Origin: an uncultured Bacilli bacterium | GTDB taxonomy: Bacteria; Bacillota_I; Bacilli_A; RF39; UBA660 | Assembly: GCA_934130175.1 (NCBI GenBank) | Contig: CAKOXP010000008.1 | Span: forward strand, 181 to 64,180 | Reading direction: 5' to 3' | Length of the DNA stretch: 64,000 nt | Shown here: piece by piece, positions 1 to 64,000 of the stretch | Layout: each line of letters starts with the position of its first letter | How positions within the stretch are numbered: position 1 is the stretch's first letter | Made by a program: the position numbers and the translations under genes | Notes under the pieces: generated by a model | The model's input: only the letters and a program-made list of their open reading frames with translations | What the model was told of the DNA's origin: nothing | Databases searched by the model: none

Positions 1-897
1 TAAGTTTATATCCATATTTTTATTAAGCATTGCTTTAGCAATATTTTGTTTTTCAGCTAGGCTTCCTTGCTCTAACCCTTGTTCCAACCCTTGTTCCAAC
101 CCTTGTTCTAGACCTTGTTCTAAACCTTGAGCCATTCCTTGTTCTATTCCTTTTTCCAATCCTTCAGCTAATCCTTCGGCTAACCCTTTTTCAATTGCTT
201 CTCTTCTTAAGGAATTTTCTATTTTTCGGTTATCCTCTTCTGCACTCATAAATTCTCTAAAATCTGGATCTTGATTTACTTCTTCTAATGTTTTCATATA
301 CTTATCAACACTCCTATCCTGAGATAGTTCTTCTAAAGTTTTTAATTCTTCTTGATTTAAATCTAACATTATTAAGTATTTATATTTCTCTATCTCATTT
401 CTAGACTTAGAATACCATATATCTTTTATCTTATCCATATTTATATCATATATTATTAAATTTTTGATATACTCATTTCCTTCTTCATCTCTTACTTTAT
501 AAATCCTTACTAACTCTTCTATACTTAAAGAATAACTTAAGTTAATTTGAATTACTAAAGTATCTTCATTATATTCATCTCCTTTCTTTACTTCATGGGA
601 ATATGTATCAAAGATGAATGAGGCATTTCTCGGATGAAGATAATTCGGTTTTTCTGCGTTTACTTCTACTTGAATTTTTCCTATATTGGTTTGTAAAAAT
701 AAATCAAAATGTTTTCTTCTAACATGAATGTTATCAACATTTCTTTCTAGATTTAAAAACTTAATATCTTCTATCTTTACATCTAGAATTGATTCTAATA
801 ATTTAGTTAGAATATCTTTACTTTCCTCTTTCATGAACACCTCCTTAAAGGCTCGATCATTTCTACAGGTATAAAATTTACTGACTGTTTCAGACAT
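1..897 (-). CDS. Rpn/YhgA-family PD-(D/E)XK recombination-promoting nuclease / putative transposase (3' end runs off the window)
   Basis: Absent from the ORF track because it is open at the window edge. Manual translation from ATG 897 (SD AAAGGA 9 nt upstream) gives MSETVSKFYTCRNDRAFKEVFMKEESKDILTKLLESIL... It shows the NDxxFKxxF N-terminus, an FDLFLQ...VEVNAE nuclease-like core and C-terminal (G-L-E-Q)n repeats followed by IAKAMLNKNMD, as in this family. Confidence 0.6.
   Translation of the reverse strand, partial: MSETVSKFYTCRNDRAFKEVFMKEESKDILTKLLESILDVKIEDIKFLNLERNVDNIHVRRKHFDLFLQTNIGKIQVEVNAEKPNYLHPRNASFIFDTYSHEVKKGDEYNEDTLVIQINLSYSLSIEELVRIYKVRDEEGNEYIKNLIIYDINMDKIKDIWYSKSRNEIEKYKYLIMLDLNQEELKTLEELSQDRSVDKYMKTLEEVNQDPDFREFMSAEEDNRKIENSLRREAIEKGLAEGLAEGLEKGIEQGMAQGLEQGLEQGLEQGLEQGLEQGSLAEKQNIAKAMLNKNMDINL
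64..183 (-). repeat. About 10 tandem 12-nt units (ccttgttcNaaN) encoding the (E/A)(Q/E)GL repeat of the Rpn-like protein
   Basis: The period-12 repeat is directly visible: ccttgttccaac ccttgttccaac ccttgttctaga ccttgttctaaa ... Confidence 0.8.
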
Positions 898-933
898 TTT
901 ATCACATCCTTTCTCTTATCTAAAACAAAAAAT

Positions 934-956
934 AGAAGGAAAGCATTTTTCCTTCT
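934..956 (-). terminator. Intrinsic terminator after the phosphohexomutase gene
   Basis: Minus strand reads GAAGGAAA-aatgc-TTTCCTTC followed by tattttttg. Confidence 0.6.
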
Positions 957-996
957 ATAATATTATTGTCTGTTAATTGGATTTTTCCTTAATTTT

Positions 997-2370
997 TTAC
1001 TTATTTAGTTCATTGATTAAATCAGTAAATTCTTTTTGTATACTTTCTAGTCTTTCTTCACTACTAGCTTCAAATCTGGCAGTTAAGTTAGGACCAGTAT
1101 TACTTGCTCTCACAAGAGCCCATCCATCATCAAATAAAACTTTGATTCCATCTATATCTAAGAATTTATATCCTTTTTCTTTAGCATATTCACCTACTTT
1201 AGAAACAATTTCAAACTTAACATCATCATTTGATGCAAATTTCAATTCCTCAGTTGAATAATATTCATTAATACCTGAAAGTAGTTCTTCAACATTTTTA
1301 TCAGTATGAGATAAAATTTCTAACATTCTAAGTCCTGCATACAAACCACTATCAAAACCTAACCATCTATCTCTAAAGTAAACATGTCCTGATAGCTCTC
1401 CACCAAATGGCAAATCATTATCTCTTACAGCAGCTTTAGTATAAGAGTTTCCAGTACGATAAGTAATACACTTTCCACCTAGTTTTTCTACTTCATCACT
1501 AAATGATTTAGAGCACTTTACATCACATAAGAATTCCTTTTTAGAAACTTTATTAATAATATCTCTAACTACTATAATCATATACTTATCAGTTGGAATA
1601 AACTTAGCAGTATTTGAAACCATTCCCATTCTATCACCATCACCATCAAAAGAAAGTCCAATATCGGCGTTCTCTTCTAGTACCTTTTTCTTTAATTGTT
1701 CAAGATTTTCTTCAACACAAGGGTCTGGATGATGATTTGGAAAAGATCCATCACTTACATCATTTATACAAACAATATCTATAGGAAACATACTGTATAA
1801 CTTTTTCATTATAATACTAGTAGTTCCATTTCCTGGATCCAAAACTACTTTAACACGTCTAGAACCAAAATGTAGGTTTTCTCTAAATAAAGTTAAATAC
1901 TCATCAGTTATATCATAATCTTCGATGGTTCCCTCTCCACTAGAAAATTCTTTCTTTAAGATGTAAGCTAAAAAGTCTTGAATTTCTTGTCCTTTACAAT
2001 TACCACTTTCATCAAAAGCAAACTTAAAGCCATTATCATCTTTAGGATTATGACTAGCCGTAACCATTACTCCACTATATACTTTAAGTTTTAAGCAAGC
2101 ATAATAATACATTGGTGTTGTACATAAACCTAAACTAATAATATCAATACCAGTCTCAGTAATACCTTTCATTAAAGCAGTATATAAATCATTACTTGAT
2201 AATCTATTATCGTGTCCAACTACACAAGTAGTCTTGCCAATACTTTTTATATAACTACCAAACCCAAGCCCAACAGTATAGGCTGTATCAACATCAAGTT
2301 CAGTAGGATAAATTCCTCTAATATCATACCCTCTAAATATATTTTTATTTATGTTTTCCTTTATCTTCAT
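997..2370 (-). CDS. Alpha-D-phosphohexomutase (phosphomannomutase/phosphoglucomutase type)
   Basis: 457 aa. Active-site loop GVMVTASHNPKDDNGFKF, metal loop FDGDGDR, sugar loop GGELSGH. Confidence 0.85.
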   Translation of the reverse strand: MKIKENINKNIFRGYDIRGIYPTELDVDTAYTVGLGFGSYIKSIGKTTCVVGHDNRLSSNDLYTALMKGITETGIDIISLGLCTTPMYYYACLKLKVYSGVMVTASHNPKDDNGFKFAFDESGNCKGQEIQDFLAYILKKEFSSGEGTIEDYDITDEYLTLFRENLHFGSRRVKVVLDPGNGTTSIIMKKLYSMFPIDIVCINDVSDGSFPNHHPDPCVEENLEQLKKKVLEENADIGLSFDGDGDRMGMVSNTAKFIPTDKYMIIVVRDIINKVSKKEFLCDVKCSKSFSDEVEKLGGKCITYRTGNSYTKAAVRDNDLPFGGELSGHVYFRDRWLGFDSGLYAGLRMLEILSHTDKNVEELLSGINEYYSTEELKFASNDDVKFEIVSKVGEYAKEKGYKFLDIDGIKVLFDDGWALVRASNTGPNLTARFEASSEERLESIQKEFTDLINELNK

Positions 2371-2389
2371 TTTATCATTCCTCTCTTAA

Positions 2390-3421
2390 TTAATACGAAA
2401 TATTTGTTTTTGCAACTTCTATAACTGGACGAACACCTCTTTTGCCATAAAATAGCTCACCAGTTTCATCAGAGTTCCCATCTCCTGTTGAATCAACGTA
2501 GAAAGCATAAATTCCACGAAATTCAGTAAAGAGTAACATAGCCATGTTTGTTTTATACATATCTAGTTTAGAAGAATGTGCATTTTCTAACCAATATCCA
2601 TATGCATCATTTTTATTGTTTGAACTATATTGAGTACTTTCCATATAATAACTATATTGTTTTAAAATACCTTTTTGAAATGTACCATAATTTGAAATTG
2701 ATTTTTTTAAATCTTCAATAGCTAATAATCTTGCAGCATACCCATTATAAGAAAAAGTTGTTGGTAACGTTCCAGATGATGCTATATTAGTACCAATTTC
2801 ATTTGTTATCGTTCGAGATATATTTTTTAAATTCACATTCTTCCATTGCTCTACAGTTGGTAATTGTTTAATAGCCGTTACTGGTCCATTATTATTACTA
2901 CTACTTTCATCATAAGCAATTCCTACTGTACTTGTAGGATTTGCACCATCTACGTTACTATAATAAATCAACATTGCAGTATCATCATCTAAATCTCCTA
3001 GATAGTAAAATCTCTCTGTTGCTTCATTATATACTCCATCTCCATTTACATCACAGTCAAATGCATCTCCATTTGTTAATGTTCCCTTTGTTCCAAGACT
3101 TCCATAGGTTATAGCATCACCAAGTGAATAACCATCTGCTAAACAATAACCAGAGGTATCAGTATTTTCACATTTTTCTGTATGAAGACTTGTCGCACGC
3201 TTACACAATACTGGTTTACAATAAGAACCTTTTGGACATTCTTTTTTAGCTTCTTCTATCTTCTTTGTTGCTTTAGTACTTATTTTATCTAAAGCATCTT
3301 GAACATTTGTTGCCCCTAAATTGTCCGTATCTACATAATTTATACTTGTTGCCTGTATAATTGTCGATGCATATACACTAGTTCCGAGTAGTAGTAAACT
3401 AACTACCCCCCCCCAGTACAA
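2390..3421 (-). CDS. Secreted protein with an NVQDALD N-module and a Cys-rich/GVRPVIEV C-module; native 5' end (ATG 3464) is out of frame at a G9 tract
   Basis: The track ORF starts at a TTG. Upstream, SD GGAAGGTG-5nt-ATG(3464) opens MKIIKLIMKNNNYKFVLGGGS*, which stops at 3399-3401. G8 or G11 would fuse it to ...VVSLLLLGTSVYASTIIQ (a good signal peptide). The C-terminal 270 aa are paralogous to 53749..55143 and 58197..59591. Confidence 0.75.
   Translation of the reverse strand: MYWGGVVSLLLLGTSVYASTIIQATSINYVDTDNLGATNVQDALDKISTKATKKIEEAKKECPKGSYCKPVLCKRATSLHTEKCENTDTSGYCLADGYSLGDAITYGSLGTKGTLTNGDAFDCDVNGDGVYNEATERFYYLGDLDDDTAMLIYYSNVDGANPTSTVGIAYDESSSNNNGPVTAIKQLPTVEQWKNVNLKNISRTITNEIGTNIASSGTLPTTFSYNGYAARLLAIEDLKKSISNYGTFQKGILKQYSYYMESTQYSSNNKNDAYGYWLENAHSSKLDMYKTNMAMLLFTEFRGIYAFYVDSTGDGNSDETGELFYGKRGVRPVIEVAKTNISY
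3406..3414 (-). repeat. Homopolymeric G9 (C9 on the plus strand) in the 5' coding region
   Basis: Counted base by base. It is one of only two 9-nt G/C runs noticed in this AT-rich window. Confidence 0.95.
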
Positions 3422-3605
3422 ATTTGTAATTATTATTTTTCATTATCAACTTTATTATTTTCATCTTTTCACCTTCCATTATAATTAAAGTATACTTTAT
3501 TTTTTAATTCATTTCAATTGATTTTCACTAAATTTACAACTTAACTTCACTCTATCTTCACAAAAAATGAATAGACTTATTATGTACAGAAAGGAGATAT
3601 ATAAA

Positions 3606-5093
3606 ATGTACTTATTTAAAAATGCTTTTAAAAATATTACAAGAAGTAAGGGAAAAAATATTTTGATTGGAATTATTATTACTGTAGTAACAACATGTAC
3701 TTGTATTTCACTAGCAATAAATAAAGCTGCTTCTAACTTAGTTAATAGTTATAAAACAAAGAATCCATTAGAAGTTAGTTTCAATCTAGATATGTCAAAT
3801 TTAAGAAGCGCAACTGATAGTGAAAAAGAAAATTTTCAGTCACTAACGGTTGATAATATCAAATCCTATGGTGATAGTAATCTTGTAAAGGATTATTACT
3901 ATACCTTAGAGACAAGCATAAATAGTAATGATGTTACAGCTATTGAAGGTAATAAAAAACCAAATGCAGATAATGACAATAACAATGAAATGAAAGATGA
4001 TAATCATAAAAAATTTGATAACTCAAATATGGGTAATTTTAGATTAACAGCTTATTCTAACTTTGCTTACTTAGATGATTTTACAACTGGTAATAAAAAA
4101 ATCATTGAAGGTAAAATGATTACTGGTGATAGTGATAGTAGTGAAATAGTTATTTCTAAAGACTTAAAAGATGAAAATAATTTAGAACTTAATCAAGAAA
4201 TAACCTTTACAAATCCAAGTGATGATGAAAAAAGTTATACTTTTAAAATTGTAGGAATTTATGAAAATGAAGCTAGTTCTTCCACATCTAATTTCATGGA
4301 TATGAATGTTTTAAATAGTGCTAACCAAATATATGCCAATCTAAATAGTGTTCAAAAAGTTTTAGATGATAATAGTAGTAATGATGAAAATAAGCTTGTA
4401 AGAAATAATGGTTTAACTGCTAAATTCTATCTAAATAAAAATAGCGATTTAAAAGAGTTTGAAAAAGAAGTTAGAAAAAAAGGATTAAGCAGTTATTATG
4501 AAGTTAGTACCAATGAAAATGAAATTTTAGAAACATTAAAACCTATTCAAAATATCTCAACATTCTCAATTAATTTCTTAATAGTTATCATAATTATTGG
4601 TATCGTAGTTTTAACTATTATTAATTTCTTAAATATTAGAGATAGAAAATATGAAATTGGTGTATTACGTGCTATTGGAATGAGTAAATTTAAAGTTACA
4701 CTCCAATTAGTATTAGAAACTTTCTTTGTAGCTTTCGCATCACTAATTATTGGTACTGCAGTTGGAATAATTTCTAGTCAACCTGTTACTAACTACATGC
4801 TTAAAAATGAAATAAACTCTTATAAAGAGGAAGTTGAAAATACTACTAATAATTTTAAAGATAATAATTTCCAGAGACCTAGCGAAAGTATGAAAGATGA
4901 TAATATAAAAAAAGGAAAACCTGGAGTTAATAGAAATATAGATTATGTAGATAGTTTGAAGGTTCATATTGATATCTTAACTATTATAGAATTATTTGGT
5001 GTATGTATCTTGTTAACTGCTACTAGTGTTATCACAGTATCCTTAATTATAAATAAATATAGTCCAAATAAAATACTACAAAATAGATTATAG
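3606..5093 (+). CDS. ABC transporter permease, MacB/FtsX type (1 TM, large extracytoplasmic domain, 3 TM)
   Basis: The track ORF starts at 3567, but AGGAG lies 9 nt before ATG 3606 (MYLFKNAFKNITRSKGKNILIGIII). FtsX-type C-terminal TM triplet, adjacent to an ATPase gene. Confidence 0.8.
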   Translation: MYLFKNAFKNITRSKGKNILIGIIITVVTTCTCISLAINKAASNLVNSYKTKNPLEVSFNLDMSNLRSATDSEKENFQSLTVDNIKSYGDSNLVKDYYYTLETSINSNDVTAIEGNKKPNADNDNNNEMKDDNHKKFDNSNMGNFRLTAYSNFAYLDDFTTGNKKIIEGKMITGDSDSSEIVISKDLKDENNLELNQEITFTNPSDDEKSYTFKIVGIYENEASSSTSNFMDMNVLNSANQIYANLNSVQKVLDDNSSNDENKLVRNNGLTAKFYLNKNSDLKEFEKEVRKKGLSSYYEVSTNENEILETLKPIQNISTFSINFLIVIIIIGIVVLTIINFLNIRDRKYEIGVLRAIGMSKFKVTLQLVLETFFVAFASLIIGTAVGIISSQPVTNYMLKNEINSYKEEVENTTNNFKDNNFQRPSESMKDDNIKKGKPGVNRNIDYVDSLKVHIDILTIIELFGVCILLTATSVITVSLIINKYSPNKILQNRL

Positions 5094-5102
5094 GAGGTTA
5101 CA

Positions 5103-5759
5103 ATGAGTATATTAAAAATAGATAATTTAAGTTTTACATATGATAAAGAAAAATTTGTTTTAAAAGATATTAATATGGAATTTGATAAAGGAAAAGTATA
5201 TGGTATCTTTGGAAGAAGTGGAGCTGGTAAGAGTACTCTACTTTCCCTAATGGCTGGTTTAGAAACTTCTAAGTACGGGCATATTTATTATAAAGATAGT
5301 GATTTATTTAAGATGAATCTTGATAAATATAGATGTAATGAAATTGGAATTATTTTTCAAAGTTATAATCTTCTTCCCCAATTTAGCGCTATTGAAAATG
5401 TTATTTTATCAATGGATATTAGTAATATCAAAGGAAAAGATCGATATAAAAAAGCTCAAGAATTATTATTAAAAGTTGGTCTATCAGAAGATTTAATTAA
5501 TCGTCCTGTTTTACAATTATCTGGTGGTGAACAACAACGTGTTGCGATTGCTAGAGCACTATCCTATGAATCAGAAATAATTCTTGCTGATGAACCAACT
5601 GGTAATTTGGATCCTGAAATGGAAGAAGAAATCATTGATTTATTGGTTGAAATTGCTCATAAAGAAAATAAATGTGTAATTATAATTTCTCATTCAAAAG
5701 CTGTCAAAGAACATGTTGATGTTGCTTTTCAACTAGTCAGTGGCAAATTAAAAGTATGA
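5103..5759 (+). CDS. ABC transporter ATP-binding protein (MacB/LolD-like)
   Basis: Walker A GRSGAGKST, signature LSGGEQQRVAIARAL, Walker B ILADEPTGNLD. Confidence 0.95.
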   Translation: MSILKIDNLSFTYDKEKFVLKDINMEFDKGKVYGIFGRSGAGKSTLLSLMAGLETSKYGHIYYKDSDLFKMNLDKYRCNEIGIIFQSYNLLPQFSAIENVILSMDISNIKGKDRYKKAQELLLKVGLSEDLINRPVLQLSGGEQQRVAIARALSYESEIILADEPTGNLDPEMEEEIIDLLVEIAHKENKCVIIISHSKAVKEHVDVAFQLVSGKLKV

Positions 5760-5770
5760 TTAAATATTTC

Positions 5771-6526
5771 TTAATCATACTTTTTATTATGTTTTCTCTC
5801 TTTTCTTGTTTCTTTCATTAATTCTCTTATTTCATTAACTTTATTCTTTAATTCAATAACTCTTTCCTTGTCATGTCCTTCGATTTTAGGGAAAGCATTA
5901 AGTAATCTCTTAAGTAAGAATGATTGTTTTCTTAAGGTTTCATTACGAAGTTTAATTACTTCTTCTGAGACATCTTTTTTAGCAAAATTTCTAGATGAAA
6001 CTTTTAATTGAACTAAAACTACTATTGATGTAATAAAATCAGTTAGAAAAATTGTCATTAAGACTATTGTTACAATTATTAATGTTTTTTCACTCATCAT
6101 ATCAAAAAATGGTAAAATTATAGGATTTAGGAAATAGAATATTGCTACTCCACCAAGGCCGAATAATACTGAATTTAAAAGACAAATTCTTCCATCAACA
6201 TTAAATTTTTGTTTAGAGTAATCCCACCAACGCACTTTAAAAATCTTTTCCATAATAAGACTTGTAAAATACTCCATAACAGAACATATAAAACAACTCA
6301 TTATAAATAGCGCTACTAAGTCATCTTTATATTTATACAAGAATATATACATTAAAACAACACTTGTCCCATATATAGGAAGATATGGCCCTATTAAAAA
6401 CCCTCTATTCAAGACTAACTTTTTAGAGTGATAGGAACAAAAGCAAACCTCTACCAAATATCCAATTACCGAATACACTAAAAACATTAAAAATAAATAG
6501 CATACATTATATAACATTAATCTCAC
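5771..6526 (-). CDS. Polytopic membrane protein, CmpB / 'putative ABC-transporter type IV' (DUF1113)-like
   Basis: FLVYSVIGYLVEVCF...NRGFLIGPYLPIYG matches my memory of that family's N-terminal signature. Coiled, charged C-terminal tail. Confidence 0.55.
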   Translation of the reverse strand: MRLMLYNVCYLFLMFLVYSVIGYLVEVCFCSYHSKKLVLNRGFLIGPYLPIYGTSVVLMYIFLYKYKDDLVALFIMSCFICSVMEYFTSLIMEKIFKVRWWDYSKQKFNVDGRICLLNSVLFGLGGVAIFYFLNPIILPFFDMMSEKTLIIVTIVLMTIFLTDFITSIVVLVQLKVSSRNFAKKDVSEEVIKLRNETLRKQSFLLKRLLNAFPKIEGHDKERVIELKNKVNEIRELMKETRKERKHNKKYD

Positions 6527-6612
6527 CTACTCTTATCTAAGTAACTATTAAGAAATATATCATTTTTAAGATAATTTGTCAAAAAAAGCACTGCATAAAT
6601 CAGTGCCTTTAA

Positions 6613-7449
6613 TTATAAAAATAAGATTACAACAAGTCCTAAAACTAAACAGTAAATTGAAAAATAAATAAGTTTTCCTTCTTTAACAATTTTAGCAAAC
6701 CATTTAGTAAAGATATATGTAAATATTCCTGCTAAAATAGCTGCAATTATATATAAGATATAAGTGCTACTAGAAATTGATAATTCAAGTAAATCTTTAA
6801 TACCTAGAATTGATGTTGCAATTGATATTGGAATATATAAGATAAATGAGAAATTAAAAGCTACATCTCTTTTTAAATTTCTAAACATTCCACCTACAAT
6901 AGTTGCCCCACTTCTACTAATTCCAGGAATAATACTTATCATTTGACAAAGTCCGATGATTATAGAATCTTTAAAGCTGATATCATTGCGATTCTTTTTC
7001 CCTTTAAAATCTTTAATTAAGAATAAGAATACGGCAGTTAGAAGAAGCATTATTCCTACAAACTTAACATTTTCTTCTAGTGCATCTAAAAGTCCTAACT
7101 TTGTTGCGATAAGTCCTGCTACTCCTGCTGGAATTGTTGCGATTATTATTTTTAAACAATACTTAAAATCTAAACCTACTTCTTTATCTTTTCTACTTTC
7201 TTTATTAAAAATAAAACTAAAGAATGATTTTATAAGATTAACTATATCAGACCAAAATATAATTATGATTGCAATTAAACTTCCAAAATTAGTAATAGTT
7301 GCTAAAGTTCCAAAGTCTATATCGATACCACTATTTATTTTAGAAAGAATAGTTTGAAGTATTAAGACATGTCCACTACTAGATACAGGAATTGGTTCTG
7401 TAATTCCTTGCATAATACCTAGTAAAATATATTCAATCAACTCTTTCAT
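6613..7449 (-). CDS. uppP: Undecaprenyl-diphosphate phosphatase
   Basis: 278 aa polytopic protein with the BacA motifs PVSSSGH and PGISRSGATI. Confidence 0.93.
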   Translation of the reverse strand: MKELIEYILLGIMQGITEPIPVSSSGHVLILQTILSKINSGIDIDFGTLATITNFGSLIAIIIIFWSDIVNLIKSFFSFIFNKESRKDKEVGLDFKYCLKIIIATIPAGVAGLIATKLGLLDALEENVKFVGIMLLLTAVFLFLIKDFKGKKNRNDISFKDSIIIGLCQMISIIPGISRSGATIVGGMFRNLKRDVAFNFSFILYIPISIATSILGIKDLLELSISSSTYILYIIAAILAGIFTYIFTKWFAKIVKEGKLIYFSIYCLVLGLVVILFL

Positions 7450-7450
7450 T

Positions 7451-8314
7451 TTACTTTTCTCCTAATTTATAGCTTATTGTATAACCAAATACTAAGAAAA
7501 TAATTCCTATTAAGATTTGGATTATATCAAAACTAACTTTAATATTAAGCATTGTAGATATAGGAATAGCAATAATTGACGCTATAATAAATCCTAATAC
7601 TCCAAAATAAGTTTTTGTCTCATATTTGTTAAATAAGAATTCAATTAATTTAGATATTAAAACAATTCCTAATAATACACCTACACCAAATACTCCTAAG
7701 ATAAGGATGTTACTACCTATATTTTTTAAAGATGTAAATTCTTTGATAACAGCAATTACTGGATAATAATATCCAAGTAACATTAATACAAGTGAACCAC
7801 TTACTCCTGGTATAACCATAGTAGCTGCTGCAATAACACCTACTAAAAATAATAATAAATAATTAACAAACCCCATATTACTTAAACTAACCTTTAAGCC
7901 TTCACCAAAGATAAGACTAGAACAAGCCATAAAGATTACTAAAGCAAATGTTAAAAGAAAGATTAAATAACTAGATGCTTGCTTTACTTCTTTTTTACCT
8001 TTTACCTTACTATAAAGCATTGGAATTCCACCAATTACTAATCCCACAAAGAATAAACTAGTAGGAATTGGATAATGTTTGTATGAGTAGTCAATTACTC
8101 TACTAAGTGATGCTATTGCAAGTAAAATACCAATGGCAATAGGAGCTAAAAAACAAATGTTTTTCTTAAAGTTAGAAAAGAAATGACTTATTGCTCCTAT
8201 AAAATCTTCATAAATTCCTAATATTAAGGCAAGTGTCCCACCTGAAACTCCTGGAATAATATTAGCAATACCCATAATGAACCCCTTAACAACTAATACT
8301 AAATTATCTTTCAT
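7451..8314 (-). CDS. DUF368-family membrane protein (candidate undecaprenyl-phosphate translocase, PopT-like)
   Basis: Duplicated PGVSGG(T/S) motif (IIPGVSGGTLAL and VIPGVSGSLVL). 1-nt gap to uppP. Confidence 0.8.
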   Translation of the reverse strand: MKDNLVLVVKGFIMGIANIIPGVSGGTLALILGIYEDFIGAISHFFSNFKKNICFLAPIAIGILLAIASLSRVIDYSYKHYPIPTSLFFVGLVIGGIPMLYSKVKGKKEVKQASSYLIFLLTFALVIFMACSSLIFGEGLKVSLSNMGFVNYLLLFLVGVIAAATMVIPGVSGSLVLMLLGYYYPVIAVIKEFTSLKNIGSNILILGVFGVGVLLGIVLISKLIEFLFNKYETKTYFGVLGFIIASIIAIPISTMLNIKVSFDIIQILIGIIFLVFGYTISYKLGEK

Positions 8315-8328
8315 AAATTCTCCTTTAA

Positions 8329-9945
8329 TTAGTTTTCAAATAATTCCATAACTAGTGGAATAACATTTTTCTTACGAGATACACATTTATCTACAAAGAA
8401 TCCTTCAGCTACATCTAGATTAGCATACATGATTTCTACTTTATCTTGAGCTTTTGTATTATATAAAACATAAGAACCATTCTTAATTATATCTGTTACA
8501 TATAAAGCTAAGAAACTATAGTTATTAGCCTCAGCAATAGAATCTAATACTTTAACGTATTCATCCATTTCTTTTTCAATTTCATCAAAATTCATAGTAA
8601 AGAATTGTCCAACTCCAAATGTATCTTCTCCTACAGTATATAATTTAAAATCATTATATAGTACATCTTCTTTACTCATACCATCAAGTGCAGTACCAGC
8701 TTTTAACATTTCCATACCATATTCTTCATAGTTAACTCCTGCTATACGTGCTAAATCTTTAACTGCTTCCTTATCACGTTCAGTAGTTGTTGGACTCTTT
8801 AAGATTAAAGTATCTGATAAAACTCCTGAAAGTAGAGCTCCTGCTATATTCTTAGGAATTTTTATTTCACGTTCCATAAACATAGTATAAACAATTGTAC
8901 AAGTAGAACCAACTGCCATATTTCTAAAGTTAACTGGAGCTGATGTTGTAATACTACCTAAATTATGGTGATCAATAATTTCTTTAATAACTGCTTCATC
9001 AATACCATCAGCAGTTTGTTTCTTTTCATTGTGATCAACTAAAATAACTTGTTTTGGATTTTTTTCAGATAAATCTGTAATTCTAAATAAACCTAAACAT
9101 TTATTATTTTTATCTACTACTGGATAGTTAGTATGTTTTAACTTATTATTAATATCCATAACTTCATCAACATAATCTGTATCTAAGAATTTAGTAGGAT
9201 TATAACTACTTACCATAGTTTTAATATAGTTAGCTAAAGATATTAATCTTGCCACATGATATGTATCTAAATCAGTTCCAACAACATTAACTTTATTAGT
9301 TTTAGCTTTTTCTAATAAATCTTCATTAATTGCACCTCCACCAGTAACAACTAATAATTTAATTTTACTTGAAATAGCATATTCAATAATATCTTGTCTA
9401 TTACCTACTATTAAAATTTCATTTTCACTTAATTTGATATTTTTCAAGAAAGTTGCACTATCAAATGCTGCAGCTAAAATATTACCCTTTATTTCTTCAT
9501 CAAATTTTAATATTTCGACTCCACCTAAAACATCTAAAACATTTTGATAAGATGTTTCCAACTTTTCTGTATCATCATTTAACATATTACGAGATAGATC
9601 TTTCATTGTAATAAGTCCTGAGAAAATATCATCTTCTTTTACAATAGGTAATCCAGTTAAATTTTCATTTAACATATATTGATAACCTTCATAAATAGAA
9701 TCATTTTCCTTCATAAAGAAACCTTTATGATAGTTAACATCCTTTAATTGTAATTTAACATCATTTAGGTATGCTGGTTCTTCTAGATTGAAGTAATCAA
9801 TTGCATACTTTGTTTCTTTATTAATATTACCTAATACTCTAGGTTCTGTATTATTACCACATTCATTTTCTAAATATGATAGCCCAATAGCTGACATAAC
9901 TGAATCTGAATCTGGTTTCTTATGACCAAAGATCATTGTTTTCAT
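8329..9945 (-). CDS. ppaC: Family II (Mn-dependent) inorganic pyrophosphatase with a CBS/DRTGG insertion
   Basis: GHKKPDSDS N-terminus, DHN/DHHN motifs (VDHNEKKQ, IDHHNLG) and a ~250-aa insert between the DHH and DHHA2 parts. Confidence 0.85.
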   Translation of the reverse strand: MKTMIFGHKKPDSDSVMSAIGLSYLENECGNNTEPRVLGNINKETKYAIDYFNLEEPAYLNDVKLQLKDVNYHKGFFMKENDSIYEGYQYMLNENLTGLPIVKEDDIFSGLITMKDLSRNMLNDDTEKLETSYQNVLDVLGGVEILKFDEEIKGNILAAAFDSATFLKNIKLSENEILIVGNRQDIIEYAISSKIKLLVVTGGGAINEDLLEKAKTNKVNVVGTDLDTYHVARLISLANYIKTMVSSYNPTKFLDTDYVDEVMDINNKLKHTNYPVVDKNNKCLGLFRITDLSEKNPKQVILVDHNEKKQTADGIDEAVIKEIIDHHNLGSITTSAPVNFRNMAVGSTCTIVYTMFMEREIKIPKNIAGALLSGVLSDTLILKSPTTTERDKEAVKDLARIAGVNYEEYGMEMLKAGTALDGMSKEDVLYNDFKLYTVGEDTFGVGQFFTMNFDEIEKEMDEYVKVLDSIAEANNYSFLALYVTDIIKNGSYVLYNTKAQDKVEIMYANLDVAEGFFVDKCVSRKKNVIPLVMELFEN

Positions 9946-10082
9946 ATAATCATTCCTTCCTTCTACGTAAATGATTATATCATATATATTTTAGAAAAAA
10001 AATGATTTTAATTGATAACTAATAAAATTATTTACAGAATAAGGCGTTTTTGTTATAATAGCAGGCAAAACCTCAGGTATAG

Positions 10083-10673
10083 GTGGTGAGAAAATTGAAG
10101 AAGAAAAAGTTTATGAAAACTAACTTTATTTTAGGAATTATTCTTTTTTCAACAGGAATCATTCTAGAGTTTGGTAATGGACTTTCTAGTATATTTGATG
10201 GAAGTTTAACGGGACTTAATTTAAGTATGAATGAAGTTGATACTGTATATAGTGATACTATAGATCCATTATCAAATGATGCTACCTACATTCAAGATAC
10301 TACCTGGAAATTTCCCGCTACTACAAATTACTATATTTCATCAAGTTATTCTTCATATCATCCAGCAATAGATATTGTACCTACTGATGGAAACTATGAA
10401 ATATATGCTGCATCAAGTGGTTATATTGTTACTTCTAGTTATAAATGGGATGGTGGAAATTATTTAGTGTTAAAACAAGACAATGGTTATTACAGTTTGT
10501 ATTGTCATTTATCTGATAAAAAAGTAAATGAAGGAGATAGAGTCAATAAAGGTCAAGTTATTGGTACTATGGGTAGAACTGGTCTTGCAACTGGTGTTCA
10601 TCTTCACTACTCTATCTGGTCTGGATATCCCTATCAACACTCTTCATCTATCAATCCTTTAAATTTTTATTAA
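10083..10673 (+). CDS. M23 family metallopeptidase (secreted or membrane-anchored)
   Basis: HPAIDI ... GRTGLATGVHLHY motifs. The start is ambiguous (GTG 10083, TTG 10095 or ATG 10113). Confidence 0.85.
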   Translation: MVRKLKKKKFMKTNFILGIILFSTGIILEFGNGLSSIFDGSLTGLNLSMNEVDTVYSDTIDPLSNDATYIQDTTWKFPATTNYYISSSYSSYHPAIDIVPTDGNYEIYAASSGYIVTSSYKWDGGNYLVLKQDNGYYSLYCHLSDKKVNEGDRVNKGQVIGTMGRTGLATGVHLHYSIWSGYPYQHSSSINPLNFY

Positions 10674-10684
10674 AAAGAAAAAAC

Positions 10685-13600
10685 CTAGTTAATAGGTTTT
10701 AATTCTTTATCTAAAATAGAATATAAATATAATTCTATTTTTTTATTGGTTCTTTTACTAATAGCTTCCTTATAACCTTCTAATTGTTTAGTATATGCAT
10801 CATCTAAAACATTCTTTAATTTATAATCAATTATTATAATAGTATCAGTATTTTCAATCATCAAATCAATAATTCCTGTCTTAAATTCATTATCTTTCTG
10901 ATAAATAAATTCGTATTCTTTATACATTTTAGAATTCAAATTATCTTTAATGATTTTTTGATTAAGGAAAGCTTCTACTAATTCTTTTTCTTTATTTGAA
11001 ATAACATCATAATCTGGATTATTAAAATCAATAAGTTCAAATATTTCATGAATTTTTGTACCTAACTTCATCTTGGAAATATCTTCAAGACTATTTAGAC
11101 TAACAACATTTTTAGAAAAGTGTTCTTCTTTTAAGACTTCTTTAGAAAAAGATTTTTCTAAAACTTTTAAATTATCTTCTACTAATAAACTATTATTATC
11201 AGAACCACTTTTATTAATAAGGTAATCTTTAGTACAATCTACTTCTATTTCCTTAATATATTCTTCAATATAATTATAAGTAAAATACATCATATCTTTA
11301 AATGAAGTCATCATATTCTTTTGATAATTGCTTGGATTTTCTATTAGTTTTTCACTATCAAACTCAGGCATAACTATTATCATTTTTTCTTTTGCTCTAG
11401 TAAGTGCAACATACAATAATCTAATTTTTTCTGATAATTCTTCTTCTTTTGTATCAAGTTTTAACAAAGTTTTATAAATAGTATCTTTCTGATAATTATT
11501 AAAATAAGGAATAATTAAACCATACTTGTTACTATAGAGTATTGAATCATTTAATTCCCTAAAACTAAATTTCTTAGTAAACCCAGCAAAGTAACAAACA
11601 GGATACTCTAAACCTTTTGATTTATGAATAGTCATAATTTTTACGGAGTTTGATTCTGAAGTATTAAGGGAAAATGTTTTTTTGGTATCGTTTTCAAAAA
11701 TATTTTCTAAGTAATCAACAAAATCAGATATAGTCATCCCATTAGATTCAAAATCATTAAGTAAATTGTAAAAATATTCTAATCTTACTCTTCCTACTTT
11801 GACATCAGTAAGTTTAAGTAAATTTTCTTCATAATTAAATATTTCAAGTAATTTTAAGAAAAATACTTTAGGTGAAGTCTCATAATAATAATTATATAAT
11901 TCTTCACATTTCTTATAAATAATTGTATCTTTATAATTACCAGTTTTTATTGTATGGAATAACTCTTCATCAGAAAGTTCAAATAAGAAACTTCTACCGA
12001 GGGATAAATAAGCATATTTAAAACTATTATCGAAAGATTCTTTATCAATAGCTTCTTCTAATTTTAAAATATTTTTAATAATTAAGATATCACTACTGCT
12101 TTTAATTTCTTCATCTTTATACAAGGTAAGAGGAATTCCTAAGTATTCAAATACTTTCTTATATAAATCAAAATCTCTAGTTCGATCAAGTAAAATTACA
12201 AAGTCACTATACTCTGCTTTTCTTAGGATTAAAGTATCTTTATCAAATATCAAATAATTATTTTCTATTTTTTCTTTGATATCTTTTCCTATCGCAAAGA
12301 TTTCTTTTTCTGTATCACTAAACTTGGTATCTTCTTTTTTATAAGTCAAGATTTCAAAATCATAATTTTGATTAGTTTTACCCTCTTCAATATAAGTGTT
12401 ATTACCAAATACCATTTGATGTGACTTTCTATAAGCAGCTCCCCCTAAATCATCAAACATTAAGTTATTGAATACTAGATTAATATTATCTAAAACTTCT
12501 TTTCTCGATCTAAAGTTTTTAAGTAAATCTATTTTTATACCACTATCTGTATTTGCATATAAATCATATTTATTTTTAAAGATATTAGGATTTGCATTTC
12601 TAAATCTATAGATAGATTGTTTAATATCTCCAACCATATAAACATTATTTTTACTTATTAAAGAAACAAAATATTCTTGGATATCGTTAGTATCTTGGTA
12701 CTCATCGACCATTATTTCATTAAATTTATTTGTCAACTCATCTCTAACACTAGAATTTTCTTCTACTATTTTTATAGCAAACCTACTAATATCATTGAAG
12801 GAATACATGTTGTTTTCCTGTTTTATTTTTGAAAAGCTATCATCAAATAAATTAAGTATTTCAATAATTAGTCTCATATTAGATTTAGTTGATAATATTT
12901 CTTCTCTTATTTGTTCTGTATTTTCGTAAACACATAAACTTTTAATATTAGTAACAATACTTGATATTTCTTTTTTTATATTTTTAGCCTCAGTATCAGC
13001 ATCTTTATCTATATTTGGTAATCTAAATTCAATGGATTTAACTACCTCATTATAGTTTCTTGCTTTAAGTAAAGGATTAATTACTTGATCAAGTTTTTCC
13101 ATATACTTCAAATCTAAATATAAGGATAAGCTTTTTATATCTTCTTCAATGTAAGATTTGTATTTTTCGATTACATCAAAATAAGAAGAAATGGCTTTAT
13201 CAATAAATTCATCATTGTAATATGTATCAAGGTAAGTGTTAAGATATTTTTTCTTATCTATCTTCATATCTAACTTATCACTAATCTTAATGAGTAATGC
13301 TTTTAATTGTTCATCATCCTTATAGCAAAAATCTTTAATAAAGTGTTTAAATTCCAAACTTCCATTAGAGTAATACTCATCAAAGATTTCATCCATCAAT
13401 TTTTTCTTATAGATATTAATTAAAGCATCATCACTAATTCCAACATTTCTATCTAGACCAAGTAAATAATGATATTTTTTAACAATACTTAGAGAAAAGC
13501 TATCAAATGTTGTTATATATGCTGAATCTATTAAATCAAGTTCTGATATCATATTTTCTTTTTTTAATTTTTTTCTAATACGATCTTTCATTTCTTTAGC

Positions 13601-13774
13601 AGCAGCATTAGTAAATGTCATAATTAATAATTCGTCAATATGAACTCCACTTTTAATTTTTCTCAATACTCTTTCGGTAAGAACGGCTGTCTTACCACTA
13701 CCTGCTCCTGCTGAAACGATAATATTATTATGGTCTAAGTTTATCGCATCAGTTTGTTCTTTTGTCCAAGCCAT
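10685..13774 (-). CDS. addA: ATP-dependent helicase/nuclease subunit A (UvrD-like helicase with C-terminal RecB-type nuclease)
   Basis: Walker A GAGSGKT, VDEYQDTN, C-terminal IIIDYKLK nuclease motif. addB lies nearby on the same strand. Confidence 0.85.
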   Translation of the reverse strand: MAWTKEQTDAINLDHNNIIVSAGAGSGKTAVLTERVLRKIKSGVHIDELLIMTFTNAAAKEMKDRIRKKLKKENMISELDLIDSAYITTFDSFSLSIVKKYHYLLGLDRNVGISDDALINIYKKKLMDEIFDEYYSNGSLEFKHFIKDFCYKDDEQLKALLIKISDKLDMKIDKKKYLNTYLDTYYNDEFIDKAISSYFDVIEKYKSYIEEDIKSLSLYLDLKYMEKLDQVINPLLKARNYNEVVKSIEFRLPNIDKDADTEAKNIKKEISSIVTNIKSLCVYENTEQIREEILSTKSNMRLIIEILNLFDDSFSKIKQENNMYSFNDISRFAIKIVEENSSVRDELTNKFNEIMVDEYQDTNDIQEYFVSLISKNNVYMVGDIKQSIYRFRNANPNIFKNKYDLYANTDSGIKIDLLKNFRSRKEVLDNINLVFNNLMFDDLGGAAYRKSHQMVFGNNTYIEEGKTNQNYDFEILTYKKEDTKFSDTEKEIFAIGKDIKEKIENNYLIFDKDTLILRKAEYSDFVILLDRTRDFDLYKKVFEYLGIPLTLYKDEEIKSSSDILIIKNILKLEEAIDKESFDNSFKYAYLSLGRSFLFELSDEELFHTIKTGNYKDTIIYKKCEELYNYYYETSPKVFFLKLLEIFNYEENLLKLTDVKVGRVRLEYFYNLLNDFESNGMTISDFVDYLENIFENDTKKTFSLNTSESNSVKIMTIHKSKGLEYPVCYFAGFTKKFSFRELNDSILYSNKYGLIIPYFNNYQKDTIYKTLLKLDTKEEELSEKIRLLYVALTRAKEKMIIVMPEFDSEKLIENPSNYQKNMMTSFKDMMYFTYNYIEEYIKEIEVDCTKDYLINKSGSDNNSLLVEDNLKVLEKSFSKEVLKEEHFSKNVVSLNSLEDISKMKLGTKIHEIFELIDFNNPDYDVISNKEKELVEAFLNQKIIKDNLNSKMYKEYEFIYQKDNEFKTGIIDLMIENTDTIIIIDYKLKNVLDDAYTKQLEGYKEAISKRTNKKIELYLYSILDKELKPIN

Positions 13775-13822
13775 ATCTTTTCACCCTCTTATCAAAAGTT
13801 AATCTTACATATATTTAATATA

Positions 13823-14413
13823 TCATAAAACAAATACTTTAAACAAACATTTAAGAAGATTATGTCTCTGATATCTATAAATAGTTACTACTATAAATAA
13901 TATAAAAATATATAGTAACACCGCAAATACCGGTAGTAAAAATTTTTTAATATTTTGATTTGCGATTTTCATTTTATATTCATCTAAAGAATATTTCTTC
14001 TTCCATCTGTTTAATTTTCCTTTTGCGCATTTTATATACAATTGATTAGCAAACATTACCCAAAATGTTTTTTCAATAATAATTGATAAAAAGAACAAGA
14101 AATCGGAAAAGTTAAAAAATCCCAAATTAATAAAACTACCAATATAAGTATTAAAATAAACAAATAATAAACTCAGTAATTCAAGGAAAAATCCAACAAA
14201 GAAACAATTTCTATAACAAAAATATAGTCCTCCAAGTAAAAATACTTTTAAATTATTAGTATTATGTATTATATCATCATACTCATACCCTAACATAATT
14301 TCTAAATCACTATTTTCACTCTTTGTTTTTTTGATATAGTTTCCATTTTTCATATACCCACAAACCATACAATAATCTTTAAAATTAGATTTTCCACATT
14401 TAGGACAATTCAT
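13823..14413 (-). CDS. Zinc-ribbon membrane protein (DUF2628-like)
   Basis: N-terminal CPKCG...CMVCG, then LLGGLYFCYRNCFF and several TM helices. Extended -10 (TGcTATAAT, minus strand, 14450..14458) upstream. Confidence 0.4.
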   Translation of the reverse strand: MNCPKCGKSNFKDYCMVCGYMKNGNYIKKTKSENSDLEIMLGYEYDDIIHNTNNLKVFLLGGLYFCYRNCFFVGFFLELLSLLFVYFNTYIGSFINLGFFNFSDFLFFLSIIIEKTFWVMFANQLYIKCAKGKLNRWKKKYSLDEYKMKIANQNIKKFLLPVFAVLLYIFILFIVVTIYRYQRHNLLKCLFKVFVL

Positions 14414-14487
14414 AAAAACACCAATCTTTCAATTCTTATTATCAAGCTAATTATAGCATAGTATTGTAAGATTTTTTCTAGTTTTTT

Positions 14488-14518
14488 CTTGTTTAATTTA
14501 TCGAACATGTGTTATATT
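14488..14518 (+). promoter_or_regulatory. Unit 1 promoter with overlapping LexA (Cheo-box-like) operator CGAACATGTGTTAT (14502..14515)
   Basis: TTGTTT -35, 17-18 nt spacer, TTATAT/TATATT -10. The 14-mer matches the Firmicute consensus CGAACATATGTTCG at 11 of 14 positions and overlaps the -10. Confidence 0.55.
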
Positions 14519-14583
14519 TAACTTGGAACATTTAGTTGTTGAGTGTCTACCTCTAATCTTTATAGAGAGGAGGTTATTGATAT

Positions 14584-14667
14584 ATGGGAAAGAAAGATTT
14601 TTTAATTACTATCTTACTCACTATTATCATATTATTAATAGCTCTACTCTTCATAACATTGAAGTAG
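14584..14667 (+). CDS. 27-aa hydrophobic peptide MGKKDFLITILLTIIILLIALLFITLK (type I toxin-like)
   Basis: SD AGAGGAGG 8-9 nt upstream. The ORF length is conserved in all three units despite 4 substitutions. Single TM flanked by Lys. Confidence 0.6.
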   Translation: MGKKDFLITILLTIIILLIALLFITLK

Positions 14668-14676
14668 TATCACCTA

Positions 14677-14766
14677 TAAATAAAAACGGCACTCATCTCT
14701 TTCAAAGATAAGTGCCTCTCAAACAAATTTGGGTAGACATTCTACTTGTCAAACTGAATGTTCCCC
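14677..14766 (-). ncRNA. Candidate antisense RNA, unit 1 (3' end defined by a minus-strand terminator at 14677..14716)
   Basis: Minus strand reads GGCACTTATCT-ttgaaag-AGATGAGTGCC followed by gtttttattta. A possible TAAAAT -10 lies at 14773..14778, so the 5' end is uncertain. Confidence 0.3.
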
Positions 14767-14836
14767 TTTTTTATTTTATGCAAGAATACTTGCTACATAC
14801 ATAATAACATATTCTTTTTATTTTTTCTAGTTTTTT

Positions 14837-14867
14837 CTTGTTTAATTTATCGAACATGTGTTATATT
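14837..14867 (+). promoter_or_regulatory. Unit 2 promoter with LexA-box-like operator (14851..14864)
   Basis: -35 TTGTTT at 14838..14843, -10 at 14861..14867, CGAACATGTGTTAT overlapping it. Confidence 0.55.
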
Positions 14868-14932
14868 TGACTTGGAACATTTAGTTGTTGAGTGTCTACC
14901 TCTAATCTTTATAGAGAGGAGGTCTTTGATAT

Positions 14933-15016
14933 ATGGGAAAGAAAGATTTTTTAATCTTTATCTTACTTATTATTATCATTTTACTTATAAGCCTACTCTT
15001 CATTATCTTGAAGTAG
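14933..15016 (+). CDS. 27-aa hydrophobic peptide MGKKDFLIFILLIIIILLISLLFIILK (type I toxin-like)
   Basis: SD AGAGGAGG. Nucleotide-identical ORF in unit 3. Confidence 0.6.
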   Translation: MGKKDFLIFILLIIIILLISLLFIILK

Positions 15017-15024
15017 TAAATCCT

Positions 15025-15116
15025 ATAAATAAAAATGACACTCATCCGCAAAGATAAGTGTCTATCAAACCAATTTAGGTAGACATTCAACTAAGCAAAA
15101 AAACTGAATGTTCCCT
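15025..15116 (-). ncRNA. Candidate antisense RNA, unit 2 (terminator 15025..15062)
   Basis: Minus strand reads GACACTTATC-tttgcg-GATGAGTGTC followed by atttttattta. It overlaps the 3' UTR and terminator of the peptide mRNA. Confidence 0.3.
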
Positions 15117-15187
15117 TTTTTTATTTTATGCAAGAATACTTGCTACATACATGATAACATACTCTTTCTATTTTTTCTAGTTTTTTT

Positions 15188-15218
15188 CTTGTTTATTTTA
15201 TCGAACATGTGTTATATT
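15188..15218 (+). promoter_or_regulatory. Unit 3 promoter with LexA-box-like operator (15202..15215)
   Basis: Same architecture as units 1 and 2. Confidence 0.55.
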
Positions 15219-15283
15219 TGACTTGGAACATTTAGTTGTTGAGTGTCTACCTCTAATCTAGAAAGAGAGGAGGTCTTTGATAT

Positions 15284-15367
15284 ATGGGAAAGAAAGATTT
15301 TTTAATCTTTATCTTACTTATTATTATCATTTTACTTATAAGCCTACTCTTCATTATCTTGAAGTAG
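15284..15367 (+). CDS. 27-aa hydrophobic peptide, identical to the unit 2 peptide
   Basis: SD AGAGGAGG; ATG 15284, TAG 15365-15367. Confidence 0.6.
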   Translation: MGKKDFLIFILLIIIILLISLLFIILK

Positions 15368-15375
15368 TAAATCCT

Positions 15376-15465
15376 ATAAATAAAAATGACACTCATCCGC
15401 AAAGATAAGTGTCAAATCCTAACATTTAGGTAGACATTCAACTTTGCAAAACTGAATGCTTTCCT
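15376..15465 (-). ncRNA. Candidate antisense RNA, unit 3 (terminator 15376..15413)
   Basis: Same hairpin and T-run as unit 2. Confidence 0.3.
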
Positions 15466-15545
15466 TTTTTTATTTTATGCAAGAATACTTGCTACATACA
15501 TAGTATCATAATATTAATTTTTTTTCAATATATGCTTTCTTAAGA

Positions 15546-17852
15546 TTAATCATCCAAGAAAGATAAATCGTTCTGTTTTTCTAAAGTAATAGTATCCTTA
15601 TTAGTCATAAAGCAAAGATCTTTATACTTACAATAACAACAAGATAAATTAGAGTTATCCATCACTTTGGGATCAATTCTAAAATCTGCATCCAAGATAT
15701 AATCAACTGCTTCATTAATTTTCTTATCCGTATAAGTTAAGATGTTATCAAATTCTTCATCATTAAGAACCTTTGCATAAGCAGAAAATGATGAATCCTT
15801 ATTTAATTTCATACTTTTGATAAGTTCACTCTTCTCATAAGTTTTATCAAAATCACTTAATACTTCTAAATCTGCTGTCGAATATCCTTGTAATTTTAAA
15901 TTTTCAAGTCTCATTTCTTCTAAAGTTTTTGAAGAAGAAAAGCTATTATTTGAATTTAAAACTTTTTGTAAATATATACCAGCAATTCTTGGATTTGTAA
16001 ATAATCCTGATTTATTAACTAAATATAAATATATAGGTAACTGCATACTTAAACCGTATTTTAAGTTATTAATATTTGTCGTAATACTTCCTGTTTTATA
16101 ATCAATTATACTAACTAGATTATTGTGATACATTATTTTATCTATTTTACCAGTTAAGATTGTATCTATTTGTTTATCTAATTTAACATTAACTTCTTTT
16201 TCATATAATTTATCTTTAAAATTTGTTAGTAAATCTTGATCCTTAATTATTCTAATATCTTCTTTTAAATCTTCTTTTAAATTGTCTAAGAAAAATCTTT
16301 CTTTTAAACTCAAGGTTTGTTTTTCTAAATAAGAATCCCATTCCCTATCTAAATTAAATAATGGATTATCCATAACTGAAAATATATAATGAAATAAATT
16401 ACCAATAACAGTTGAAAAATTCGATTTATATGGATCTATTTTCAAAATATACTTTATATAATATTGAAACTTACATAGATAAAAACTATTTAGTGAAGTA
16501 TAACTTACTTTTAGATATGAATTTAAGTATTCATAGAGTTCTTCTTTCTTAACATTCTTATATTTGTTGTCATATGTATTATATGGAATCACATAATGAC
16601 TATATAATTTCTTTAGATAATCATCTATTTCATTATATTTATAATAATTATCTAATTTTTCACCAAGTAATAACTTATTATATAAATTACTATTAGTAGT
16701 ATTCATTTTATAATCTATAACTTCTAGATTTAATTCATCTATTAAACTTGATTTTAGATATTCATTAAAACTACTTTTATCTTTGTATGATAAAATGCAA
16801 TTTTTTGTATTTGAAATTATACTAATAACACGTTCTTTTTCTTTCTTATTTTTTATATATGAAGGCATTAATCCAACAGTTAGTTTTAACTTATCGGACA
16901 AATAGTCCTCATCCTTATATATCTTAGGCAATACATCTTGATTTAAACTTACAATAAATAAATAGTTATCATCATCTACTATAGGAATATCAGAGACTAC
17001 ATTAATAGCATTATCATATCTAGTAGAGCTTAGTTTAGTACTTTTTAAAGTATCAACTAAAAATTCTTGATAATTAGGACTATCTTCAATATCTTTTAAA
17101 GAATTTATCACATCAACCAACTTTTTAACTATAGGATTAATAAATCCTGGTAATTCCTTTGTTTCTAAATATTTCTTAACAATACTAGTACCATATAAAT
17201 TTTGATTTAAATTAATATTAAGTGGAATATTATAATAAGAAAATAATTTATACATTAGAAAACTATATTCACTATCTACATTAGAAATAATTATCTTATT
17301 TAGTGGTACACCTTTATCTATTAAAGATAGGATATTTTCTATCACGAATATAATTTCCTCTTCTAAGCTACTACAATGATATACAGGAATATTTATATTC
17401 TTTGGTTTCAAGTTAACAATTTTATTATTTTTGAAAATTTCTTCTTCATAAGGTTCAAGCAAAAAATAATTATATATTAAAATATTCTTATTTTTTATAT
17501 AGTTTTTGAATAAGAAGTTAAATTCCAAATAGTTATTTTCTATTAAATCTTTCTTTATATTTTGAAGACTAATTAGCTTGGAATCATTATAATTCTTTTC
17601 TACATCTATAAAATATAAATTGTTTATGATTGTCTTTGCTGTTGAAATATTATAATGATATTTAGAAATTAAATAATCAAGTGTTTTATTCTCATATGAA
17701 AAAAAGTAAGATTTTCTAAACTCCTCTAAAGAGATAAATTTTATTGGTACTAGGCTATCTGAATACTTTTTTAAAATATATTTTTTTGTTTTGTTAGGAG
17801 TAATTAATATTGTATCTTCATTCATGTTAAGTTCTAAATCCATAAGTTTCAC
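15546..17852 (-). CDS. addB: Helicase-nuclease subunit B, compact form (768 aa)
   Basis: C-terminal RecB-type nuclease IIDYKTG plus an Fe-S cysteine pattern (an upstream Cys in FYLCKF, then C-x2-C-x5-C in SCCYCKYKDLC). No intact Walker A at the N-terminus. Confidence 0.8.
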   Translation of the reverse strand: MKLMDLELNMNEDTILITPNKTKKYILKKYSDSLVPIKFISLEEFRKSYFFSYENKTLDYLISKYHYNISTAKTIINNLYFIDVEKNYNDSKLISLQNIKKDLIENNYLEFNFLFKNYIKNKNILIYNYFLLEPYEEEIFKNNKIVNLKPKNINIPVYHCSSLEEEIIFVIENILSLIDKGVPLNKIIISNVDSEYSFLMYKLFSYYNIPLNINLNQNLYGTSIVKKYLETKELPGFINPIVKKLVDVINSLKDIEDSPNYQEFLVDTLKSTKLSSTRYDNAINVVSDIPIVDDDNYLFIVSLNQDVLPKIYKDEDYLSDKLKLTVGLMPSYIKNKKEKERVISIISNTKNCILSYKDKSSFNEYLKSSLIDELNLEVIDYKMNTTNSNLYNKLLLGEKLDNYYKYNEIDDYLKKLYSHYVIPYNTYDNKYKNVKKEELYEYLNSYLKVSYTSLNSFYLCKFQYYIKYILKIDPYKSNFSTVIGNLFHYIFSVMDNPLFNLDREWDSYLEKQTLSLKERFFLDNLKEDLKEDIRIIKDQDLLTNFKDKLYEKEVNVKLDKQIDTILTGKIDKIMYHNNLVSIIDYKTGSITTNINNLKYGLSMQLPIYLYLVNKSGLFTNPRIAGIYLQKVLNSNNSFSSSKTLEEMRLENLKLQGYSTADLEVLSDFDKTYEKSELIKSMKLNKDSSFSAYAKVLNDEEFDNILTYTDKKINEAVDYILDADFRIDPKVMDNSNLSCCYCKYKDLCFMTNKDTITLEKQNDLSFLDD

Positions 17853-17914
17853 CTTTAAATATTATAGCATATAAATTATTATTTTAGAAAAGAAAAAAAC
17901 ATCCAAAGATGTTG

Positions 17915-18457
17915 TCAAATAGCATATGATATTGTTCCTATTACTTTGGCACTTGTTATCTTGGTACCAGTTAGCTCTCTTAACATAACATCACCATTTG
18001 GTTTAATTGTCAAGAATGCGGTATTACTAACACTACTTTCTTGCCAAACAATTCCATCAACCTGTTGTCTTGGTCTGTAATCAGTTGGTATATTAAATAC
18101 AACATTTGTAGTTGGTGATTTTACGTAAACCCCAATATTTATAATGACTGTACTAGATGTTTTTGCATAATAATTATTATGCAGAGAATCATTTATTAAA
18201 GTATAACCACTATTAAAATTTGAAACTATAGTCTTTTTTGTTTCTAACTTGTCTTCAATACTTGAAAGCCTAGAATTTACTTTACCACAAGTTCCATCAA
18301 TAGCTGCTTGAACGTTAGCAGCACCTAAGGATGAATTATCTGAATAACCAACTTTACTGGCACTAATTGCATAAGTTGTTGCAGCATACGTACAGCCTAT
18401 AGAAATAATACCAGTTATTAGTGTAGTAATTATAATTATCATAATTGTTTTCTTCAT
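17915..18457 (-). CDS. Small secreted protein, NVQAAIDG N-module with a unique C-terminal domain (paralog of 32339..32878)
   Basis: SD AGGTGGTG then ATG 18457. Signal peptide ...SIGCTYA, then ATTYAISASKVGYSDNSSLGAANVQAAIDGTCGKV. Confidence 0.7.
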   Translation of the reverse strand: MKKTIMIIIITTLITGIISIGCTYAATTYAISASKVGYSDNSSLGAANVQAAIDGTCGKVNSRLSSIEDKLETKKTIVSNFNSGYTLINDSLHNNYYAKTSSTVIINIGVYVKSPTTNVVFNIPTDYRPRQQVDGIVWQESSVSNTAFLTIKPNGDVMLRELTGTKITSAKVIGTISYAI

Positions 18458-18490
18458 CTTAGACACCACCTATTATACTATTCTAAGATT

Positions 18491-18504
18491 ATTATACCCA
18501 CCCC
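18491..18504 (-). promoter_or_regulatory. -10 TATAAT preceded by an interrupted G tract (GGGGTGGG)
   Basis: Minus strand reads TTGATT-18nt-TATAAT. Homologous to the G9-containing promoter at 32913..32927. Confidence 0.5.
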
Positions 18505-18508
18505 GAAA

Positions 18509-18537
18509 CAAAAAAATCAAGCAATTTCTTGCTTGAT
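18509..18537 (-). terminator. Intrinsic terminator after rpmF (part of the duplicated cassette 5' region)
   Basis: ATCAAGCAA-gaaa-TTGCTTGAT followed by T7. Confidence 0.7.
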
Positions 18538-18547
18538 TCTTAACTTA

Positions 18548-18757
18548 TTATTCTGCTACTTTTGTTTCTACTACAGTTTGTTTTTTGTAACTACCACAAT
18601 GTTTACAAACTCTGTGTGGTTTAATCATTTCTCCACATGTAGGGCATTTAGTCATACCTGGAGCTACCATAGCTTTGTGTGCTTGTCTAGTTCTTTTTCT
18701 AGTTTTAGAAACTTTACGAAATGGAACTGCAAACATTTGAATATCTAATCTCATCAT
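18548..18757 (-). CDS. rpmF: 50S ribosomal protein L32
   Basis: [19 protein letters not shown]...[26 protein letters not shown] lies 8 nt before ATG 18757; ATG 18736 is an alternative start. Confidence 0.9.
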
Positions 18758-18762
18758 CTTTA

Positions 18763-19230
18763 TCACTCCTTTTTATCAAAGTTTTCTAACAATTCACTAA
18801 ATGGATTATGTTCAAGTGAATTTTCTTCTTCACTAACTAATTTCCATCCATCCCCATGAAATTCACTGAGATTCGTAACCTTAGTAAATTTTAAGGGAAC
18901 CTCTAGTACAATATTTTCCCACAAAAACTCGAATAAATCAAGTGTATTTTGATTGTTTTTCAAGTTTTCATCTAAAATATCATTATATTCTATACTAAAT
19001 GGGTATAAAACCTCTTCAAGCGAAATATCATCTGCTAAAACCATATTACCACTTATAACTACATCTGCATATAAATTATCTTCAGAATCATAATAAAGTT
19101 TTCCTTCAACTTTAATATTATCTAGTTTTTTAACACTACTGTTTTCAAAATATGTCTTTGGAATATTTACGACTTCATTCAGCTTATATGAGTCATTAAA
19201 ATTTAAATCTATCTGCATTTGCATCACCAT
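18763..19230 (-). CDS. yceD: YceD/DUF177 family protein (23S rRNA accumulation protein)
   Basis: Acidic ~150-aa protein directly upstream of rpmF, the conserved gene pair. The start may be the fifth codon (ATG 19218). Confidence 0.7.
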
Positions 19231-19351
19231 CTAAATTATACTATGAAATATCAAAAAAGTAAATTAATGAAGTTTAAAAATATAGCAAAAATACTTTTAT
19301 TTAAAGAAAAAATATGTTAAAATTATACCTATCAAAAAGAGGTGGCGTAAT

Positions 19352-20515
19352 ATGGCTGTTGGAGTGATTGCTGAATATAATCCCTTTCATAATGGACATA
19401 TGTATCATTTAAAAAAAATCAAAGAAATGTTTCCTAACGAAGAAATTGTTGCGGTAATTTCTTCTTCTTTCACACAAAGAGGAGAACCTTCTATCATTAA
19501 TAAATGGGATAAAACTGATATTTGCTTAAAAGCTGGTATTGACCTAGTAATAGAACTACCCTATGTATTTTCTACTGAAAGTGCTGACTATTTCAGTTAT
19601 GGTGCTTTAACTATTTTAGAAAAACTAGGTGTTGATAAATTTGTTTTTGGAAGTGAAACTAATGATATTGATATCTTTGAAAAAATTGTTGATATAGAAC
19701 TTAATAATGAAGATTTTGATAAGCTTGTAAAGATATATTTAAAATTTGGTAACAATTATCCTACTGCTCTATCTTTAGCACTGAAAGATTTAGATGGAGA
19801 AGTTTTAACTTTACCGAATGATTTACTTGGAATTAGTTATGTAAAGATAATTAAAGAGAATAATTACAAGATAAAGCCCTTCTGTATTAAAAGAACAAGT
19901 GATTATAATAGTCTTAGTATTGATAATAATATTAGTAGTGCTACTGCTATTAGAAAGGCCTTAGAAGAAAAGAAAGATGTTAGTTCTTTGGTTCCAGACT
20001 TTGTTTTAGAAAAATTTAGTGAACTTCATTTTAAAGAAGATTATTTTAAATTTTTAAAATATAAGATCATGTTAGATGATAATCTGGAAAGATATCAAAC
20101 TGTCGATGAAGGATTAGGTTTTAAGTTAAAAAAAGAGATAATTTCTTCTACTAGTTACGATGAATTAATTGAAAAAATAAAATCAAAAAGATATACTCAA
20201 AATAGAATCAATAGAATGCTTAATCATATTCTATGTAATTTTACTAAAGAAAAAAAATCTAAGTGTCAAGATTTAGAATATATTAGAGTACTTGGATTTA
20301 ATGATAAAGGACAAATGTTTATTAATAAAAACAAAAAGAAATGTGACCTTCCTATTATTTCTAACTTTTCTAAAAATAAATCAATAATGATGGAACAAGA
20401 ATTTATCGCAACCTTAGTCTACGCATCTATTTTAGATGAAAAAAGAAAAAAAGAACTAATAGAAAAAGAATATAAATACCACCCAAAATATAAGGAGAAG
20501 ATGAATAATGAATAA
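19352..20515 (+). CDS. tmcAL: tRNA(Met) cytidine acetate ligase (YlbM/DUF795 nucleotidyltransferase)
   Basis: N-terminal GVIAEYNPFHNGH motif; ~390 aa. Confidence 0.8.
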   Translation: MAVGVIAEYNPFHNGHMYHLKKIKEMFPNEEIVAVISSSFTQRGEPSIINKWDKTDICLKAGIDLVIELPYVFSTESADYFSYGALTILEKLGVDKFVFGSETNDIDIFEKIVDIELNNEDFDKLVKIYLKFGNNYPTALSLALKDLDGEVLTLPNDLLGISYVKIIKENNYKIKPFCIKRTSDYNSLSIDNNISSATAIRKALEEKKDVSSLVPDFVLEKFSELHFKEDYFKFLKYKIMLDDNLERYQTVDEGLGFKLKKEIISSTSYDELIEKIKSKRYTQNRINRMLNHILCNFTKEKKSKCQDLEYIRVLGFNDKGQMFINKNKKKCDLPIISNFSKNKSIMMEQEFIATLVYASILDEKRKKELIEKEYKYHPKYKEKMNNE

Positions 20516-21173
20516 AATAAAAACACACGGACAATTAATAGTTATATCAGGACCTAGCGGTTGTGGGAAAGATACAGTTGTTAAGGAAGTGCTAAAAACA
20601 AATCCAAATGCTTGGTTATCTGTTTCTTGTACAAGTAGAAAACCTCGTCCTGGAGAAGTTAACGGAAAAGATTATTTCTTTTTATCAAGAGATGAATTTG
20701 AAAAAAAGATTGCTGATGGAGACTTACTTGAATATGCTGAATACGCCGAAAACTATTATGGAACACCTAAAGATATTATCGTTGAAAAAATTAATCAGGG
20801 TATTGACGTCATTTTAGTTATTGAAATTCAAGGTGCTTTAAAGATAAAAGAAATTTTAAAAGAAACTATTTTCGTGTTTATCCTTCCACCTACTATTAAA
20901 GAATTAAGAAGACGACTAGAAGGAAGAAAAACAGAGACAAAAGAAGTAATGATGAAACGATTTAAAACAGCTTATAGAGAAATAAATGAAGTTAATAAAT
21001 ACAACTATGTTGTTATTAATGATATTGTTGAAGAAGCTGCTAAGAAAGTTAATGCTATAATTGCTTCTGAAAAATGTCGTGTTGATCGTATTGAAGAAAC
21101 ATTTTTATCTTCCCTTGAGGAAGAAATTCACGAGCTACTAATTAGTGAAAATGAGACAATAGATATAAAATAA
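20508..21173 (+). CDS. gmk: Guanylate kinase
   Basis: GPSGCGKDT P-loop, ...EYAEYAENYYGTP, LRRRLEGRKTE. Confidence 0.9.
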   Translation: MNKIKTHGQLIVISGPSGCGKDTVVKEVLKTNPNAWLSVSCTSRKPRPGEVNGKDYFFLSRDEFEKKIADGDLLEYAEYAENYYGTPKDIIVEKINQGIDVILVIEIQGALKIKEILKETIFVFILPPTIKELRRRLEGRKTETKEVMMKRFKTAYREINEVNKYNYVVINDIVEEAAKKVNAIIASEKCRVDRIEETFLSSLEEEIHELLISENETIDIK

Positions 21174-21275
21174 TGCAAGTATAAAAGCCAAGGAAATCAA
21201 ATCTTGACTTTTTTTGATGCTTCTTTAGCCAAAATAAAGAGATTGAAAAATTCAATCTCTTTATAATTACTTTTA

Positions 21276-22685
21276 TTAGTCGATAACTTCTATTTTCATT
21301 AAGTTAGTTGTTCTATTTTCATCTGTATTAGGGAAACCACCAGTAATAATTAATTTGTCCCCTTCTTCAAGATCCATAAACTCTTTAGCTCTTTCAACAC
21401 TTAAATTTAATACTTCATCTGTTGAATTGCAAATTTTAAGATCTGCTGGATATACTCCCCAATTAAGAGCTAATCTACGTCCTGTCTTTTCATCTGGACA
21501 TAAAGCTAAGATTGGAGCTTTTGGTTTTAAATTACTAATGATAGCAGCAGTTTTTCCACTAATTGTTGCAGCACAGATTAACTTAGCACCTAAACGATTA
21601 GAACTTTCTACAACACCTTCAGCGATTGCTCCTGGAACAGTATTAACTTCTCTTCCAGTAATATAATCAAATTCTGCATACTTTTCAGCAACTTCACAAA
21701 TATTTGCCATAGCTCTTACTGTTTCAACTGGATGTTTACCAACTGTAGTTTCACCACTTAACATAACTGCATCAGTTCCATCTAATACTGCATTAGCGAT
21801 ATCAGATGTTTCAGCTCTTTTTGGACGACTATTTTCCATCATTGTTTCAAGCATTTCAGTAGCAGTAATAACTACTTTACCCATTTCACGACAGATTCTA
21901 ATCATTAATTTTTGAGCATGTGGAACTTCTTCACTTGGGATTTCTGTTCCTAAGTCTCCTCTACCAATCATAACACCATCAGATACTGTTAAGATATCTC
22001 TTAAATTATCGATACCAATTTGGTTTTCAATTTTACAAATAATTTTCATATCTTCACGATGATATTCTTTTAAGATTTCTTTTACTTCTAATACATTTTG
22101 CTTTGTAGAAACAAATGAAATAGCTAAGAATTCTCCACCATGTTCACAAGCATAAATAATATCTTGTCTATCAACATCACTAATATATGGAATATTTAAT
22201 GCTTTACCAGGAACACTCATACTCTTACGATTACCTAATGTTCCACCATTAATTATTTTACATGTAACTCCATCTTCTTCAACTGATGTTACTTCAACTT
22301 TCATTTTAGCATTTTCAAGTAAAACAGTATCACCAACTTCTAAATCACTAAGTGCTTCTGGATGATTAACTGTAAATCTTTCTTGATTACCTAAAACATC
22401 TTCTTTTACAATACGAATTGTATTACCTGGAATTAATTCAATTGAATCATTTTCTAAAACACCACTACGGAATTCAGGTCCTTTAGTATCCCATAAAAGA
22501 GCTACTGATTTTCCAGTAAGTTTTCTTACCTTACGAACTGAGTCTACTACTTTAACTCTTTCTTCCATAGTTGCATGAGAAAAGTTAATTCTTGCAACAT
22601 TCATTCCAGCTTCAACCATTTCTTTCATGACTTCAACGTCACTACTTGATGGTCCAATACTACAAACAATTTTTGTCTTTTTCAT
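21276..22685 (-). CDS. pyk: Pyruvate kinase
   Basis: MKKTKIVCSIGPSS...NFSHA...MIGRGDLG. The true start is ATG 22685 (AGGAGG upstream); the track ORF is over-extended into mutM. Confidence 0.95.
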   Translation of the reverse strand: MKKTKIVCSIGPSSSDVEVMKEMVEAGMNVARINFSHATMEERVKVVDSVRKVRKLTGKSVALLWDTKGPEFRSGVLENDSIELIPGNTIRIVKEDVLGNQERFTVNHPEALSDLEVGDTVLLENAKMKVEVTSVEEDGVTCKIINGGTLGNRKSMSVPGKALNIPYISDVDRQDIIYACEHGGEFLAISFVSTKQNVLEVKEILKEYHREDMKIICKIENQIGIDNLRDILTVSDGVMIGRGDLGTEIPSEEVPHAQKLMIRICREMGKVVITATEMLETMMENSRPKRAETSDIANAVLDGTDAVMLSGETTVGKHPVETVRAMANICEVAEKYAEFDYITGREVNTVPGAIAEGVVESSNRLGAKLICAATISGKTAAIISNLKPKAPILALCPDEKTGRRLALNWGVYPADLKICNSTDEVLNLSVERAKEFMDLEEGDKLIITGGFPNTDENRTTNLMKIEVID

Positions 22686-22794
22686 ATTACTTCTCCTCCT
22701 AAACTCACTTACCAAATATACCACAAAACAATAAAAAAAACAACTATTTAGAGTTGTTTTTACTATATTTAACAGTGTTTTAGAAAGCTTTACT

Positions 22795-23616
22795 TTATTT
22801 TTGACACTTACTACAGAAATATGTTGAACGACCATTTATTTTTATGACATCTATCTTATTACCACAATTAGGACAGTTAGCATTTTTCTTTCCATGAACA
22901 GCAAGCTCATTTTGAAACAAGCCATGCACTCCTTCACTAGAAGTAAAGCTTTTTATAGTAGTACCACCTAATTTAATTGCTTTTTCTAAAATAATTTTTG
23001 TATTATCAATTATTTTTTGACATTCATCAACAGTAATAGTTTTTGATTTTCTTCTAGGATCAATCCTACTTGCAAACAAAATTTCATCATCATAAATATT
23101 TCCTATTCCTGTAATAATAGTCTGATCTAATAAACTTGTCTTAATTGGAATAGATTTTGTACTTAATTTATCACATAAATATGTAGCAGTTAGATTTTTA
23201 TCATTATACTCATATCCCATATCTTTTAATGGAACTTGATTTAAATAATTATTTTTATCAAGTAAATACATTTTTCCAAATTTTCTAACATCGTGAAAAC
23301 GCATTTCAATATCATCATCGAGTAAAAAGACTACATGTTCATGTTTGTTTAAAGTATCGCCCTTTTTCCTAAAGGTAAATTTTCCTTCCATACGTAGGTG
23401 AATTAATAAAACATAATCATCTAAAATAAAGACTAACCACTTACCTCTTGTTGTTATATCATGAATAGTTTGATTTTTGATTTTTTTAGTAAACTCTTTG
23501 GCACTAGGAGATGATATTATATTATCCCAATAAACAGAAACATCTTTTATTGTCATTTCTAAAACTTTTTGTTTTAGTGCTTTTACTACTGTGATTACTT
23601 CTGGTTTTTCTGGCAT
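22795..23616 (-). CDS. mutM: Formamidopyrimidine-DNA glycosylase
   Basis: N-terminal MPEKPEV and a C-terminal zinc finger CPNCG...GRSTYFCSKCQK. Confidence 0.93.
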   Translation of the reverse strand: MPEKPEVITVVKALKQKVLEMTIKDVSVYWDNIISSPSAKEFTKKIKNQTIHDITTRGKWLVFILDDYVLLIHLRMEGKFTFRKKGDTLNKHEHVVFLLDDDIEMRFHDVRKFGKMYLLDKNNYLNQVPLKDMGYEYNDKNLTATYLCDKLSTKSIPIKTSLLDQTIITGIGNIYDDEILFASRIDPRRKSKTITVDECQKIIDNTKIILEKAIKLGGTTIKSFTSSEGVHGLFQNELAVHGKKNANCPNCGNKIDVIKINGRSTYFCSKCQK

Positions 23617-23633
23617 ATTATACTACCTCCTTC

Positions 23634-26258
23634 TTATTTTGCTTCATACCAATTAGAACCTGTTTCAATATCAACAACTAATGGAACATCTAATTTATAG
23701 GTGTTTTCCATAATATCTTTAACAATTTTCCTAACTGTTTCAGCCTCATCGTTTAAAACATTAAACACAAGTTCATCGTGTACTTGAATTAACATTTTAC
23801 TCTTTAAACCTTGTTTTTTAAACTCATCATAAATCTCTACCATAGCTTTCTTTAAAATATCCGCTGCGGTACCCTGGATTGGAGTATTTAATGCTATTCT
23901 CTCTCCGGCACTACGAACCATATAGTTTTTATTTTGTAATTCTTCAATTACTCTTTTACGATTCATAAGTGTTTTTACATATCCATTTTTATATGCATCT
24001 TGTTTTTCTTTATCCATATATTCCTTAATACCTGGATAAGTCTCTAGGTAATTATCAATAAATTCTTTAGCCGTTTTTATATCAATTCCTAAATCTTCAC
24101 TTAATCCAAAGCTACTTATTCCATATAAAATTCCAAAGTTAACTGCTTTTGCTGTTCTTCGCATATCTTTAGTAACATCCTCGATTGGAACATGGAAGAT
24201 ATCTGATGCAGTTTTAGCATGAATATCTTGATTGTTTTTGAAAGCTTCGATTAAGTTTGAAGCATCTGATAGTGACGAAAAAATTCTAAGTTCTACTTGA
24301 GAATAATCACTAGATAAAATAATAGAATCATCATCAGGAATAAAAGCTTTTCTAATCAATCTAGAATATTCTGCTCGTGCTGGGATATTTTGTAAATTAG
24401 GATTGATACTAGAAAGTCTTCCTGTTCTAGTTAAAGTTTGTGTAAATATTGTATGAATTCTTCCATCTTCTCTTATTTCATTTTTAAGTCCTACTGCATA
24501 GTTTGTATATAATTTTATTAGTGTTCTATATTCCAATATCTTGTTTACAATAGGATGAGCATCTTTAATTTTTTCTAAAATTTCTTTATTAGTTAGATAT
24601 TGATATCTTTTATTAGCAGAATTATTTCTTTTAGGATATTTTATGCCTAACTTTTCAAACAAAACTTCTCCTAATTGTTTTGGAGACATGATATTAAATT
24701 CATATCCTGCATCTAAATAAATTGCCTGTTCCATATCATTTATATGTTTTTCTAAGTCTTTAGCAACTTCATCTAAATATTCTGAATCAACCTTTATACC
24801 GGTTAATTCCATATCTGCTAGTACTCTAGCTAAAGGCATTTCTATATCTTCAAATAGACTTTTTTCTTCTTCTTTTTCTAACTCTTCTTCTAATTTATCG
24901 TGTGTTTCGTAAATGAATTTAGCTTTTTCTATACATAAAGTTTTTATTTTTTCTTCTTCTACTTCTTTTCTTCTTTTATCAGTTCCATAAGACTCTTCAT
25001 ATGACTCAATATCATAGTCTAACTCTTTTGCTAAATAACTGATATCATCTTTAACATTATAATTTAAAAGATAAGCTGCTATCATTGTATCAAAAATAGT
25101 ATTTTTTTCTTTAATCCCTACGTTATTAAATAAAACTATATTTTTCTTTAAATCATAGGTGTACTTGTTATAAATTGATGAAAATATTTCTTTGTATTTT
25201 TCTAAAGATTCCTTATTTATGAAATATCCATAATCTCCATCATAAATTCCTATTCCAATGATATTTGCCTTACTATATATTGTGCCATCCATTTCAATAT
25301 AATAAGAAAAATCACGGTCTTTTGAAAAGTCATTTATATCTTTTATTTCTAATGTTTTTACCTTTTTTTCTTCTTTTTCTTCATTTTTTAAATCTAGAGT
25401 TGGTAATTTTCTAAGTAATGAGTTAAATTCAAATTCTTGTAACAAACTAATATATTCTTCTAAATTTAGACCATTATATTTTAAATCTTCCAAAGAAAAG
25501 TCAAGTGGTACTTCTCTATAAATTGTAGCCATTTCATAACTCATATAAGCTTTATCTTTATCATTTATAAGTTTTTCTTTTGTCTTACCAGTAACGCTAT
25601 CTATATTTTCATATAAGTTATCTAAACTCTTATATTTGGTAAGTAGATTAATAGCTGTTTTTTCACCTATTCCTTTTACACCAGGAATATTATCACTAGC
25701 ATCTCCCATTAATGCTTTTAAATCTATCATTTTGATAGGTTCTACCCCATAGGTATTCATAAATTCTTGTGTATCCATTCTAACAAAGCCACTAGTCTTT
25801 AAAAGTTTTACATCCACTTCATCACTTATTAATTGAAGCAAGTCTTTATCACTACTTATAATAGTTGCGATAAACTGATCTTCTTCATCAACAATTCTTG
25901 AAACAGTACCAATAATATCATCTGCTTCATAATTATCTATTTCAAAGTGTTTAATTCCCATTGCATCCAAAATTTCTTTAGCTTTAGGAAATTGCTCTTT
26001 TAACTCTTCTGGAGTTGCATTACGTCCTCCCTTATAAAAGTCATATTTATTATGTCTAAAGGATTTTCCTTTATCGAATGCTACTAAAATATAATTAGGT
26101 TCTTCTTCTTTAATGATTTTATTCATCATATTAATAAAACCATATAAAGCATTAGTAGGAAATCCTTTAGAATTTCTCATAATAACACCTTGATAAGCAG
26201 TTGCAAAATAACTTCTAAATAATAAATTATTACCATCCACCAAGATTAATTTTTTCAT
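23634..26258 (-). CDS. polA: DNA polymerase I
   Basis: 874 aa with a 5'-nuclease N-terminus and family A polymerase motifs (DYSQVELR, RRTAKAVNFGILYG, QVHDELV). Confidence 0.95.
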   Translation of the reverse strand: MKKLILVDGNNLLFRSYFATAYQGVIMRNSKGFPTNALYGFINMMNKIIKEEEPNYILVAFDKGKSFRHNKYDFYKGGRNATPEELKEQFPKAKEILDAMGIKHFEIDNYEADDIIGTVSRIVDEEDQFIATIISSDKDLLQLISDEVDVKLLKTSGFVRMDTQEFMNTYGVEPIKMIDLKALMGDASDNIPGVKGIGEKTAINLLTKYKSLDNLYENIDSVTGKTKEKLINDKDKAYMSYEMATIYREVPLDFSLEDLKYNGLNLEEYISLLQEFEFNSLLRKLPTLDLKNEEKEEKKVKTLEIKDINDFSKDRDFSYYIEMDGTIYSKANIIGIGIYDGDYGYFINKESLEKYKEIFSSIYNKYTYDLKKNIVLFNNVGIKEKNTIFDTMIAAYLLNYNVKDDISYLAKELDYDIESYEESYGTDKRRKEVEEEKIKTLCIEKAKFIYETHDKLEEELEKEEEKSLFEDIEMPLARVLADMELTGIKVDSEYLDEVAKDLEKHINDMEQAIYLDAGYEFNIMSPKQLGEVLFEKLGIKYPKRNNSANKRYQYLTNKEILEKIKDAHPIVNKILEYRTLIKLYTNYAVGLKNEIREDGRIHTIFTQTLTRTGRLSSINPNLQNIPARAEYSRLIRKAFIPDDDSIILSSDYSQVELRIFSSLSDASNLIEAFKNNQDIHAKTASDIFHVPIEDVTKDMRRTAKAVNFGILYGISSFGLSEDLGIDIKTAKEFIDNYLETYPGIKEYMDKEKQDAYKNGYVKTLMNRKRVIEELQNKNYMVRSAGERIALNTPIQGTAADILKKAMVEIYDEFKKQGLKSKMLIQVHDELVFNVLNDEAETVRKIVKDIMENTYKLDVPLVVDIETGSNWYEAK

Positions 26259-26301
26259 ATTACATCACCTAAAGTACATTATATCATACTTTTTGTGAAA
26301 C

Positions 26302-26451
26302 TTATCTTGCTAATTTAATAGTAAGTGCTTGATTTGTATTTGTACTTGCATGATCTAGTTCAGTAACTCTATTAGATATTAATAAAGTTGATGCTATAGC
26401 CATCAAATATATAAATGTTACAAACATACCTTTCTTTACTATTTCCATCAT
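26302..26451 (-). CDS. 49-aa single-TM peptide divergent from lexA (candidate SOS-induced division inhibitor, SosA/YneA-like by position)
   Basis: Below the track size cutoff. SD GGAGAGG lies 6 nt before ATG 26451. Peptide: MMEIVKKGMFVTFIYLMAIASTLLISNRVTELDHASTNTNQALTIKLAR. Confidence 0.5.
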   Translation of the reverse strand: MMEIVKKGMFVTFIYLMAIASTLLISNRVTELDHASTNTNQALTIKLAR

Positions 26452-26481
26452 TTTAATCCTCTCCTTTCTCTTGACAATTTA

Positions 26482-26510
26482 AGTATACATCATACACTTG
26501 TTCGTGTCAA
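26482..26510 (-). promoter_or_regulatory. Consensus promoter (TTGACA-17-TATACT) with a LexA-like box CGAACAAGTGTATG in the spacer
   Basis: Minus strand: -35 at 26505..26510, box at 26491..26504, -10 at 26482..26487. Confidence 0.6.
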
Positions 26511-26519
26511 TGATATTTT

Positions 26520-26559
26520 AAAACATTTGTTTGACAATTTACACTATTAATGTTAAACT
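26520..26559 (+). promoter_or_regulatory. lexA promoter (TTGACA-17-TAAACT) with the dyad AAAACATTTGTTTG overlapping the -35
   Basis: -35 at 26531..26536 and -10 at 26554..26559. The AAAC-N4-GTTT dyad at 26520..26533 is a degenerate Cheo box (10 of 14). Confidence 0.45.
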
Positions 26560-26580
26560 AAAGTTACAAGGAGGGATTGT

Positions 26581-27198
26581 ATGGAAAAGTTAACTGAAAA
26601 ACAAGAATATATTTTACAGATTCTGAAACAATTAAAAGCTAAAAATGGTTATGCCCCTACTGTTAGAGAAATTGGTGCTGCTGCTAATTTACATTCACCA
26701 GCAACTATTCATTTTCATCTAAAAAAACTTGAAGAAAAAGGATTCATCAAAAAAGATACAAGTAAAAATAGAACTATTGAGATATTAGTTCCAAATGAAT
26801 TTGAAGAAACTAATGAAAATATTGTTGAGGTTCCATTACTTGGAAAAGTTACAGCTGGTACTCCAATAGAAGCCATAGAAACACCTGATGAATATTTTTC
26901 ATTACCGGCTAATTTGGTTACTAATAAAAAGGAAGTTTTCACCTTAAAAGTAAGTGGAGAATCCATGATTAATGTTGGAATCTATGATGGAGATATCTTA
27001 ATTGTAGAAAGACAAAATACTGCTAAAAATGGTGACACAGTAGTTGCTATGAATAAGGATAATGAAGCAACAGTTAAAACATTCTATAAAGAAAATGGAC
27101 ATTTTAGATTACAGCCTGAAAATGATACAATGGATCCTATCATTCTTGATCAAGTTACGATATTAGGTAAAGCTGTTGGATTATACAGAAAATTTTAA
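26581..27198 (+). CDS. lexA: LexA repressor (S24 autopeptidase)
   Basis: N-terminal wHTH (GYAPTVREIG), an AG cleavage site (VTAGTP), Ser in VSGESM and Lys in ATVKTF. Confidence 0.95.
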   Translation: MEKLTEKQEYILQILKQLKAKNGYAPTVREIGAAANLHSPATIHFHLKKLEEKGFIKKDTSKNRTIEILVPNEFEETNENIVEVPLLGKVTAGTPIEAIETPDEYFSLPANLVTNKKEVFTLKVSGESMINVGIYDGDILIVERQNTAKNGDTVVAMNKDNEATVKTFYKENGHFRLQPENDTMDPIILDQVTILGKAVGLYRKF

Positions 27199-27212
27199 TA
27201 AAAAAATAAAAA

Positions 27213-27240
27213 ATGCTGATATTAAGTCAGCGTTTTTTTA
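27213..27240. terminator. Bidirectional terminator between lexA and the convergent gene
   Basis: A-run, GCTGA-tattaag-TCAGC, then T7. Confidence 0.7.
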
Positions 27241-28461
27241 TGGCATTGTGTATGAAAATCCAAATACGTATGTTGAACCTGCATATATATGAGTAGTGTA
27301 AGTTTTTCCTCTTTCGTTATTATGATTTGAAGCATATATTCTTCCAAACTTATAACTACCATATCTATTTGAATAATCTGTAGCACTATACAATTTTAAA
27401 TCATCTTGACCATTGGCATTCGACCAAGTTGGAAAACTTGTTATATCAGATCTTCCAAATACAGCAACCTCTACATCGCCAGGACCAAATTCATAATATC
27501 TGTAAACGACTCCTGATATTGGAAATTCATCAATTTTATCCTTATAACTAACTAGATTACCACCTTGATTATTTAATATTGGATAACCAGTACGCGTAGC
27601 TTTGATTGTATTGTTAATCAAATAAGTATAACTATTATTTCTATTTAAAACAGCATAAAAACCAGAATTAGAAGTTATTTGTATAGTCATATTCTCGATA
27701 TTAGCTTTTGCTGAATCATCTGTTCCTAAAGTACTATTATTAACAAAACCATATCCCGTTGATTCTATGGTTCCACCTTCTGTTTTTATTCTTCCACCTT
27801 CATCATTATATAGTGCAGTCCCGTCTGTTCCTTCTTTTGTCAATTTTATGTTAGCTTTTTTGATATTTAAAGACCCCTTATTTCTGATTGTCCATCCTAT
27901 AGTGTTAGAAAAATTACCATTTTCAATGGTACATCTTCCATCACTATCATTAAATAATGAATTACTACTACTACCAGAGTAAGTATATGTACCATCTGTT
28001 ATAGTAAGCTCACCATTATTATAAATTGTAGGTTCAGAACCATTGCAATCAATACTGCCGTTGCTTATCTTGACTTTTGAACCAGATGCAATCGAAATAC
28101 ATCCATTAATTTTCTTACCACTAAGATTAATTTCTGCTATATTCTTACCAATATTTATTGTATTAGTTTCTGTTATATCACTTTGTACAATGATTTTAGA
28201 ACCTTCAGGAGCATCTGCTACAGCATCACCTATTGATTCATAGTGTCTTTTTGTTGAATAAGGAGTTTGAACTGTAACAGGAGTTGTTATATTTTTTTCT
28301 AGTTCATCAACTACAGTTTGTGTAAATTCTTTACTATTTTTACGATTAAAAGCCATTATACTTATAATCATTCCCATAACCAAAACGATTACTATAAGTA
28401 ATCCATAAAGCATTGTAGAAACCGCAAATCCCTTATTATTCATTTTTTTCATTATTGTCAC
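27238..28461 (-). CDS. Surface protein: pilin-like N-terminus, beta-helix-like middle, C-terminal GBS Bsp-like repeat
   Basis: The probable start is ATG 28452 (MKKMNNKGFAVSTMLYGLLIV...). The middle is rich in short N/G/T strands. The C-terminus FPTWSNANGQDDLKLYSAT...GSYKF...ASNHNNERGKTYTTHIYAG matches the Bsp-like repeat pattern as I remember it. Confidence 0.55.
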   Translation of the reverse strand: MTIMKKMNNKGFAVSTMLYGLLIVIVLVMGMIISIMAFNRKNSKEFTQTVVDELEKNITTPVTVQTPYSTKRHYESIGDAVADAPEGSKIIVQSDITETNTINIGKNIAEINLSGKKINGCISIASGSKVKISNGSIDCNGSEPTIYNNGELTITDGTYTYSGSSSNSLFNDSDGRCTIENGNFSNTIGWTIRNKGSLNIKKANIKLTKEGTDGTALYNDEGGRIKTEGGTIESTGYGFVNNSTLGTDDSAKANIENMTIQITSNSGFYAVLNRNNSYTYLINNTIKATRTGYPILNNQGGNLVSYKDKIDEFPISGVVYRYYEFGPGDVEVAVFGRSDITSFPTWSNANGQDDLKLYSATDYSNRYGSYKFGRIYASNHNNERGKTYTTHIYAGSTYVFGFSYTMP

Positions 28462-28486
28462 AATCCTTATTATTAATATAATAATA

Positions 28487-29026
28487 TCATATTTTTTTTA
28501 GTATTACTACATATTTATCCCCATATTTTTTATCCTTTATCATAGAATATTCAGAAGAATAAATAATTTTTTCTAAACTATCGCTTTCACAAATTATTAA
28601 ACCATTCTTATTTAATAAATCATTGTCACTAATTAATTTTATAGCCTCTTCAATGTAATTGGTTTTATATGGTGGATCTAAAAAAATAATATCAAATTTA
28701 GTATCTATTTCTTTTAATACTTTTTTAAAATCGCCATAAATGACAACACATTTATCTGAAATACCAAGCCTATTCAGATTGTATTTAATTATTTTGATTG
28801 CTTTTTTATTAAAATCTGCTAAATATGATTTGTTTGCCCCTTGACTAATTGCTTCTATCCCTAAATTACCGCTTCCTGAAAATAGGTCTAAGCAAGTACT
28901 ATTATGAATATTATTTTGAATCATCGCAAACAAAGATTCTTTTACCCTATCCATTGTTGGTCTAGTACCTTCTAAGTTAAAGCCTTCCAAGACTCTTCCT
29001 TTTAAACTTCCACTAATTATTTTCAT
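28487..29026 (-). CDS. rsmD: 16S rRNA (guanine966-N2)-methyltransferase
   Basis: LDLFSGSGNLGIEAIS and the LDPPY motif; 179 aa. Confidence 0.88.
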   Translation of the reverse strand: MKIISGSLKGRVLEGFNLEGTRPTMDRVKESLFAMIQNNIHNSTCLDLFSGSGNLGIEAISQGANKSYLADFNKKAIKIIKYNLNRLGISDKCVVIYGDFKKVLKEIDTKFDIIFLDPPYKTNYIEEAIKLISDNDLLNKNGLIICESDSLEKIIYSSEYSMIKDKKYGDKYVVILKKI

Positions 29027-29307
29027 CTATTACAGCCCCTAACATTATCGATACTTCTTAATTTTTCATTAATATGCATAATTAGAAAATTAACTTCATT
29101 TTCAAGCAATTTATATTTTTTTATTTCTTTGTGATTATAAATATCTAATCTTAAATTATTATCAGGTATTTGATTATATTTTTTTATTTTTTCTAATAAC
29201 TCATCATTTTTTTCTATATCAGAAAAAGCTTCATCTAATTTATTAAATAATTCAAGTGAATCAAGATCATTTTTAACTCTTTCTAATTTTTCATAAATCT
29301 CTGTCAT
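29023..29307 (-). CDS. YlbF/YmcA (DUF963)-like small helical protein
   Basis: 94-aa helical protein with a C-terminal GC. Synteny with ylbD/ylbE-like genes and rsmD, as in the Bacillus ylb region. Confidence 0.4.
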   Translation of the reverse strand: MTEIYEKLERVKNDLDSLELFNKLDEAFSDIEKNDELLEKIKKYNQIPDNNLRLDIYNHKEIKKYKLLENEVNFLIMHINEKLRSIDNVRGCNR

Positions 29308-29364
29308 TTATATCACCAATTATATTCTATCATATAAAAGAAAAAAATAGAAATAATACAATTT

Positions 29365-29586
29365 CTATTTTAAAACATCCATAAAACTGTGAATTAAATT
29401 CATACTTTGATTTAGTTTTTCTAGTTTATCTTCAGTTGTTAATTTATATTTAGCTTTCATTGCTTTTTCTAAATCTTTTATTGAATTTGGATCTCTATTT
29501 AAGTATTTATACCAATAAGATTCTTCTCTTAAAAATCTATATATATTAGGATTAGATCTGACTATTATCTGAGTTTTTATATCCAT
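29365..29586 (-). CDS. YlbE-like protein
   Basis: The RSNPNIYRFLREESYWYKYLNRDP pattern resembles YlbE (..RFLREQPIWYRKLSRNP..). Confidence 0.55.
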   Translation of the reverse strand: MDIKTQIIVRSNPNIYRFLREESYWYKYLNRDPNSIKDLEKAMKAKYKLTTEDKLEKLNQSMNLIHSFMDVLK

Positions 29587-29945
29587 TAATCATCAAAATA
29601 TTTATACATTGGTCTTGGCTCATATGTTGGAACTTTTGTTTTTGAACCTATTCCAATATCTTGAAGTAATCCTATTGTTTTCTGTAAATTATTTACGCCC
29701 TTTTGTACTGAGTCCAAATCAACTTTCTTAATCATATTTATAAGTTCTGAAAATGAAGATTCTCTAGTATCTAGACTGCTTGTAGTAGTCTCTTTTTTTG
29801 ATATATACTTATCCCAAACACTACTATTTTCTCCATATAGTTCATATAGTTCATATAGTTTTTGCCAACTAGTTTTATTATCCATAACACTATTACCTAA
29901 TTCGGGATAATTTCTAACAAAATTTTTAAATGTTTCCTTTGACAT
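29586..29945 (-). CDS. YlbD-like protein
   Basis: FKNFVRNYPELGNSV...TSWQKLYELYELYGENSSVWDKY resembles the YlbD signature WQ..YE.W.L.GE...W..Y. Confidence 0.55.
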   Translation of the reverse strand: MSKETFKNFVRNYPELGNSVMDNKTSWQKLYELYELYGENSSVWDKYISKKETTTSSLDTRESSFSELINMIKKVDLDSVQKGVNNLQKTIGLLQDIGIGSKTKVPTYEPRPMYKYFDD

Positions 29946-30005
29946 ATTAATTCACCTATTAAAATATATGACAAATAAAATAAGATATGTAAAAAGAGGA
30001 AATTA

Positions 30006-32258
30006 TTATTCCTCTTCATTGTTATTTAATTGCACTAATACTTCTCGTGGTTTTGAACCATTAGAAGGGCCTATTATTCCTCGCTCTTCTAACAAGTCTA
30101 TAATTCTTGCAGCACGATTATATCCTAATTTAAATTTTCTTTGTAAAAGTGAAGCACTTGCTTTTTGCGTACTTATGACAAATTCAACGATATCATTGTA
30201 TAATGGGTCATCATACTCTTCTTGTTGATTCATATCTTCTATTTGAGATGCACTTTTATCACTACTTGAAACATCTAAATTCATCATGGCTTCATCATAT
30301 TGAGCTTTCTGTTGAGAAATTGTGTAGTCAATTATTCTTTTTATTTCATCATCTGTAATAAATGAACCTTGAATACGAAGTGGAGAATTCATTCCGATTG
30401 GTAAGAACAACATATCTCCTTTTCCTAAAAGGTTTTCTGCTCCTGTTTGATCAAGAATTGTTCTAGAATCGATTCCAGATCCAACAGAAAATGCTATACG
30501 TGATGGGATATTAGCTTTAATTAATCCTGTGATTACTTCAGTTGATGGACGTTGTGTTGCGACTATTAAATGCATTCCAGCAGCACGTGCTTTTTGAGTA
30601 ATTCTTAAAATTGAATCCTCTACTTCCTTTGCAGCAACCATCATTAAATCAGCCAACTCATCGATAATAATAACTATGTATGGCATTTTTTCCTTTTTAG
30701 CATCAATATCTGTAATTTTAGAATTTTCTTTTTCGATATAAGCATTATATCCTTCAATGTTTTTTGTTTTAGATTCACTAAACACTTGATATCTTCTTTC
30801 CATCTCAGCAACCATTTTAGCAAGAGCAATTGATGCCTGTTTAGGATCTGTAACAACAGGTCTCAATAGATGAGGTACGCCATTATAAACTGAAAGTTCA
30901 ACAACCTTAGGATCTACCATAACAAGTTTTACTTCATCTGGTTTTGCTCTCATTAAAATTGAACAAATAATTCCATTAACACAAACAGATTTACCTGAAC
31001 CTGTAGTTCCTGCTATAAGTAAATGCGGCATTTTATTGATTTCACAAACACCAATATCACCCATAATACTCTTACCAAGAGGTACCATCAACTTTTTATC
31101 CATTGCACTTTGCATCTGTTTACTACTGATAATCTCATAAAAACTAACTGGGGATGGGGTATCGTTAGCAAACTCAATTCCAACAGTATTTTTACCTGGA
31201 ATTGGAGCTTCAATTCTAACATCTTTTTTAGCTAGAGCTAAAGAAATTTCTCTATTAATACTTGTAATTTTATTAACTCTTGTACCGCTAGCAATTTCAA
31301 GTTCATACTGAACAACTGTTGGTCCAATATGGACTTCAACTACCTTACCACTAATTTTAAAATCTTTTAATACTTGTTCTAGAGTTGCAATATTTTTCTC
31401 TATTACACTATTATCTGTAGCCTTACTTTTCTTCTTAGGCTTATCAAGCAAATCAATACTAGGCAATTTGTAATCTCTATTGGTTGATGTCTTAGTCTCT
31501 GTTTTGACCTCGTTTGTAGTTCCTTCAGAAACTTTTGCTTGTTCTACTTTAGTTATCTCGTCAATACTAGATATCTTTATATGTTTTCCTTCATCTTTTA
31601 ATTCAGTAGTAATCTCTTCTGTACCGTCCTTGATGATAACACCCTTTGATTTATCTTTAACTTTTTCTTTCTTCCCTCTTGGGGTTCTATTTTTATATTT
31701 TTCTTTTAAAGTATCAAATAAAGAGAAACCAACAAATAATAAGAAACCTAGTCCAATTAATGTCCATGATACTATTTGCATTCCTGTATATGAGAATAAA
31801 GCATCAAAAAGGATTGCAAAAACCCCACCAATAATTCCTCCTCCTACTGCTGTAAGATCAGTAAGTGTTCCTGTATTCATAACACTATTAAAGCCACCAA
31901 CCAACTGATTAATAGTTTCTTTAAAAATACTCATCATATTACTTTCTTTTTCTATAAAACCCTGATGCATTAAAATTAACAGTCCTAATGTAAATACATA
32001 TATTCCAATAAGTTTAGTTGTAAAAAAGTCAGGCCACTCTCTCTTAACTACTAAATACGCACCTATTATTAAAATAGAAACTAAAAAAAGCATATAAATT
32101 GAACCAAATAGGAAAATTGAAAATGATGTAAAAAATCTACCTACTACACCATATTTTCCGAGTCCTAATATAGCAATTAATACAAGTAAAATCCCATATA
32201 ACTCAGCCGCATGCTCGAAACTTTTTTTAGATTCTTTTCTTTTCTTTTTCTTTGCCAT
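30006..32258 (-). CDS. ftsK: DNA translocase FtsK/SpoIIIE
   Basis: N-terminal TM helices, motor domain with GTTGSGKS and IIIDELADLMM, and a C-terminal gamma wHTH (LLQRKFKLGYNRAARIID). Confidence 0.95.
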   Translation of the reverse strand: MAKKKKRKESKKSFEHAAELYGILLVLIAILGLGKYGVVGRFFTSFSIFLFGSIYMLFLVSILIIGAYLVVKREWPDFFTTKLIGIYVFTLGLLILMHQGFIEKESNMMSIFKETINQLVGGFNSVMNTGTLTDLTAVGGGIIGGVFAILFDALFSYTGMQIVSWTLIGLGFLLFVGFSLFDTLKEKYKNRTPRGKKEKVKDKSKGVIIKDGTEEITTELKDEGKHIKISSIDEITKVEQAKVSEGTTNEVKTETKTSTNRDYKLPSIDLLDKPKKKSKATDNSVIEKNIATLEQVLKDFKISGKVVEVHIGPTVVQYELEIASGTRVNKITSINREISLALAKKDVRIEAPIPGKNTVGIEFANDTPSPVSFYEIISSKQMQSAMDKKLMVPLGKSIMGDIGVCEINKMPHLLIAGTTGSGKSVCVNGIICSILMRAKPDEVKLVMVDPKVVELSVYNGVPHLLRPVVTDPKQASIALAKMVAEMERRYQVFSESKTKNIEGYNAYIEKENSKITDIDAKKEKMPYIVIIIDELADLMMVAAKEVEDSILRITQKARAAGMHLIVATQRPSTEVITGLIKANIPSRIAFSVGSGIDSRTILDQTGAENLLGKGDMLFLPIGMNSPLRIQGSFITDDEIKRIIDYTISQQKAQYDEAMMNLDVSSSDKSASQIEDMNQQEEYDDPLYNDIVEFVISTQKASASLLQRKFKLGYNRAARIIDLLEERGIIGPSNGSKPREVLVQLNNNEEE

Positions 32259-32338
32259 TATATCTTACTCCTATCTATAAAAATTATAACACTAAAAGAT
32301 AATATTTCAAAGAAAAAAGTCTCCTACTTAAAGACCAA

Positions 32339-32878
32339 TTACCTTGCATACAATCTAATAATTTCAAAATGATTTTGATTTACATTTGATGATTTTGACG
32401 TTGTTCCTACCACAATGCTTTTTTTTGTTATTGAAATAGCACCATCCCAGTAATAACCATAGTTACTACTATAGGAATAAAGTTTACTACTAAACTTTCC
32501 AGTTGATGTAGGTGGAATTTGATAACTGTTAGCAGAATAGGCCCAAAAGTTAGAAACATAGATTATTGGAACAATTTCTGTATATTCTGACAAATCAATA
32601 TTATAAGTAAGTGAGTAGCCGTTGCTGGTATCTTTAGTTGGTGTTGGTAGAGTTATTTCAATCAAATTCTTGTTAAGCTTATTTGCTAAAACAGTACTTA
32701 CCTTACTACAAGTTCCATCGATTGCTGCTTGAACGTTATCTGCTCCTAAACTGGAATTGTCTGTATAACCAATATTTGAAGCATTAATTGCATATGTTGT
32801 TGCAGCATATGATCCACTTATTGAAATTACACAGGTAATTGTCGCTATTATAAGTGTTATTCTTAAACTCTTTTTCAT
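32339..32878 (-). CDS. Small secreted protein, NVQAAIDG N-module with a unique C-terminal domain (paralog of 17915..18457)
   Basis: SD GGTAGGTG then ATG 32878. Signal peptide ...SISGSYA, then ATTYAINASNIGYTDNSSLGADNVQAAIDGTCSKV. Confidence 0.7.
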   Translation of the reverse strand: MKKSLRITLIIATITCVISISGSYAATTYAINASNIGYTDNSSLGADNVQAAIDGTCSKVSTVLANKLNKNLIEITLPTPTKDTSNGYSLTYNIDLSEYTEIVPIIYVSNFWAYSANSYQIPPTSTGKFSSKLYSYSSNYGYYWDGAISITKKSIVVGTTSKSSNVNQNHFEIIRLYAR

Positions 32879-32912
32879 CTTAGATATCACCTACCATACT
32901 ATATCTAAGATT

Positions 32913-32927
32913 ATTATACCCCCCCCC
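32913..32927 (-). promoter_or_regulatory. -10 TATAAT immediately preceded by a G9 tract in the promoter spacer
   Basis: Minus strand reads TTGATT-tttttt-gcctc-GGGGGGGGG-TATAAT, a 20-nt spacer versus 18 nt in the paralogous promoter. Confidence 0.55.
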
Positions 32928-32932
32928 GAGGC

Positions 32933-32961
32933 AAAAAAAATCAAGCAAAATTTTTGCTTGA
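32933..32961 (-). terminator. Intrinsic terminator after ftsZ (homologous to the one after rpmF)
   Basis: TCAAGCAAAA-a-TTTTGCTTGA followed by T8. Confidence 0.7.
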
Positions 32962-32967
32962 CTTAGA

Positions 32968-34113
32968 TTAATAATTTCTATCCTTTAAAAATGGAGGAAG
33001 ATCAAATTCTGAATCAGAATCATTAGATGAATCCTCATCAATAGGAGTTAATATTTCACTAGTTGGTTGTGATTGATATATCATTTCTGGTTCAACTCTT
33101 TGGGTTCTTCTTGTTTGTTGAACATTGCTGTAAACAGGTTGACTACTTTCTATTTCTCTATTTTTCTTATCGAAACCTGTAGCAATTACAGTAACTATTA
33201 CTTCGTCAGATAAGTTTTCATTAATAACTGAACCAAAGATTGTATTAATATCAGTATTAGCTGCTGCACGTACAACTTCTGCTGCTTGTTCTGCTTCAAA
33301 TAATGTTAAGTTAACTCCACCTGTAATATTGATAATAGCATCAGTTGCTCCTTCAATAGATGTTTCAAGAAGTGGTGAAGATACAGCCTGTTTAGCAGCT
33401 TCAATTGCTCTATCTTCTCCCATACCAATACCAATACCGATAATAGCATGACCACTTTTCTCCATTACAGCTTTAACATCTGCAAAGTCTAGGTTAACAA
33501 GTCCAACTACAGCAATCAAATCAGAAATTGATTGAACACCACGACGTAATACGTTATCAACTTCTTTAAATGCTTCTAACATTGGAGTTGTTTTATCAAT
33601 AATTTCTCTTAATCTATCATTTGGAATAACAATTAAAGTATCTACATGTTTCTTTAATTCTTCTAATCCTTCTAAAGCATTTTGCATTCTCTTCTTACCT
33701 TCGAATGAGAAAGGTTTTGTAACAATTGCTACTGTAAGTGCACCTAAAGCTTGAGCAATTTCAGCAACTACTGGAGCTGCACCAGTTCCAGTTCCTCCAC
33801 CCATTCCACAAGTAACAAATACCATATCTGCTCCTGCTAAAGCATCTTCTATTTCTTTCTTAGATTCAACTGCAGCTTCTTTACCAATCTCTGGTCTTGC
33901 TCCTGCTCCTAATCCATCTGTAAGAGATGCTCCTATTTGAATTTTAACATCTGCTTTAGAACTATTTAATACTTGTAAATCTGTGTTAGCTGCAATAAAC
34001 TCTACTCCCTTAACACCAGATTCAACCATTCTATTGATAGCGTTACCGCCACCTCCACCAAGACCTATTACTTTAATCTTGGCTAATTGATCCATTTCTA
34101 ATCCGCCTATCAT
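32968..34113 (-). CDS. ftsZ: Cell division GTPase FtsZ
   Basis: GLGGGGGNA and [10 protein letters not shown] motifs, with a C-terminal DLPPFLK tail. Confidence 0.97.
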
Positions 34114-34125
34114 ACCTGTTCCTCC

Positions 34126-35367
34126 TTAATTTTCAAAAAAACGACCGAATACCTTATTTATAATATTATTGTCATTACTTCCTTTTGTTTCTCTAATTGT
34201 TATTAAACTTTCTATATCAGACTCACTCAACATATTAGTTTGTTTTCCACGTAAATTAAGTTTACTATCAAAATACTTAATAATTCCAAAAACACTACTA
34301 TATTTATTATGTCTAATTCCCATGGTAGTTATATTGCATACTCTTGCTTTTATACCAAGCTCATCTTCTAATAAATATTGGAATCCTGCAAGTTCTGATA
34401 CACCACCTGTTACAATTATATAACGTATTTCTCGTTTTGTTAAGTTTTTTAACTCATTTTTTATCAAATTTAATATTTCTATAAGTCTTGCTTCTACTAC
34501 CTTTGACAATTCTAATTGATTAATTTCTCTTACATTATCGTTATCAATTAGAGCTTTATAGGTCTCATTAACATCTGCATACCTTGCAGAAGATACGACA
34601 AAATTTTCTTTTAAAAATCTAGAGTCTTCCTTACTTGTTTTATAAATATAAGATATATCATTATCTATATTTCTACTTCCAACACTGATAACTTTATTTT
34701 TAATCATAATTCCTTTATTAAAAACAGAAATAGTAGTCTTATCTTCACCAATATTAATAATTGCTCCTACTTGCTTATCAAGATTATTATTCTTAATTGC
34801 AAAATAGTCCCCAGTAGTAGAATAACAAACATCAATTGCATCAACACCACTTAACTTTAATACTTCAAGTATTTTGTATACTAAATCTTTAGGAGAAGTT
34901 GTCATCAAAACTCTTGTTTCAATAGATTTTCCAGCCATTCCTTTGGGATCTTTTATGTTATCTTCTTCATCTACTTTAAAGCTAATTGGTACTGCAGTAA
35001 TAAGTTCCTCATCGTCATAGACATGACCTATTAACGCATCTTTTAAAACATTTGAAACATCTTCACCTGTTATTTCTTGATAGTCAATGACGTCACAACT
35101 TCCTACAACAATATCCATTCTACAATCAATTGCAGGAATACATACTATCGCTTTAGTAATCTTTATTTGAAGCAGTTCATTGATTTTTTTAACAGATTTT
35201 TTAACTGATGTTATAGCCTGCTTTGTATCTACTATAATTCCCTTTTTTATTCCTTGTGATTTTTCACACACTTGGGCAATAACATGAAAATCATTATCTA
35301 CTTTTTGACAAACTAGTATTTTAATAGTATCAGTACCAAGTTCAATACTAGTATAATAGTCATTCAT
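34126..35367 (-). CDS. ftsA: Cell division protein FtsA
   Basis: Actin-like ATPase (IELGTDTIK, VTGGVSELAG) immediately upstream of ftsZ. Confidence 0.9.
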   Translation of the reverse strand: MNDYYTSIELGTDTIKILVCQKVDNDFHVIAQVCEKSQGIKKGIIVDTKQAITSVKKSVKKINELLQIKITKAIVCIPAIDCRMDIVVGSCDVIDYQEITGEDVSNVLKDALIGHVYDDEELITAVPISFKVDEEDNIKDPKGMAGKSIETRVLMTTSPKDLVYKILEVLKLSGVDAIDVCYSTTGDYFAIKNNNLDKQVGAIINIGEDKTTISVFNKGIMIKNKVISVGSRNIDNDISYIYKTSKEDSRFLKENFVVSSARYADVNETYKALIDNDNVREINQLELSKVVEARLIEILNLIKNELKNLTKREIRYIIVTGGVSELAGFQYLLEDELGIKARVCNITTMGIRHNKYSSVFGIIKYFDSKLNLRGKQTNMLSESDIESLITIRETKGSNDNNIINKVFGRFFEN

Positions 35368-35465
35368 ATTATCACTCCAATCTTAACAATATTATTATAC
35401 TATAAATTGATTTCTAGAACAAGATTAATTTAAACTAAAAAGAAGATACTAAAAACAATATCTTC

Positions 35466-36155
35466 CTATTCCTTTATTTGGAAATGATTACCACTATCTA
35501 AGTATAATACCCCTTTTCTTCCATCTAGTTGAGTTAATACTTTATTGTAGTAATTTAGCATTCTAAATTTAGTCAAAGTTAAATAAACACTATTATCATC
35601 GTCCATATATAATAAAAATCTATCTTTATCAAATTCATTAGGTGTGTAGGTTATTTCTGATACCTTTCCTAAAATATCTTTGTCTATTTTCTTTAATCCT
35701 TTTATTAACATATCATACTTAGTATCTGGTACATAATTCATAAGTCTTGGGATTCTAAATAAAGTTACTTCTTCATCTTCCTTTATACTTTTTTTATTTT
35801 CAAAGACAATGGTATGATCAACTTCATAGCTAAATAAGGGAGTATTTTCTTCTATATCTATTTCTAAGACATTATAGAATTTCTTTTTTATTATTGCCTT
35901 TTTTATGTATGGGCTTTTTTCTAATTTTTCTTCAATCAAACTACTTCTAGTTAGAAAAAATGATGGATAATCTTTAATATTTGCAAGTTCTATAATATAA
36001 TCATCATTTAAATAATTAGTATTTTTAATAATAATATTTTTTATTTTTGTATGTAGTAACAAATATATTAATAAAGCAAAAAAAGCTAGTATCAAAAGAC
36101 CTAGAAATAATCTAAATACTCTTAATTTTTTCTTCTTTACTAGTTTCTTTGCCAT
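35466..36155 (-). CDS. divIB: Cell division protein DivIB/FtsQ
   Basis: Basic N-terminus, single TM, then POTRA-like region. Position is between murB and ftsA. Start is ATG 36155 (SD GGGAG 8 nt upstream). Confidence 0.7.
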   Translation of the reverse strand: MAKKLVKKKKLRVFRLFLGLLILAFFALLIYLLLHTKIKNIIIKNTNYLNDDYIIELANIKDYPSFFLTRSSLIEEKLEKSPYIKKAIIKKKFYNVLEIDIEENTPLFSYEVDHTIVFENKKSIKEDEEVTLFRIPRLMNYVPDTKYDMLIKGLKKIDKDILGKVSEITYTPNEFDKDRFLLYMDDDNSVYLTLTKFRMLNYYNKVLTQLDGRKGVLYLDSGNHFQIKE

Positions 36156-36160
36156 ATAGC

Positions 36161-37066
36161 TTACTCCCAATTTACAAATTCTTGTTCTACTCTTAAATCA
36201 ACATTATATTCTTCTTTTACTTTTTCTCTTGCAAGAGTAATTAAATCTCTTACATCAGATGCTTTTGCATTACCCGTATTAATAACAAAGTTAGCATGCT
36301 TATCACTTATCATAGCTCCACCTAATTTATATCCTTTTAGACCACACTTTTCGATTAGTTCTCCAGCAAACATACCGGTTGGATTTCTAAAAACACTTCC
36401 GGCACTTGGATAGTTAAGTGGCTGAGACTCTACTCTTCTTTTCAAACGACTTTTCATTACTTCTTCTATTGCATCTTTCTTACCTTTTTCTAGACGAATA
36501 ACTGCTTCTAAGCAAATATAATCTGGATGTTTTTGAAGGAAAGATGTACGATAGTGAAAATTCATTTCTTTATTTTCAAGTTCTACTATTTTAAAATCTT
36601 TTGTTAAAACTTTTACTGATTGAACAACATATCCCATGTCGCTTTTATAAGCACCAGCATTCATGAATATTGCTCCTCCAACAGTTCCAGGAATACCAGC
36701 AGCAAACTCTAATCCCGTTAATGAATTTTTTAAAGCAACACGAGAAAGCTTCATTAAAGAATAACCTGCCCCTACTTTAATTTTATTATTAATTATTTCA
36801 ATATTATCAAATTCAGTTAGTTTAATTAAAATTCCATCAAATAAATCATCACTAAAAATCAAATTTGAACCATTTCCTAACATCTTATACTTTATATTTT
36901 TTGATCTAATAAATTTCATTAACTTAACTAACTTTTCAGTATTTTTAGGATAGATAACGCATCTAGCTTTACCACCTATTTTATAAGTAGTAAATTTTTT
37001 TAAGGAAGCATCTGTTTCAATTTTTCCTATATTAAGTTGTTTTAAATCTGTTAACCATTCACTCAT
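36161..37066 (-). CDS. murB: UDP-N-acetylenolpyruvoylglucosamine reductase
   Basis: FAD-binding GNGSNL and the SAGSVFRNP motif. Confidence 0.93.
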   Translation of the reverse strand: MSEWLTDLKQLNIGKIETDASLKKFTTYKIGGKARCVIYPKNTEKLVKLMKFIRSKNIKYKMLGNGSNLIFSDDLFDGILIKLTEFDNIEIINNKIKVGAGYSLMKLSRVALKNSLTGLEFAAGIPGTVGGAIFMNAGAYKSDMGYVVQSVKVLTKDFKIVELENKEMNFHYRTSFLQKHPDYICLEAVIRLEKGKKDAIEEVMKSRLKRRVESQPLNYPSAGSVFRNPTGMFAGELIEKCGLKGYKLGGAMISDKHANFVINTGNAKASDVRDLITLAREKVKEEYNVDLRVEQEFVNWE

Positions 37067-37069
37067 CTT

Positions 37070-38152
37070 CTAATCATCCTTAACAATTTTCTTAATTTCT
37101 TGATAAATTCTAGTAGCTGAATCTCTAACCCCTAACTTCAAAGAACTTTCTTTCATTTTATTATATAAAACTTTATTTTCTAAAATAGCATCAATTCTAG
37201 GAATAATACTTGTATAGGAGAAATTATCTTCTTCTATTAACTCTACCGCTCCTAATTCTTCTAGTTCTTTGGCATTTTTATACTGGTGATTATTAGTTAC
37301 ATAAGGAGAAGGAACAAGTATTGAAGGTAGTCCTATCGCAGTTATTTCTGCAATAGTTGATGCCCCTGCTCTTGAGACTAATAAGTCAGTTGATTTTAAA
37401 AGTCCTATAAGATTATCTAAGAAAGGAAGTAATGCTACATTCTTAGGAATAGAAATATTCTTGTAGGAATCATAGTATTTTTTACCTGTAATAATAATAA
37501 CTTGGTAATTTTTGTTATTAAAAGCGGGAATCAATTGCTTTAATTTTTCTGTCATGGTAGTAGAACCAAGAGAACCCATAACTATAACTACTAATTTTTT
37601 ATCTTTATTTAACCCAAATTTTTCTTTTTCTATTCTTTTTGTAGAAATAATTTCTTCACTTCTAGGATTACCAGTATAAACAACCTTGTCTTTTGGAAAA
37701 TCCTTTACGGTATTAGGTAGAGAAACACAAATTCTATCCGCATATCTTGATAACAATTTGTTAGAAACTCCTGGCACTGAATTCTGTTCATGAATTAGAG
37801 TTTTATATTTTAGTTTATGAGCCGCAATCAAAACTGGTGCTGTAATATATCCACCAGCTCCAATAACTATATGAGGATCAAATTCTTTGATTGCTCTTTT
37901 TGCTTCTTTAATTGCTTTTTTATATTTTATAAAAACTCCTATATTTTTAAATATATTCTTTCTATCTAATCCTTCCATTTCAATTCCAACAAATTTTATG
38001 CCTAATTTTGGAATTAGTTCTGCTTCCATTCTATTTGTTGTTCCTATATATAAAAACTGGCTAAGCGGTTCTTTTTCTTTAATTTTATTAAGTATCGCTA
38101 AAGCAGGATAAATATGCCCTCCTGTACCTCCAGCACAGATAACTACTTTCAT
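37070..38152 (-). CDS. murG: Lipid II synthase (UDP-GlcNAc:undecaprenyl-PP-MurNAc-pentapeptide GlcNAc transferase)
   Basis: GGTGGHIYPALA N-terminus and the RAGASTIAE motif. Confidence 0.93.
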   Translation of the reverse strand: MKVVICAGGTGGHIYPALAILNKIKEKEPLSQFLYIGTTNRMEAELIPKLGIKFVGIEMEGLDRKNIFKNIGVFIKYKKAIKEAKRAIKEFDPHIVIGAGGYITAPVLIAAHKLKYKTLIHEQNSVPGVSNKLLSRYADRICVSLPNTVKDFPKDKVVYTGNPRSEEIISTKRIEKEKFGLNKDKKLVVIVMGSLGSTTMTEKLKQLIPAFNNKNYQVIIITGKKYYDSYKNISIPKNVALLPFLDNLIGLLKSTDLLVSRAGASTIAEITAIGLPSILVPSPYVTNNHQYKNAKELEELGAVELIEEDNFSYTSIIPRIDAILENKVLYNKMKESSLKLGVRDSATRIYQEIKKIVKDD

Positions 38153-38224
38153 TCTATCACGTCCTATAACATTATATCATAATTTTATGTTGTTTTTAGA
38201 AAAAAAAGAAGATAATACATAGTT

Positions 38225-38818
38225 TTAATCTTCTAATTGTTGATCTTCTTGAATTGCTTCTACTTTAATAACTCCATGAAAGTGTTGATTCATTATTTCA
38301 TTAGTAGCACTATCTTTTATCCAAAGTTTTAATGAATATGAATTCTTCTCTTCTGAACTAATACTACCAATATCTAATATTCCTGATGTATCTGATAAGT
38401 TTCCTTTTATAGAAGGTTCATTGTTTTTCTGAAATGAATATCTTATATTTGACCAATCTAATTGTTTTGATGAACAACCATCTTTAGTATATGTTTCAGT
38501 ATCATTAACTAACATTAAACGATAATTAGCACCAACTGTACCAGAATTTCTTAAAGTAAATGTGTATGGCTCATATGTCAATCCTTTATTATCAGAAACT
38601 GGAATTGCAGTTGTCAAATCAATGGCATTTTTTTCTGAATTATCAAGTGTCAAAATCAAAGTAGCAGTATCAATTGAATTTACCTTTTTACCTTCATAAA
38701 TCCTAACCCAGACTGCATAGCTTACTGCAAATACACAGATAATAATACTTAAAATTAATACACATAAACCCAATCTATTTACTTTTTTACTTGGATTTTT
38801 TATTTGTTTTTGCTTCAT
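38225..38818 (-). CDS. Stand-alone TasA/camelysin-like (SipW-type signal peptide) secreted protein
   Basis: AVSYAVWV...ATLILTLDN...YTFTLRNSG...SYSLKLWIKD...VIKVEAIQ aligns with the N-modules of 53749..55143 and 58197..59591. It also recalls TasA (GTWAAF...GTLDL...FSFEATQ). Confidence 0.55.
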   Translation of the reverse strand: MKQKQIKNPSKKVNRLGLCVLILSIIICVFAVSYAVWVRIYEGKKVNSIDTATLILTLDNSEKNAIDLTTAIPVSDNKGLTYEPYTFTLRNSGTVGANYRLMLVNDTETYTKDGCSSKQLDWSNIRYSFQKNNEPSIKGNLSDTSGILDIGSISSEEKNSYSLKLWIKDSATNEIMNQHFHGVIKVEAIQEDQQLED

Positions 38819-38932
38819 AAAAACACATCCTATTCTAATTAGAATTATAGCTGATTTATTTTACTTTGTAAATAACAAAAAATAGATTAAATAACTACTT
38901 TACAAAGAAAATGGTACTTTAATTGTACCCTT

Positions 38933-41305
38933 TTACTTATCTCTTAATTTAGCATTATGAGTATTTTCTACTTTTTCTATGATATTATTAAATACAGTCA
39001 TTACTTCTTCATCTGTTAAAGTTCTACTATTATCTTCAAACATACAAGAAAAAGCAATTGATTTTTCATCTTTGCCTACATTTTCTCCTGTGTAAACATC
39101 AAATACTTTAATATCTGAAAGAAGTCTTCCACCAGCTCGTCTGATTGTTGAAGTAACACTATCTGCCATGACATCTTTATCTAAAATGAAAGCCATATCT
39201 TTTTCGATACCTGGATATTTTGGAGCTTCCTTATATTTTAATGGTTTTATATTAGACATTAAAGCTTGCAAAGAAAGTTCAAATACATATACTTCATCTT
39301 TTAAAACTTTAGGATGAACACGACCAATAACACCAATTTCTTTTCTATCTAATAAGATTTTAGCACTAATTCCTGGATGTAGGTCATCTACTTTTTCTTT
39401 AACAAAACTATATCTATTTTTAAATCCCATATAATCAAGTAAATCTTCTACGATTCCTTTTACTACATAGAAATCCACTTTTTTAGAAAAGTCCCAACCA
39501 TTAGAAATATAATTACCTGATAGTAATCCCGCGATTTTACTTTCTTCATTATATGATTTATCATATGTTTTAGCGACTTCGTAAAGTAAGATATCTTTAA
39601 CCTTACGTTTTTTATTATAAGTATATACATTTAGAAGTGAAGGAATAATTGATGTTCTTACAACACTCTTATCTATACTCATTGGATTTGGTAAAATTAC
39701 TTTTTCTTTATGTTCATAGTCAAATAATTTAGCCATATCAGGTGAAACCAAAGTATAAGTTTTAGCTTCATTTAAACCTAATCTTCTAAGTCTTTTAGAT
39801 ACTTGTTTACGATACTTAACATCTCCTATATAATCTCCTCTTCTAATAGGAACAACAGGAAGTGTTGAAACTAGGTTTTGATATCCATAAAGTCTTCCAA
39901 TTTCTTCTGCTATATCATTAACATATGGATCAATATCTAATCTTCTTCTTGGAATTGTAACTTTAAATTTACCATCATTATATTCATAATCAAAGTCTAA
40001 TCTTCCAAGCTCAACCTTCATATCTTCTTCATCTATTTTAATTCCAAGTAATTTATTGATATCTTCTGGACTAAATTCTACTGTTTTAATACTTTTATCA
40101 ACTTTATCATATTTAACAACATCTGTAAGCACCTCAGCATCAGCATACTTTTCAAGTAAATGACAAGCTCGATTTAAAGCTTTATCAGTGTATTCAAAAC
40201 TAAGTCCTTTACCATATCTAATTGAAGCTTCACTTCTAAGATCAAGCTTTGAAGCTGTGTATCTAATACTAACAGGATCAAAGATTGCTGCTTCGATTAA
40301 GATATCAGTTGTATTATCATCTACTTCTGTATTTTCTCCGCCCATTACTCCTGCGATACAAACTGGTTTTTCTCCATCTGTTATTACTATATCTGAAGGT
40401 GATAAAACTCTTTCTTTTCCATCTAAAGTAATTACTTTTTCTTCTTCTTTAGCATCTCTTACTAAAACTTTGTCTCCTAATTTTTTCTTATCAAAGAAAT
40501 GAAGTGGTTGTCCATATTCCAACATTACATAATTAGAAATATCTACAACATTATTAATAGGTCTCATACCTGCTCTTACAAGTCTTTTTTTAATGAAATC
40601 TGGACTTTCTTTAACCTTAACGTTAGTTACCATTCTTGCTGTATAGTAAGGGCACTTTTCTGTTTCAACATCTAAACTAAAATGATTGTTGATAGAGTCA
40701 TAACTTTCTTTAAAACTATCTTCTGGCAACTTAACTTTTCTGTTTAAAATAGCCCCTATTTCATAGGCAAAACCAATATGATAGTAACAATCATTATTTC
40801 TATGTTTATGAATATCTAATTCATATAATGTATCATCAAGTCCTAAATATTTTAAAGGATCTTCTCCTACTTTAGCACTACTATCTAATTCTTCAATTCC
40901 TTTGGCATAAGTTTCATCATTTTTTTCTTCTAAACCTAACTCATATAAAGCACAAATCATTCCATTTGACTCTACTCCACGAATTTTACCCTTTTTAATT
41001 TCAAAATCACCTGGTAAAACAGCTCCTGGAAGAGAAACGATTACTTTTAATCCTTCACGTACATTAGGTGCACCACAAACTATTTGAATAGCTTCACTCT
41101 TACCAATATCAACCATACATACATGTAAATGATCACTATCAGGATGCTCAACACAAGAGATTACTTCTCCAATAACTAAGTTATCAATATGATTAGTAAT
41201 TACTTTTTCAACATTAATACCTGATTGTGTAATTTTTACAGCTAATTCTTTTAAATCTTGATCTGATATATCAATGTAATCACTTACCCACTCTAAACTA
41301 ATCAT
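38933..41305 (-). CDS. pheT: Phenylalanine--tRNA ligase beta subunit
   Basis: 790 aa with tRNA-binding, B3/4, B5 and anticodon-binding-like domains. Overlaps the pheS stop. Confidence 0.95.
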   Translation of the reverse strand: MISLEWVSDYIDISDQDLKELAVKITQSGINVEKVITNHIDNLVIGEVISCVEHPDSDHLHVCMVDIGKSEAIQIVCGAPNVREGLKVIVSLPGAVLPGDFEIKKGKIRGVESNGMICALYELGLEEKNDETYAKGIEELDSSAKVGEDPLKYLGLDDTLYELDIHKHRNNDCYYHIGFAYEIGAILNRKVKLPEDSFKESYDSINNHFSLDVETEKCPYYTARMVTNVKVKESPDFIKKRLVRAGMRPINNVVDISNYVMLEYGQPLHFFDKKKLGDKVLVRDAKEEEKVITLDGKERVLSPSDIVITDGEKPVCIAGVMGGENTEVDDNTTDILIEAAIFDPVSIRYTASKLDLRSEASIRYGKGLSFEYTDKALNRACHLLEKYADAEVLTDVVKYDKVDKSIKTVEFSPEDINKLLGIKIDEEDMKVELGRLDFDYEYNDGKFKVTIPRRRLDIDPYVNDIAEEIGRLYGYQNLVSTLPVVPIRRGDYIGDVKYRKQVSKRLRRLGLNEAKTYTLVSPDMAKLFDYEHKEKVILPNPMSIDKSVVRTSIIPSLLNVYTYNKKRKVKDILLYEVAKTYDKSYNEESKIAGLLSGNYISNGWDFSKKVDFYVVKGIVEDLLDYMGFKNRYSFVKEKVDDLHPGISAKILLDRKEIGVIGRVHPKVLKDEVYVFELSLQALMSNIKPLKYKEAPKYPGIEKDMAFILDKDVMADSVTSTIRRAGGRLLSDIKVFDVYTGENVGKDEKSIAFSCMFEDNSRTLTDEEVMTVFNNIIEKVENTHNAKLRDK

Positions 41306-42356
41306 TTAAATCTTTCTCCTTTCTATCAAATACTTTTTCTTCTCTTAAATCTGTATTATAGAAAACTCTACAGTCATTAATTCCATATTTTAACATTGCA
41401 AGTCGTTCTGATCCAAATCCGAAAGCAAAACCACTCCATTTTTCTGGATCATATCCACTAGATTTTAAAACATTTGGATGAACTACACCTGCTCCTGCTA
41501 CGGTAATCCAACCTGTATTTTTACAAATATTGCATCCTGCTCCATGACAGTTAAAACAACTAATATCCGCTTCTACAGATGGTTCAGTAAATTGATAATA
41601 ACTTGGATGAAGACGTGTTTCTGTTTCAGGTCCAAATAATTTTTTTACTAAAACATCAATTGTACCTTTCAAGTCTGATAAGGAAATATTTTTATCAACT
41701 AATAATCCTTCTATTTGCATAAATTGATGTGAATGAGTTGCATCATCATCATCTCTTCTATAAGTTTTTCCAGGACAAATTACACGAATTGGAACTTCTC
41801 CTTTTCCTTTTAACATTGTACGAACTTGAACTGGTGAGGTTTGACTTCTAAGTAAAACTTCTTCTCCTTCTATATAGAATGTATCTTGAGCATCTCTAGC
41901 TGGATGTCCCTTTGGAATATTTAACATTTCAAAGTTATATTTATCAAGTTCTATTTCAGGTCCATCCACTACATCATATCCCATAGACATAAAAACTTCT
42001 TCGACTTCTTCTACTAGTTTTTCTAAGATACTAGGAGCACCACTTGCTACTTTAGTAGCAGGAAGTGATATATCAATAGCTTCACTTGCTAATTTTTTAT
42101 TAAGAATCTCTTCTTCATAAGCATTCTTTCTATTTTCATAAAATTCTGTAAAAATACCTCTAACTTCATTAACACTTCCTCCAAACTCTTTTTTCTCTTC
42201 ATTTGGAATTTCCTTTATTAATTGATTGAGATTAGTTATAAGTCCTTTTTTACCTAAATACTTTACTTTTAACTCATTAAGTTCATCCATATTAGAAATA
42301 GTATCCATATCTTTTTCTAATAGTTTTTTAACTTCTTCTACTTGTTCATATTTCAT
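41298..42356 (-). CDS. pheS: Phenylalanine--tRNA ligase alpha subunit
   Basis: Class II motifs (GHPARD, FRRDDDDATHSHQFMQIEG, GFAFGFGSERL). Confidence 0.95.
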   Translation of the reverse strand: MKYEQVEEVKKLLEKDMDTISNMDELNELKVKYLGKKGLITNLNQLIKEIPNEEKKEFGGSVNEVRGIFTEFYENRKNAYEEEILNKKLASEAIDISLPATKVASGAPSILEKLVEEVEEVFMSMGYDVVDGPEIELDKYNFEMLNIPKGHPARDAQDTFYIEGEEVLLRSQTSPVQVRTMLKGKGEVPIRVICPGKTYRRDDDDATHSHQFMQIEGLLVDKNISLSDLKGTIDVLVKKLFGPETETRLHPSYYQFTEPSVEADISCFNCHGAGCNICKNTGWITVAGAGVVHPNVLKSSGYDPEKWSGFAFGFGSERLAMLKYGINDCRVFYNTDLREEKVFDRKEKDLND

Positions 42357-42591
42357 ATATATCCTCCTTACAAAAAAAATAACTATAATCTAAGGACGAA
42401 TTATCGCGGTACCACCTTAGTTTATAGTTATTTATTACTTACTATACACTTATATTCTTTTAACGCAAGAATTACGCTTACTATTAATAAGGACTCCTAA
42501 GACGAATTCGTATAATTATATTATCTGTTTCCACCAACCACAGACTCTCTAAAAATAATCATTATATTACTACTTCTTAATCAACATCGAT
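42357..42591 (-). promoter_or_regulatory. T-box leader (Phe) with terminator/antiterminator
   Basis: Minus strand has an extended -10 TGaTATAAT (42598..42606). Stem I-like elements are CGATGTTGA, AGAGAG and GGTGGAAAC, and a GAA-UUC-G specifier candidate lies at 42504..42509. The T-box motif is AAGGTGGTACCGCG (42405..42418). The terminator is CTATAAACTAAGG...CCTTAGATTATAG followed by T8 (42371..42427). Confidence 0.85.
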
Positions 42592-42632
42592 AGCTGTATT
42601 ATATCACAAAAAGTACAAATTTACTAGTGTTT

Positions 42633-43184
42633 TTAGACTGTTAGTAATTCTTGTTCTTTTGCTTTTAAAATTTCTTCTATTTTCTTATTATATTGATTTA
42701 CTAAATCTTGAATATCTTTTTCTACTTGTTTTTCTAAATCTTCTGGAAGTTCTTGTTTTTTAGCCTCATCTAAACCATCATGTCTTGCATTTCTAATTGA
42801 TACTTTAGCATCTTCTGCCATAGCTTTTACTTGTTTTGTTAATTCTTTTCTTCTTTCCTCAGTTAGTGCTGGAATTACAATTCTAATTGATTCTCCATCA
42901 TTGTTTGGAGTATAACCTAAATTTGATTCAAAGATTGCTTTTTCAATATCTTTTAAACATCCTTTATCAAATGGTTTTATTAATAATTGTGTAGCCTCAG
43001 GTACAGAAATTGTCGCTAACTGTTTAAGTGGAGTCATAGATCCATAATAAGATACAACAATACCATCTAAACTTGAAGGATTAGCTCTTCCTGCTCTTAC
43101 TGTTCTAAGTCTTTGTTCATATGATTCTATTGTTTTATTCATCTTTTCTTTTGCTAAAGAAATAATTGTTTCATTCATTTTCAT
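42633..43184 (-). CDS. frr: Ribosome recycling factor
   Basis: 183 aa: LRTVRAGRANPSSLDGI...IPALTEERRKEL. Confidence 0.95.
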   Translation of the reverse strand: MKMNETIISLAKEKMNKTIESYEQRLRTVRAGRANPSSLDGIVVSYYGSMTPLKQLATISVPEATQLLIKPFDKGCLKDIEKAIFESNLGYTPNNDGESIRIVIPALTEERRKELTKQVKAMAEDAKVSIRNARHDGLDEAKKQELPEDLEKQVEKDIQDLVNQYNKKIEEILKAKEQELLTV

Positions 43185-43247
43185 CTCTCCTTAAGTATTA
43201 TTATAATATATTAAAATTATAAAATAAAGAAAAAGTAGAAATAATTT

Positions 43248-44297
43248 CTACTTAACTAATTCTATACTTTCTAAATAATAATTATTATTATCTTTGTCAA
43301 AATCAAAAGTATATTTATATTGATTTAATTTAGCATAATCTTTTTCAATATCAAATGTTTCATATGTATAATCAGTCAATTGGTCAACACCCTTAGCATT
43401 AGTAATATCATAAGCCTTGTATATATTTCCCTCTGCTGTTATCTCAATAGCAACATTAATATATAATTTATTATTATCTTTCTCAACTTTAACTATTTTT
43501 CTTTTCATTGACATAGCTGAAGTTCCACCACAACCAGTTTTTTCTTTATATTGATAATATCCATTTGCATATTCATAATATTTGCAAGTTCCATAATCAA
43601 TAGTTTCTTCGTGTGCTTTAAATTTATCTTTTCCAAATAGTTCTGTTAAACTTTCATCTAACTGTTCTTTAGAAAAATAAAAGGGTGATCTTATATTAGC
43701 AACGCCTAATACTTGAATATAGTCAGCACTAAAGTTTGCAGGTGTTGTCTTATCTTTTGCATATAGAATTTCATAATTTGCAGCATCTTGAGATGAACTA
43801 ACTGAATTATCATATCTTTCGATTAATTTCTTTGCAAAAATACTTGTAGGTTCTATTTCTTCTATTTCATTATTTTTATCATTTTTTATTTCTTTATTAG
43901 ACTTCTTATTTGCCTCACTCTTATTAACTTCAGTACTATCAGTTTTATTAAAAATTTCAAAATAATAATAGCTACCACCAGCACCCAAAGCAAGACAAAT
44001 GATAATTATTAAAAATGTAGTGAATGGATTTCTTTTCTTATATTTCTTGTTTTTTTTCTTCTTTTTTGATTCTAGGAATTCTTCTTCGTCATCATTTTCT
44101 TCTTCTTTTTTTGTTAAATCAGGTTTATCAGCTTCTAGAACACTTGGCATATCCTTTGGCGGATCAATTTTAACCTCTGGGAAAGAAACTGTTTCTTCTA
44201 AAGATTCGACCTGATCATTATTTTCTGGATTAAATATTGCTGACTTCTGGCCTACCTCAGCAACAAATGTGTTACTCATTTCATCATCTTTGTTCAT
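43248..44297 (-). CDS. Bitopic membrane protein of unknown function (acidic cytoplasmic N-terminus, TM, extracytoplasmic domain)
   Basis: AAGGAG lies 9 nt before ATG 44297. A K-rich stop-transfer KKKKKNKKYKKRN is followed by the TM FTTFLIIIICLALGAGG. Confidence 0.5.
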   Translation of the reverse strand: MNKDDEMSNTFVAEVGQKSAIFNPENNDQVESLEETVSFPEVKIDPPKDMPSVLEADKPDLTKKEEENDDEEEFLESKKKKKNKKYKKRNPFTTFLIIIICLALGAGGSYYYFEIFNKTDSTEVNKSEANKKSNKEIKNDKNNEIEEIEPTSIFAKKLIERYDNSVSSSQDAANYEILYAKDKTTPANFSADYIQVLGVANIRSPFYFSKEQLDESLTELFGKDKFKAHEETIDYGTCKYYEYANGYYQYKEKTGCGGTSAMSMKRKIVKVEKDNNKLYINVAIEITAEGNIYKAYDITNAKGVDQLTDYTYETFDIEKDYAKLNQYKYTFDFDKDNNNYYLESIELVK

Positions 44298-44373
44298 ATA
44301 TAACAACTCCTTATCTTCTTAATATAACTACATTATATAATTAAAGAAGAAAAATAGCAAGAAAAAAAGAATT

Positions 44374-44916
44374 CTACTCACCTTTAGAATCCTCTTTATA
44401 ACTCAATATTTCAGAATACTTTTCTCTAATACTCTTTAATCTTTTCTTAGTAAGATATTCACTAGATAATTCCTCTTCTTTTGAAAAACAATTACTATAG
44501 TTTATTATCTTACCATCTTTAACAGCAACTAAAAGGGGAATTTCAAAATCAAAATTAGAAATATCTTCTTTTAGTTCCATTTTTAGTCTTTTATATTTAC
44601 CTTTTTCTTTATTCTTTAAAGTATCAAGGTTATAATAATTAATTTCTTTAATAGATAATTTTTTAGCTTCACTATTTATTAGTCCTACAGCTTCTACACT
44701 TCCTTCATCATCAGAATTAGCAAGTAAAATAAGTCCTGTTCCACTTTCTAAAATAGTAACTATATCTTTATAACTAGAATAAACAAATGGATTATTTTTA
44801 CTAACATTATATTCTTTAGCAAACTTTTCACTATCTGTTAATTCTTCTACTTTTTTAACAGAACAACCTGTTGTAAATATAATAAGTATTAGAAAAACTA
44901 CTACTAATTTTTTCAT
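44374..44916 (-). CDS. Lipoprotein of unknown function
   Basis: Lipobox IIFTTGC at residues 12-18. Confidence 0.55.
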   Translation of the reverse strand: MKKLVVVFLILIIFTTGCSVKKVEELTDSEKFAKEYNVSKNNPFVYSSYKDIVTILESGTGLILLANSDDEGSVEAVGLINSEAKKLSIKEINYYNLDTLKNKEKGKYKRLKMELKEDISNFDFEIPLLVAVKDGKIINYSNCFSKEEELSSEYLTKKRLKSIREKYSEILSYKEDSKGE

Positions 44917-44919
44917 TAA

Positions 44920-45792
44920 CTATCCTTTAATTTGGTTCATTACTTCTTCTGCAAAGTTTTCTTCTTTCTTTTCGATTCCTTCTCCTACTTCAAATCTAGT
45001 CATTGAAACAATCTTACCACCGTTATTTTTAACATAATCAAGAACTGTCATACCACTATCTTTAACAAATGGTTGTTCTTCTAAACAAATTTCTTTATAG
45101 AATTTATTTAATCTACCAGTAACCATTTTTTCAGCTATTTCAGCTGGTTTTCCTTCTTGCATAACTTGTTCTTTGATAACATGAGCTTCATGTTCAACCA
45201 TTTCAGCTGGAACTTCTTCTCTTGTTATAGCAGTTGGATTCATAGCAGCAGCATGCATTGCTACATCTTTAGCAACTTCTTCAGTAGTGTTTTCTAAAAC
45301 AACTAAACTACCAATTCTACCACCCATATGTTTATATGCTCCAAATACTTCATTATCGTTTTTAACTACTTTTTTAAAACGTCTAATGCTTATTTTTTCT
45401 CCGATTGTTGAAATAATGTTAATTAATTTATCATTAACAGTTGTTCCTTCATCATTATAGTTTAATAATGCATCAACATCATTGAAATCACTTTTTAAAA
45501 TAAGATCGGCTACATAATCAACGAATTTAGTAAATTCTTCATTTTTTGCAACGAAATCAGTTTCAGAGTTAACTTCTAAGATAACAGCTTCATTTCCTGA
45601 AGTTATAATTTGGCATACACCTTCAGCAGCTACTCTTCCTTCTTTTTTAGCAGCTTTAGAGATACCCTTTTCACGTAACCAGTCGATTGCTTTATCCATA
45701 TCTCCTTCGCATGCTTCTAAAGCTTTTTTACAATCAAGCATACCAGCTTGAGTTTTTTCTCTTAATTCTTTTACATCACTTGCTTTATACAT
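44920..45792 (-). CDS. tsf: Elongation factor Ts
   Basis: VKELREKTQAGMLDCKKAL N-terminal UBA-like domain; 290 aa. Confidence 0.95.
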   Translation of the reverse strand: MYKASDVKELREKTQAGMLDCKKALEACEGDMDKAIDWLREKGISKAAKKEGRVAAEGVCQIITSGNEAVILEVNSETDFVAKNEEFTKFVDYVADLILKSDFNDVDALLNYNDEGTTVNDKLINIISTIGEKISIRRFKKVVKNDNEVFGAYKHMGGRIGSLVVLENTTEEVAKDVAMHAAAMNPTAITREEVPAEMVEHEAHVIKEQVMQEGKPAEIAEKMVTGRLNKFYKEICLEEQPFVKDSGMTVLDYVKNNGGKIVSMTRFEVGEGIEKKEENFAEEVMNQIKG

Positions 45793-45838
45793 TTTAAATC
45801 CTCCTTATATTTAGAAAAAGGACAATTATTAATTATCC

Positions 45839-46810
45839 TTATTTATTTAATGCTTCTACTAATTCACTTTTCTTCATAGTAGAATAACCTTTAATTCCAG
45901 CTTCTTTTGCTTTTGCTTTTAAGTCAGCTAAAGTAAGACTAGATAAGTCAGTAGTTTCTTCTTTTGAAATTTCTTTAACTTCTTCTACTTCCTTCTTTTC
46001 TTCTTTAACAACTTTTTTTTCTTCTTTTACTTCTTTTTTGAATTCTTTCTTATCTTCTTTGAAAGATTTTTTTGAATTCTTTTTGAAATCTTTTGTTTTT
46101 TCATCTTCTGTTACGTAATCAATTACTTCATTACCATTAACTTCAGCGATAGCGTTAGTAAGTGCTCCTATGATTAATTTAACAGCACGAACTGCATCAT
46201 CGTTTCCTGGAATAACGTAATCAACAACATCTGGATCACAGTTAGTATCTACTATACCAAATACAGGGATTCCTAGAATATGAGCTTCTTTAATTGCGAT
46301 TTCTTCTTTACGAGGATCAACAATAACCATTGCTTGTGGAGCTTTTTTCATCTCACGGATTCCTCTTAAGTTTTTATTTAATTTTTCATATTCTTTTTTG
46401 ATATTAACTACTTCTTTTTTAGGTAATAAATCAAAAGTACCATCAGCTTCCATTTTTTCAATTTCATCTAATCTTTTAATTCTACTTCTTATTGTCTTGA
46501 AGTTAGTTAAAGTTCCACCTAACCATCTTTCATTCATGAAATACATGTTAGTTCTAACAGCAGCTTCTTCTACTGCTTCTTGAGCTTGTTTCTTAGTTCC
46601 AACAAATAAAACCTTTCCACCATCAGTAGCGATTTGTTTTAAAGCTTCATATGCTTCTTCTAATTTTTTAACTGTTTTAGCTAAATCGATAATATAAATA
46701 TCATCACGTGTTGTATAGATGTATTCCTTCATTTTTGGATTCCATCTTCTTTTTTGGTGTCCGAAATGTACACCAGCTTCTAATAAATAATTCATTGATA
46801 TTACTGTCAT
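45839..46810 (-). CDS. rpsB: 30S ribosomal protein S2 with an ~87-aa K/E-rich C-terminal extension ending in a Rho_N/SAP-like motif
   Basis: The canonical S2 core runs to about residue 236. It is followed by [24 protein letters not shown]... and then [32 protein letters not shown]. Confidence 0.93.
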
Positions 46811-46902
46811 TTTTTAATTTCTCCTTTTCGTTTCATCTTCTATTAGTTTCTAATACCTACAACCCTTAAGGCACGAAGTAGATAAATTCGCTAATATGTT
46901 TA

Positions 46903-47499
46903 TTATTTTAAAGCTTCTAATAATTCAGCTTTTTTCATTGTTGAAGCACCTTTAATATTTTGTTTTTTTGCTTCTTCTTTAAGTTCTGCAACTGTCATTT
47001 TTGAATAATCTGTTGCTTCTTTTTTAGTTTCTTTCTTTTCTTCTTTTTTTGCTTCTACTTTCTTAGTATCAGCTTTCTTAACTGTTTTTGTTCCTTCAAT
47101 AGTAACTTCTTTTAAAATTTCAGTTTTGTTTGCTTTTGCTTTTCCAGCTTTTCCATCACGAGCAACTTTTACTAATTCAGTAAATGCTTCTGGATTGCTG
47201 ATAGCGATTTCTGATAACATTTTACGGTTTACTTCAACACCAGCTTTAGTTAATCCTTCAATAAATCTTGAATAACTAATGTCATTTTGACGACATGCAG
47301 CATTGATTCTTGTAATCCATAACTTTCTGAAATCTCTCTTCTTTTGTTTTCTGTCTCTAAATGCATATTGACCTGAATGCATTAATTGTTCTTTAGCAGT
47401 TTTATATAATCTATGTTTACTACCAAAGTAACCTTTAGCTTGTTTTAATACTTTTTTATGACGAGCTTTTGTAACAGCTCCATTCTTTACTCTTGCCAT
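46903..47499 (-). CDS. rplT: 50S ribosomal protein L20 with an ~80-aa K/E-rich C-terminal extension ending in a Rho_N/SAP-like motif
   Basis: The canonical L20 core runs to about residue 116. The extension ends in [31 protein letters not shown]. Confidence 0.93.
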
Positions 47500-47525
47500 T
47501 TTATTTCCTCCTTAATACTTCTAAA

Positions 47526-47714
47526 TTAAATAATATTTTTTAATCTGTTGTAATCTGCTTTAGATAAAGTAGATCCCTTTCTACAACTTCTATTGAAGTT
47601 TGTTGATTTAGAACCAGTATTATGTCTACTTCCTGGTTTTCCAATTTTAACAACTTTGTTTTTATTTGTTCTAAAAACTTTTGCACTACCTTTATGTGTT
47701 TTAATTTTTGGCAT
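47526..47714 (-). CDS. rpmI: 50S ribosomal protein L35
   Basis: MPKIKTHKGSAKVF...; 62 aa, between infC and rplT. Confidence 0.93.
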   Translation of the reverse strand: MPKIKTHKGSAKVFRTNKNKVVKIGKPGSRHNTGSKSTNFNRSCRKGSTLSKADYNRLKNII

Positions 47715-47729
47715 AATTATTTCCTCCTA

Positions 47730-48275
47730 CTATTTTTCTTTCTTTGGTAATAACATCATTGTCATAGTTCTACCGTCAAGCTTAGGCATTTCACCTACTT
47801 CAGCATAGTCCTCTACTTTTGAAGCAAAGCGTAATAAAACCTCTTTTCCTAATTCGGTATGAGCCATTTGTCTACCCTTAAATCTAATTGTTAATTTAAC
47901 TTTGTCACCCTTTTGTAAATACTTAGTAGCATTTCTAAGTTTAGTTTCAAAGTCTCCAATATCAATTACAGGTGATAGGCGAAATTCCTTTAACTCAGAC
48001 ATATTAGCCTTTTGTTTTTTTAATGCTTCCTTAGCTTTCTTTTGTTTTTCATAACGGAACTTATTATAATCCATTACTTTACAAACAGGCGGATTAGCAT
48101 TAGGACTAATAAGAACTAAATCCAAAGAAGCATAATTTGCTAAAGTCTTAGCATCTTCAATAGACTTTACTCCTACTTGTTCACCATTTGGCCCAATTAC
48201 TAAAACTTCTCGAGCTTTAATCTGATCATTGATCAGCATGTTATCTTTATTGTTTGCGATAACTAACACCTCCAT
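47730..48275 (-). CDS. infC: Translation initiation factor IF-3 (start codon uncertain)
   Basis: INDQIKAREVLVIGPNGEQ...; the track ATG (48273-48275) is embedded in the SD-like ATGGAGGTG. Confidence 0.9.
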   Translation of the reverse strand: MEVLVIANNKDNMLINDQIKAREVLVIGPNGEQVGVKSIEDAKTLANYASLDLVLISPNANPPVCKVMDYNKFRYEKQKKAKEALKKQKANMSELKEFRLSPVIDIGDFETKLRNATKYLQKGDKVKLTIRFKGRQMAHTELGKEVLLRFASKVEDYAEVGEMPKLDGRTMTMMLLPKKEK

Positions 48276-48415
48276 AAAATAAGAAAAGTGGATATAAATT
48301 TATACCCACTTAAAAACCTATAATTTTAATTATATTAATTGGCTTTTTACCTAGTACTATTCGCTACTCAGGTGGATATAAATCGCTTTCCTTTTTCTTG
48401 ACTGATATAATTATA
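48276..48415 (-). promoter_or_regulatory. infC-rpmI-rplT leader: consensus promoter plus terminator/antiterminator (L20-leader-type attenuator)
   Basis: Minus strand has TTGACT(48433..48438)-17-TATAAT(48410..48415). The terminator is GTGGGTATA-aattt-TATATCCAC followed by TTTTCTT (48281..48311). The 12-mer ATTTATATCCAC is repeated upstream (48372..48383) and can pair with the terminator 5' arm. Confidence 0.5.
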
Positions 48416-48453
48416 TGCTTAAAGCTATTAAAAGTCAACACTTTTTTCATATT

Positions 48454-49674
48454 TTAGAGATTAAAATTTCCCTTTTTAAAAATTAATTTCTTGCCTTGAT
48501 TCGTTTCAGCTTCTATTTGTAAGTCACTTGTTCCTATCATGAAGTCAACATGAGTAGCACATATATTTAAGCCTTTTTTAATTAATTCTTCTTCACTTAA
48601 GTTTTTGCTATTATATATACTTTTAACAAAACCTCTTCCAAGGGCTAGATGACATGAAGCATTTTCATCAAATAACGTTTGGTTAAAGACTAAACCAGTA
48701 TTAGATATAGGTGAGGCGTATGCAACTAGTGCTACTTCTCCTAAATAATCTGCTTTCTCTTCAGAAGTGATTATTTTTTCTAAAGTCTTTTGTCCTTCTT
48801 TTGCATAGCAAGAAACAGCCTTACCATCTTTAAACTCTATATAAAAATCATTAATACAAACATCGTTATAATATAAAGGTTTACTGGCATAAACAATCCC
48901 ATTTGTTTTTCTATAGTCAGGCGAAGTAAATATTTCATAGCTTGGCATATTTACGATTAAAGATCTTCCTAAATCATTTTGTTTATCTAAATTCATCCAA
49001 ATATTTTTATCTGGTAACTCAATATATAAATCTGTACCAAGTGAATTTGTATAATGCATCTTTCTAATGTTAAGATTATTTAATTTTTCTTTATACTTGT
49101 TATTGGTTTCTATATATTCATCCCAAGCAGCAATAGGATCATCTCTATCAACCATACACATTTTCATAATCATATAAAATAATTTTTGATATGCTTCATC
49201 ATCATCCTTGAAGACTGTCTTAGCCCATCTTTCATTAGGAAGTGCAACTATTGTCCAAGGGAAAGTATATTTACTGACATTTTTTCTATAATATGGTGTG
49301 GTTTTTCCTCTTTCACTTACCCATTTTGCTATTTTATCTTCACCAATATCATTCATTAAACCTGGAACTGTAGAAGTTAAGAATAACAAAGAACCTCCTT
49401 TTAAGGCATAAGTATTCAAATTTGTTCTATCGATAAGCGGATTCAATTTTATATCTTCAACTGAAGTATTCTTTAAATAATCATGAATTTCATCTAAATC
49501 ATTAACATTTATACAAACATCAAATATTCCCATCTCATTTGCTTTTTCTTTAACTTTTAATGCAAAAGGAATATGTTCTTTAAAATCACAATTTATCATT
49601 AAAGATTTACTATCATCAAAGTTAAGACATTTTTTTAAAATTAATTCAATATATTTTTCTTCTAATTCTCTCAT
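48454..49674 (-). CDS. M29 family aminopeptidase (AmpS/PepS-like)
   Basis: 406 aa; C-terminal CHLALGRG...ATHVDFMIG pattern. Confidence 0.8.
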   Translation of the reverse strand: MRELEEKYIELILKKCLNFDDSKSLMINCDFKEHIPFALKVKEKANEMGIFDVCINVNDLDEIHDYLKNTSVEDIKLNPLIDRTNLNTYALKGGSLLFLTSTVPGLMNDIGEDKIAKWVSERGKTTPYYRKNVSKYTFPWTIVALPNERWAKTVFKDDDEAYQKLFYMIMKMCMVDRDDPIAAWDEYIETNNKYKEKLNNLNIRKMHYTNSLGTDLYIELPDKNIWMNLDKQNDLGRSLIVNMPSYEIFTSPDYRKTNGIVYASKPLYYNDVCINDFYIEFKDGKAVSCYAKEGQKTLEKIITSEEKADYLGEVALVAYASPISNTGLVFNQTLFDENASCHLALGRGFVKSIYNSKNLSEEELIKKGLNICATHVDFMIGTSDLQIEAETNQGKKLIFKKGNFNL

Positions 49675-49768
49675 TTTTTCACCTCAATAATTACCATATA
49701 TAATACCAAATTTAATTCTAATGAGCAAGAAAAAAATCCACATAAAATGGATTTTTGTTATAATTATT

Positions 49769-50611
49769 TTATTTTTTAACTTTGTAGAATGCGCCACAGA
49801 AGTTACGTCCAAATTTAGATTGATCATTTAAACCATATTTACTTGCTGCACTATTAGAATAATATTCAGGATTAGTAATAGTATCATTTTCATTATATAC
49901 TACATTTTGAATATTTCTTTCTTTCATTTCTTCTTGAATAGCTTTTCTTAAATTAATATGGAAAATTCCATTTTTATCTTCGATTATGCCTTTATCCCAT
50001 AATTTCTTATCTGTAGCCCAAGAAGGATATGTATCATAAGTCCAACTATCACCAGCACAAGCAGACACATAAGCAATAATATCTTCATCTTTACTGTTAT
50101 ATGCTTCTTTTAATGCATCAGCAACCATCATTGGCATTTTTTTATCAATTAAATCTGCAGAACAGTGAGCTACTGCTGTAACACCTTTGCTTCTATCTTC
50201 CATAACAACAACAGGACAATCTGCTACTGGATGTCCAACAACTACTCCTGGAACTTTATCAGTAATAATTAAAATATCTTCATCAATATCAGTCCATCCA
50301 TTTGTATTAGCTTCAACATAGTCTCTAGTTATTTCAAAATAACTACCATCTTTAGTTTTTTGATCAGCCATGAACATCTTGTGCCAATTAAATCCATTAT
50401 CTTTACCAAAGGCTAATCTATGAGAATTAAAAATAACTCTTTTATCATCCTTTGTTAGTTCATAATCATTTAAATCCTCAATATTTAAGCTATGAATGCT
50501 TGCCAACATCTTCTTGTCAAATTCAGTGATGTTGCTTAGTCTCATAGTTCCACCATTCATTGTTCCATAAATATTTTTAGAATCAACTAATTTTAAATTA
50601 TATTTTACCAT
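49769..50611 (-). CDS. Divergent DUF152/YfiH (PgeF, laccase-domain)-like protein
   Basis: GHPVADCPVVVMED...AVAHCS...GRNFCGAF resembles the His-Cys-His core arrangement of the family, but with a long N-terminal extension. Confidence 0.45.
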   Translation of the reverse strand: MVKYNLKLVDSKNIYGTMNGGTMRLSNITEFDKKMLASIHSLNIEDLNDYELTKDDKRVIFNSHRLAFGKDNGFNWHKMFMADQKTKDGSYFEITRDYVEANTNGWTDIDEDILIITDKVPGVVVGHPVADCPVVVMEDRSKGVTAVAHCSADLIDKKMPMMVADALKEAYNSKDEDIIAYVSACAGDSWTYDTYPSWATDKKLWDKGIIEDKNGIFHINLRKAIQEEMKERNIQNVVYNENDTITNPEYYSNSAASKYGLNDQSKFGRNFCGAFYKVKK

Positions 50612-50726
50612 TTTATATTCCCCCTTAAAATGTATTCACATTATACTATAAATTCTTTAAAATGTCAAGATTTATTTGTGGGCATAAAAAAACTTCTTAT
50701 TAATATATTAACATAAAAAAGTTTTA

Positions 50727-51470
50727 TTATTTGACTAATCTTTTTGATTCTATTTCTCTAATATTGTTTTTACTATAACTAAATTTTTTAGCTTCATTTA
50801 TAAAATAATTAATTATCTTTCTCGAATTTTCATCAAAATCATAACTAACTTCTGGATGCCATTGTATTCCCATATTAAAGAAATTTGCTGGATATTCTAT
50901 TCCCTCTATTAATCCATCTTCACTTATAGCAACTGTCTTATAAATATGATTTTCTAAAGCATGATATTTATGAAAACTATTAACCATAATTTCTTTTTCG
51001 CCAATGATTTCAAAAAGTTTAGAATCTTCATTTATATATACTTTATGGGTTAAAATATCATAATTTTCTTGGTCATGCTTTATTTCTGTTTCATTAGTTC
51101 CTAATTCTACGTCCTCTTGATAACAGCTCATCATTTGCATACTCAAACAAACAGCTAATGTTGGTATCTTTTTTTCAATAGCACATTCAAGCATATATCT
51201 ATCATACGGAGTAAACTTCATACCTCCTGGTAAAAATAAACCATCACATCTATCTAAATTATCATTAATGATTTGTTTTTCCTCTAAAGTTAATTCTTTA
51301 AATTCACTAGTTTTTGTATCAATATAATTAACATCTTGAACAGGAGGTATCGGAAAAACATTCCCTCCTGCTTTCTGAAGAGTTCTTCTAACTGATTCAG
51401 CCATATAAGTAATGCATCTATTATCACTCAAGTGTTGGTATCTTAATGGCACTCCAATTATTGGTCTCAT
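50727..51470 (-). CDS. Class I glutamine amidotransferase-like gamma-glutamyl hydrolase (peptidase C26, PuuD-like)
   Basis: LPGG, a nucleophile elbow AVCLSMQ, and GIQWHPE. Confidence 0.75.
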   Translation of the reverse strand: MRPIIGVPLRYQHLSDNRCITYMAESVRRTLQKAGGNVFPIPPVQDVNYIDTKTSEFKELTLEEKQIINDNLDRCDGLFLPGGMKFTPYDRYMLECAIEKKIPTLAVCLSMQMMSCYQEDVELGTNETEIKHDQENYDILTHKVYINEDSKLFEIIGEKEIMVNSFHKYHALENHIYKTVAISEDGLIEGIEYPANFFNMGIQWHPEVSYDFDENSRKIINYFINEAKKFSYSKNNIREIESKRLVK

Positions 51471-51479
51471 CCTAACCTC

Positions 51480-52856
51480 CTAAAATTTAATCTTTTCTTC
51501 TATATAATCTACTAATTCATCCAAATTTAAAGTTATTTGTTCCATAGTATCTCTATCTCTTACAGTAACTGTATTATTATTTATTGTTTCATCATCAATA
51601 GTTATTGCAAATGGTGTTCCAACAGCATCACATCTTCTATATCTTTTTCCAATTGAACCAGCTTCGTCATAACTAGTCATAAAGTATTTTGATAAAGTTT
51701 GGTATACTTCATTTGCTTTTTCTGAATGATATTTTTTAACAAGAGGTAAAACAGCCACTTTGAATGGTGCTAAAGCTGGATGTAGTTTTAATACTTCTCT
51801 TGTATCGTTTTCTAACTCTTCTACGTGATAACTATCTGCTAAAACAGCTAATAAAAGTCTATCTACTCCTACAGATGGTTCAATTACATATGGTAAGTAT
51901 TTCTCATTAGTTTCTGGATCTAAGTATTTTAAATCAGCCTTAGAATGCGCCTCATGTACACCTAAATCATAATTAGTACGATCTGCTACTCCCCATAATT
52001 CTCCCCATCCCATTGGATAGTTATATTCAATATCAGTAGTTGCAGCACTATAGAATACTAATTCATCTTTTTCATGATCTCTATATCTTAAATTTTCTTC
52101 TCTTAATCCTAAGCTTTTCAAAAAATCAAGACAATATTTTTTCCAGTATTCAAACCATTCTAAATCAGTTCCTGGTTTACAGAAAAATTCTAATTCCATT
52201 TGTTCAAATTCTCTAGTTCTAAAAATAAAGTTACCAGGAGTAATTTCATTTCTAAATGCTTTACCAACCTGTCCAATACCAAATGGTAATTTTGCTCTCA
52301 TAGAACGATATACATTAGAAAAGTTAACAAATATTCCTTGAGCAGTTTCTCCTCTTAAATAAACTTTACTTTGACTATCATTAGTAACACCCATATGAGT
52401 TTCAAATAATAAGTTAAATTGTCTAATTGATGTAAAGTCACTCTTACCGCAATGAGGACAAGTAATATTGTTTTCTTTGATAAATTCTTCTAATTTTTCA
52501 TTACTCCAACCATCACCTGTTTCTTCACCCTTAGTAAATTCTTCAATTAATTTATCAGCACGATGACGTGTTTTACAATTTTTACAATCTATTAAAGGAT
52601 CAGAAAAGCTTGCGACATGTCCACTTGCTACCCACACTTCCGGATTCATAAGTATAGCAGCATCTAATCCATAATTATATCTATTTTCTTGAATAAATTT
52701 TTTATGCCATGCATTTTTAATATTATCTTTTAATTCTTTTCCTAATGGACCATAATCCCAAGTATTTGCAAGTCCCCCATATATTTCACTTCCTTGAAAG
52801 ATATATCCATATTGTTTAGCATAATTTACTAGTTTTTCCATTGTTAATTGTTCCAT
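51480..52856 (-). CDS. glyQS: Glycine--tRNA ligase (homodimeric alpha2 type)
   Basis: 458 aa with [42 protein letters not shown] and a C-terminal anticodon-binding domain. Confidence 0.95.
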
Positions 52857-53395
52857 AATTCTCTCTCCTTTTCAATTAATTTAACAATCTCTTCTTCTTT
52901 ACTCTCTATTCTAACATACTCACCAATGCTTTTTTTGGCGAATTTTTTCTCATATAACCAAAACATTTCTTTTATAAGTGGTGAATAGAAAAAATCATCA
53001 TTATATAAAATAATTAATTTATCATCTTCTTTAGTTCTAGATTCTTCAATAGAAGATAGTATTTCTGTATAAGTCCCAAGTCCTCCCGGTAAAAATAGTA
53101 AAACATCACTTTTTTGATAAATTTCTCTCATTCTATCCATTGATGTTTCTACTATAATTGTCTCATCTAAATCTAAGTCATCAAGTTGATCCTTATAAAT
53201 TTTAAGTGTTACTCCGCAGACTTTTTTATTATGATTTTTAAAAATATCATAACAACTTCCCATTAAACCATTATGGTAAGCACCAAATACTAGATTAACA
53301 TCTTCAATTGCCGCTAGTTTTGCAACTAATGATAAACTATTTTTATAAAATTTATCATCTACTATTTCAGAACCACAACCTATAAATACATTCAT
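52844..53395 (-). CDS. LOG/TIGR00730-family protein (nucleotide 5'-monophosphate nucleosidase-like)
   Basis: [11 protein letters not shown] (the PGGxGTxxE motif) in a Rossmann-like 183-aa protein. Overlaps the glyQS start by 13 nt. Confidence 0.75.
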
Positions 53396-53684
53396 AAAAT
53401 TCCTCCTAAAATAAGAAAAACTTCTAGAATATATATAAGGACGAAAATAAATATTTCCGCGGTTCCACCTTATTTATTCTAGAAGAATCACTTTAATTAT
53501 ACTGCTGTTTGAGTTTCCACCTCAGTCATCGCAACTTATAAATATATACTACTAATATTTATTTAATTAGTCAAGATGAACAATCGATTTTTTTCCGATA
53601 ATGTAAACATAGTATCCATCTTGTTTTCTATTTTTTAAAATAAACTCTTTAATTTTCTTAATCATACCAATACCCCTCTTACGA
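53396..53684 (-). promoter_or_regulatory. T-box leader preceding the LOG-glyQS operon
   Basis: Minus strand has an extended -10 TGgTATAAT (53691..53699), a GCGATGA element and GGTGGAAAC. The T-box motif is AAGGTGGAACCGCGG (53457..53471). The terminator is CTTCTAGAATAAATAAGG...CCTTATATATATTCTAGAAG followed by a T-run (53411..53485). The specifier was not confidently located. Confidence 0.75.
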
Positions 53685-53748
53685 GTGCATATTATACCAT
53701 ATATTTAAGAAAAAGTAAAGAAGTAACTAATGTTTATAAGTTTATATT

Positions 53749-55143
53749 CTAATAATCAATATCAGTTTTAGCAACTTCTATTACTGGACGAACACCAAAA
53801 GAATAAGTGCTGGTAACATGATTTAACTCTAAACGACGATAATCAGCATCAATGGTCAAAACTGAAGAAAAATATAGAGAACCATGTGTTTCTAACCATT
53901 CACCTTTTGTCATTAAATCACCTGATGAATATTTTGTATTTTCCATTAGATATTTACATTTAGTACTCACTTCTCCCAATCCTCCATTATTTATTATAAC
54001 ATCACATCCTGCACTCATTTCTTGACCCGTTAATAATCGTGCTGCATAACCTTCATAACTAAATCCTGATTTTCTAACTATGCCTTCAGAATCTGTTATA
54101 TCTCTTATATTGCTTTTTAATCTTACATTTTTCCATTGATCTATTGTTGGTAATTGTTTTATTGCTGTTACTGGTCCATCAATATAATCTCTTGAATCAT
54201 AATTCTGAGCATTTGAATCATACGGATATACTGTTGAATTTGAAGGTTTTCCCTCGCTTACGTTATTATAATAGATTAACACTGCTGTTTTATCATCCGT
54301 TGTTGTTCCATTTATCATATCTGATACATAATAAAATCTTTCTGTTTCAGCATCATATATACTATCACCATTAACATCACAATCAAAAGCATCACCTGAT
54401 GCGAGTATTCCACTCTTTCCTAAATTACCATATGTTATTGTTGTAGTTTTCATACTTCCACTTGCTGTATAGCCATCTGCACCACAAAAGTGATACTCAT
54501 TTGTTTGGCTACATGTTTCTGTATGAAGTGTTGTTGCTCTTTTACATATTGCTGTTTTTGTTGGTGTTACTGTTTGAGTAGCTTCTAAACTAAGTTGAGC
54601 ATTAAATATTTTTCCCATTACTTCGTTTTCTGTATTATTATCTCCTGCTTTTGAGTCTATCCAAATTCTTAAACTATACTTAATAGTTTTTCCTTTTTCA
54701 ATTGTTCCTGAGTCTATTACTCTATCTGTTAATATTTTTGATTTTGATGCTGTTGCTTCTTCTCCATCTTTTAATAAAATATATCTTACTTTAGAGTCAG
54801 CTAATCTATCTTCATCTGCTATTGTTACATCTTCATTATTATCATTTGTATAAATATCTAGATCTTTTAATGATAAAGTATAACTACTTGTACTACTTTT
54901 ATTTGTTAATGTAAATGTATATTCTTTTGTAGTCATTCCTTGTCTATAACTTCTTGGTACTTCTTTTGTTAATTTTATTCCCTCACTTGTTGTATCATCT
55001 AATGTTAATTCTAAGTTTCCTGCTGTTATCTTGTTAATTATCTCTGATTTTTTAGTTATATTTAACCACGCATATGTTGTTCCTATTATTACTACTAGTG
55101 TTAGCACTAGTGCAACTACTAATATTTTTTTATTATTTTTCAT
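53749..55143 (-). CDS. Secreted two-module protein: TasA/SipW-type N-module plus Cys-rich DVNGD / GVRPVIEV C-module
   Basis: IIGTTYAWLNITKKSEIINKITAGNLELTL...FNAQLSLEATQ, then CKRATTLHTETC...GDAFDCDVNGDSIYD...GPVTAIKQLPT...GYAARLLT...GVRPVIEVAKTDIDY. Confidence 0.7.
   Translation of the reverse strand: MKNNKKILVVALVLTLVVIIGTTYAWLNITKKSEIINKITAGNLELTLDDTTSEGIKLTKEVPRSYRQGMTTKEYTFTLTNKSSTSSYTLSLKDLDIYTNDNNEDVTIADEDRLADSKVRYILLKDGEEATASKSKILTDRVIDSGTIEKGKTIKYSLRIWIDSKAGDNNTENEVMGKIFNAQLSLEATQTVTPTKTAICKRATTLHTETCSQTNEYHFCGADGYTASGSMKTTTITYGNLGKSGILASGDAFDCDVNGDSIYDAETERFYYVSDMINGTTTDDKTAVLIYYNNVSEGKPSNSTVYPYDSNAQNYDSRDYIDGPVTAIKQLPTIDQWKNVRLKSNIRDITDSEGIVRKSGFSYEGYAARLLTGQEMSAGCDVIINNGGLGEVSTKCKYLMENTKYSSGDLMTKGEWLETHGSLYFSSVLTIDADYRRLELNHVTSTYSFGVRPVIEVAKTDIDY
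54530..55143 (-). repeat. Direct repeat copy A (~610 bp, the N-module-coding part) matching 58978..59591
   Basis: Side-by-side reading shows roughly nine in ten identical positions (by eye, not computed). Confidence 0.8.
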
Positions 55144-55174
55144 TACTACTTCTCCTTAAAAATATTTTTATTTT

Positions 55175-56623
55175 TTACTTAGTCTTCCTATATATAAAAT
55201 GAAACTTCCAACTATTATCAATCAAAATAATATTAGTATCCTCATTTATTCCATAATATTTTTTAAACATTTCTAAATGATAGGCATTTTCTGGATTAAT
55301 ATTACATGGTGCAAAAGAAGGATATGCAACTATTTCTATATTTTTAGCTTTAGCATTTATTCCTTGCTTTATTCTCAGATAATTGTCATTATATTGTAAA
55401 TGAATACTTATATAAAAAGTAATATATAATATTATACCTACTACATTACTAGTAATTAAAAGATAATTTATAAGTTTACTTTTGTTTAAATATCTATCTA
55501 TTATTATTAAGTAACTAACACTCATAAATAAATATGTTGCAAAGGAAGTTCGATAGCCCCATGTTGGTGAAAGAAGCATTATTCCGTTTGAACATATTCC
55601 AATGAGAAAAAATAATACAGCTAAATCTTTATTGATGCTCTTACTATCTTTAATAACTAAAAGAAAACTGAAAATACTATATAACAAGAAATATATAATT
55701 GTAAAAATATTATTACTTGAAAATTGATCATTTAAAGTAAAAGTTATTACTGGTACTATAGAAAAAATTTCAAATAGATAGAAAAAAATCCTAACTATTT
55801 TATTTTTTATTTTATTTCTGGTAATTAGACAATTACCTATAAGCATTAATATAATTAGTAAGTAATTAATAAGATATGTATAATATATGAAATTTGGTAT
55901 ATTATACCCTATTTTCTTTATAAAACTTAGATTATTAAAGTATGTATTTTCAATACTATTTCTTAAAGTATTACCTGGTGATAAAAACATGATTATAAAA
56001 CTAATTATTGATATAAGCAAAAATATAATTAATTTCTTATTTATCTTTTTAGTTTCCAAGTAATCAAGGATTATAAATAAAATGTTAATTAATATTAAGA
56101 TAATAGCCATATGTTCAACAAACATTGGAATTATTATATTTAATATTATTAAAAAGATATTTTTTTTCATTGATGATAACTTATTTTTATAAAGTTCATT
56201 TAAATAATAAAGTAATAGTAAAATAACAAATAAATAGGTGATATTACCAGCTATCCAAACAACAACCTGTGAAAAGGTATACAAATTCATAAAAAGAAAT
56301 ATTAGTGGTACTGCCAGAAACATCGTTTTTTTATTTTTAAATTTGCATATGGTATTTATCATATACATTATTAATACAATAATTAAACTATTCAGAATAT
56401 TCCATAACCATTTATTATAAGTAAGTATGTTGATTAATAGTCTGCTTATGAATCTGCCTTCCCATGAAAAATACATTCCAACAGTATTTACTACTATATG
56501 TCTTATTCCTTGTTCTCCAACTAAATAATTGCCCCAATCATCCCCAGAAATAGGACTTAAAAACATAATTAATAGAAAAAAGGTAAAATATAATATATAT
56601 TCTTTTTTAATACACTCTTTCAT
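55175..56623 (-). CDS. Large polytopic membrane protein, GT-C-like glycosyltransferase candidate (DUF6056-like)
   Basis: The start is ATG 56623 (SD AGAGGA). More than 10 predicted TM helices, with an early extracytoplasmic loop SPISGDDWGNY (an acidic DD motif like GT-C enzymes). Adjacent to an LCP gene. Confidence 0.4.
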   Translation of the reverse strand: MKECIKKEYILYFTFFLLIMFLSPISGDDWGNYLVGEQGIRHIVVNTVGMYFSWEGRFISRLLINILTYNKWLWNILNSLIIVLIMYMINTICKFKNKKTMFLAVPLIFLFMNLYTFSQVVVWIAGNITYLFVILLLLYYLNELYKNKLSSMKKNIFLIILNIIIPMFVEHMAIILILINILFIILDYLETKKINKKLIIFLLISIISFIIMFLSPGNTLRNSIENTYFNNLSFIKKIGYNIPNFIYYTYLINYLLIILMLIGNCLITRNKIKNKIVRIFFYLFEIFSIVPVITFTLNDQFSSNNIFTIIYFLLYSIFSFLLVIKDSKSINKDLAVLFFLIGICSNGIMLLSPTWGYRTSFATYLFMSVSYLIIIDRYLNKSKLINYLLITSNVVGIILYITFYISIHLQYNDNYLRIKQGINAKAKNIEIVAYPSFAPCNINPENAYHLEMFKKYYGINEDTNIILIDNSWKFHFIYRKTK

Positions 56624-56681
56624 AAATATTCCTCTACCTTCATATAAAAATGATAACATAAAAAGAAAAGAAAAAGAAGTA

Positions 56682-58088
56682 TTATTTGTTATTTAATACC
56701 TCTTTTATCTTTTTGCTAACAGTATTTACTTGTTCCATATCAGGTATGGTAACACCTACTTCTTGAGTTCCTAAATGTCCCATTCCTTTTCCGTCTGTAC
56801 CATCTGGATATTGTTCAATTATTTCATAATCACTATAATTTTCTATTAATGATTTAAATAGATTAGTAACAGCTTTTTTATTCATATCAGTAGTATATAA
56901 ATTGCTATAACTATTTAAAATTTCTGTGTAATTAGATAAAGTAGATCCAGATAAAGTCTTTTTAGCTACACTAAGTAAAATTTTACGACAATTATTTATT
57001 CTTCCTCTTTCATTATTTTTTAGATTAAGTCTTTCTCTGGATATCGCAAGTATTTCCTTTCCATTATAGTTTTTGCATCCTTTAGATACATTCAATTTTG
57101 TACCAGTTTTGTCATCATATGTATTAGTTGTTAAAACATGTGTTGTTGTAAAGTCATAGTCAGAACAAAACTCTACTCCTCCTAAAGTGTCAACAACATT
57201 TACTAATGAATTAGTATTAATATTAAGTGTATAATCAATATCTATATCAAAGAGTTCTTCTAGTGCTTCTTTGCTAACATCACTATCAAGTGAACCCAAA
57301 CACATCAATGTATCTTTTATATTATAGGCTGGAACATCAATATAATATCCTCTTAAAACAGAAGTTAAAACTATTTGTTTGCTTTTAGTATTAACAGTAA
57401 CAAGCATATTAAAGTCTCGCATTATTCCAGTGAAATCAACACCATTTAAATAAATAGTATAACTATCTTTTACAGTATCATTTTTCTTTTCTTTATAACT
57501 AACACTAAATTCTTTAATTATTTTGTAATTATTACTATCATATAAAATAGATGAATTCATTAAATAATCATAATTAGATTTACTTATCAATAAATAATTA
57601 TTTGTATCATTATTAATAATATCTAAAACAGTACTTATACTATCAGTTGCGACTAATTCTCTATCTTTTAGTTTTTTTAATGCCAAATCTATACTTTTAG
57701 AATACTTATAATAAAAGATTTTATTATTTATTTTTTGAATATCATTAATAGGATTATTAATATTAGTTATAACTATATAATCAGTACTTACAACAGCATA
57801 ATCAGAAAATCCTTTATCTATAAATGTATTTGTTTTATCTAGATAATAAAACCCAAAAATATTAAAAGCATTAGTAATAATCAATATTATGATACCTAAT
57901 ACCAAGAAAAATTTATTTTTTAAATTAACAAATACTATACCTAATAAATTAATAATAACTTCAACCACAATAAATAATATAAGGTATTTATTACTAAGAA
58001 TATTTATTTTAATAACAGTAATCAATAAAAGTATAAATATAATTAAACTTATTATACTTAAAATGTTTCTCAATACACTTTTTTTCAA
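56682..58088 (-). CDS. LytR-CpsA-Psr (LCP) family phosphotransferase
   Basis: N-terminal TM helices, then RDFNMLVTVNTKSKQIVLTSVLRGYYIDVP...IDIDYTLNINTNSLVNVVDTLGGVEF. Confidence 0.7.
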   Translation of the reverse strand: MKKSVLRNILSIISLIIFILLLITVIKINILSNKYLILFIVVEVIINLLGIVFVNLKNKFFLVLGIIILIITNAFNIFGFYYLDKTNTFIDKGFSDYAVVSTDYIVITNINNPINDIQKINNKIFYYKYSKSIDLALKKLKDRELVATDSISTVLDIINNDTNNYLLISKSNYDYLMNSSILYDSNNYKIIKEFSVSYKEKKNDTVKDSYTIYLNGVDFTGIMRDFNMLVTVNTKSKQIVLTSVLRGYYIDVPAYNIKDTLMCLGSLDSDVSKEALEELFDIDIDYTLNINTNSLVNVVDTLGGVEFCSDYDFTTTHVLTTNTYDDKTGTKLNVSKGCKNYNGKEILAISRERLNLKNNERGRINNCRKILLSVAKKTLSGSTLSNYTEILNSYSNLYTTDMNKKAVTNLFKSLIENYSDYEIIEQYPDGTDGKGMGHLGTQEVGVTIPDMEQVNTVSKKIKEVLNNK

Positions 58089-58196
58089 TTCAAACCACCT
58101 CTAAATACGCTGCATATTATAGCATGTATTTAGATATTTGTAAAGAAAAACTAAGCAAACTAAAAATGAAAATCATTATGATTCTCATTTTTGGTT

Positions 58197-59591
58197 TTAA
58201 TATTCGATATTTACTTTAGCAACTTCTATTGCAGGACGGACGCCACGATAACTTGCACTATTTACATATACGTAATCAATATATCGATAATTACCGCGAA
58301 CAAGCCAAGCATAATTTGAGCGTGATGAATCCGGAGTTTCTAACAATCCTCCGTAAGTAGCTAAACTATCAGATGAATATTTTGTATTTTCCATTAAATA
58401 TTTACATTTACTACTTAGTTCACCTTTTATATAACTTCCTACTATAACATCACAACCAGTACTTACTTCTTGGGTAGTTAATAGTCTTGCTGCATATCCT
58501 TCATAACTAAAGGCTGTTGGAAGATCTCCCGCAGTTGTTGTATTTCCTCCATTCTCATTTGTTATAGCTCTTGTTGTATTTGTTAGGTTTACGTTACTCC
58601 ATTGCTCTGTTGTTGGTAATTGTTTTATTGCTGTTACTGGGCCATTATTGTTAGTTCCACTTTCATCATATGCATATGCTGTTGAATTAGATGCCACTCC
58701 TCCACTTACATTATTATAATAGATTAATACCGCTGTATTATTATCTGTTGTAACTCCATTTGTTACATCTGATACATAATAAAATCTTTCTGTTTCAGAA
58801 TCATATAATCCATCCCCATTAACATCACAATCAAATGCATCTCCACTTGTTAGAACTCCTTTTGTTCCCAGATTTCCATAGGTCATTGCATCATTTAAGG
58901 CATATCCATCCGCTTGACAATATCCTGTTGCATCTTCATTAGAACAAGTTTCTGTATGAAGTGTTGTTGCTCTTTTACATACTGCTGTTTTTGTTGGGGT
59001 TACTGTTTGAGTAGCTTCTAAACTTAGTTGTGCGTTAAATACTTTTCCCATTACTTCTTCTTCTGTATTATTATCTCCTGCTTTTGAATCTATCCAGATT
59101 CTTAGACTATAAGTAATTGTTTTTCCTTTTTCTATTGTTCCTGAGTCTATTACTCTATCTGTTAATATTTTTGATTTTGCTGCAGTTGCTTCTTCTCCAT
59201 CTTTTAATAAAATATATCTTACTTTAGAATCAGCTAATCTATCTGCATCTGTTATTGCTACTTCTTCATTATTATCATTTGTATAAGTATCTAGATCTTT
59301 TAATGATAAAGTATAACTACTTGTACTACTTTTATTTGTTAATGTAAATGTATACTCTTCTGTTTTTATTCCTTGTTGATAACTCATTGGGATTGCTTTT
59401 ATTAATTTTATTCCTTCACTTGTTGTATCATCTAATACTAATTCTAAGTTTCCTGCTGTTATTTTATTTACTATATCTGAATTCTTTGTTAGTCTTAACC
59501 ATGCATATGTTGTTCCTATTATTACTACTAGGATTAATACTATAGCTATTACTAAAAGTTTTGCATTTCCTATTTTTTTCTTTTCTTCCAT
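58197..59591 (-). CDS. Secreted two-module protein, paralog of 53749..55143
   Basis: Same N-module. The C-module CKRATTLHTETC...GDAFDCDVNGDGLYD...GVRPAIEVAKVNIEY is closer to that of 2390..3421. Confidence 0.7.
   Translation of the reverse strand: MEEKKKIGNAKLLVIAIVLILVVIIGTTYAWLRLTKNSDIVNKITAGNLELVLDDTTSEGIKLIKAIPMSYQQGIKTEEYTFTLTNKSSTSSYTLSLKDLDTYTNDNNEEVAITDADRLADSKVRYILLKDGEEATAAKSKILTDRVIDSGTIEKGKTITYSLRIWIDSKAGDNNTEEEVMGKVFNAQLSLEATQTVTPTKTAVCKRATTLHTETCSNEDATGYCQADGYALNDAMTYGNLGTKGVLTSGDAFDCDVNGDGLYDSETERFYYVSDVTNGVTTDNNTAVLIYYNNVSGGVASNSTAYAYDESGTNNNGPVTAIKQLPTTEQWSNVNLTNTTRAITNENGGNTTTAGDLPTAFSYEGYAARLLTTQEVSTGCDVIVGSYIKGELSSKCKYLMENTKYSSDSLATYGGLLETPDSSRSNYAWLVRGNYRYIDYVYVNSASYRGVRPAIEVAKVNIEY
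58978..59591 (-). repeat. Direct repeat copy B matching 54530..55143
   Basis: See copy A. The two copies are offset by 4448 bp. Confidence 0.8.
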
Positions 59592-59668
59592 ATTTTACAC
59601 TTCCCTCTAGTATTAGAATACACTAATAATTTTAAAATATCAATTAAAAATGACTTCTACAGTCCTCC

Positions 59669-59785
59669 TTATTTGTCTAAATTAATTTCATCTGCTATTT
59701 TAGAAATTTTCAAAGAGCAAAACATAAATAATGTTAATACTCCAATTGTTATAATACCTAAAGTTAATAATGCTGCCTTAATCAT
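59669..59785 (-). CDS. 38-aa single-TM peptide MIKAALLTLGIITIGVLTLFMFCSLKISKIADEINLDK
   Basis: Below the track cutoff. SD AGGAGA lies 6 nt before ATG 59785, with a TTGATT-16-TATAAT promoter (59812..59839, minus strand). Confidence 0.35.
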   Translation of the reverse strand: MIKAALLTLGIITIGVLTLFMFCSLKISKIADEINLDK

Positions 59786-60011
59786 ATTTTATCTCCTATC
59801 TTCTTATATTTATTATATTATATAAATTTGTAAAATCAAACAAATTTGTCACAATTTTACACCTGAAATATGAGGGCATTATATTATACTTTAGGTTTCT
59901 TTGCAAATGACCAAATTTAATAATTGAATAGAATTTATATCTAAAAATTTATTTTTTACCTAATAAAAAAGCATTTAATCATTTGTTAAACGCTTTCAAT
60001 TAATTAGTTTC

Positions 60012-60569
60012 CTACTTTTCTAAATTATTTTTAGAAAAGTCATATAACAATTTTAAATTGTCAGGAACATTATTAGTTTTATCTAGTTTTAGTTCATCTA
60101 ATTTTAAATTAATAGTTGATGTTTGTTCGACAACACTTTTATCAACTCCATAAATAACAAATTGTTTATTAAACTGTTCTAATACTTTAGAATAGTTACC
60201 ACCGTCATCATATTTAATTAAATACAAACTATTTGAATGATTAAACTCTTCGGCATTCTTTAGTTTATCAACAATTAACTCTATCGCCTTATCATAAGGT
60301 TTTCCTTCTATTTTTTTATTTGCTAAAGTTGAAACACTTTTACTATTTAAAAACAAAATATTAGAAACTTTATCTTTTTGATTAATAACTAATATTACAT
60401 CTGATTCTACCTTTACTCCTATTAATGATTTATAATTTGTATCTAGTTTTATATTTTTACTTTTAGTATTAAAAACCATTACGATAACTATAGCAATTAT
60501 TACAATTAATACTAAAATTCCTATAATTGTTCCCATCACTACTTTCTTATTTTTATTCATCTCTTCCAC
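60012..60569 (-). CDS. Membrane-anchored protein of unknown function, abutting PBP2B with no intergenic gap
   Basis: Its start at 60569 abuts the PBP2B stop at 60570. N-terminal TM GTIIGILVLIVIIAIVIVMVF. A terminator lies ~25 nt downstream (59965..59998). Confidence 0.5.
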   Translation of the reverse strand: MEEMNKNKKVVMGTIIGILVLIVIIAIVIVMVFNTKSKNIKLDTNYKSLIGVKVESDVILVINQKDKVSNILFLNSKSVSTLANKKIEGKPYDKAIELIVDKLKNAEEFNHSNSLYLIKYDDGGNYSKVLEQFNKQFVIYGVDKSVVEQTSTINLKLDELKLDKTNNVPDNLKLLYDFSKNNLEK

Positions 60570-62714
60570 CTAACTTTCAAATTTTTTATCCAAGCTCAAA
60601 ACAATTTCCATACCATCTGTTATAGGTGTATTTTCAGAAACACTTTGAGTTTTTACATAACCGCTGCCTTCTAGTTTTACTTTTACACCAAGTATTTCAA
60701 GTAAACTTTTAGCCTCTTTACTAGAAAGACCTACAACATTTGGAATTACATAACTACTATCATTAGTTATCAAATATATTTTATCTTTATTAGTAACTGT
60801 TGTTTTAGCAGTTGGATATTGTTTAACTACCTTAGTACCATTCCCAATTATTTGATAATTCATACCATTATTGGTTAAGGTTGTTTTTACTTTTTCTAAA
60901 TCTTTATTAGTAAACGATGGTAATTTATACTCAATTACTTGATCTGTAGCAGTTTGTTTTTCTGTTCCTAAGTATTTACCTGTATTCAAAACAACTTCTT
61001 TTACAGCATTAGATATTGGTTTTTGACTACCATTACTTGGTCTTTTTACAGAAGCGTAAATAATTATTTGAGGATTGCTCTTAGGATATATTCCTGCAAA
61101 AGAAGAAATTATATCATTTTTACCATTCAAATAACCTCTTCCATTTTCCGCAGCTATTTGAGCAGTACCAGTTTTACCTATAAGTTCATGACTATCGATA
61201 CGATACCCACTACCTGTATTTCCTATTCCATTAACTGTATCATCCATTAACTGGATCATCTTTTCAACTGTTGTAGTAGAAGCAACTCGTTCTATTTCGT
61301 TTTTCTTACCTTTCATTACTACTTCATTAGTAGTTGGATTTACAATTTTTTTAACTATGTATGGTTCAAGTAACATTCCATCACTTGTAAGTGGTGTTAA
61401 AGCTTGAATGTTTTGCATTGGTGTTGTTGTAATTCCTTGACCAAATCCAGCATTATAAATTTCTGTTTCATATTTAAAGTTCATTGTACCAGCTACTTCA
61501 TTTGGTAAAGATATTCCTGTTTTTGAACCAAATCCAAGTTTTCTAAAATATTGCCTCAACATAGCTGAATTCATATGATTTTTAATTAAATTAATAACTC
61601 CAACATTACTTGATAGAGCATAACCCTTATCATAACTTATCATACCCCAACCATTACGATTCCAGTCACCAATTACAGTTCCATCAGATGTTTCATAAGT
61701 ACCTGATTTATAGGTTTCACTTCCATTATAAACACCATTTTCCATAGCTGCCATATAAGTAAATGTTTTCATAGTAGAACCAGGTTCATAGGCTGATGCT
61801 ACTGTAAGGTCTAAATAATTAGTCATATTTCTTAAGTTAGGATCAAATGATGGATAAGAAGCAAGGCCTAAGATTGCCCCTGTTTTAGCATCTGCTACTA
61901 CCATTGTAAACCATTCATATCCAAACTCTTCTTTGGCTTTATTTAGAGCTTGTTCTATAAAAAACTGAATATTACTATCAACTGTTAAATATATATCTTT
62001 TCCTTCAATTGCATCTTCTTTTAACTCTTTAGTATCAGCTATTTTATATCCTTTTAAATCTTTTTGATATGTAACATAGCCATCTTTACCTTTTAAGATT
62101 TTGTCATAGTATTTTTCTATACCCATCTCGCCTGAAATATCATCTTCGTCATCACTACTTGCTTTAGCATATCCAAGTGTATATGATAAAAACTGACCTT
62201 TAGGATAGTATCTTTTATAACTTTCAATAAAATCTAGTCCTGGTAAGTTTAAATCTTCTATTTTCTTTTTATCTAGTTCAGAAAGACCTTTACCATGACT
62301 ACCAAATTCTGTTTGATAAACCCCTTCTTTATTAAGATATTTTAAAACTTCATCTTTTTCCATAGAAAGAATTGGTGCGAGAGCTTCAGCTGTTTTTTCT
62401 TTATCTACAACATGTTGAGGATTATCTTTATTTTCAGTTCTTTTTGGATCTAGATACGCTATTAGTTTATAAGAAGAAACATTTAGAGCTAAAGCTTCAT
62501 TATCGCTAGAATAGATTGTTCCTCTTTTTGCTTTTAATATTTCTGTTTTACTGGTTCTTTTACTAGCTAGTTCTTGAAGATTTACACCATCAATTGTTTT
62601 TGATGTTGATAACTCTATTACTCTTCCTATCATAACTACAAACAAAAAAAGAGAAGAGAAAATGAATAGCTTACTATATTTTATACTATTTCTAGTTTTT
62701 TTCTTTCTCTTCAT
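60570..62714 (-). CDS. Class B penicillin-binding protein (PBP2B/FtsI-type) with two C-terminal PASTA domains
   Basis: SxxK (GSTMK), SSN and KTGTA motifs. Located downstream of ftsL. Confidence 0.92.
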   Translation of the reverse strand: MKRKKKTRNSIKYSKLFIFSSLFLFVVMIGRVIELSTSKTIDGVNLQELASKRTSKTEILKAKRGTIYSSDNEALALNVSSYKLIAYLDPKRTENKDNPQHVVDKEKTAEALAPILSMEKDEVLKYLNKEGVYQTEFGSHGKGLSELDKKKIEDLNLPGLDFIESYKRYYPKGQFLSYTLGYAKASSDDEDDISGEMGIEKYYDKILKGKDGYVTYQKDLKGYKIADTKELKEDAIEGKDIYLTVDSNIQFFIEQALNKAKEEFGYEWFTMVVADAKTGAILGLASYPSFDPNLRNMTNYLDLTVASAYEPGSTMKTFTYMAAMENGVYNGSETYKSGTYETSDGTVIGDWNRNGWGMISYDKGYALSSNVGVINLIKNHMNSAMLRQYFRKLGFGSKTGISLPNEVAGTMNFKYETEIYNAGFGQGITTTPMQNIQALTPLTSDGMLLEPYIVKKIVNPTTNEVVMKGKKNEIERVASTTTVEKMIQLMDDTVNGIGNTGSGYRIDSHELIGKTGTAQIAAENGRGYLNGKNDIISSFAGIYPKSNPQIIIYASVKRPSNGSQKPISNAVKEVVLNTGKYLGTEKQTATDQVIEYKLPSFTNKDLEKVKTTLTNNGMNYQIIGNGTKVVKQYPTAKTTVTNKDKIYLITNDSSYVIPNVVGLSSKEAKSLLEILGVKVKLEGSGYVKTQSVSENTPITDGMEIVLSLDKKFES

Positions 62715-62731
62715 CTTATCACATCCGTTTA

Positions 62732-63040
62732 TTATTTATCTTCTGTAATTGTTCTTATATTATTATTATTATAACTCAATCCTTGGTTTGCTGCAACCTC
62801 TTGGATTTTTGTAAGAGATGCTAATTCATCAATTGTCATAGAAATACTTTCATTAGTTTTTTCTTGTTTTTCAATTTCTTTCTTTTGTTGTTCAACTTCA
62901 AAGTTTATTTTTGCAAGTGTTGCTTTGGAAAACACGATAGAAAGTGGAGATACTAATAATAGAAAAACTGCTAAAGTGTATAAGAATTTTTCTGTTTTAG
63001 ACATCTTTAATTGTTTTTTCATTTTTTTCTTCTTTTTCAT
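62732..63040 (-). CDS. ftsL: Cell division protein FtsL
   Basis: Basic N-terminus, single TM, coiled coil. Position is between rsmH and the PBP. ATG 63040 is preferred (AAGGG 9 nt upstream). Confidence 0.7.
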   Translation of the reverse strand: MKKKKKMKKQLKMSKTEKFLYTLAVFLLLVSPLSIVFSKATLAKINFEVEQQKKEIEKQEKTNESISMTIDELASLTKIQEVAANQGLSYNNNNIRTITEDK

Positions 63041-63055
63041 GAAAATCATCCCTTT

Positions 63056-63982
63056 TTATTTAATTTTTTCTATAACCCTAAGTTTTGCACTTCTTGCTCT
63101 CTTATTATTTTCTAATTCCTCTTTTGAAGGAAGTATAGCTTTATTAACTACTAATTTATAATCTGGTAAATATTCTTCTGGTATATTTGGAAGTCCTTTT
63201 ACTTTTATATCTATTTCACTAACATTCTTGAAATAGCGTTTTACAATTCTATCTTCTAGGGAGTGAAATGTAATTACAGCAACTCTTCCACCAACATTAA
63301 GCATGCTTAGAGCTTGTTCTAAGGCTGGTTCTATAACATCTAGTTCATGATTTACTTCAATTCTAATAGCTTGAAAAATCTGTTTTGCTGGATGTTTGTC
63401 TATTCTAAATTTCATAGGTACAGCTGTTTTAATTATTTCTGCTAACTCTAAAGTTGTTTCAATATTTTTTGTTTTCCTATACTCTATGATTTTATTGGCA
63501 ATATTTCTTGAAAACTTACTTTCTCCATAATCATTAAAGATTTTTGTAAGTTCTTCTTTGCTATAGGTGTTAACGACATCATAAGCACTAAAATCTTGTT
63601 CTTGATTCATTCTCATATCAAGTTTAGCATCCAAATGATAACTAAAACCTCTTTCTTGTTCATCTAGTTGTGGAGAAGATACTCCAAGGTCAAATAAACA
63701 AGCATCAACTTTTTCTACACCTAATTCATTTAATTTTTCTTTTAAATGAACAAAATTACTTTTAATGATAGTGAAGTTAGTACCAATCGAGTTTAAACGA
63801 TCAGTACTATACTTAATTGCTTCACTATCTTGATCGAAGGCGAATAGTCTTCCTCTTTTTATTCTTTTTAAAATTTCACTACTATGTCCTGCATAACCTA
63901 GTGTTGCATCAACAACAATACTATTTTCGTCTAAATTAAGAGCACTAACTGCTTCTTCTAATAAAACACTTATATGCTTCAT
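63056..63982 (-). CDS. rsmH: 16S rRNA (cytosine1402-N4)-methyltransferase
   Basis: HISVLLEE...DATLGYAGHS...DLGVSSPQLD...SLEDR motifs. Confidence 0.95.
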   Translation of the reverse strand: MKHISVLLEEAVSALNLDENSIVVDATLGYAGHSSEILKRIKRGRLFAFDQDSEAIKYSTDRLNSIGTNFTIIKSNFVHLKEKLNELGVEKVDACLFDLGVSSPQLDEQERGFSYHLDAKLDMRMNQEQDFSAYDVVNTYSKEELTKIFNDYGESKFSRNIANKIIEYRKTKNIETTLELAEIIKTAVPMKFRIDKHPAKQIFQAIRIEVNHELDVIEPALEQALSMLNVGGRVAVITFHSLEDRIVKRYFKNVSEIDIKVKGLPNIPEEYLPDYKLVVNKAILPSKEELENNKRARSAKLRVIEKIK

Positions 63983-64000
63983 AAATCTAGACCCCCATCA

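Follow-up and report, generated by a model that had tools for sequence, protein, structure and literature searches.

A conserved family of small single-span membrane proteins between lexA and polA in uncultured Bacilli: candidate LexA-controlled inhibitors of cell division

Between lexA and polA of an uncultured Bacilli bacterium, a small open reading frame (ORF) of 49 codons was located which, based on its sequence and its orthologues, is a genuine gene for a small membrane protein. Sequence comparison indicates that the encoded peptide is the founding member of an undescribed family of bitopic proteins of 45-60 aa. Gram-positive SOS division inhibitors (YneA, SosA, ChiZ, DivS) are non-homologous single-transmembrane (TM) proteins encoded divergently from lexA. 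By analogy to these, and at a probability of roughly 0.55, the whole explanation would be that the peptide is a LexA-controlled, damage-induced SOS inhibitor of cell division, a role that we infer from its position, its regulation and its architecture. The window, i.e. the whole analyzed stretch of 64,000 nucleotides, comprises the following features in this region:

22795-23616, minus strand: fpg/mutM, located after polA and assigned by its Pfam domains
23634-26258, minus strand: polA, assigned by its Pfam domains
26278..26286, minus strand: extended -10 promoter belonging to polA itself, TGATATAAT, at a distance of 16 nt from the stop codon of the small ORF
26302..26451, minus strand: small ORF of 49 codons, stop codon included, gene of the bitopic membrane protein (from the ORF listing and orthologues)
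26458..26464, minus strand: Shine-Dalgarno sequence GGAGAGG, 6 nt 5' of the ATG of the small ORF (from the sequence)
26471..26498, plus strand: candidate distal lexA promoter, TTGACA, 16 nt, TACACT (10/12), with its -10 inside box 1
26482..26487, minus strand: -10 hexamer TATACT of the small-ORF promoter, conserved as TATAMT at the same spacing (alignment positions 23-28)
26491..26504, no strand assigned: box 1, candidate LexA-type (Cheo) operator, which occupies the promoter spacer right after the -35 and reads CGAACAAGTGTATG on the minus strand
26505..26510, minus strand: -35 hexamer TTGACA of the small-ORF promoter (from the sequence), conserved in relatives
26520..26533, no strand assigned: box 2, AAAACATTTGTTTG, an AAAC-N4-GTTT dyad overlapping the lexA -35
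26531..26559, plus strand: lexA promoter, TTGACA (-35, 26531-26536), 17 nt, TAAACT (-10, 26554-26559), with a TG before the -10 (extended)
26581..27198, plus strand: lexA, with the Pfam domains PF01726 (LexA_DNA_bind, winged-helix) and PF00717 (Peptidase_S24, self-cleaving)

The product of the small ORF at 26451-26302 (minus strand) is MMEIVKKGMFVTFIYLMAIASTLLISNRVTELDHASTNTNQALTIKLAR. Its hydrophobicity, determined in an 18-residue window, peaks at residues 8-25 and is followed by a polar tail of 24 aa. The Shine-Dalgarno sequence, the 49-codon ORF, the single TM helix and the polar tail described in the first-pass annotation were all found in place, and a AAAGGAGAG-type Shine-Dalgarno sequence was also seen 5' of the start in related loci. 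For the family, the label 'unannotated' proved incorrect, as identical or near-identical products are called 'hypothetical protein' in public MAGs, e.g. MDO5003748.1. The AF2 monomer shows one long helix with block-mean pLDDT values of 82-95 over residues 1-30. The extracellular tail was modeled with low confidence (pLDDT ~55), is poorly conserved and comprises no peptidoglycan-binding domain. All 15 of the 15 strain-level variants listed for the peptide are full length. ORFs of 49 aa are unremarkable in the window, and another one sits inside polA.

The comparison set consisted of 80 loci of related species, of which 75 are syntenic (lexA-polA), 64 with and 11 without the small ORF. In 64 of the 75 syntenic loci, an ORF of 45-60 aa with the same architecture thus lies between lexA and polA, and an HMM detected orthologues in 67 of all 80. 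The median dN/dS of the family was 0.20, with values below 1 in all 61 close pairs; for the pair L079/L080, one non-synonymous difference stands against 13 synonymous ones. Relatives were expected to keep a small TM ORF at this site, and this was borne out both by the 64/75 syntenic loci and by the purifying selection. The members share one layout: a basic N-terminus is followed by a single TM helix, then by the juxtamembrane motif [D/N]R[I/V]E.L[D/E], which comes directly after the TM helix in 63 of the 64 sequences, and finally by a polar tail. A tyrosine in the TM helix is invariant, the juxtamembrane arginine and leucine are near-invariant and a glycine before the TM helix is well conserved, while the tail is variable. 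Based on hydropathy and the positive-inside rule, the mean net charge over the 64 sequences was +2.8 for the N-terminal segment and -0.34 for the tail, and N-in was favored in 57 of them. For the peptide of the window alone, the charge bias was neutral (+1 for the N-terminus, +1 for the tail). Accordingly, a single N-terminal TM helix with the C-terminus outside is predicted for the family.

A single-sequence search with the 49-aa peptide yielded only one cluster (>=90% identity), and its relatives were recovered only via synteny-guided extraction combined with a profile search. The profile search with the family resulted in 91 clusters, and an exhaustive search against 1.84 billion representatives in 140 clusters at 50% identity. 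All matches comprise 43-84 aa, save three proteins of 187-676 aa in which several short stretches matched partially. None of these matches carried a domain or a name, and scans of 54 family members against Pfam and NCBIfam gave only noise (E >=0.007). A LysM domain was matched neither in the peptide of the window nor in any of the 54 members at E values up to 1. The earlier statement that the peptide has no LysM domain and no similarity to known families therefore held in domain scans and profile searches alike.

Only lexA and polA are conserved neighbors of the small ORF, and no other partner gene is kept nearby. Losses of the module occurred at least five times within the clade, which indicates that it is dispensable. 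In one locus (L014), an IS element parts the small ORF from lexA; the ORF remains beside polA, and the entire divergent control region, including the lexA promoter, is kept with it.

The start codons of the small ORF and lexA lie on opposite strands, 129 nt apart. The promoter of the small ORF had been described as perfect; it matches 11 of 12 consensus positions. Its 17-nt spacer is CGAACAAGTGTATGATG. The promoter alignment was anchored on TTGAC, which is present in 64/64 loci with the ORF, the sixth base being A in 57 of the 64. The resulting clade consensus is TTGACA-CGAACAAnTGTwyG-3 nt-TATAMT. Box 1 contains 1.12 bits of information per position, compared to 0.0-0.3 bits in the unconstrained center of the lexA promoter spacer. 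It was found in 61 of the 64 loci with the small ORF, with variant forms in the other three, and in 0 of the 11 loci without it. This supports the earlier proposal of a LexA-like box inside the promoter, at least as a candidate site that is conserved in relatives and co-occurs with the ORF. The idea of an organism-specific operator variant could not be maintained, since the same Cheo-type box occurs clade-wide.

Published LexA operators of Firmicutes comprise GAACN4GTTC and GAACN4GTTT, the latter being clostridial (PMC4234289). Compared to these, box 1 reads cGAAC-N4-GTat in the window and GAAC-N4-GTTC/GTAC/ATTC/GTTT in relatives, and both box 1 and box 2 overlap core promoter elements. The left half CGAAC is near-invariant, but the right half is degenerate in most species (GTATG, GTACG, GTTCG, ATTCG or GTTTG), so that the affinity for LexA could be low. 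In the window, GAAC-AAGT-GTAT shows two mismatches to the GTTC form (CGAACN4GTTCG) and one to the GTTT form, both in the right half. At this site, a perfect palindrome (CGAAyAAnTGTTCG) or the box-2-like CAAACAAGTGTTTG is present in some species. The strong and the weak half have changed places in L073, which fits a palindromic dimer site and not a directional promoter element. By sequence, position and clade-wide conservation, box 1 is a putative Cheo-type LexA operator.

Taken by itself, the window provides no case beyond chance, because promoter matches, box matches and ORFs of 49 aa all recur in it. Eight matches to CGAACN4GTTCG with up to two mismatches were found compared to 3.3 expected by chance, and 15 promoter matches of at least 11/12 compared to ~7 in simulated sequence. 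The significance of ORF and box results only from the conservation across species. A position weight matrix trained without the window assigned 21.7 bits to its box 1, the maximum in 40 simulated 64-kb sequences being 17.9 bits. The independent SOS genes by which the LexA motif of the clade could be calibrated, recA, uvrA and uvrB, lie outside the 64-kb window.

For lexA, the residues A92, G93, S128 and K166 were invariant in the alignment; going by E. coli LexA, we take A92/G93 to be the cleavage site and S128 and K166 to be the catalytic serine and lysine. The lexA promoter is conserved in relatives as TGTTAAACT ... TTGACA. As the first-pass annotation had reported, it carries an AAAC-N4-GTTT dyad over its -35: AAAC-ATTT-GTTT at 26521-26532 shares 2 nt with the hexamer, and a box of the CAAACAAATGTTT type overlaps the lexA -35 in 75/75 syntenic loci, those without the small ORF included. 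The first half-site position of box 2 is A in 75/75 loci, unlike the G of the Cheo box. Box 2, which lies 16 bp from box 1, is the presumed autoregulatory LexA operator. A second, distal lexA promoter with its -10 in box 1 is possible, and its elements TTACA ... TACAnT are partly conserved (alignment positions 34-38 and 12-17).

On the other side, the small ORF ends 43 nt upstream of polA on the same strand, and the distance from its stop codon to the ATG of polA is at most 75 nt in 60/64 loci. The motif TGnTAnMMT was found ~27 nt before the ATG of polA in 71/75 loci, whether the small ORF is present or not. In a strict scan of the window, nothing resembling a terminator was detected between the small ORF and polA. 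A permissive scan for a hairpin plus T-run gave weak AT-only stems in 27 loci, which were set aside as evidence for terminators, being uninformative in DNA of 27% GC. Rho-dependent or weak AT-only terminators may be located before polA. Since the polA promoter lies only 16 nt after the stop codon and no terminator was seen, the small ORF is probably co-transcribed with polA-fpg by read-through. The description of the gene as divergent from lexA is thus correct with respect to the opposite strands but incomplete, as the small ORF also directly precedes polA-fpg.

Altogether, the following sequence of events is proposed. The small ORF would be expressed from a strong sigma-A-type promoter arranged back-to-back with the autoregulated lexA promoter. 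Because the Cheo-type box fills the spacer of this promoter in the back-to-back arrangement, LexA would occlude it in undamaged cells. After DNA damage, the RecA-stimulated self-cleavage of LexA would free the promoter, and the peptide would insert in the membrane with its basic N-terminus in the cytoplasm, its TM helix running into the juxtamembrane helix and its polar tail outside the cell. TM and juxtamembrane helix would then block the septal peptidoglycan synthase complex, i.e. FtsW with its class B PBP, FtsL and DivIB. In this way, division would be held until repair, comparable to the action of S. aureus SosA and B. subtilis YneA, and the damage-induced transcript would read on into polA-fpg, adding an inducible to the constitutive expression. 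Candidate targets exist, as the window contains the peptidoglycan and divisome genes mraW, murG, murB, divIB/ftsQ (POTRA; 35466-36170), ftsA, ftsZ and ftsK as well as a class B PBP (60570-62714) with PASTA domains and an ORF in the position of ftsL (62732-63049); ftsW is absent from the window.

The closest counterpart in design, not by homology, is SosA of S. aureus (77 aa), which shares the divergent position next to lexA, the lack of a LysM domain, a conserved membrane-proximal segment and, as predicted for the peptide, LexA control, the single N-terminal TM helix and the outside C-terminus. As in the small-ORF family, conservation of SosA, a protein without LysM and with an extracellular C-terminus, peaks just after the TM helix, and its homologues are confined to a narrow clade, where they occupy the same position in the chromosome (PMC6851548). 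Models of SosA (PMC13396833) and of the small-ORF peptide (AF2) both show a helix that continues beyond the membrane, and the extended helix of SosA was suggested as the blocking element (PMC13396833). In contrast to SosA, the peptide is about one third shorter, its tail comprises 24 aa compared to roughly 47 aa, and its gene is located directly upstream of polA-fpg with probable co-transcription. No 77-aa protein was among the 140 matches of the exhaustive search, SosA being set apart indirectly, by length and by the family motif. Likewise, no protein of ~100 aa as expected for a YneA homologue was obtained from the 1.84 billion representatives. The weak and odd-length matches were inspected and carry the family motif.

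YneA (B. subtilis, Listeria) and ChiZ (Mycobacterium) are likewise encoded divergently from lexA behind a LexA box and are bitopic with an N-terminal TM helix and an extracellular C-terminus, but they contain the LysM domain that the small-ORF family lacks. To our knowledge, the gene of a further very small protein, SidA of Caulobacter crescentus, is not adjacent to lexA. In YneA and ChiZ, the TM helix mediates targeting to FtsW, the activity of YneA depends on its LysM domain, and AF3 models place the TM helices of YneA, SosA and ChiZ on TM7 of FtsW (PMC13396833). SidA, an SOS-induced inhibitor of the inner membrane, is LexA-regulated, has a single TM helix without an extracytoplasmic domain and acts on FtsW late in division (summarized in PMC13396833); it differs in belonging to a Proteobacterium, in its LexA box and in its unrelated sequence. 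The analogy to yneA and sosA in position and regulation, which the first-pass annotation had drawn, is well supported by the conserved ORF and boxes, because every prediction that could be tested computationally held.

Two further readings concern the regulation. Box 1 might not be a LexA site, the promoter being constitutive or under another factor and the gene, located next to lexA by coincidence, encoding an ordinary small membrane protein. The right half-site, which differs from GTTC in most species, and the lack of significance in the single-sequence statistics are in line with this, and the conservation may partly serve the overlapping plus-strand promoter with TACAnT inside box 1. However, CGAAC is near-invariant in a spacer that otherwise needs no fixed sequence, perfect palindromes or box-2-like forms occur in some species, the polarity is reversed in L073, and box 1 fits the published Firmicutes consensus (PMC4234289) only 16 bp from the lexA autoregulatory box; this explanation is therefore given a slim chance. 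The ORF could also be a leader peptide (uORF) which regulates polA-fpg by translation and whose amino-acid sequence is unimportant, as its end 43 nt before polA without a clear terminator and its persistence by polA in L014, parted from lexA by the IS element, might suggest. This was rejected as highly improbable, since the protein is under purifying selection with conserved TM helix and motif, and polA has an independent promoter conserved in 71/75 loci; moreover, 11 species do without the ORF, and in L014 the whole divergent control region stayed with it.

Other readings accept LexA control but assign another function. TisB and DinQ of E. coli are type I toxins with antisense RNAs which act via membrane depolarization. 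As small hydrophobic peptides under a LexA box they resemble the small-ORF product, which could equally be an SOS-induced toxin that depolarizes or permeabilizes the membrane, leading to growth arrest or persistence. Its small size and single hydrophobic TM helix behind a LexA-type box, the missing peptidoglycan-binding domain and the repeated loss of a dispensable module would agree with a toxin. Yet no antisense unit comparable to that of TisB/DinQ was seen: there is no convergent promoter or terminator within 25900-27400, and the sole Rfam match over the whole window is a T-box leader elsewhere. Such units are present in the same genome in three type I toxin/antisense-RNA-like modules (14440-15500), which carry a convergent antisense promoter and terminator plus a box similar to box 1, so that the type I toxin niche appears filled. 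The boxes of these cassettes at 14502, 14851 and 15202 had been regarded as kin of the lexA-side box; the similarity stands, but the cassettes are a different kind of element. In addition, the juxtamembrane motif, the invariant TM tyrosine and the fixed site beside lexA suggest a specific protein partner, and strong Shine-Dalgarno sequence and promoter leave no obvious translational lock. A toxin is thus considered unlikely. We see a similarly small chance for a LexA-regulated membrane protein with another damage role, such as one that serves an extracytoplasmic protease as adaptor or inhibitor, regulates cell-wall hydrolases or modulates competence or transport. While the conservation of the gene, of its predicted topology and of the candidate operator is established, the divisome link comes from analogy alone and the tail is variable, which leaves room for such a role. 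Against it, every characterized Gram-positive single-TM gene divergent from lexA encodes a division inhibitor (PMC6851548, PMC13396833), and no alternative partner gene is conserved nearby besides lexA and polA.

SOS-induced membrane division inhibitors recur non-homologously, and each further family reveals which of their features are essential. If the division inhibitor reading is true, the peptide would be the smallest Gram-positive example, with ~24 extracellular residues and no LysM domain. How FtsW-type synthases can be inhibited by a bare TM plus juxtamembrane helix is a question of current interest (PMC13396833), and the ~140 sequence clusters represent a natural mutational scan that could help to define this inhibition. 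Should the division role be wrong, the outcome would still be a new family of small proteins that is well supported and has a conserved putative operator.

This gut lineage, uncultured and with a reduced genome, appears to have retained a conventional LexA circuit with an autoregulated lexA, a checkpoint-like peptide and apparent SOS-boxed type I toxin cassettes, and the stacking of promoters suggests that the circuit also includes polA and fpg. A more far-reaching joint reading, which we put forward tentatively and with the odds rather against it, would be that the domain-less family of ~50 aa represents a minimal Gram-positive SOS checkpoint, in which the TM helix and a seven-residue motif suffice against FtsW-PBP2B and one LexA promoter drives the brake and, by obligatory read-through, polA and fpg. 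The module would then go back to the ancestor of a large clade of uncultured gut Bacilli with reduced genomes and would have been deleted as a whole at least five times. We know of no description of division arrest and repair capacity on a single transcript for Firmicutes. If the joint reading is true, one transcript would couple the arrest of division with the capacity for repair in these organisms.

The region around the divergent genes lexA and polA comprises, between them, a small open reading frame (ORF) encoding a predicted membrane protein, together with the following elements.

26510-26505, minus strand: -35 element TTGACA of the small ORF
Between -35 and -10, minus strand: promoter spacer of 17 nt, CGAACAAGTGTATGATG, with box 1 (26491-26504)
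26487-26482, minus strand: -10 element TATACT of the small ORF
26464-26458, minus strand: Shine-Dalgarno sequence GGAGAGG of the small ORF
26451-26302, minus strand: small ORF, 49 codons, peptide MMEIVKKGMFVTFIYLMAIASTLLISNRVTELDHASTNTNQALTIKLAR
26581-27198, plus strand: lexA, with LexA_DNA_bind and Peptidase_S24 domains
Plus strand: lexA promoter, TTGACA, 17 nt, TAAACT, with a TG extension
26521-26532: dyad AAAC-ATTT-GTTT (box 2), overlapping the lexA -35
26286-26278, minus strand: extended -10 of polA, TGATATAAT, 16 nt past the small-ORF stop codon
23634-26258, minus strand: polA, starting 43 nt downstream of the small-ORF stop
22795-23616, minus strand: fpg/mutM, following polA

The first-pass annotation had described promoter, spacer, Shine-Dalgarno sequence and ORF, and this observation is confirmed, with all four located on the minus strand where it had placed them. 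The promoter it called perfect contains both hexamers, but matches at 11 of 12 positions. The closely following polA and fpg/mutM did not figure in that annotation. Between lexA and a convergent gene (27238-28461, minus strand; 407 aa, prepilin-like hydrophobic N-terminus, C-terminal GBS_Bsp-like repeat) lies a hairpin flanked on both sides by T-runs (27215-27231), which could terminate bidirectionally.

Promoter matches of at least 11/12 occur 15 times in the window compared to about 7 in simulated sequence of equal composition (27.5% GC), CGAACN4GTTCG with up to two mismatches occurs 8 times compared to 3.3 expected, and ORFs of 25-49 codons are plentiful. Promoter, box and ORF are thus not beyond chance from the window sequence alone, and the case must rest on comparative evidence. 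Three tandem 12-nt repeats at 72-109, CCAACCCTTGTTCC-like, also give spurious matches to the LexA box.

A search with the small-ORF peptide alone returned a single cluster (at least 90% identity) of 19 sequence variants; all 15 listed ones are full length, and one is annotated as 'hypothetical protein' (MDO5003748.1). Relatives of LexA were numerous (74-100% identity), and a scan with one genome per species yielded 80 loci, all from uncultured gut MAGs labeled Bacilli, Tenericutes/Mollicutes, Erysipelotrichaceae or 'Mycoplasma sp. CAG:877', a lineage which we take to be RF39. In 75 of them lexA and polA are divergent neighbors. The conserved small transmembrane (TM) ORF that the first-pass annotation had proposed to look for is present in 64 of these 75 loci, where the gap of about 300-470 nt holds an ORF of 38-60 aa (median 51) with matching position and strand; the gap of the other 11 spans just 116-221 nt and contains no such ORF. 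A family HMM found the small ORF in 67 of the 80 loci, with no other match within these 8.6-kb regions. One orthologue (L049:3762-3953) is cut to 38 aa just past the TM helix (…FVSDNYQKLCY) and looks frameshifted or decaying. In the two most distant loci (L077:2503-3351 and L078:3021-3851), lexA is divergent not from polA but from a gene of 276-282 aa of unknown function, and the intergenic region shows two adjacent AAAC-N4-GTTT boxes without a small ORF. In another locus (L014:2337-3617), insertion of a 426-aa IS110-like transposase gene separates the lexA coding sequence from the lexA promoter/operator region; the entire divergent control region remains attached to the small ORF and polA, and lexA no longer has its native promoter.

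The aligned peptides start with a basic segment (consensus MKKxxKKG) and continue into a hydrophobic helix of about 18-20 residues that contains an invariant Tyr; the motif [D/N]R[I/V]E[R/K]L[D/E] comes immediately past the helix (63/64 sequences), followed by a variable polar tail with FRNTNxS in many members. None of the 61 informative close pairs reached a dN/dS ratio (Nei-Gojobori) of 1, and the median was 0.20; the pair L079 and L080 differs by 13 synonymous changes and 1 non-synonymous change. Nucleotide diversity amounted to 0.51, 0.34 and 0.55 for codon positions 1, 2 and 3. These substitution patterns support a coding function of the small ORF. An N-in/C-out topology is favored in 57/64 sequences, based on a mean net charge of +2.8 in the N-terminal segment compared to -0.34 in the tail; the window peptide alone, with +1 at both ends, is uninformative. 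AlphaFold2 with the family alignment predicted a single continuous helix, with block-mean pLDDT values of 82-95 for residues 1-30, covering TM helix and motif with confidence, and about 55 for the poorly modeled tail.

The window peptide had no match in Pfam, and 54 family members gave noise only against Pfam and NCBIfam, in agreement with the earlier remark that neither a LysM domain nor any similarity is visible. When 5.8 billion proteins were searched with the family profile, 91 clusters emerged, all of 40-80 aa, domain-free and named only 'hypothetical protein'. HMMER, run exhaustively against 1.84 billion representatives, gave 140 clusters at E ≤0.001, of 43-84 aa except for three long proteins (187-676 aa) that were matched partially, in several short stretches. 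Every one of the weakest and odd-length matches inspected contains the family motif, and the longer ones inspected represent the same gene with its start called at an upstream in-frame ATG. Since no match agrees in length with SosA (77 aa) or YneA, there is no homology to the known inhibitors at the sensitivity of HMMER. By these searches, the family is undescribed.

Anchoring the promoter alignment on the -35 gave the clade consensus TTGACA CGAACAAnTGT(a/t)(t/c)G nnn TATA(A/C)T, after which come AAAGGAGAG and the ATG. A fixed sequence is not normally required in a promoter spacer. Information content is 1.12 bits per position over the 14 positions of the box, compared to 0.33 bits for the last 3 spacer positions and 0.0-0.3 bits in the unconstrained center of the spacer at the lexA promoter. 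The left half of box 1 (CGAAC) hardly varies, whereas the right half occurs as GTATG, GTACG, GTTCG, ATTCG or GTTTG. Some species possess a perfect Cheo-type palindrome, e.g. CGAATAAATGTTCG, and others CAAACAAGTGTTTG, the lexA-promoter type. In one locus (L073), the strong half and the weak half have changed places (ATACGTTTGTTCGA), which fits a dimer site, unlike a directional promoter element. With a PWM built from 63 orthologous sites, the window left out, the window site scored 21.7 bits compared to a maximum of 17.9 in 40 simulated 64-kb sequences. The box lies beside TTGAC in 61 of 64 ORF-bearing loci, with variant forms in the remaining three, and in 0 of 11 loci without the ORF. That box 1 is not bound by LexA is therefore disfavored by the spacer conservation, the Cheo-type palindromes and the co-occurrence with the ORF. 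Box 2, CAAACAAATGTTT, overlaps the lexA -35 in 75/75 loci. The published operators of Firmicutes LexA are GAACN4GTTC in B. subtilis and GAACN4GTTT or GAACN4GTTC in clostridia, including their lexA and recA (PMC4234289).

The LexA alignment shows a conserved Ala-Gly and invariant Ser and Lys positions, which presumably correspond to cleavage site and catalytic residues of E. coli LexA. With both boxes at back-to-back promoters, the layout is that of a compact divergent SOS control region, in which LexA would repress lexA via box 2 and the small ORF via box 1. Altogether, it is very probable that the small ORF is a genuine, conserved gene for a membrane protein, preceded by a conserved LexA-type box. 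A possible second, distal lexA promoter (26471-26498, plus strand; TTGACA, 16 nt, TACACT) has its -10 within box 1 and is partly kept in relatives (TTACA ... TACAnT), which could explain why the right half is often GTAT or GTAC instead of GTTC. One subclade (L022, L026, L029, L031; intergenic 380-424 nt) contains about 100 extra nt with additional LexA-type boxes, e.g. CGAACATATGTAAA beside the lexA -10 and CGAACAATTGTTTC upstream of the small-ORF promoter, while the promoter box is displaced by one base (TTGACT-ACGAAATAATGTTTG).

An extended -10 promoter of polA, TGnTATAMT, is found about 27 nt before the ATG in 71/75 loci, whether the small ORF is present or not, with no recognizable conserved -35. 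Accordingly, the small ORF is not a polA leader, and promoter, box 1 and ORF form a separate unit between two pre-existing promoters. A leader peptide is also contradicted by the purifying selection on the peptide. Since no terminator-like site was found between small ORF and polA in the window, and the distance from stop to ATG is at most 75 nt in 60/64 loci, LexA-controlled transcripts probably run into polA-fpg, though weak AT-only hairpins or Rho-dependent termination may intervene. In a neighbor-joining tree (LexA plus PolA N-terminus), the 11 ORF-less species occupy at least 5 separate positions inside ORF-bearing clades, so the module appears to be ancestral and to have been lost several times as a whole. 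Such repeated loss indicates that it is dispensable, as checkpoint genes are.

The main rival explanation is an SOS-induced membrane toxin of the TisB/DinQ type, and toxin-like cassettes are present in the window.

14440-15500: tandem array of three cassettes, about 350 bp each
14502, 14851, 15202: boxes CGAACATGTGTTAT, one per cassette, in the promoter region
14584-14667, 14933-15016, 15284-15367: very hydrophobic ORFs of 27 aa, MGKKDFLI(T/F)ILL...

The cassettes are flanked on one side by an AddB-like PD-(D/E)XK nuclease gene (15546-17852) and on the other by an unknown gene together with an AddA-like UvrD helicase gene (10685-14413). On the minus strand, each contains a convergent promoter-like site as well as a strong terminator (3 terminators compared to 0.2 expected). 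A hydrophobic ORF with convergent promoter and terminator is the classical type I toxin/antisense layout, and the cassettes look like triplicated, possibly SOS-controlled modules of this kind. Unlike for them, no antisense unit is seen at the small ORF beside lexA (no convergent promoter or terminator within 25900-27400), and the conserved extracytoplasmic motif of its peptide suggests a protein partner; both points speak against a toxin. Rfam gave no match for the cassettes and none at the small ORF. Elsewhere in the window, a T-box leader (RF00230, 113.9 bits; 42389-42593, minus strand) lies upstream of pheS-pheT, and ribosomal proteins S2 and L20 (45839-46810, 46903-47499) both carry a C-terminal Rho_N-like domain (PF07498), an unusual fusion.

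A division inhibitor could act in this organism, based on the divisome and wall genes in the window.

63056-63982: mraW
60570-62714: class B PBP with PASTA domains
Window: 105-aa ORF in the ftsL position

Together with murG, murB, an FtsQ/DivIB-type POTRA protein, ftsA, ftsZ, ftsK and undecaprenyl-phosphate recycling genes, also encoded in the window, these identify a walled organism with a standard Firmicutes divisome. In Gram-positives, the gene divergent from lexA is repeatedly a LexA-repressed single-TM division inhibitor, with synteny and topology in common but not sequence (PMC6851548). SosA lacks LysM, has its TM at residues 10-30, an extracellular C-terminus and a conservation peak just past the TM, and its C-terminal end mediates degradation by CtpA (PMC6851548). 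The TM helix of YneA targets TM7 of FtsW, while its LysM domain is required for the block of septal PG synthesis; AF3 models place SosA and ChiZ on FtsW TM7 as well, and blocking was suggested to involve the extended helix of SosA (PMC13396833). The small-ORF family is closest to SosA in design, likewise combining a TM with a conserved helical extension, but is shorter and unrelated in sequence; in contrast to YneA, it has no LysM domain. On paper it would be a SosA-type inhibitor outside the SosA and YneA families. The reading as a yneA/sosA analog is partly supported, namely for position, regulation and conservation (64/75 loci, conserved box), whereas the division function is proposed by analogy, and we assign the full model including division inhibition a probability of roughly 55%. 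The family fits the known paradigm and does not break it; it would represent a minimal, naturally diversified inhibitor family with a possible SOS link to polA-fpg.

Follow-up and report, generated by a model that had tools for sequence, protein, structure and literature searches.

The gap between ftsZ and the gene that follows it, here called gene A, carries an uninterrupted run of nine G residues set between sequences that resemble a -35 and a -10 hexamer. The question raised by this locus is whether changes in the length of that run set the transcription of gene A, or whether the run is there for some other reason or none. A first-pass annotation of the window (the whole stretch of 64,000 nucleotides that was analysed) had proposed a transcriptional phase-variation switch. 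Judged by comparison of sequences, the G9 tract is probably a slipped-strand switch of gene A transcription, of the porA, vlp or tp0126 type.

Architecture of the region between ftsZ and gene A

The features of the region, from the end of ftsZ onward, are the following.

32970-32968, minus strand: stop codon TAA of ftsZ (gene at 32968-34113), by direct reading
32941..32961, minus strand: perfect 21-nt palindrome TCAAGCAAAA-A-TTTTGCTTGA, a putative intrinsic-terminator stem-loop just past the ftsZ stop
32939..32944, minus strand: -35-like hexamer TTGATT, a 4/6 match to TTGACA, by direct reading
32933..32940, minus strand: T8 run, both terminator U-tail and upstream part of the spacer, polymorphic (T7/T8)
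32928..32932, minus strand: GCCTC, the portion of the spacer outside the two runs; other alleles have GCTTC, CATCT or CTTC
32919..32927, minus strand: G9 homopolymer (C9 on the plus strand), the hypermutable element, directly abutting the -10 box
32913..32918, minus strand: consensus -10 box TATAAT, invariant in all copies of A and B
32877..32911, minus strand: leader inverted repeat ATCTTAGATAT / ATATCTAAGAT, from the alignment of 16 distinct leaders
32892-32888, minus strand: Shine-Dalgarno sequence AGGTG, in the loop of the gene A leader hairpin
32339..32878, minus strand: gene A, 179 aa, with its ATG at 32878 and ftsK next downstream

Positions 32944-32913 of the minus strand read exactly as first annotated, TTGATT-T6-GCCTC-G9-TATAAT with a 20-nt spacer, and the tract thereby appears to be placed between recognisable -35 and -10 hexamers upstream of the gene. 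A consensus promoter scan of the window does not list this promoter, because the scanner takes spacers of 16-18 nt only. The five best canonical promoters of the window have spacers of 16-17 nt, and by that standard spacers of 19-22 nt should be weak and one of 18 nt acceptable.

The palindrome and the T-run were called an intrinsic terminator by a scan (12 pairs, a loop of 3 and a T tail). The RNA fold of the hairpin has a z of -3.9, and only 3 of its pairs are G-C. With a stable stem-loop, a U-run right after it and a stop codon upstream, the site is by sequence a predicted rho-independent terminator of ftsZ. On the minus strand TTGATT overlaps the descending arm of this terminator and the first two T's of the T-run, a dual role as -35 hexamer and terminator arm that the first-pass annotation had missed. 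As part of a terminator stem, and with a 4/6 match, TTGATT could be conserved for another cause than promoter function.

By direct reading the gene A leader between TATAAT and ATG is 34 nt long. When sixteen distinct leaders are aligned they share an inverted repeat, ATCTTAGAT...ATCTAAGAT, whose stem holds the AU of the AUG and whose loop contains AGGTG. In the alignment 97% of cells are paired, vs 23-48% with the partner slid, and the stem shows 2 compensatory double changes, about 20 G-U cells and 4 mismatches; the covariation and the G-U cells speak for pairing at the RNA level. The full stem is predicted at -10.4 kcal/mol. Its 5' arm begins 2 nt after TATAAT and the stem bases 2-6 nt past TATAAT are conserved, so a start about 7 nt past TATAAT would exclude conserved stem bases, which casts some doubt on the start site. 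One idea is that the full stem forms only in RNA reading through from ftsZ (or from rpmF, the gene upstream of paralog B described below) and there masks the start codon. RNA born at the promoter would be without most of the 5' arm, and the gene would then be insulated twice over, by terminator and by leader, which would leave expression to the poly-G promoter alone. An Rfam scan of the whole window found only a T-box far away and no match at the leader.

Long G runs are rare in this DNA. The window has a GC content of 27.5% (plus-strand C 16.7%, G 10.8%) and holds only two G/C runs of six or more in its 64 kb, at 3406-3414 and 32919-32927, both of exactly nine; a Bernoulli model built from the base counts expects, by our own arithmetic, about 0.005 runs of nine or more. 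For such a composition the tract is far over-represented, and its length suffices for slipped-strand mispairing. Related loci from human and rabbit Bacilli, 111 kb at 28.6% GC, contain 31 runs of G7 or longer. All 31 lie in promoters of the same gene family, on the sense strand of the gene and in the arrangement -35...Gn, and for 28 of them the next bases are TATAAT or TATTAT. A separate candidate, an intramolecular G-quadruplex, is ruled out by a single uninterrupted G9 with no other G runs nearby.

Exactly three ORFs of the window carry the NVQxAxD module, at 32.9 kb, 18.5 kb and 3.4 kb, and the list of these three bears out the earlier claim that both G9 tracts belong to such genes. The protein family to which they belong falls into over 120 clusters at the 90% identity level, each of gut-metagenome origin. 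Its members are built in three parts, namely a signal peptide or anchor of one of several types, a near-invariant module of 35 residues (YAATxYAIxAxxIGYxDNSxLGxxNVQAAIDGTC) and one of many C-terminal domains, and they are without a lipobox. In gene A a signal peptide or anchor is followed by the module (...YAATTYAINASNIGYTDNSSLGADNVQAAIDGTC) and then by a C-terminal domain that its structural model predicts with confidence to be a beta-sandwich (residues 70-179); Foldseek gave only weak matches to this model, the best being phage tail proteins at TM 0.3-0.4. Many C-terminal domains of the family match Pfam Gp10_C and PHROG tail or tail-fibre families. Among the three window proteins, Pfam gave no match and PHROGs a match for paralog B only, none for gene A; for paralog B the match is between its C-terminal end and those of minor tail protein families of phages (E = 3e-8). 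IMG/VR contigs scanned for the N-module held no family member, hence no sign of the cassette being phage-borne. With a signal peptide and a variable head, the gene A product is plausibly a surface protein. Chimeras, P0015 and P0016 among them, join a B-type leader to an A-type head and suggest recombination within the conserved module.

The second G9 tract (3406..3414, minus strand, by direct reading) lies within the coding region of the third module gene, paralog C. With G9, a Shine-Dalgarno-preceded ATG at 3463 meets TAG after 20 codons; G8 or G11 would fuse this ATG and a normal signal peptide to the 343-codon ORF at 2390-3421. All copies of paralog C that were seen carry either G9 or a 12-nt interrupted version that leaves the same wrong frame, which is kept even in an orthologue with only 58% protein identity. 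A look through 266 retrieved proteins and the 90% cluster of paralog C turned up no in-frame form. Paralog C may be a contingency locus with a strong bias toward OFF, or its tract may be a site of programmed slippage. It marks G9 out as a special length in the genome, and it also calls for caution, as a conserved G9 is by itself no proof of frequent switching.

Natural variation in tract and spacer length

Copies of the ftsA-ftsZ-gene-ftsK locus were collected from numerous independent human gut metagenome assemblies (Hadza, MERR22, k141 and Logan), most alleles by exact-protein look-ups; one DNA pattern scan of metagenome contigs gave 3 loci. In 26 aligned copies the G tract is G9 in 16, G8 in 5, G10 in 3 and G9AG in 2, on the following backgrounds.

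T7-GCCTC + G9: 8 copies, spacer 19 nt
T8-GCCTC + G9: 4 copies, spacer 20 nt
T7-GCTTC + G9: 4 copies, spacer 19 nt
T7-GCCTC + G10: 2 copies, spacer 20 nt
T8-GCCTC + G10: 1 copy, spacer 21 nt
T7-GCCTC + G8: 2 copies, spacer 18 nt
T7-GCTTC + G8: 1 copy, spacer 18 nt
TTGTTT-T6-CTTC + G8: 2 copies, spacer 18 nt
T8-GCCTC + G9AG: 2 copies, spacer 22 nt

The suggestion that the adjacent T8 run adds variability agrees with the occurrence of T7 or T8 across the aligned copies. Changes in tract length have recurred across five or more haplotype backgrounds whose proteins are identical or nearly so, G8 on three different backgrounds and G10 likewise on three. This recurrence fits repeated mutation, with recombination as an alternative source. 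Within 1.1 kb of the 26 sequences the T- and G-run changes are the only non-triplet indels, the others being in-frame indels of 3 or 9 nt in the ftsZ tail of one divergent copy, and the nearby A8, A7 and T7 runs show zero length variation. An alignment of 7 sequences over about 4.5 kb has, in the part where all seven are homologous, no indels other than those of the T- and G-runs. Tract length thus varies between samples around constant flanks, as would be expected of the slipped-strand class of switches.

Paralog B offers a natural control. Its features, all on the minus strand, are the following.

18491..18520, minus strand: paralog B promoter, TTGATT at 18520-18515 and TATAAT at 18496-18491, with an 18-nt spacer
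18504-18497, minus strand: interrupted tract GGGGTGGG, the spacer reading T5-G-TTTC-GGGGTGGG
17915..18457, minus strand: gene B, 180 aa, with the same N-module as gene A, behind rpmF

Direct reading upholds the earlier description of this promoter as TTGATT, an 18-nt spacer with an interrupted G-run, and TATAAT. A hairpin of the same kind as that of gene A precedes it, after rpmF. In the alignment of A with B the upstream genes are dissimilar; similarity begins at the hairpin and covers both the promoter (T-run, G tract, TATAAT) and what follows it (leader, signal peptide, N-module). This terminator-like hairpin would therefore travel with the gene and form the 5' boundary of a duplicated cassette. 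The tract GGGGTGGG is identical in 7 of 7 complete copies (L013, L089, L090, L092, L093 and L094 among them), so the interrupted tract appears stable, its mutability lost. The earlier notion of a locked copy therefore stands as far as sequence invariance goes, but "locked ON" does not follow, as interrupted copies in all have spacers of 18, 18, 19, 19, 21 and 22 nt.

Among GTDB species representatives the family occurs only in uncultured "Bacilli bacterium" MAGs from human and rabbit. On the human side these are HGM10839, in which there are at least 11 copies, and a Hadza MAG. Nine promoters of HGM10839 have an uninterrupted G9 directly before TATAAT or T+TATAAT, and two copies have interrupted tracts, one of them the ftsZ-locus orthologue with GGGAGGGTT. 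The same hairpin stands ahead of most family copies in HGM10839, whatever gene lies upstream, and GCTTGATTTTT is retained even where the left hairpin arm is absent (L023, L027 and L030). The rabbit MAGs carry the following promoters.

TTGACA-CAACCCTA-G11-TATAAT
TTGACA-AGACCCRTC-G9/10/11-TATTAT
TTGACA-AAATAWGAC-G10/11-TATAAT
TTGACA-N12-G7-TATAAT
TTGCAA-N10-G9-TATAAT

These relatives have a perfect TTGACA where gene A has TTGATT, and a perfect TTGACA together with TATAAT makes the identity of such sites as promoters hard to doubt. A G tract abutting the -10 box is a conserved trait of the family promoters across species.

Spacers of different composition add up to the same total of 19 nt, as in TTGATT+10+G9, TTGCAA+10+G9, TTGACA+8+G11, TTGACA+9+G10 and TTGACA+12+G7. 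That the G count is offset by the non-G part argues that the total distance between -35 and -10 is constrained and that the tract acts via spacing. Among distinct promoters 19 nt is strongly modal, with 18 and 20 nt occurring several times and 21-22 nt rarely. No spacer of 17 nt or less was found in about 60 family promoters; the shortest, 18 nt, arises naturally at the gene A locus through T7+G8. The usual consensus spacer would hence lie 1-2 nt above the optimum. It had been predicted that G6-G7 would give a spacer of 17-18 nt, and on a T8 background this arithmetic is right, but there is no G6 or G7 in the 26 copies and no 17-nt spacer.

Proposed switching and its alternatives

In the preferred reading the G9 run would be a slippage-prone repeat in the spacer of a sigma-A-type promoter (TTGATT...TATAAT) serving a gene whose small product, secreted or anchored in the membrane, comes from a large family of mosaic and variable make-up. 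Replication slippage would add or drop single G's, with the neighbouring T-run changing less often. Each change in length would alter the distance and the rotation between -35 and -10, hence promoter strength, and a clonal population would always hold cells at different expression levels. The terminator hairpin, whose descending arm would double as the -35 box, would insulate the promoter from a strongly expressed upstream gene (ftsZ, or rpmF for paralog B). TATAAT is presumably used as the -10 box, and tract length presumably alters transcription. Spacers of 17-18 nt would be the high state and those of 19 nt or more, including the 20 nt of the window, low or OFF. The window allele itself would be OFF or low, two steps from 18 nt.

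The phase-switch reading of the first-pass annotation holds up in that the G tract is polymorphic, the T-run varies, the interrupted paralog is invariant and a tract abutting the -10 box is conserved, but the expected G6-G7 or 17-nt alleles are absent. The mode at 19 nt would put nearly every copy in nearly every sample in a weak state, which counts against a switch. A poised low or OFF state at 19 nt is, on the other hand, what would be expected of a multigene family with most copies silent, and it would be helped by the known bias of poly-G tracts toward G9-G10, the lengths at which C. jejuni tracts are held by mutational bias (PMC8355987).

One alternative is that the tract is hypermutable with no bearing of its length on expression, gene A being served by a -10-only promoter or by read-through from ftsZ and the polymorphism being tolerated noise. 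Spacers of 18 to 22 nt do all persist in nature, the -35 hexamer is weak (4/6) and buried in the terminator stem, and the leader stem reaches upstream of the expected +1 as though longer transcripts mattered. There is also the precedent of the M. agalactiae vpma promoter, whose T-tract plays no role in switching, so that a homopolymer beside a -10 box is no proof of a switch (PMC2268961). Yet unselected runs of G9-G11 in a genome of 27-29% GC would decay fast, and here their promoter position is kept across paralogs and species. Compensating G and non-G lengths hold the total at 19 nt, rabbit copies have a perfect TTGACA, and a terminator lies directly upstream; on balance this alternative is unlikely. 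Little probability is likewise given to the G tract as a fixed element, either a regulator site or a rigid G:C block that tunes DNA melting beside the -10 box, of the kind proposed for T. pallidum tprL, for which 19 nt would be the working geometry and changes in length mildly deleterious. In its favour are the strong mode at 19 nt across contexts, the mode at G9 both at the locus and in HGM10839 (9 G9 promoters), the constant contact of the tract with the -10 box, and the non-spacing mechanism considered for T. pallidum tprL (PMC7864442). But an interrupted or mixed G-rich sequence would serve such an end more safely, and uninterrupted runs are kept; G7, G9, G10 and G11 at a conserved total distance favour spacing over a motif of set G length; the spacer is without the dyad symmetry of a MerR-like site; and the canonical promoters of the same window use 16-17 nt.

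It has also to be asked whether there is a promoter here at all, or whether the T- and G-runs form an accessory of the ftsZ terminator at the RNA 3' end or in read-through, with UGCCUC pairing with the G run. The terminator is called by the scan, and a second small hairpin (UGCCUC/GGGGUA) is predicted after it. Against this, the sequence before the G's is unconserved (GCCTC, CATCT, GTATCT, CAACCCTA, AAATAAGAC), L023, L027, L030 and the rabbit copies have -35...Gn...-10 without the hairpin, and a perfect TATAAT always follows the tract, which makes the accessory role very improbable. Least credible of all is that the length variants are homopolymer miscalls in short-read metagenome assemblies. 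Some variant alleles do sit on low-coverage contigs (L015 at 2.2, L012 at 3.7, L087 at 2.8), and three contigs (L018, L019 and L088) start within the tract. The Logan contig L019 starts at exactly G8, as a G8/G9 mixture would yield in a de Bruijn graph, though this is only suggestive. Elsewhere, at least four independent studies and assemblers have yielded contigs with the tract in their interior, variants recur across studies (G8 in L083 and L087 and in L015 and L016; G9AG in L003 and L004), the A8, A7 and T7 runs on the same contigs are constant, and the window is identical to L002 over 5 kb.

Two other promoter types were considered and ruled out. A MerR-type long-spacer promoter does not fit a spacer made of a T-run, a pyrimidine-rich pentamer and a G-run with no inverted repeat. 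A sigma-B reading, with GGGTAT as -10, lacks a -35 resembling GTTTAA and is at odds with the perfect sigma-A boxes of the rabbit copies.

A wider reading extends the spacer switch of gene A to the whole family. A portable cassette of terminator hairpin, poly-G spacer promoter and start-codon-masking leader hairpin, found throughout the lineage, would let 10-20 scattered, recombining genes, each encoding a secreted protein with a head like a phage receptor-binding protein, go ON and OFF stochastically and independently of one another in uncultured, genome-reduced Bacilli of the human and rabbit gut. At rest the system would be held a single step of slippage above ON, with a 19-nt spacer at the promoter tracts and G9 in the coding tract of paralog C. 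This wider reading is tentative and has somewhat less than an even chance of being right.

Comparison with known systems

Pathogens such as Neisseria, Haemophilus, Campylobacter, Treponema and Mycoplasma are the textbook bearers of simple-sequence contingency loci, and phase variation in gut commensals is known mainly via invertible promoters and methylases. A search of the literature for phase variation in RF39 or uncultured gut Bacilli gave nothing relevant. The locus is thus a good candidate for a known switch mechanism in a lineage and a protein family where it was undescribed, an assignment that comparative sequence data make probable. The portable terminator-promoter-leader cassette and the 19-nt modal spacer are its unusual aspects.

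A whole variable family of secreted proteins in low-GC gut Bacilli appears to be wired to poly-G promoter switches, and natural tract-length alleles are directly visible in public metagenomes. If the switch is real, tract length in metagenomic reads would be a marker of expression state and would flag the surface molecules under the strongest diversifying pressure, from IgA or phage, in organisms not yet grown. The natural series from G7 to G11 with compensating non-G spacer would also lend itself to the study of selection on spacer length. Should the cassette reading hold as well, this would be a complete system of surface variation, antigenic or phage-interacting, in a commensal Firmicute lineage.

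One close likeness is to the tp0126 and tpr genes of T. pallidum, putative surface-protein genes of a paralogous family whose promoters likewise have poly-G tracts of about 8-11 nt. In tp0126 the poly-G stands between -35 and -10 and acts through spacing, for which 17 nt is the optimum (PMC7864442). For tprE/G/J/L, 8 G's or fewer are permissive and G9 is found in most cells (PMC7864442), lengths matched here by the G9 mode and the rarer G8 alleles. In tprL, where the tract overlaps the -10/TSS region, spacing was excluded as the mechanism (PMC7864442), whereas here a consensus TATAAT follows the tract. T. pallidum is moreover a spirochaete of 53% GC, in which G runs are less improbable than in these uncultured gut Bacilli of 27% GC. 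[quoted passage not shown] They are single genes of a Gram-negative pathogen, unlike the multi-copy cassette, and the expressed porA alleles sit at the 17-nt optimum, the consensus alleles here at 19-20 nt.

The vlp genes of M. hyorhinis have a common conserved 5' region and N-terminal part and variable C-terminal parts, like the family described here. They too (and M. arthritidis maa2 and M. mycoides vmm) present a variable surface multigene family, each gene with its own spacer homopolymer and independent ON/OFF; vlp, maa2 and vmm are switched by spacer indels (PMC2268961). The present lineage is a low-GC relative within the Bacilli in the broad sense. The vlp tracts are poly-A and belong to tandem-repeat lipoproteins clustered at one locus, whereas the genes here have poly-G, are scattered behind housekeeping genes, and encode proteins with no lipobox and with heads that may resemble phage tail fibres. 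C. jejuni differs in its phylum, in its mostly intragenic tracts, in the glycan-modification genes that carry them and in having rates measured experimentally. It is alike in that its genome, too, is AT-rich and has G/C runs of about 9 only at phase-variable genes, in both intragenic and intergenic positions; the window, too, holds one intragenic and one intergenic G9.

Terminator-like palindrome and leader inverted repeat

Gene A (behind ftsZ) and its paralog gene B (behind rpmF) share two elements that lie ahead of the start codon or reach into it:

32941-32961, terminator-like palindrome (TCAAGCAAnAAnTTGCTTGA)
18521-18539, the same palindrome
32877-32911, minus strand, conserved leader inverted repeat of gene A
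18458-18489, the same leader element at gene B

The palindrome TCAAGCAAnAAnTTGCTTGA, present also in related loci L022, L024-L026, L028, L029 and L043, moves with the gene cassette irrespective of the upstream gene (ftsZ, rpmF or others), with a descending arm that doubles as the -35 box. In loci L083 and L087 the allele has TTGTTT as its -35 box (A to T) and a G to T change in the left hairpin arm, combined with a G8 tract and an 18 nt spacer. Terminator stem and -35 box are both weakened in this allele.

Within the leader inverted repeat, the loop holds the Shine-Dalgarno sequence and the stem holds the AU of the AUG; a comparison of 16 distinct leaders shows compensatory as well as G-U changes. 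Its 5' arm begins only 2 nt past TATAAT. In read-through RNA, and only there, the element may hide the start codon.

In the division cluster, one metagenome contig (L004, 1-470, compared with window positions ~35400-35880) carries a different gene upstream of ftsA, with a faint pentapeptide-repeat match, replacing the POTRA/DivIB-like gene, which is a local rearrangement or a strain difference. Elsewhere, Rfam gave a single family for the whole window:

42389-42593, minus strand, T-box leader (Rfam RF00230, 113.9 bits)

Poly-G tracts in related loci and in paralog C

In six loci from rabbit MAGs (L032, L035, L039, L047, L051, L057) the promoter TTGACA-N9-G10/11-TATAAT sits ~200 nt ahead of the family gene and is followed by a long, conserved leader with a possible mini-ORF (ATGAATAAGAAATTAA...). 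Three G8-9 tracts near contig ends (L034, 2411; L059, 2388; L061, 2423) lie in the same TTGACA-N9 context; here AGRCTGTCCGAGAATGAA comes next, not a -10 box, or the contig stops within the tract. They are probably assembly breaks at a repeated or heterogeneous promoter.

Paralog C, the third gene with the NVQxAxD module, carries its tract in the coding region:

3406-3414, minus strand, coding G9 of paralog C (ATG at 3463, ORF 2390-3421)

The G9 shifts the SD-preceded ATG (3463) out of frame, with a stop after 20 codons. All copies (L070-L078, L096, L097) share this wrong frame, diverged orthologues and a variant with a 12-nt interrupted tract among them, and no in-frame form was found among the copies retrieved, that of the window included. 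The tract could mark a contingency locus biased toward OFF, or a site of programmed slippage or frameshifting.

Mosaic structure of the protein family

Across proteins P0001-P0120 the family is a mosaic in which several leader types are combined with one invariant 35-aa module and many C-terminal heads, the latter Gp10_C or tail-fibre-like. Obvious chimeras of A-type and B-type genes are present, which suggests that family genes recombine within the conserved 35-aa module.

Follow-up and report, generated by a model that had tools for sequence, protein, structure and literature searches.

Six genes of this locus probably encode secreted surface proteins that are built from interchangeable modules, in which a TasA-type pilin domain or a neck carries a lectin head for display on fibres (Table 1). 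They lie within a 64-kb stretch of DNA, all of which was analyzed and which we call the window, and all six open reading frames (ORFs) are on its minus strand. The host is an uncultured low-GC gut bacterium of a monoderm Bacilli lineage. ORF calls confirmed the genes and the three modules (A, B, and C) that the original prediction had recognized from sequence at the six loci. The motif strings quoted for these modules were all recovered by translation and regular-expression searches; the literal motifs are missing from the B-alone protein, though it is homologous. The two B+C proteins (BC1 and BC2) are 69% identical over their full length in BLASTP, and the module that follows module A in the A+C protein proved to be module C, with 53% identity to BC2 residues 201-464 (E 7e-91). 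Judged from the sequences, the similarities between modules far exceed what chance would give, and they belong to a large family (>2,500 matches in 90% clusters; 2,046 clusters at 50% identity, E<=1e-3). A protein identical to BC2 is present in a public collection (P0001), and an identical copy of the A+C protein occurs in 15 contigs, four of which trace to four different ENA samples. In the window the family genes are dispersed singletons with no pilus operon, and their neighbors are housekeeping genes (dcw, fts, tRNA-synthetase, and ribosomal genes). The DUF6056/LCP pair between BC1 and BC2 (55175..58088) is listed as context only. Their N-terminal signal sequences and invariant cysteines show that the proteins are not cytoplasmic.

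Table 1. Module family genes, their parts, and context genes in the window.
Feature	Position	Strand	Length	Basis
BC2, module B + module C fusion	58197..59591	-	464 aa	ORF
BC2 signal peptide, aa 1-30, ending IIGTTYA before WL	59502..59591	-		SipW/TasA type; predicted cleavage site
BC2 module B, aa 31-200, TasA-superfamily jelly-roll	58992..59501	-		Foldseek, Pfam
BC2 module C, aa 205-464, Cys-rich C-type-lectin-fold, DUF6273-related	58200..58979	-		Model, BFVD, DUF6273 matches
DVNGD core of the invariant GDAFDCDVNGDG-Y loop	58812..58826	-		Motif; putative Ca2+ site
BC2 hypervariable stretch, aa 421-449, immediately preceding GVRP	58245..58331	-		Entropy; homologous to L038 VR2
BC1, second module B + module C gene	53749..55143	-	464 aa	ORF
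BC1 hypervariable stretch before GVRP	53797..53883	-		Same alignment columns as BC2 stretch
A+C gene	2390..3421	-	343 aa	ORF
A+C hypervariable stretch before GVRP	2438..2584	-		Comparison with BC2, AF2 model
B-alone gene	38225..38818	-	197 aa	
Small module-A protein 1	17915..18469	-	184 aa	
Small module-A protein 2	32339..32890	-	183 aa	
DUF6056 membrane protein, between BC1 and BC2	55175-56659	-		Pfam/NCBIfam matches; context only
LCP glycopolymer transferase, between BC1 and BC2	56682-58088	-		Pfam/NCBIfam matches; context only

Module B, which follows a SipW-type signal peptide, is a jelly-roll domain of the TasA superfamily, and this bears out the proposed membership in the TasA/camelysin superfamily. 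In the AF2 model of BC2 (mean pLDDT 84.8), the top Foldseek PDB match of this domain is the archaeal bundling pilin AbpA (7ueg_A, E 1.1e-4, probability 1.0); the TasA fibre (8aur_A) is matched with probability 0.95, chaperone-usher pilins are also among the matches, and the Foldseek TM-scores to AbpA/TasA, normalized by target, are low (0.33-0.34). BC1 matches Pfam PF12389 (Peptidase_M73) with 23.0 bits, just above the cut-off of 22.5; this family is matched by 4 of 14 B-family members (best E 5.9e-6), and BC2 and B-alone each fall individually under every Pfam/NCBIfam cut-off. AbpX (9sj2/9rhp) gives a weak profile match to module B on the core YTFTLxNxG strand. At the N-terminus of BC2, where residues 9-32 are modeled as a helix, Y29, A30, and W31 are conserved in the family alignment; BC1 scores 15.7 bits with TIGR04088, under the cut-off of 19. 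The segment WLRLTKNSDIV is a candidate N-terminal donor strand in the topology described for TasA (PMC9674648). B-alone is homologous to BC2 residues 13-195 (31%, E 2e-20, BLASTP) and is a candidate major fibre subunit; genes of this kind lie near C-fusion genes in two related loci (L011 and L052).

Related genomes encode SipW-type operons with the order 217-aa subunit, multi-TM archaeal-type SPase I (TIGR02228, 97.6 bits), DUF5305, and fusion protein, and module C makes up the C-terminal ~260 residues of this last protein. The AbpX preprint describes the same locus type for the TasA superfamily, tip proteins included. In line with the original prediction, the window holds no signal peptidase detectable by phmmer with the SipW-like domain of a related locus as the query, and it holds no DUF5305 gene. 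In the retrieved loci, the SipW-like peptidase and DUF5305 accompany another N-module (E/D), which is weakly linked to module B (hhalign probability 58%); E and the D+C modules are related with an hhalign probability of 95.5%.

We infer that B-type proteins assemble into fibres. That they are instead non-polymerizing surface lectins, with module B a mere beta-sandwich stalk, an uncleaved N-terminal helix as the anchor or release as monomers, and module C still the binding head, we consider unlikely though by no means negligible. Such lectins would be in keeping with dispersed singleton genes in a window that lacks SipW and DUF5305 genes, with an AF2 helix that runs unbroken through TYAWL, and with the modest structural likeness of module B to filament subunits. 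They would be harder to reconcile with a c-region that has small residues at -1/-3 (T-Y-A) and is alignable to the TasA cleavage motif, or with the low model confidence of the segment after TYA, which is expected of an unpaired donor strand. Moreover, B-alone paralogues occur alongside B+C fusions in several genomes, the pattern of a major and a modular subunit recurs in the SipW operons (E, D+C), and type IV pilins bear the same head.

This head, module C, has a C-type-lectin fold and is related to DUF6273. Sequence and model read together describe a disulfide-rich, extracellular domain of ~265 aa, modeled in BC2 with pLDDT above 90. The suspected likeness to DUF6273 was upheld: 26 of 55 module C homologues match PF19789, over the last ~125 residues, and the top BFVD match, the best viral fold match, is a DUF6273 protein (E 3e-4, probability 1.0, 235 columns). 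Similarly, the weak PDB matches are C-type-lectin-like (the Legionella Lcl C-terminal domain and snake-venom CTLDs), and DUF6273 has been placed in the C-lec fold of targets of diversity-generating retroelements (DGRs) (PMC10743442, PMC11792537). Alignment columns D254-E268 of BC2 are invariant; the dockerin/EF-hand reading of DxDxNGDG in this loop derives from the motif and marks a putative Ca2+ site.

Directly before the invariant GVRP, module C has ~29 hypervariable residues, where entropy peaks at 2.5-2.65 bits (aa 421-449) against 0.4-1.5 in most other blocks; the A+C stretch exceeds those of the B+C proteins in length and has low model confidence. The BC2 stretch is equivalent to a DGR variable repeat (VR), being homologous to VR2 of L038. 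One related MAG (L038) has a full DGR, consisting of a template repeat (TR), accessory ORFs, and a reverse transcriptase, in which 14/15 TR-VR mismatches fall on TR adenines (p 1.5e-8). A second DGR (L008) adjoins an A+C gene, and its TR matches three VRs within its own MAG and also, with an adenine bias, B+C genes in two further MAGs. In related genomes, a DGR rewrites exactly the pre-GVRP stretch of module C, and these hypervariable residues are taken to be its ligand-binding surface. Module C shares the C-lec/DUF6273 fold with Bordetella phage Mtd, Treponema TvpA, and the gut-phage DUF6273 "tentaclins," and like DGR variable proteins it has its variable stretch at the extreme C-terminus of the domain; in the L038 and L008 relatives, a template repeat and a reverse transcriptase accompany adenine-specific mutagenesis. 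It resembles the Bacteroides DGR-diversified type V pilus tip adhesins in being borne by pilus subunits. It differs from these systems in an extra N-terminal Cys-rich part with the Ca-loop motif, in a monoderm low-GC Bacilli host, and in its carriers, for which TasA-type and type IV pilins take the place of type V pilins or phage tails. The window itself contains no template repeat, reverse transcriptase, or DGR, and its three module-C copies lack the DGR signature. The variable stretch has a GC content of 0.40 in BC2, without adenine bias, and of 0.34 in BC1. The heads of the window look static, and their variable stretches are AT-rich.

The proposal that module C is a swappable binding domain is strongly supported by its carriers, which include TasA-like, SipW-operon, type IV pilin, glycine-rich, and repeat-protein N-termini; the type IV pilin fusions have N_methyl matches and KGFTLIELL N-termini. 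The mostly C-terminal position of module C behind so many unrelated passenger domains could also be that of a cell-wall or glycopolymer anchor (like TapA or SLH/CWB2-type), which would hold TasA-like fibres and other passengers to the wall and would not bind external ligands. BC1 and BC2 do flank the LCP glycopolymer transferase and the DUF6056 membrane protein, module-C genes of L003 and L031 likewise have an LCP gene nearby, and wall anchors are common in bacterial AbpX loci. An anchor is nevertheless expected to bind one invariant self polymer, at odds with a hypervariable patch that is DGR-rewritten in relatives; module C is also carried by type IV pilins, which display additional C-terminal modules on the pilus (PMC8179133); and phage DUF6273 domains are parts of receptor-binding proteins. 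We regard the anchor as quite improbable and retain module C as a binding head.

Module A combines a Sec signal peptide with a short phage-fibre-like NVQ helical neck. In the AF2 model, the A+C protein consists of the signal peptide, the neck (helix 40-60), and module C from C73, an architecture kept in about 100 homologues. As the original prediction had noted, module A also heads two small proteins, which have their first ~65 residues in common (56% identity over a 97-residue BLASTP alignment ending there) and match the A+C protein only in the ~45-residue NVQ segment. In small A protein 1 the neck bears a head resembling a phage minor tail protein (phrog_3639, E 3.5e-8; phrog_3285, E 2.6e-5), and in small A protein 2 it bears a different head, with no match for this protein in family searches. 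Necks in relatives bear phage-baseplate or fibre head domains, among them Gp10_C. These minor-tail and Gp10_C matches, together with the presence of DUF6273 in gut phages, would also suit prophage or tailocin remnants, in which phage receptor-binding proteins have decayed and serve no function in the cell. This origin is very improbable given that the neighbors are dcw, fts, tRNA-synthetase, and ribosomal genes with no phage genes near, that tblastn against 50,697 phage records gave no match, that the proteins carry signal peptides, and that the architectures are kept across many MAGs at syntenic housekeeping positions.

The modules have also been exchanged among these surface proteins. BC1 and BC2 are 85% identical in module B and 61% in module C, and their DNA identity of 84-97% over gene nt 91-630 drops sharply past the B/C junction. 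Other pairs combine 98% identity in B with 57% in C, or 24% in B with 81% in C, and the correlation between B and C identity is r = 0.32. In the module-C tree the two architectures are intermixed (18 Fitch changes), and the module trees are not congruent. Because module identities are decoupled, recombination between modules is real. The original prediction had named beforehand three findings that would speak against it (module B outside the fold, congruent module trees, and cytoplasmic proteins), none of which was observed. It had recognized neither module C as a DGR target with a C-type-lectin fold nor the kinship of module A with phage-fibre-like heads.

Among known systems, TasA/TapA of Bacillus subtilis, AbpA, and AbpX share the jelly-roll subunit after a SipW-type signal peptide, and the TasA superfamily shares the conserved N-terminal segment at the TasA donor-strand position. 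The locus type of AbpX (subunit, multi-TM SPase I, DUF5305, and "tip" protein) recurs in related MAGs. Unlike in that superfamily, here a subunit domain and a ~265-aa lectin-fold head form one chain; the sequence similarity is borderline, and the window genes are dispersed, without peptidase or accessory gene. Streptococcus sanguinis PilB/PilC likewise join a pilin module to a C-terminal adhesive or lectin module, but the fold of module C differs from the PilB vWA domain and the PilC lectin module, and true type IV pilin fusions to module C occur in relatives, the fusions of the window using a TasA-like module instead. The best solved-structure match to the C-terminal half of module C is the Legionella Lcl C-terminal domain/DUF1566 (8q4e_A), which also ends in a VR-type strand; this match is weak and not significant (E about 2), with no sequence-profile relationship.

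Taken together, these proteins touch on known kinds of system, namely TasA/AbpX fibres, modular pilins, and DGR-diversified pilus adhesins. In the mechanism we propose, a signal peptidase would cleave the B-type proteins, and the freed N-terminal strand would enter the jelly-roll of a neighboring subunit by donor-strand complementation of the kind seen in TasA, AbpA, and AbpX. The bulk subunit would be the B-alone protein, with BC1 and BC2 as "modular pilins" that present the lectin head and may mediate adhesion to glycans or other cells, and A-type proteins would present the same or other heads on a phage-fibre-like neck. Recombination of paralogues at module boundaries yields varied pairings of head with carrier.

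All six open reading frames of the family were recovered at the predicted coordinates, and every quoted motif is present, confirming the proposed set of six loci with shared modules. They lie in a housekeeping region (27.5% GC) with almost all genes on the minus strand, among them rsmH-ftsL-PBP2B, murG-murB-ftsQ-ftsA-ftsZ-ftsK, pheST, and ribosomal and translation genes. The two fusions of module B and module C (BC1 and BC2) are 69% identical, module C of the module A plus module C protein (A+C) is 53% identical to BC2 residues 201-464 (E 7e-91), and the protein made of module B alone is 31% identical to BC2 residues 13-195 (E 2e-20). The two small module-A proteins have their first ~65 residues in common and diverge completely thereafter, with only a ~45-residue NVQ segment common to them and A+C.

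Coordinates of the genes and other features in the window and in related loci
Feature	Location	Position	Strand	Remarks
A+C	window	2390-3421	-	open reading frame present
Small module-A protein 1	window	17915-18469	-	open reading frame present
Small module-A protein 2	window	32339-32890	-	open reading frame present
B alone	window	38225-38818	-	open reading frame present
BC1	window	53749-55143	-	open reading frame present
DUF6056 polytopic membrane protein and LCP (LytR-CpsA-Psr) glycopolymer transferase	window	55175-58088	-	exactly between BC1 and BC2
BC2	window	58197-59591	-	open reading frame present
407-aa protein	window	27238-28461	-	degenerate pilin-like N-terminus KGFAVSTMLYGLL, no Glu5
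T-box leader	window	42389-42593	-	upstream of pheS
Short ORF	window	59660-59780	-	upstream of BC2
ORF running past window start	window	1-897	-	N-terminus MSETVSKFYTCRNDRAFKEVF...
Region with no convincing ORF	window	14414-15545		~1.1 kb
SipW operon, secreted protein (E)	relatives			217 aa
SipW operon, multi-TM protein	relatives			archaeal-type signal peptidase I end; TIGR02228 97.6 bits, SipW model 65 bits
SipW operon, DUF5305 protein	relatives
SipW operon, fusion protein	relatives			~510 aa; N-domain (D) and C-terminal module C
VR1	L038	212-318		in 3' end of one module-C gene
TR	L038	534-640		107 nt
Two small accessory ORFs	L038	820-1559
RT	L038	1543-2667
Type IV pilin + module C target gene	L038	2815-3960		VR2 at 3822-3928, directly before GVRPAIEV
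TR	L008	1202-1310
RT reading frame	L008	2223-2588 and 2922-3356		split into two ORFs

The family is large, with more than 2,500 proteins matching BC2, 1,890 matching A+C, and 2,046 clusters at 50% identity (E<=1e-3). Among the best 120 matches of each search, the B+C architecture is kept at full length to about 55% identity and the A+C architecture to about 44%. These relatives originate from metagenome-assembled genomes (MAGs) of uncultured gut Bacilli whose hosts are humans (including Hadza), goat, sheep and rabbit. The MAGs bear the labels 'Bacilli bacterium', 'uncultured Tenericutes', Clostridium sp. CAG:433, Mycoplasma sp. CAG:877 and Coprobacillus sp. CAG:605, names that we take to denote reduced-genome lineages of the RFN20/RF39 type.

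Promoter/terminator, Rfam and tRNA scans revealed no regulatory RNA or phase-variation feature for these genes: promoter and terminator counts around BC1-BC2 were no higher than in shuffled sequence, the 64 kb contain no tRNA gene, and the sole Rfam match in the window was the T-box leader upstream of pheS (113.9 bits), as expected in a Firmicute. The 420-nt intergenic region upstream of BC2 holds a short ORF for a ~38-aa hydrophobic peptide, MIKAALLTLGIITIGVLTLFMFCSLKISKIADEINLDK, preceded on reading the sequence by a Shine-Dalgarno-like GGAG. Elsewhere in the window, the ORF that runs past the window start presumably resembles, by eye and at its N-terminus, transposase-like proteins or recombination-promoting nucleases of the Rpn/PD-(D/E)XK type, and the ~1.1-kb stretch at 14414-15545, flanked by a gene for a zinc-ribbon membrane protein and an addB-like gene, has neither a convincing ORF nor an Rfam or tRNA match. 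An LCP gene adjoins module-C genes in two related loci as well (L003 and L031), and this neighbourhood raises the possibility that a wall glycopolymer is connected with the B+C adhesins.

Module B is best placed in the TasA superfamily, by its fold and by profile matches in some members, as the original prediction had proposed in assigning it to the TasA/camelysin type. BC1 matches Pfam PF12389 Peptidase_M73 (TasA/camelysin) over residues 8-132 with 23.0 bits (cut-off 22.5); the Pfam profile search gave no PF12389 match for BC2 or B alone, and Peptidase_M73 matches four of the 14 members of a diverse module-B alignment (best E 5.9e-6). BC1 also scores 15.7 bits against the SipW-dependent signal peptide model TIGR04088, under its cut-off of 19, and we liken the module-B motif ...GTTYA/W to the GTWA/AF of TasA (slash marking the putative cleavage point). 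The AF2 model of BC2 (mean pLDDT 84.8) starts with a helix at residues 9-32 and a segment of low confidence at 26-39; a beta domain (43-195) follows, joined by a short linker to module C (201-464), which is the very confident part. A Foldseek search of the PDB with this model returned the archaeal bundling pilin AbpA as the best match (7ueg_A, E 1.1e-4, probability 1.0), together with the TasA fibre (8aur_A, probability 0.95) and chaperone-usher pilins; TM-scores for the AbpA and TasA matches are low (0.33-0.34), so that the fold similarity is moderate. Sequence-based searches of the PDB yielded no significant match, either for BC2 as a single sequence or for alignment profiles of A+C, module B and the 217-aa E family of the SipW operons. 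The module-B profile aligned weakly with AbpX (9sj2/9rhp, E about 0.9), the aligned part being the conserved core '...P...YTFTLxNxG...'; this is only suggestive.

AbpA, AbpX and TasA form one superfamily whose subunits polymerise via N-terminal donor-strand complementation (PMC9245690, PMC9674648, bioRxiv 10.64898/2026.01.04.697558), the TasA donor strand being the first 11 mature residues (PMC9674648). At this position, after ...GTTYA, module B has the conserved segment WLRLTKNSDIV. The sole pointer to donor-strand polymerisation is the low-confidence N-terminal segment of the monomer model. Module B may polymerise in this way; the main rival explanation treats the B+C proteins as surface lectins that do not polymerise. 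On the first reading, cleavage would occur after ...TYA and assembly would proceed by donor-strand complementation, with B alone as the bulk subunit and BC1 and BC2 as adhesive modular subunits.

Module C is a DUF6273/C-lec fold domain. The module-C region of the window proteins has no Pfam match, and the resemblance to DUF6273-type domains noted in the original prediction is borne out by homologues: DUF6273 (PF19789) matches 26 of 55 A+C homologues over the last ~125 residues (best E 1.6e-5), and one homologous protein (P0182) consists of module B followed by a canonical DUF6273 domain (36.3 bits, cut-off 23.5). In BFVD the BC2 model has its best match in a gut myovirus, to a DUF6273 protein (E 3.1e-4, probability 1.0, 235 columns), with a tail-collar fibre protein also among its viral matches, and the PDB matches of the A+C model, which include the Legionella Lcl C-terminal domain and snake-venom CTLDs, are weak (E 2-9) yet consistently C-type-lectin-like. 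Six cysteines and the GDAFDCDVNGDG-Y...TERFYY block are invariant, and the cysteines and GDAFDCDVNGDG-Y loop are compatible with an extracellular domain that has disulfide bonds and a Ca2+-type loop. The DxDxNGDG loop had been described as dockerin/EF-hand-like; the motif is invariant, and the 55 A+C homologues gave no real match to a dockerin/EF-hand profile (Dockerin_1 in just one, E 0.057). By its pattern, the invariant DxDxNGDGxYD motif is a plausible putative Ca2+ site, and the DxDxNGDG loop would bind Ca2+ while module C would bind glycans or cell surfaces.

Module A is a Sec leader plus neck, probably for phage-fibre-like heads, with module C as one option. The lengths held in common, ~65 residues between the small proteins and the ~45-residue NVQ segment with A+C, indicate a short leader and neck; the NVQ motif opens a 20-residue helix in the A+C model, and in the window three different C-terminal domains follow module A. 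Pfam gave no match for either small A protein; Gp10_C (the C-terminal domain of T4 baseplate Gp10; 60-80 bits) is present in most proteins with module A, and small A protein 1, along its whole mature length, matches minor-tail families of PHROG (phrog_3639, E 3.5e-8; phrog_3285, E 2.6e-5). An origin of the family genes as prophage remnants is unlikely: there are no phage genes near the module-A genes in the window, and a tblastn search of 50,697 GenBank phage records found no close relatives of small A protein 1 or A+C, so that a prophage origin of the A-type genes is not supported.

The modules recombine independently, as predicted. Between BC1 and BC2, module B is 85% identical and module C 61%, the latter being no closer than module C of BC2 is to that of A+C (59%). 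At the DNA level their identity is 84-97% over gene nt 91-630 and drops to 54% in the 90-nt block that follows and spans the B/C junction. Module identities across B+C proteins are poorly correlated (r = 0.32), with extreme pairs sharing 98% in B and 57% in C, or 24% in B and 81% in C. When 102 C modules are placed in a neighbour-joining tree, 18 switches between A+C and B+C are needed, against ~34 with random labels; the tree has some structure, yet the two architectures are not monophyletic. This tree is crude, and the conclusion of independent recombination does not rest on it. Equivalent genomic positions likewise hold different architectures: downstream of pheT there is B alone in the window and type IV pilin plus C in L021, and upstream of addB there is module A with a tail-like head (window), E/D plus C (L052) or a 1,522-aa repeat protein plus C (L059). 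The decoupled module identities rule out whole-gene duplication without recombination.

The variability of module C is concentrated in one patch. In the B+C alignment, column entropy at BC2 residues 421-449 is 2.5-2.65 bits versus 0.4-1.5 in most other blocks (the other high-entropy block, 381-390, reaches up to 2.2 bits); W429 and R436 are retained within the patch as framework, and entropy collapses from G450-V-R-P. Homologues ~83% identical to BC2 have wholly different sequence at 421-449. In relatives (L038 and L008), this patch is a bona fide variable repeat (VR) of a diversity-generating retroelement (DGR). Scanning the related loci for reverse transcriptases (RTs) identified DGR-type RTs in L038 and L060, the former within a complete cassette (URBY01000001, 'uncultured Tenericutes' UMGS855, 1-3960) in which 14 of 15 differences between the template repeat (TR) and VR1 (Fisher p 1.5e-8), and 15 of 21 between TR and VR2 (p 4e-6), fall at TR adenines. 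In L060, no TR/VR repeat was found within the 9.2 kb searched. A second DGR (L008:1-3400, CAAGHO010000003, MAG HGM10839) adjoins an A+C gene; its split RT frame would fit either a pseudogene or a faulty assembly. The TR of this element matches three VRs of HGM10839 with strong adenine bias (p 5e-7 to 9e-8), its remote VRs being on two other contigs (L009, L013), and also matches B+C genes of two other MAGs (L001, p 6e-5; L005, p 2e-5). The B+C genes of HGM10839 are among those most similar to BC2 (61% identity at L002), and L002:120-4757 (CAAGHO010000042) contains three in tandem, the third with a ~70-residue insertion inside module B; the variable stretches at L002 show no relation to the TR of that MAG. 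Across the fetched loci, 19 of 69 module-C genes have a GC-rich variable stretch (GC >=0.5), against a locus GC of ~24-25% as measured in L038 and L008.

The module-C heads of the window look static: it has no RT-like ORF and no second copy of any variable stretch, its three variable stretches (GC 34-42%) have no adenine-biased relation to the L008 TR, the A+C protein is identical in 15 contigs (the four among the matches listed come from four different ENA samples), and a homologue of BC2 (P0007) has exactly the same patch as BC2, with differences elsewhere. A DGR may lie elsewhere in this genome.

Module C lies in most cases at the C-terminus. The proteins that contain it range from about 200 to 7,116 residues, and some have several copies. 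Its partners include module B, module A, the E/D N-module of SipW operons, type IV pilins (with N_methyl matches and KGFTLIELL N-termini), ALK/LTK-type glycine-rich domains and Listeria-Bacteroides repeats, a range that upholds the notion of a swappable binding domain. An alternative role as a wall anchor is less likely, since module C is hypervariable and is present on type IV pilins. Its fusion to filament subunits is promiscuous, and the pattern of 'subunit alone' plus 'subunit + module C' is seen three times in the window and its relatives: B alone with B+C (window, L011, L052), E with D+C, and the type IV pilin fusions. The pattern corresponds to that of the 'modular pilins' known from Streptococcus sanguinis PilB/PilC (PMC8179133, PMC9934059) and has a parallel in Bacteroides, where tip adhesins of type V pili are diversified by DGRs (bioRxiv 10.1101/2024.11.15.621889). 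The 407-aa protein of the window was rejected as a relative of the type IV pilin fusions, its N-terminal similarity being just weak (E 0.04); it has a repetitive middle and a C-terminal GBS_Bsp-like repeat (E 4e-10).

As the original prediction stated, no SipW-type peptidase was found in the 64 kb of the window. In 11 related loci a SipW-like peptidase adjoins module-C fusion genes, most with a full operon (at L062:4332-8795, and likewise in L040, L049, L050, L053, L054, L058, L060 and L061), and these fusions carry an N-module other than B. The D domain of the operon fusion is homologous to the 217-aa E protein (hhalign probability 95.5%). TasA-superfamily loci of the AbpX type comprise a major subunit, a 10-TM SPase I, a DUF5305 accessory protein and minor/tip subunits (bioRxiv 10.64898/2026.01.04.697558), the same gene set as in the E / SPase I / DUF5305 / D+C operons of the relatives. 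A link between module B itself and the SipW-operon subunits was set aside as weak: the hhalign match to E has a probability of 58%, partly driven by signal peptides, and there is no hhalign match to D.

The family proteins carry secretion signals, and the interpretation offered in the original prediction survives each of the tests set for its refutation. The system joins three known themes, namely TasA-superfamily fibres, modular pilins and DGR-diversifiable C-lec heads; the literature searched yielded no account of a fusion between a TasA-like domain and a DUF6273/C-lec head. We tentatively propose, as a possibility somewhat short of probable, that in reduced-genome gut Bacilli a DGR-diversifiable lectin-fold head is a common plug-in on TasA-type fibres, the distantly related subunits of SipW-DUF5305 operons of the AbpX type, type IV pili and phage-fibre-like necks, with carriers and heads reshuffled by recombination. 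If so, these would be the first monoderm TasA-superfamily fibres with programmable, or formerly programmable, tip adhesins, and would make up a combinatorial toolkit for adhesion, in parallel with the type V pili that DGRs diversify in Bacteroides, extending the idea of DGR-diversified pilus adhesins to monoderm bacteria. The family also offers concrete, expressible proteins for ligand finding.

The role known for TasA-type fibres is chiefly that of scaffolds in the biofilm matrix. Should they also bear grafted lectin heads, abundant uncultured gut Bacilli would possess adhesive pili. The occurrence of the same head on TasA-like subunits, type IV pilins and phage-like necks, along with DGR hypermutation in relatives, indicates strong selection on adhesion targets, which for these small-genome bacteria may be host mucus, food particles or partner cells.
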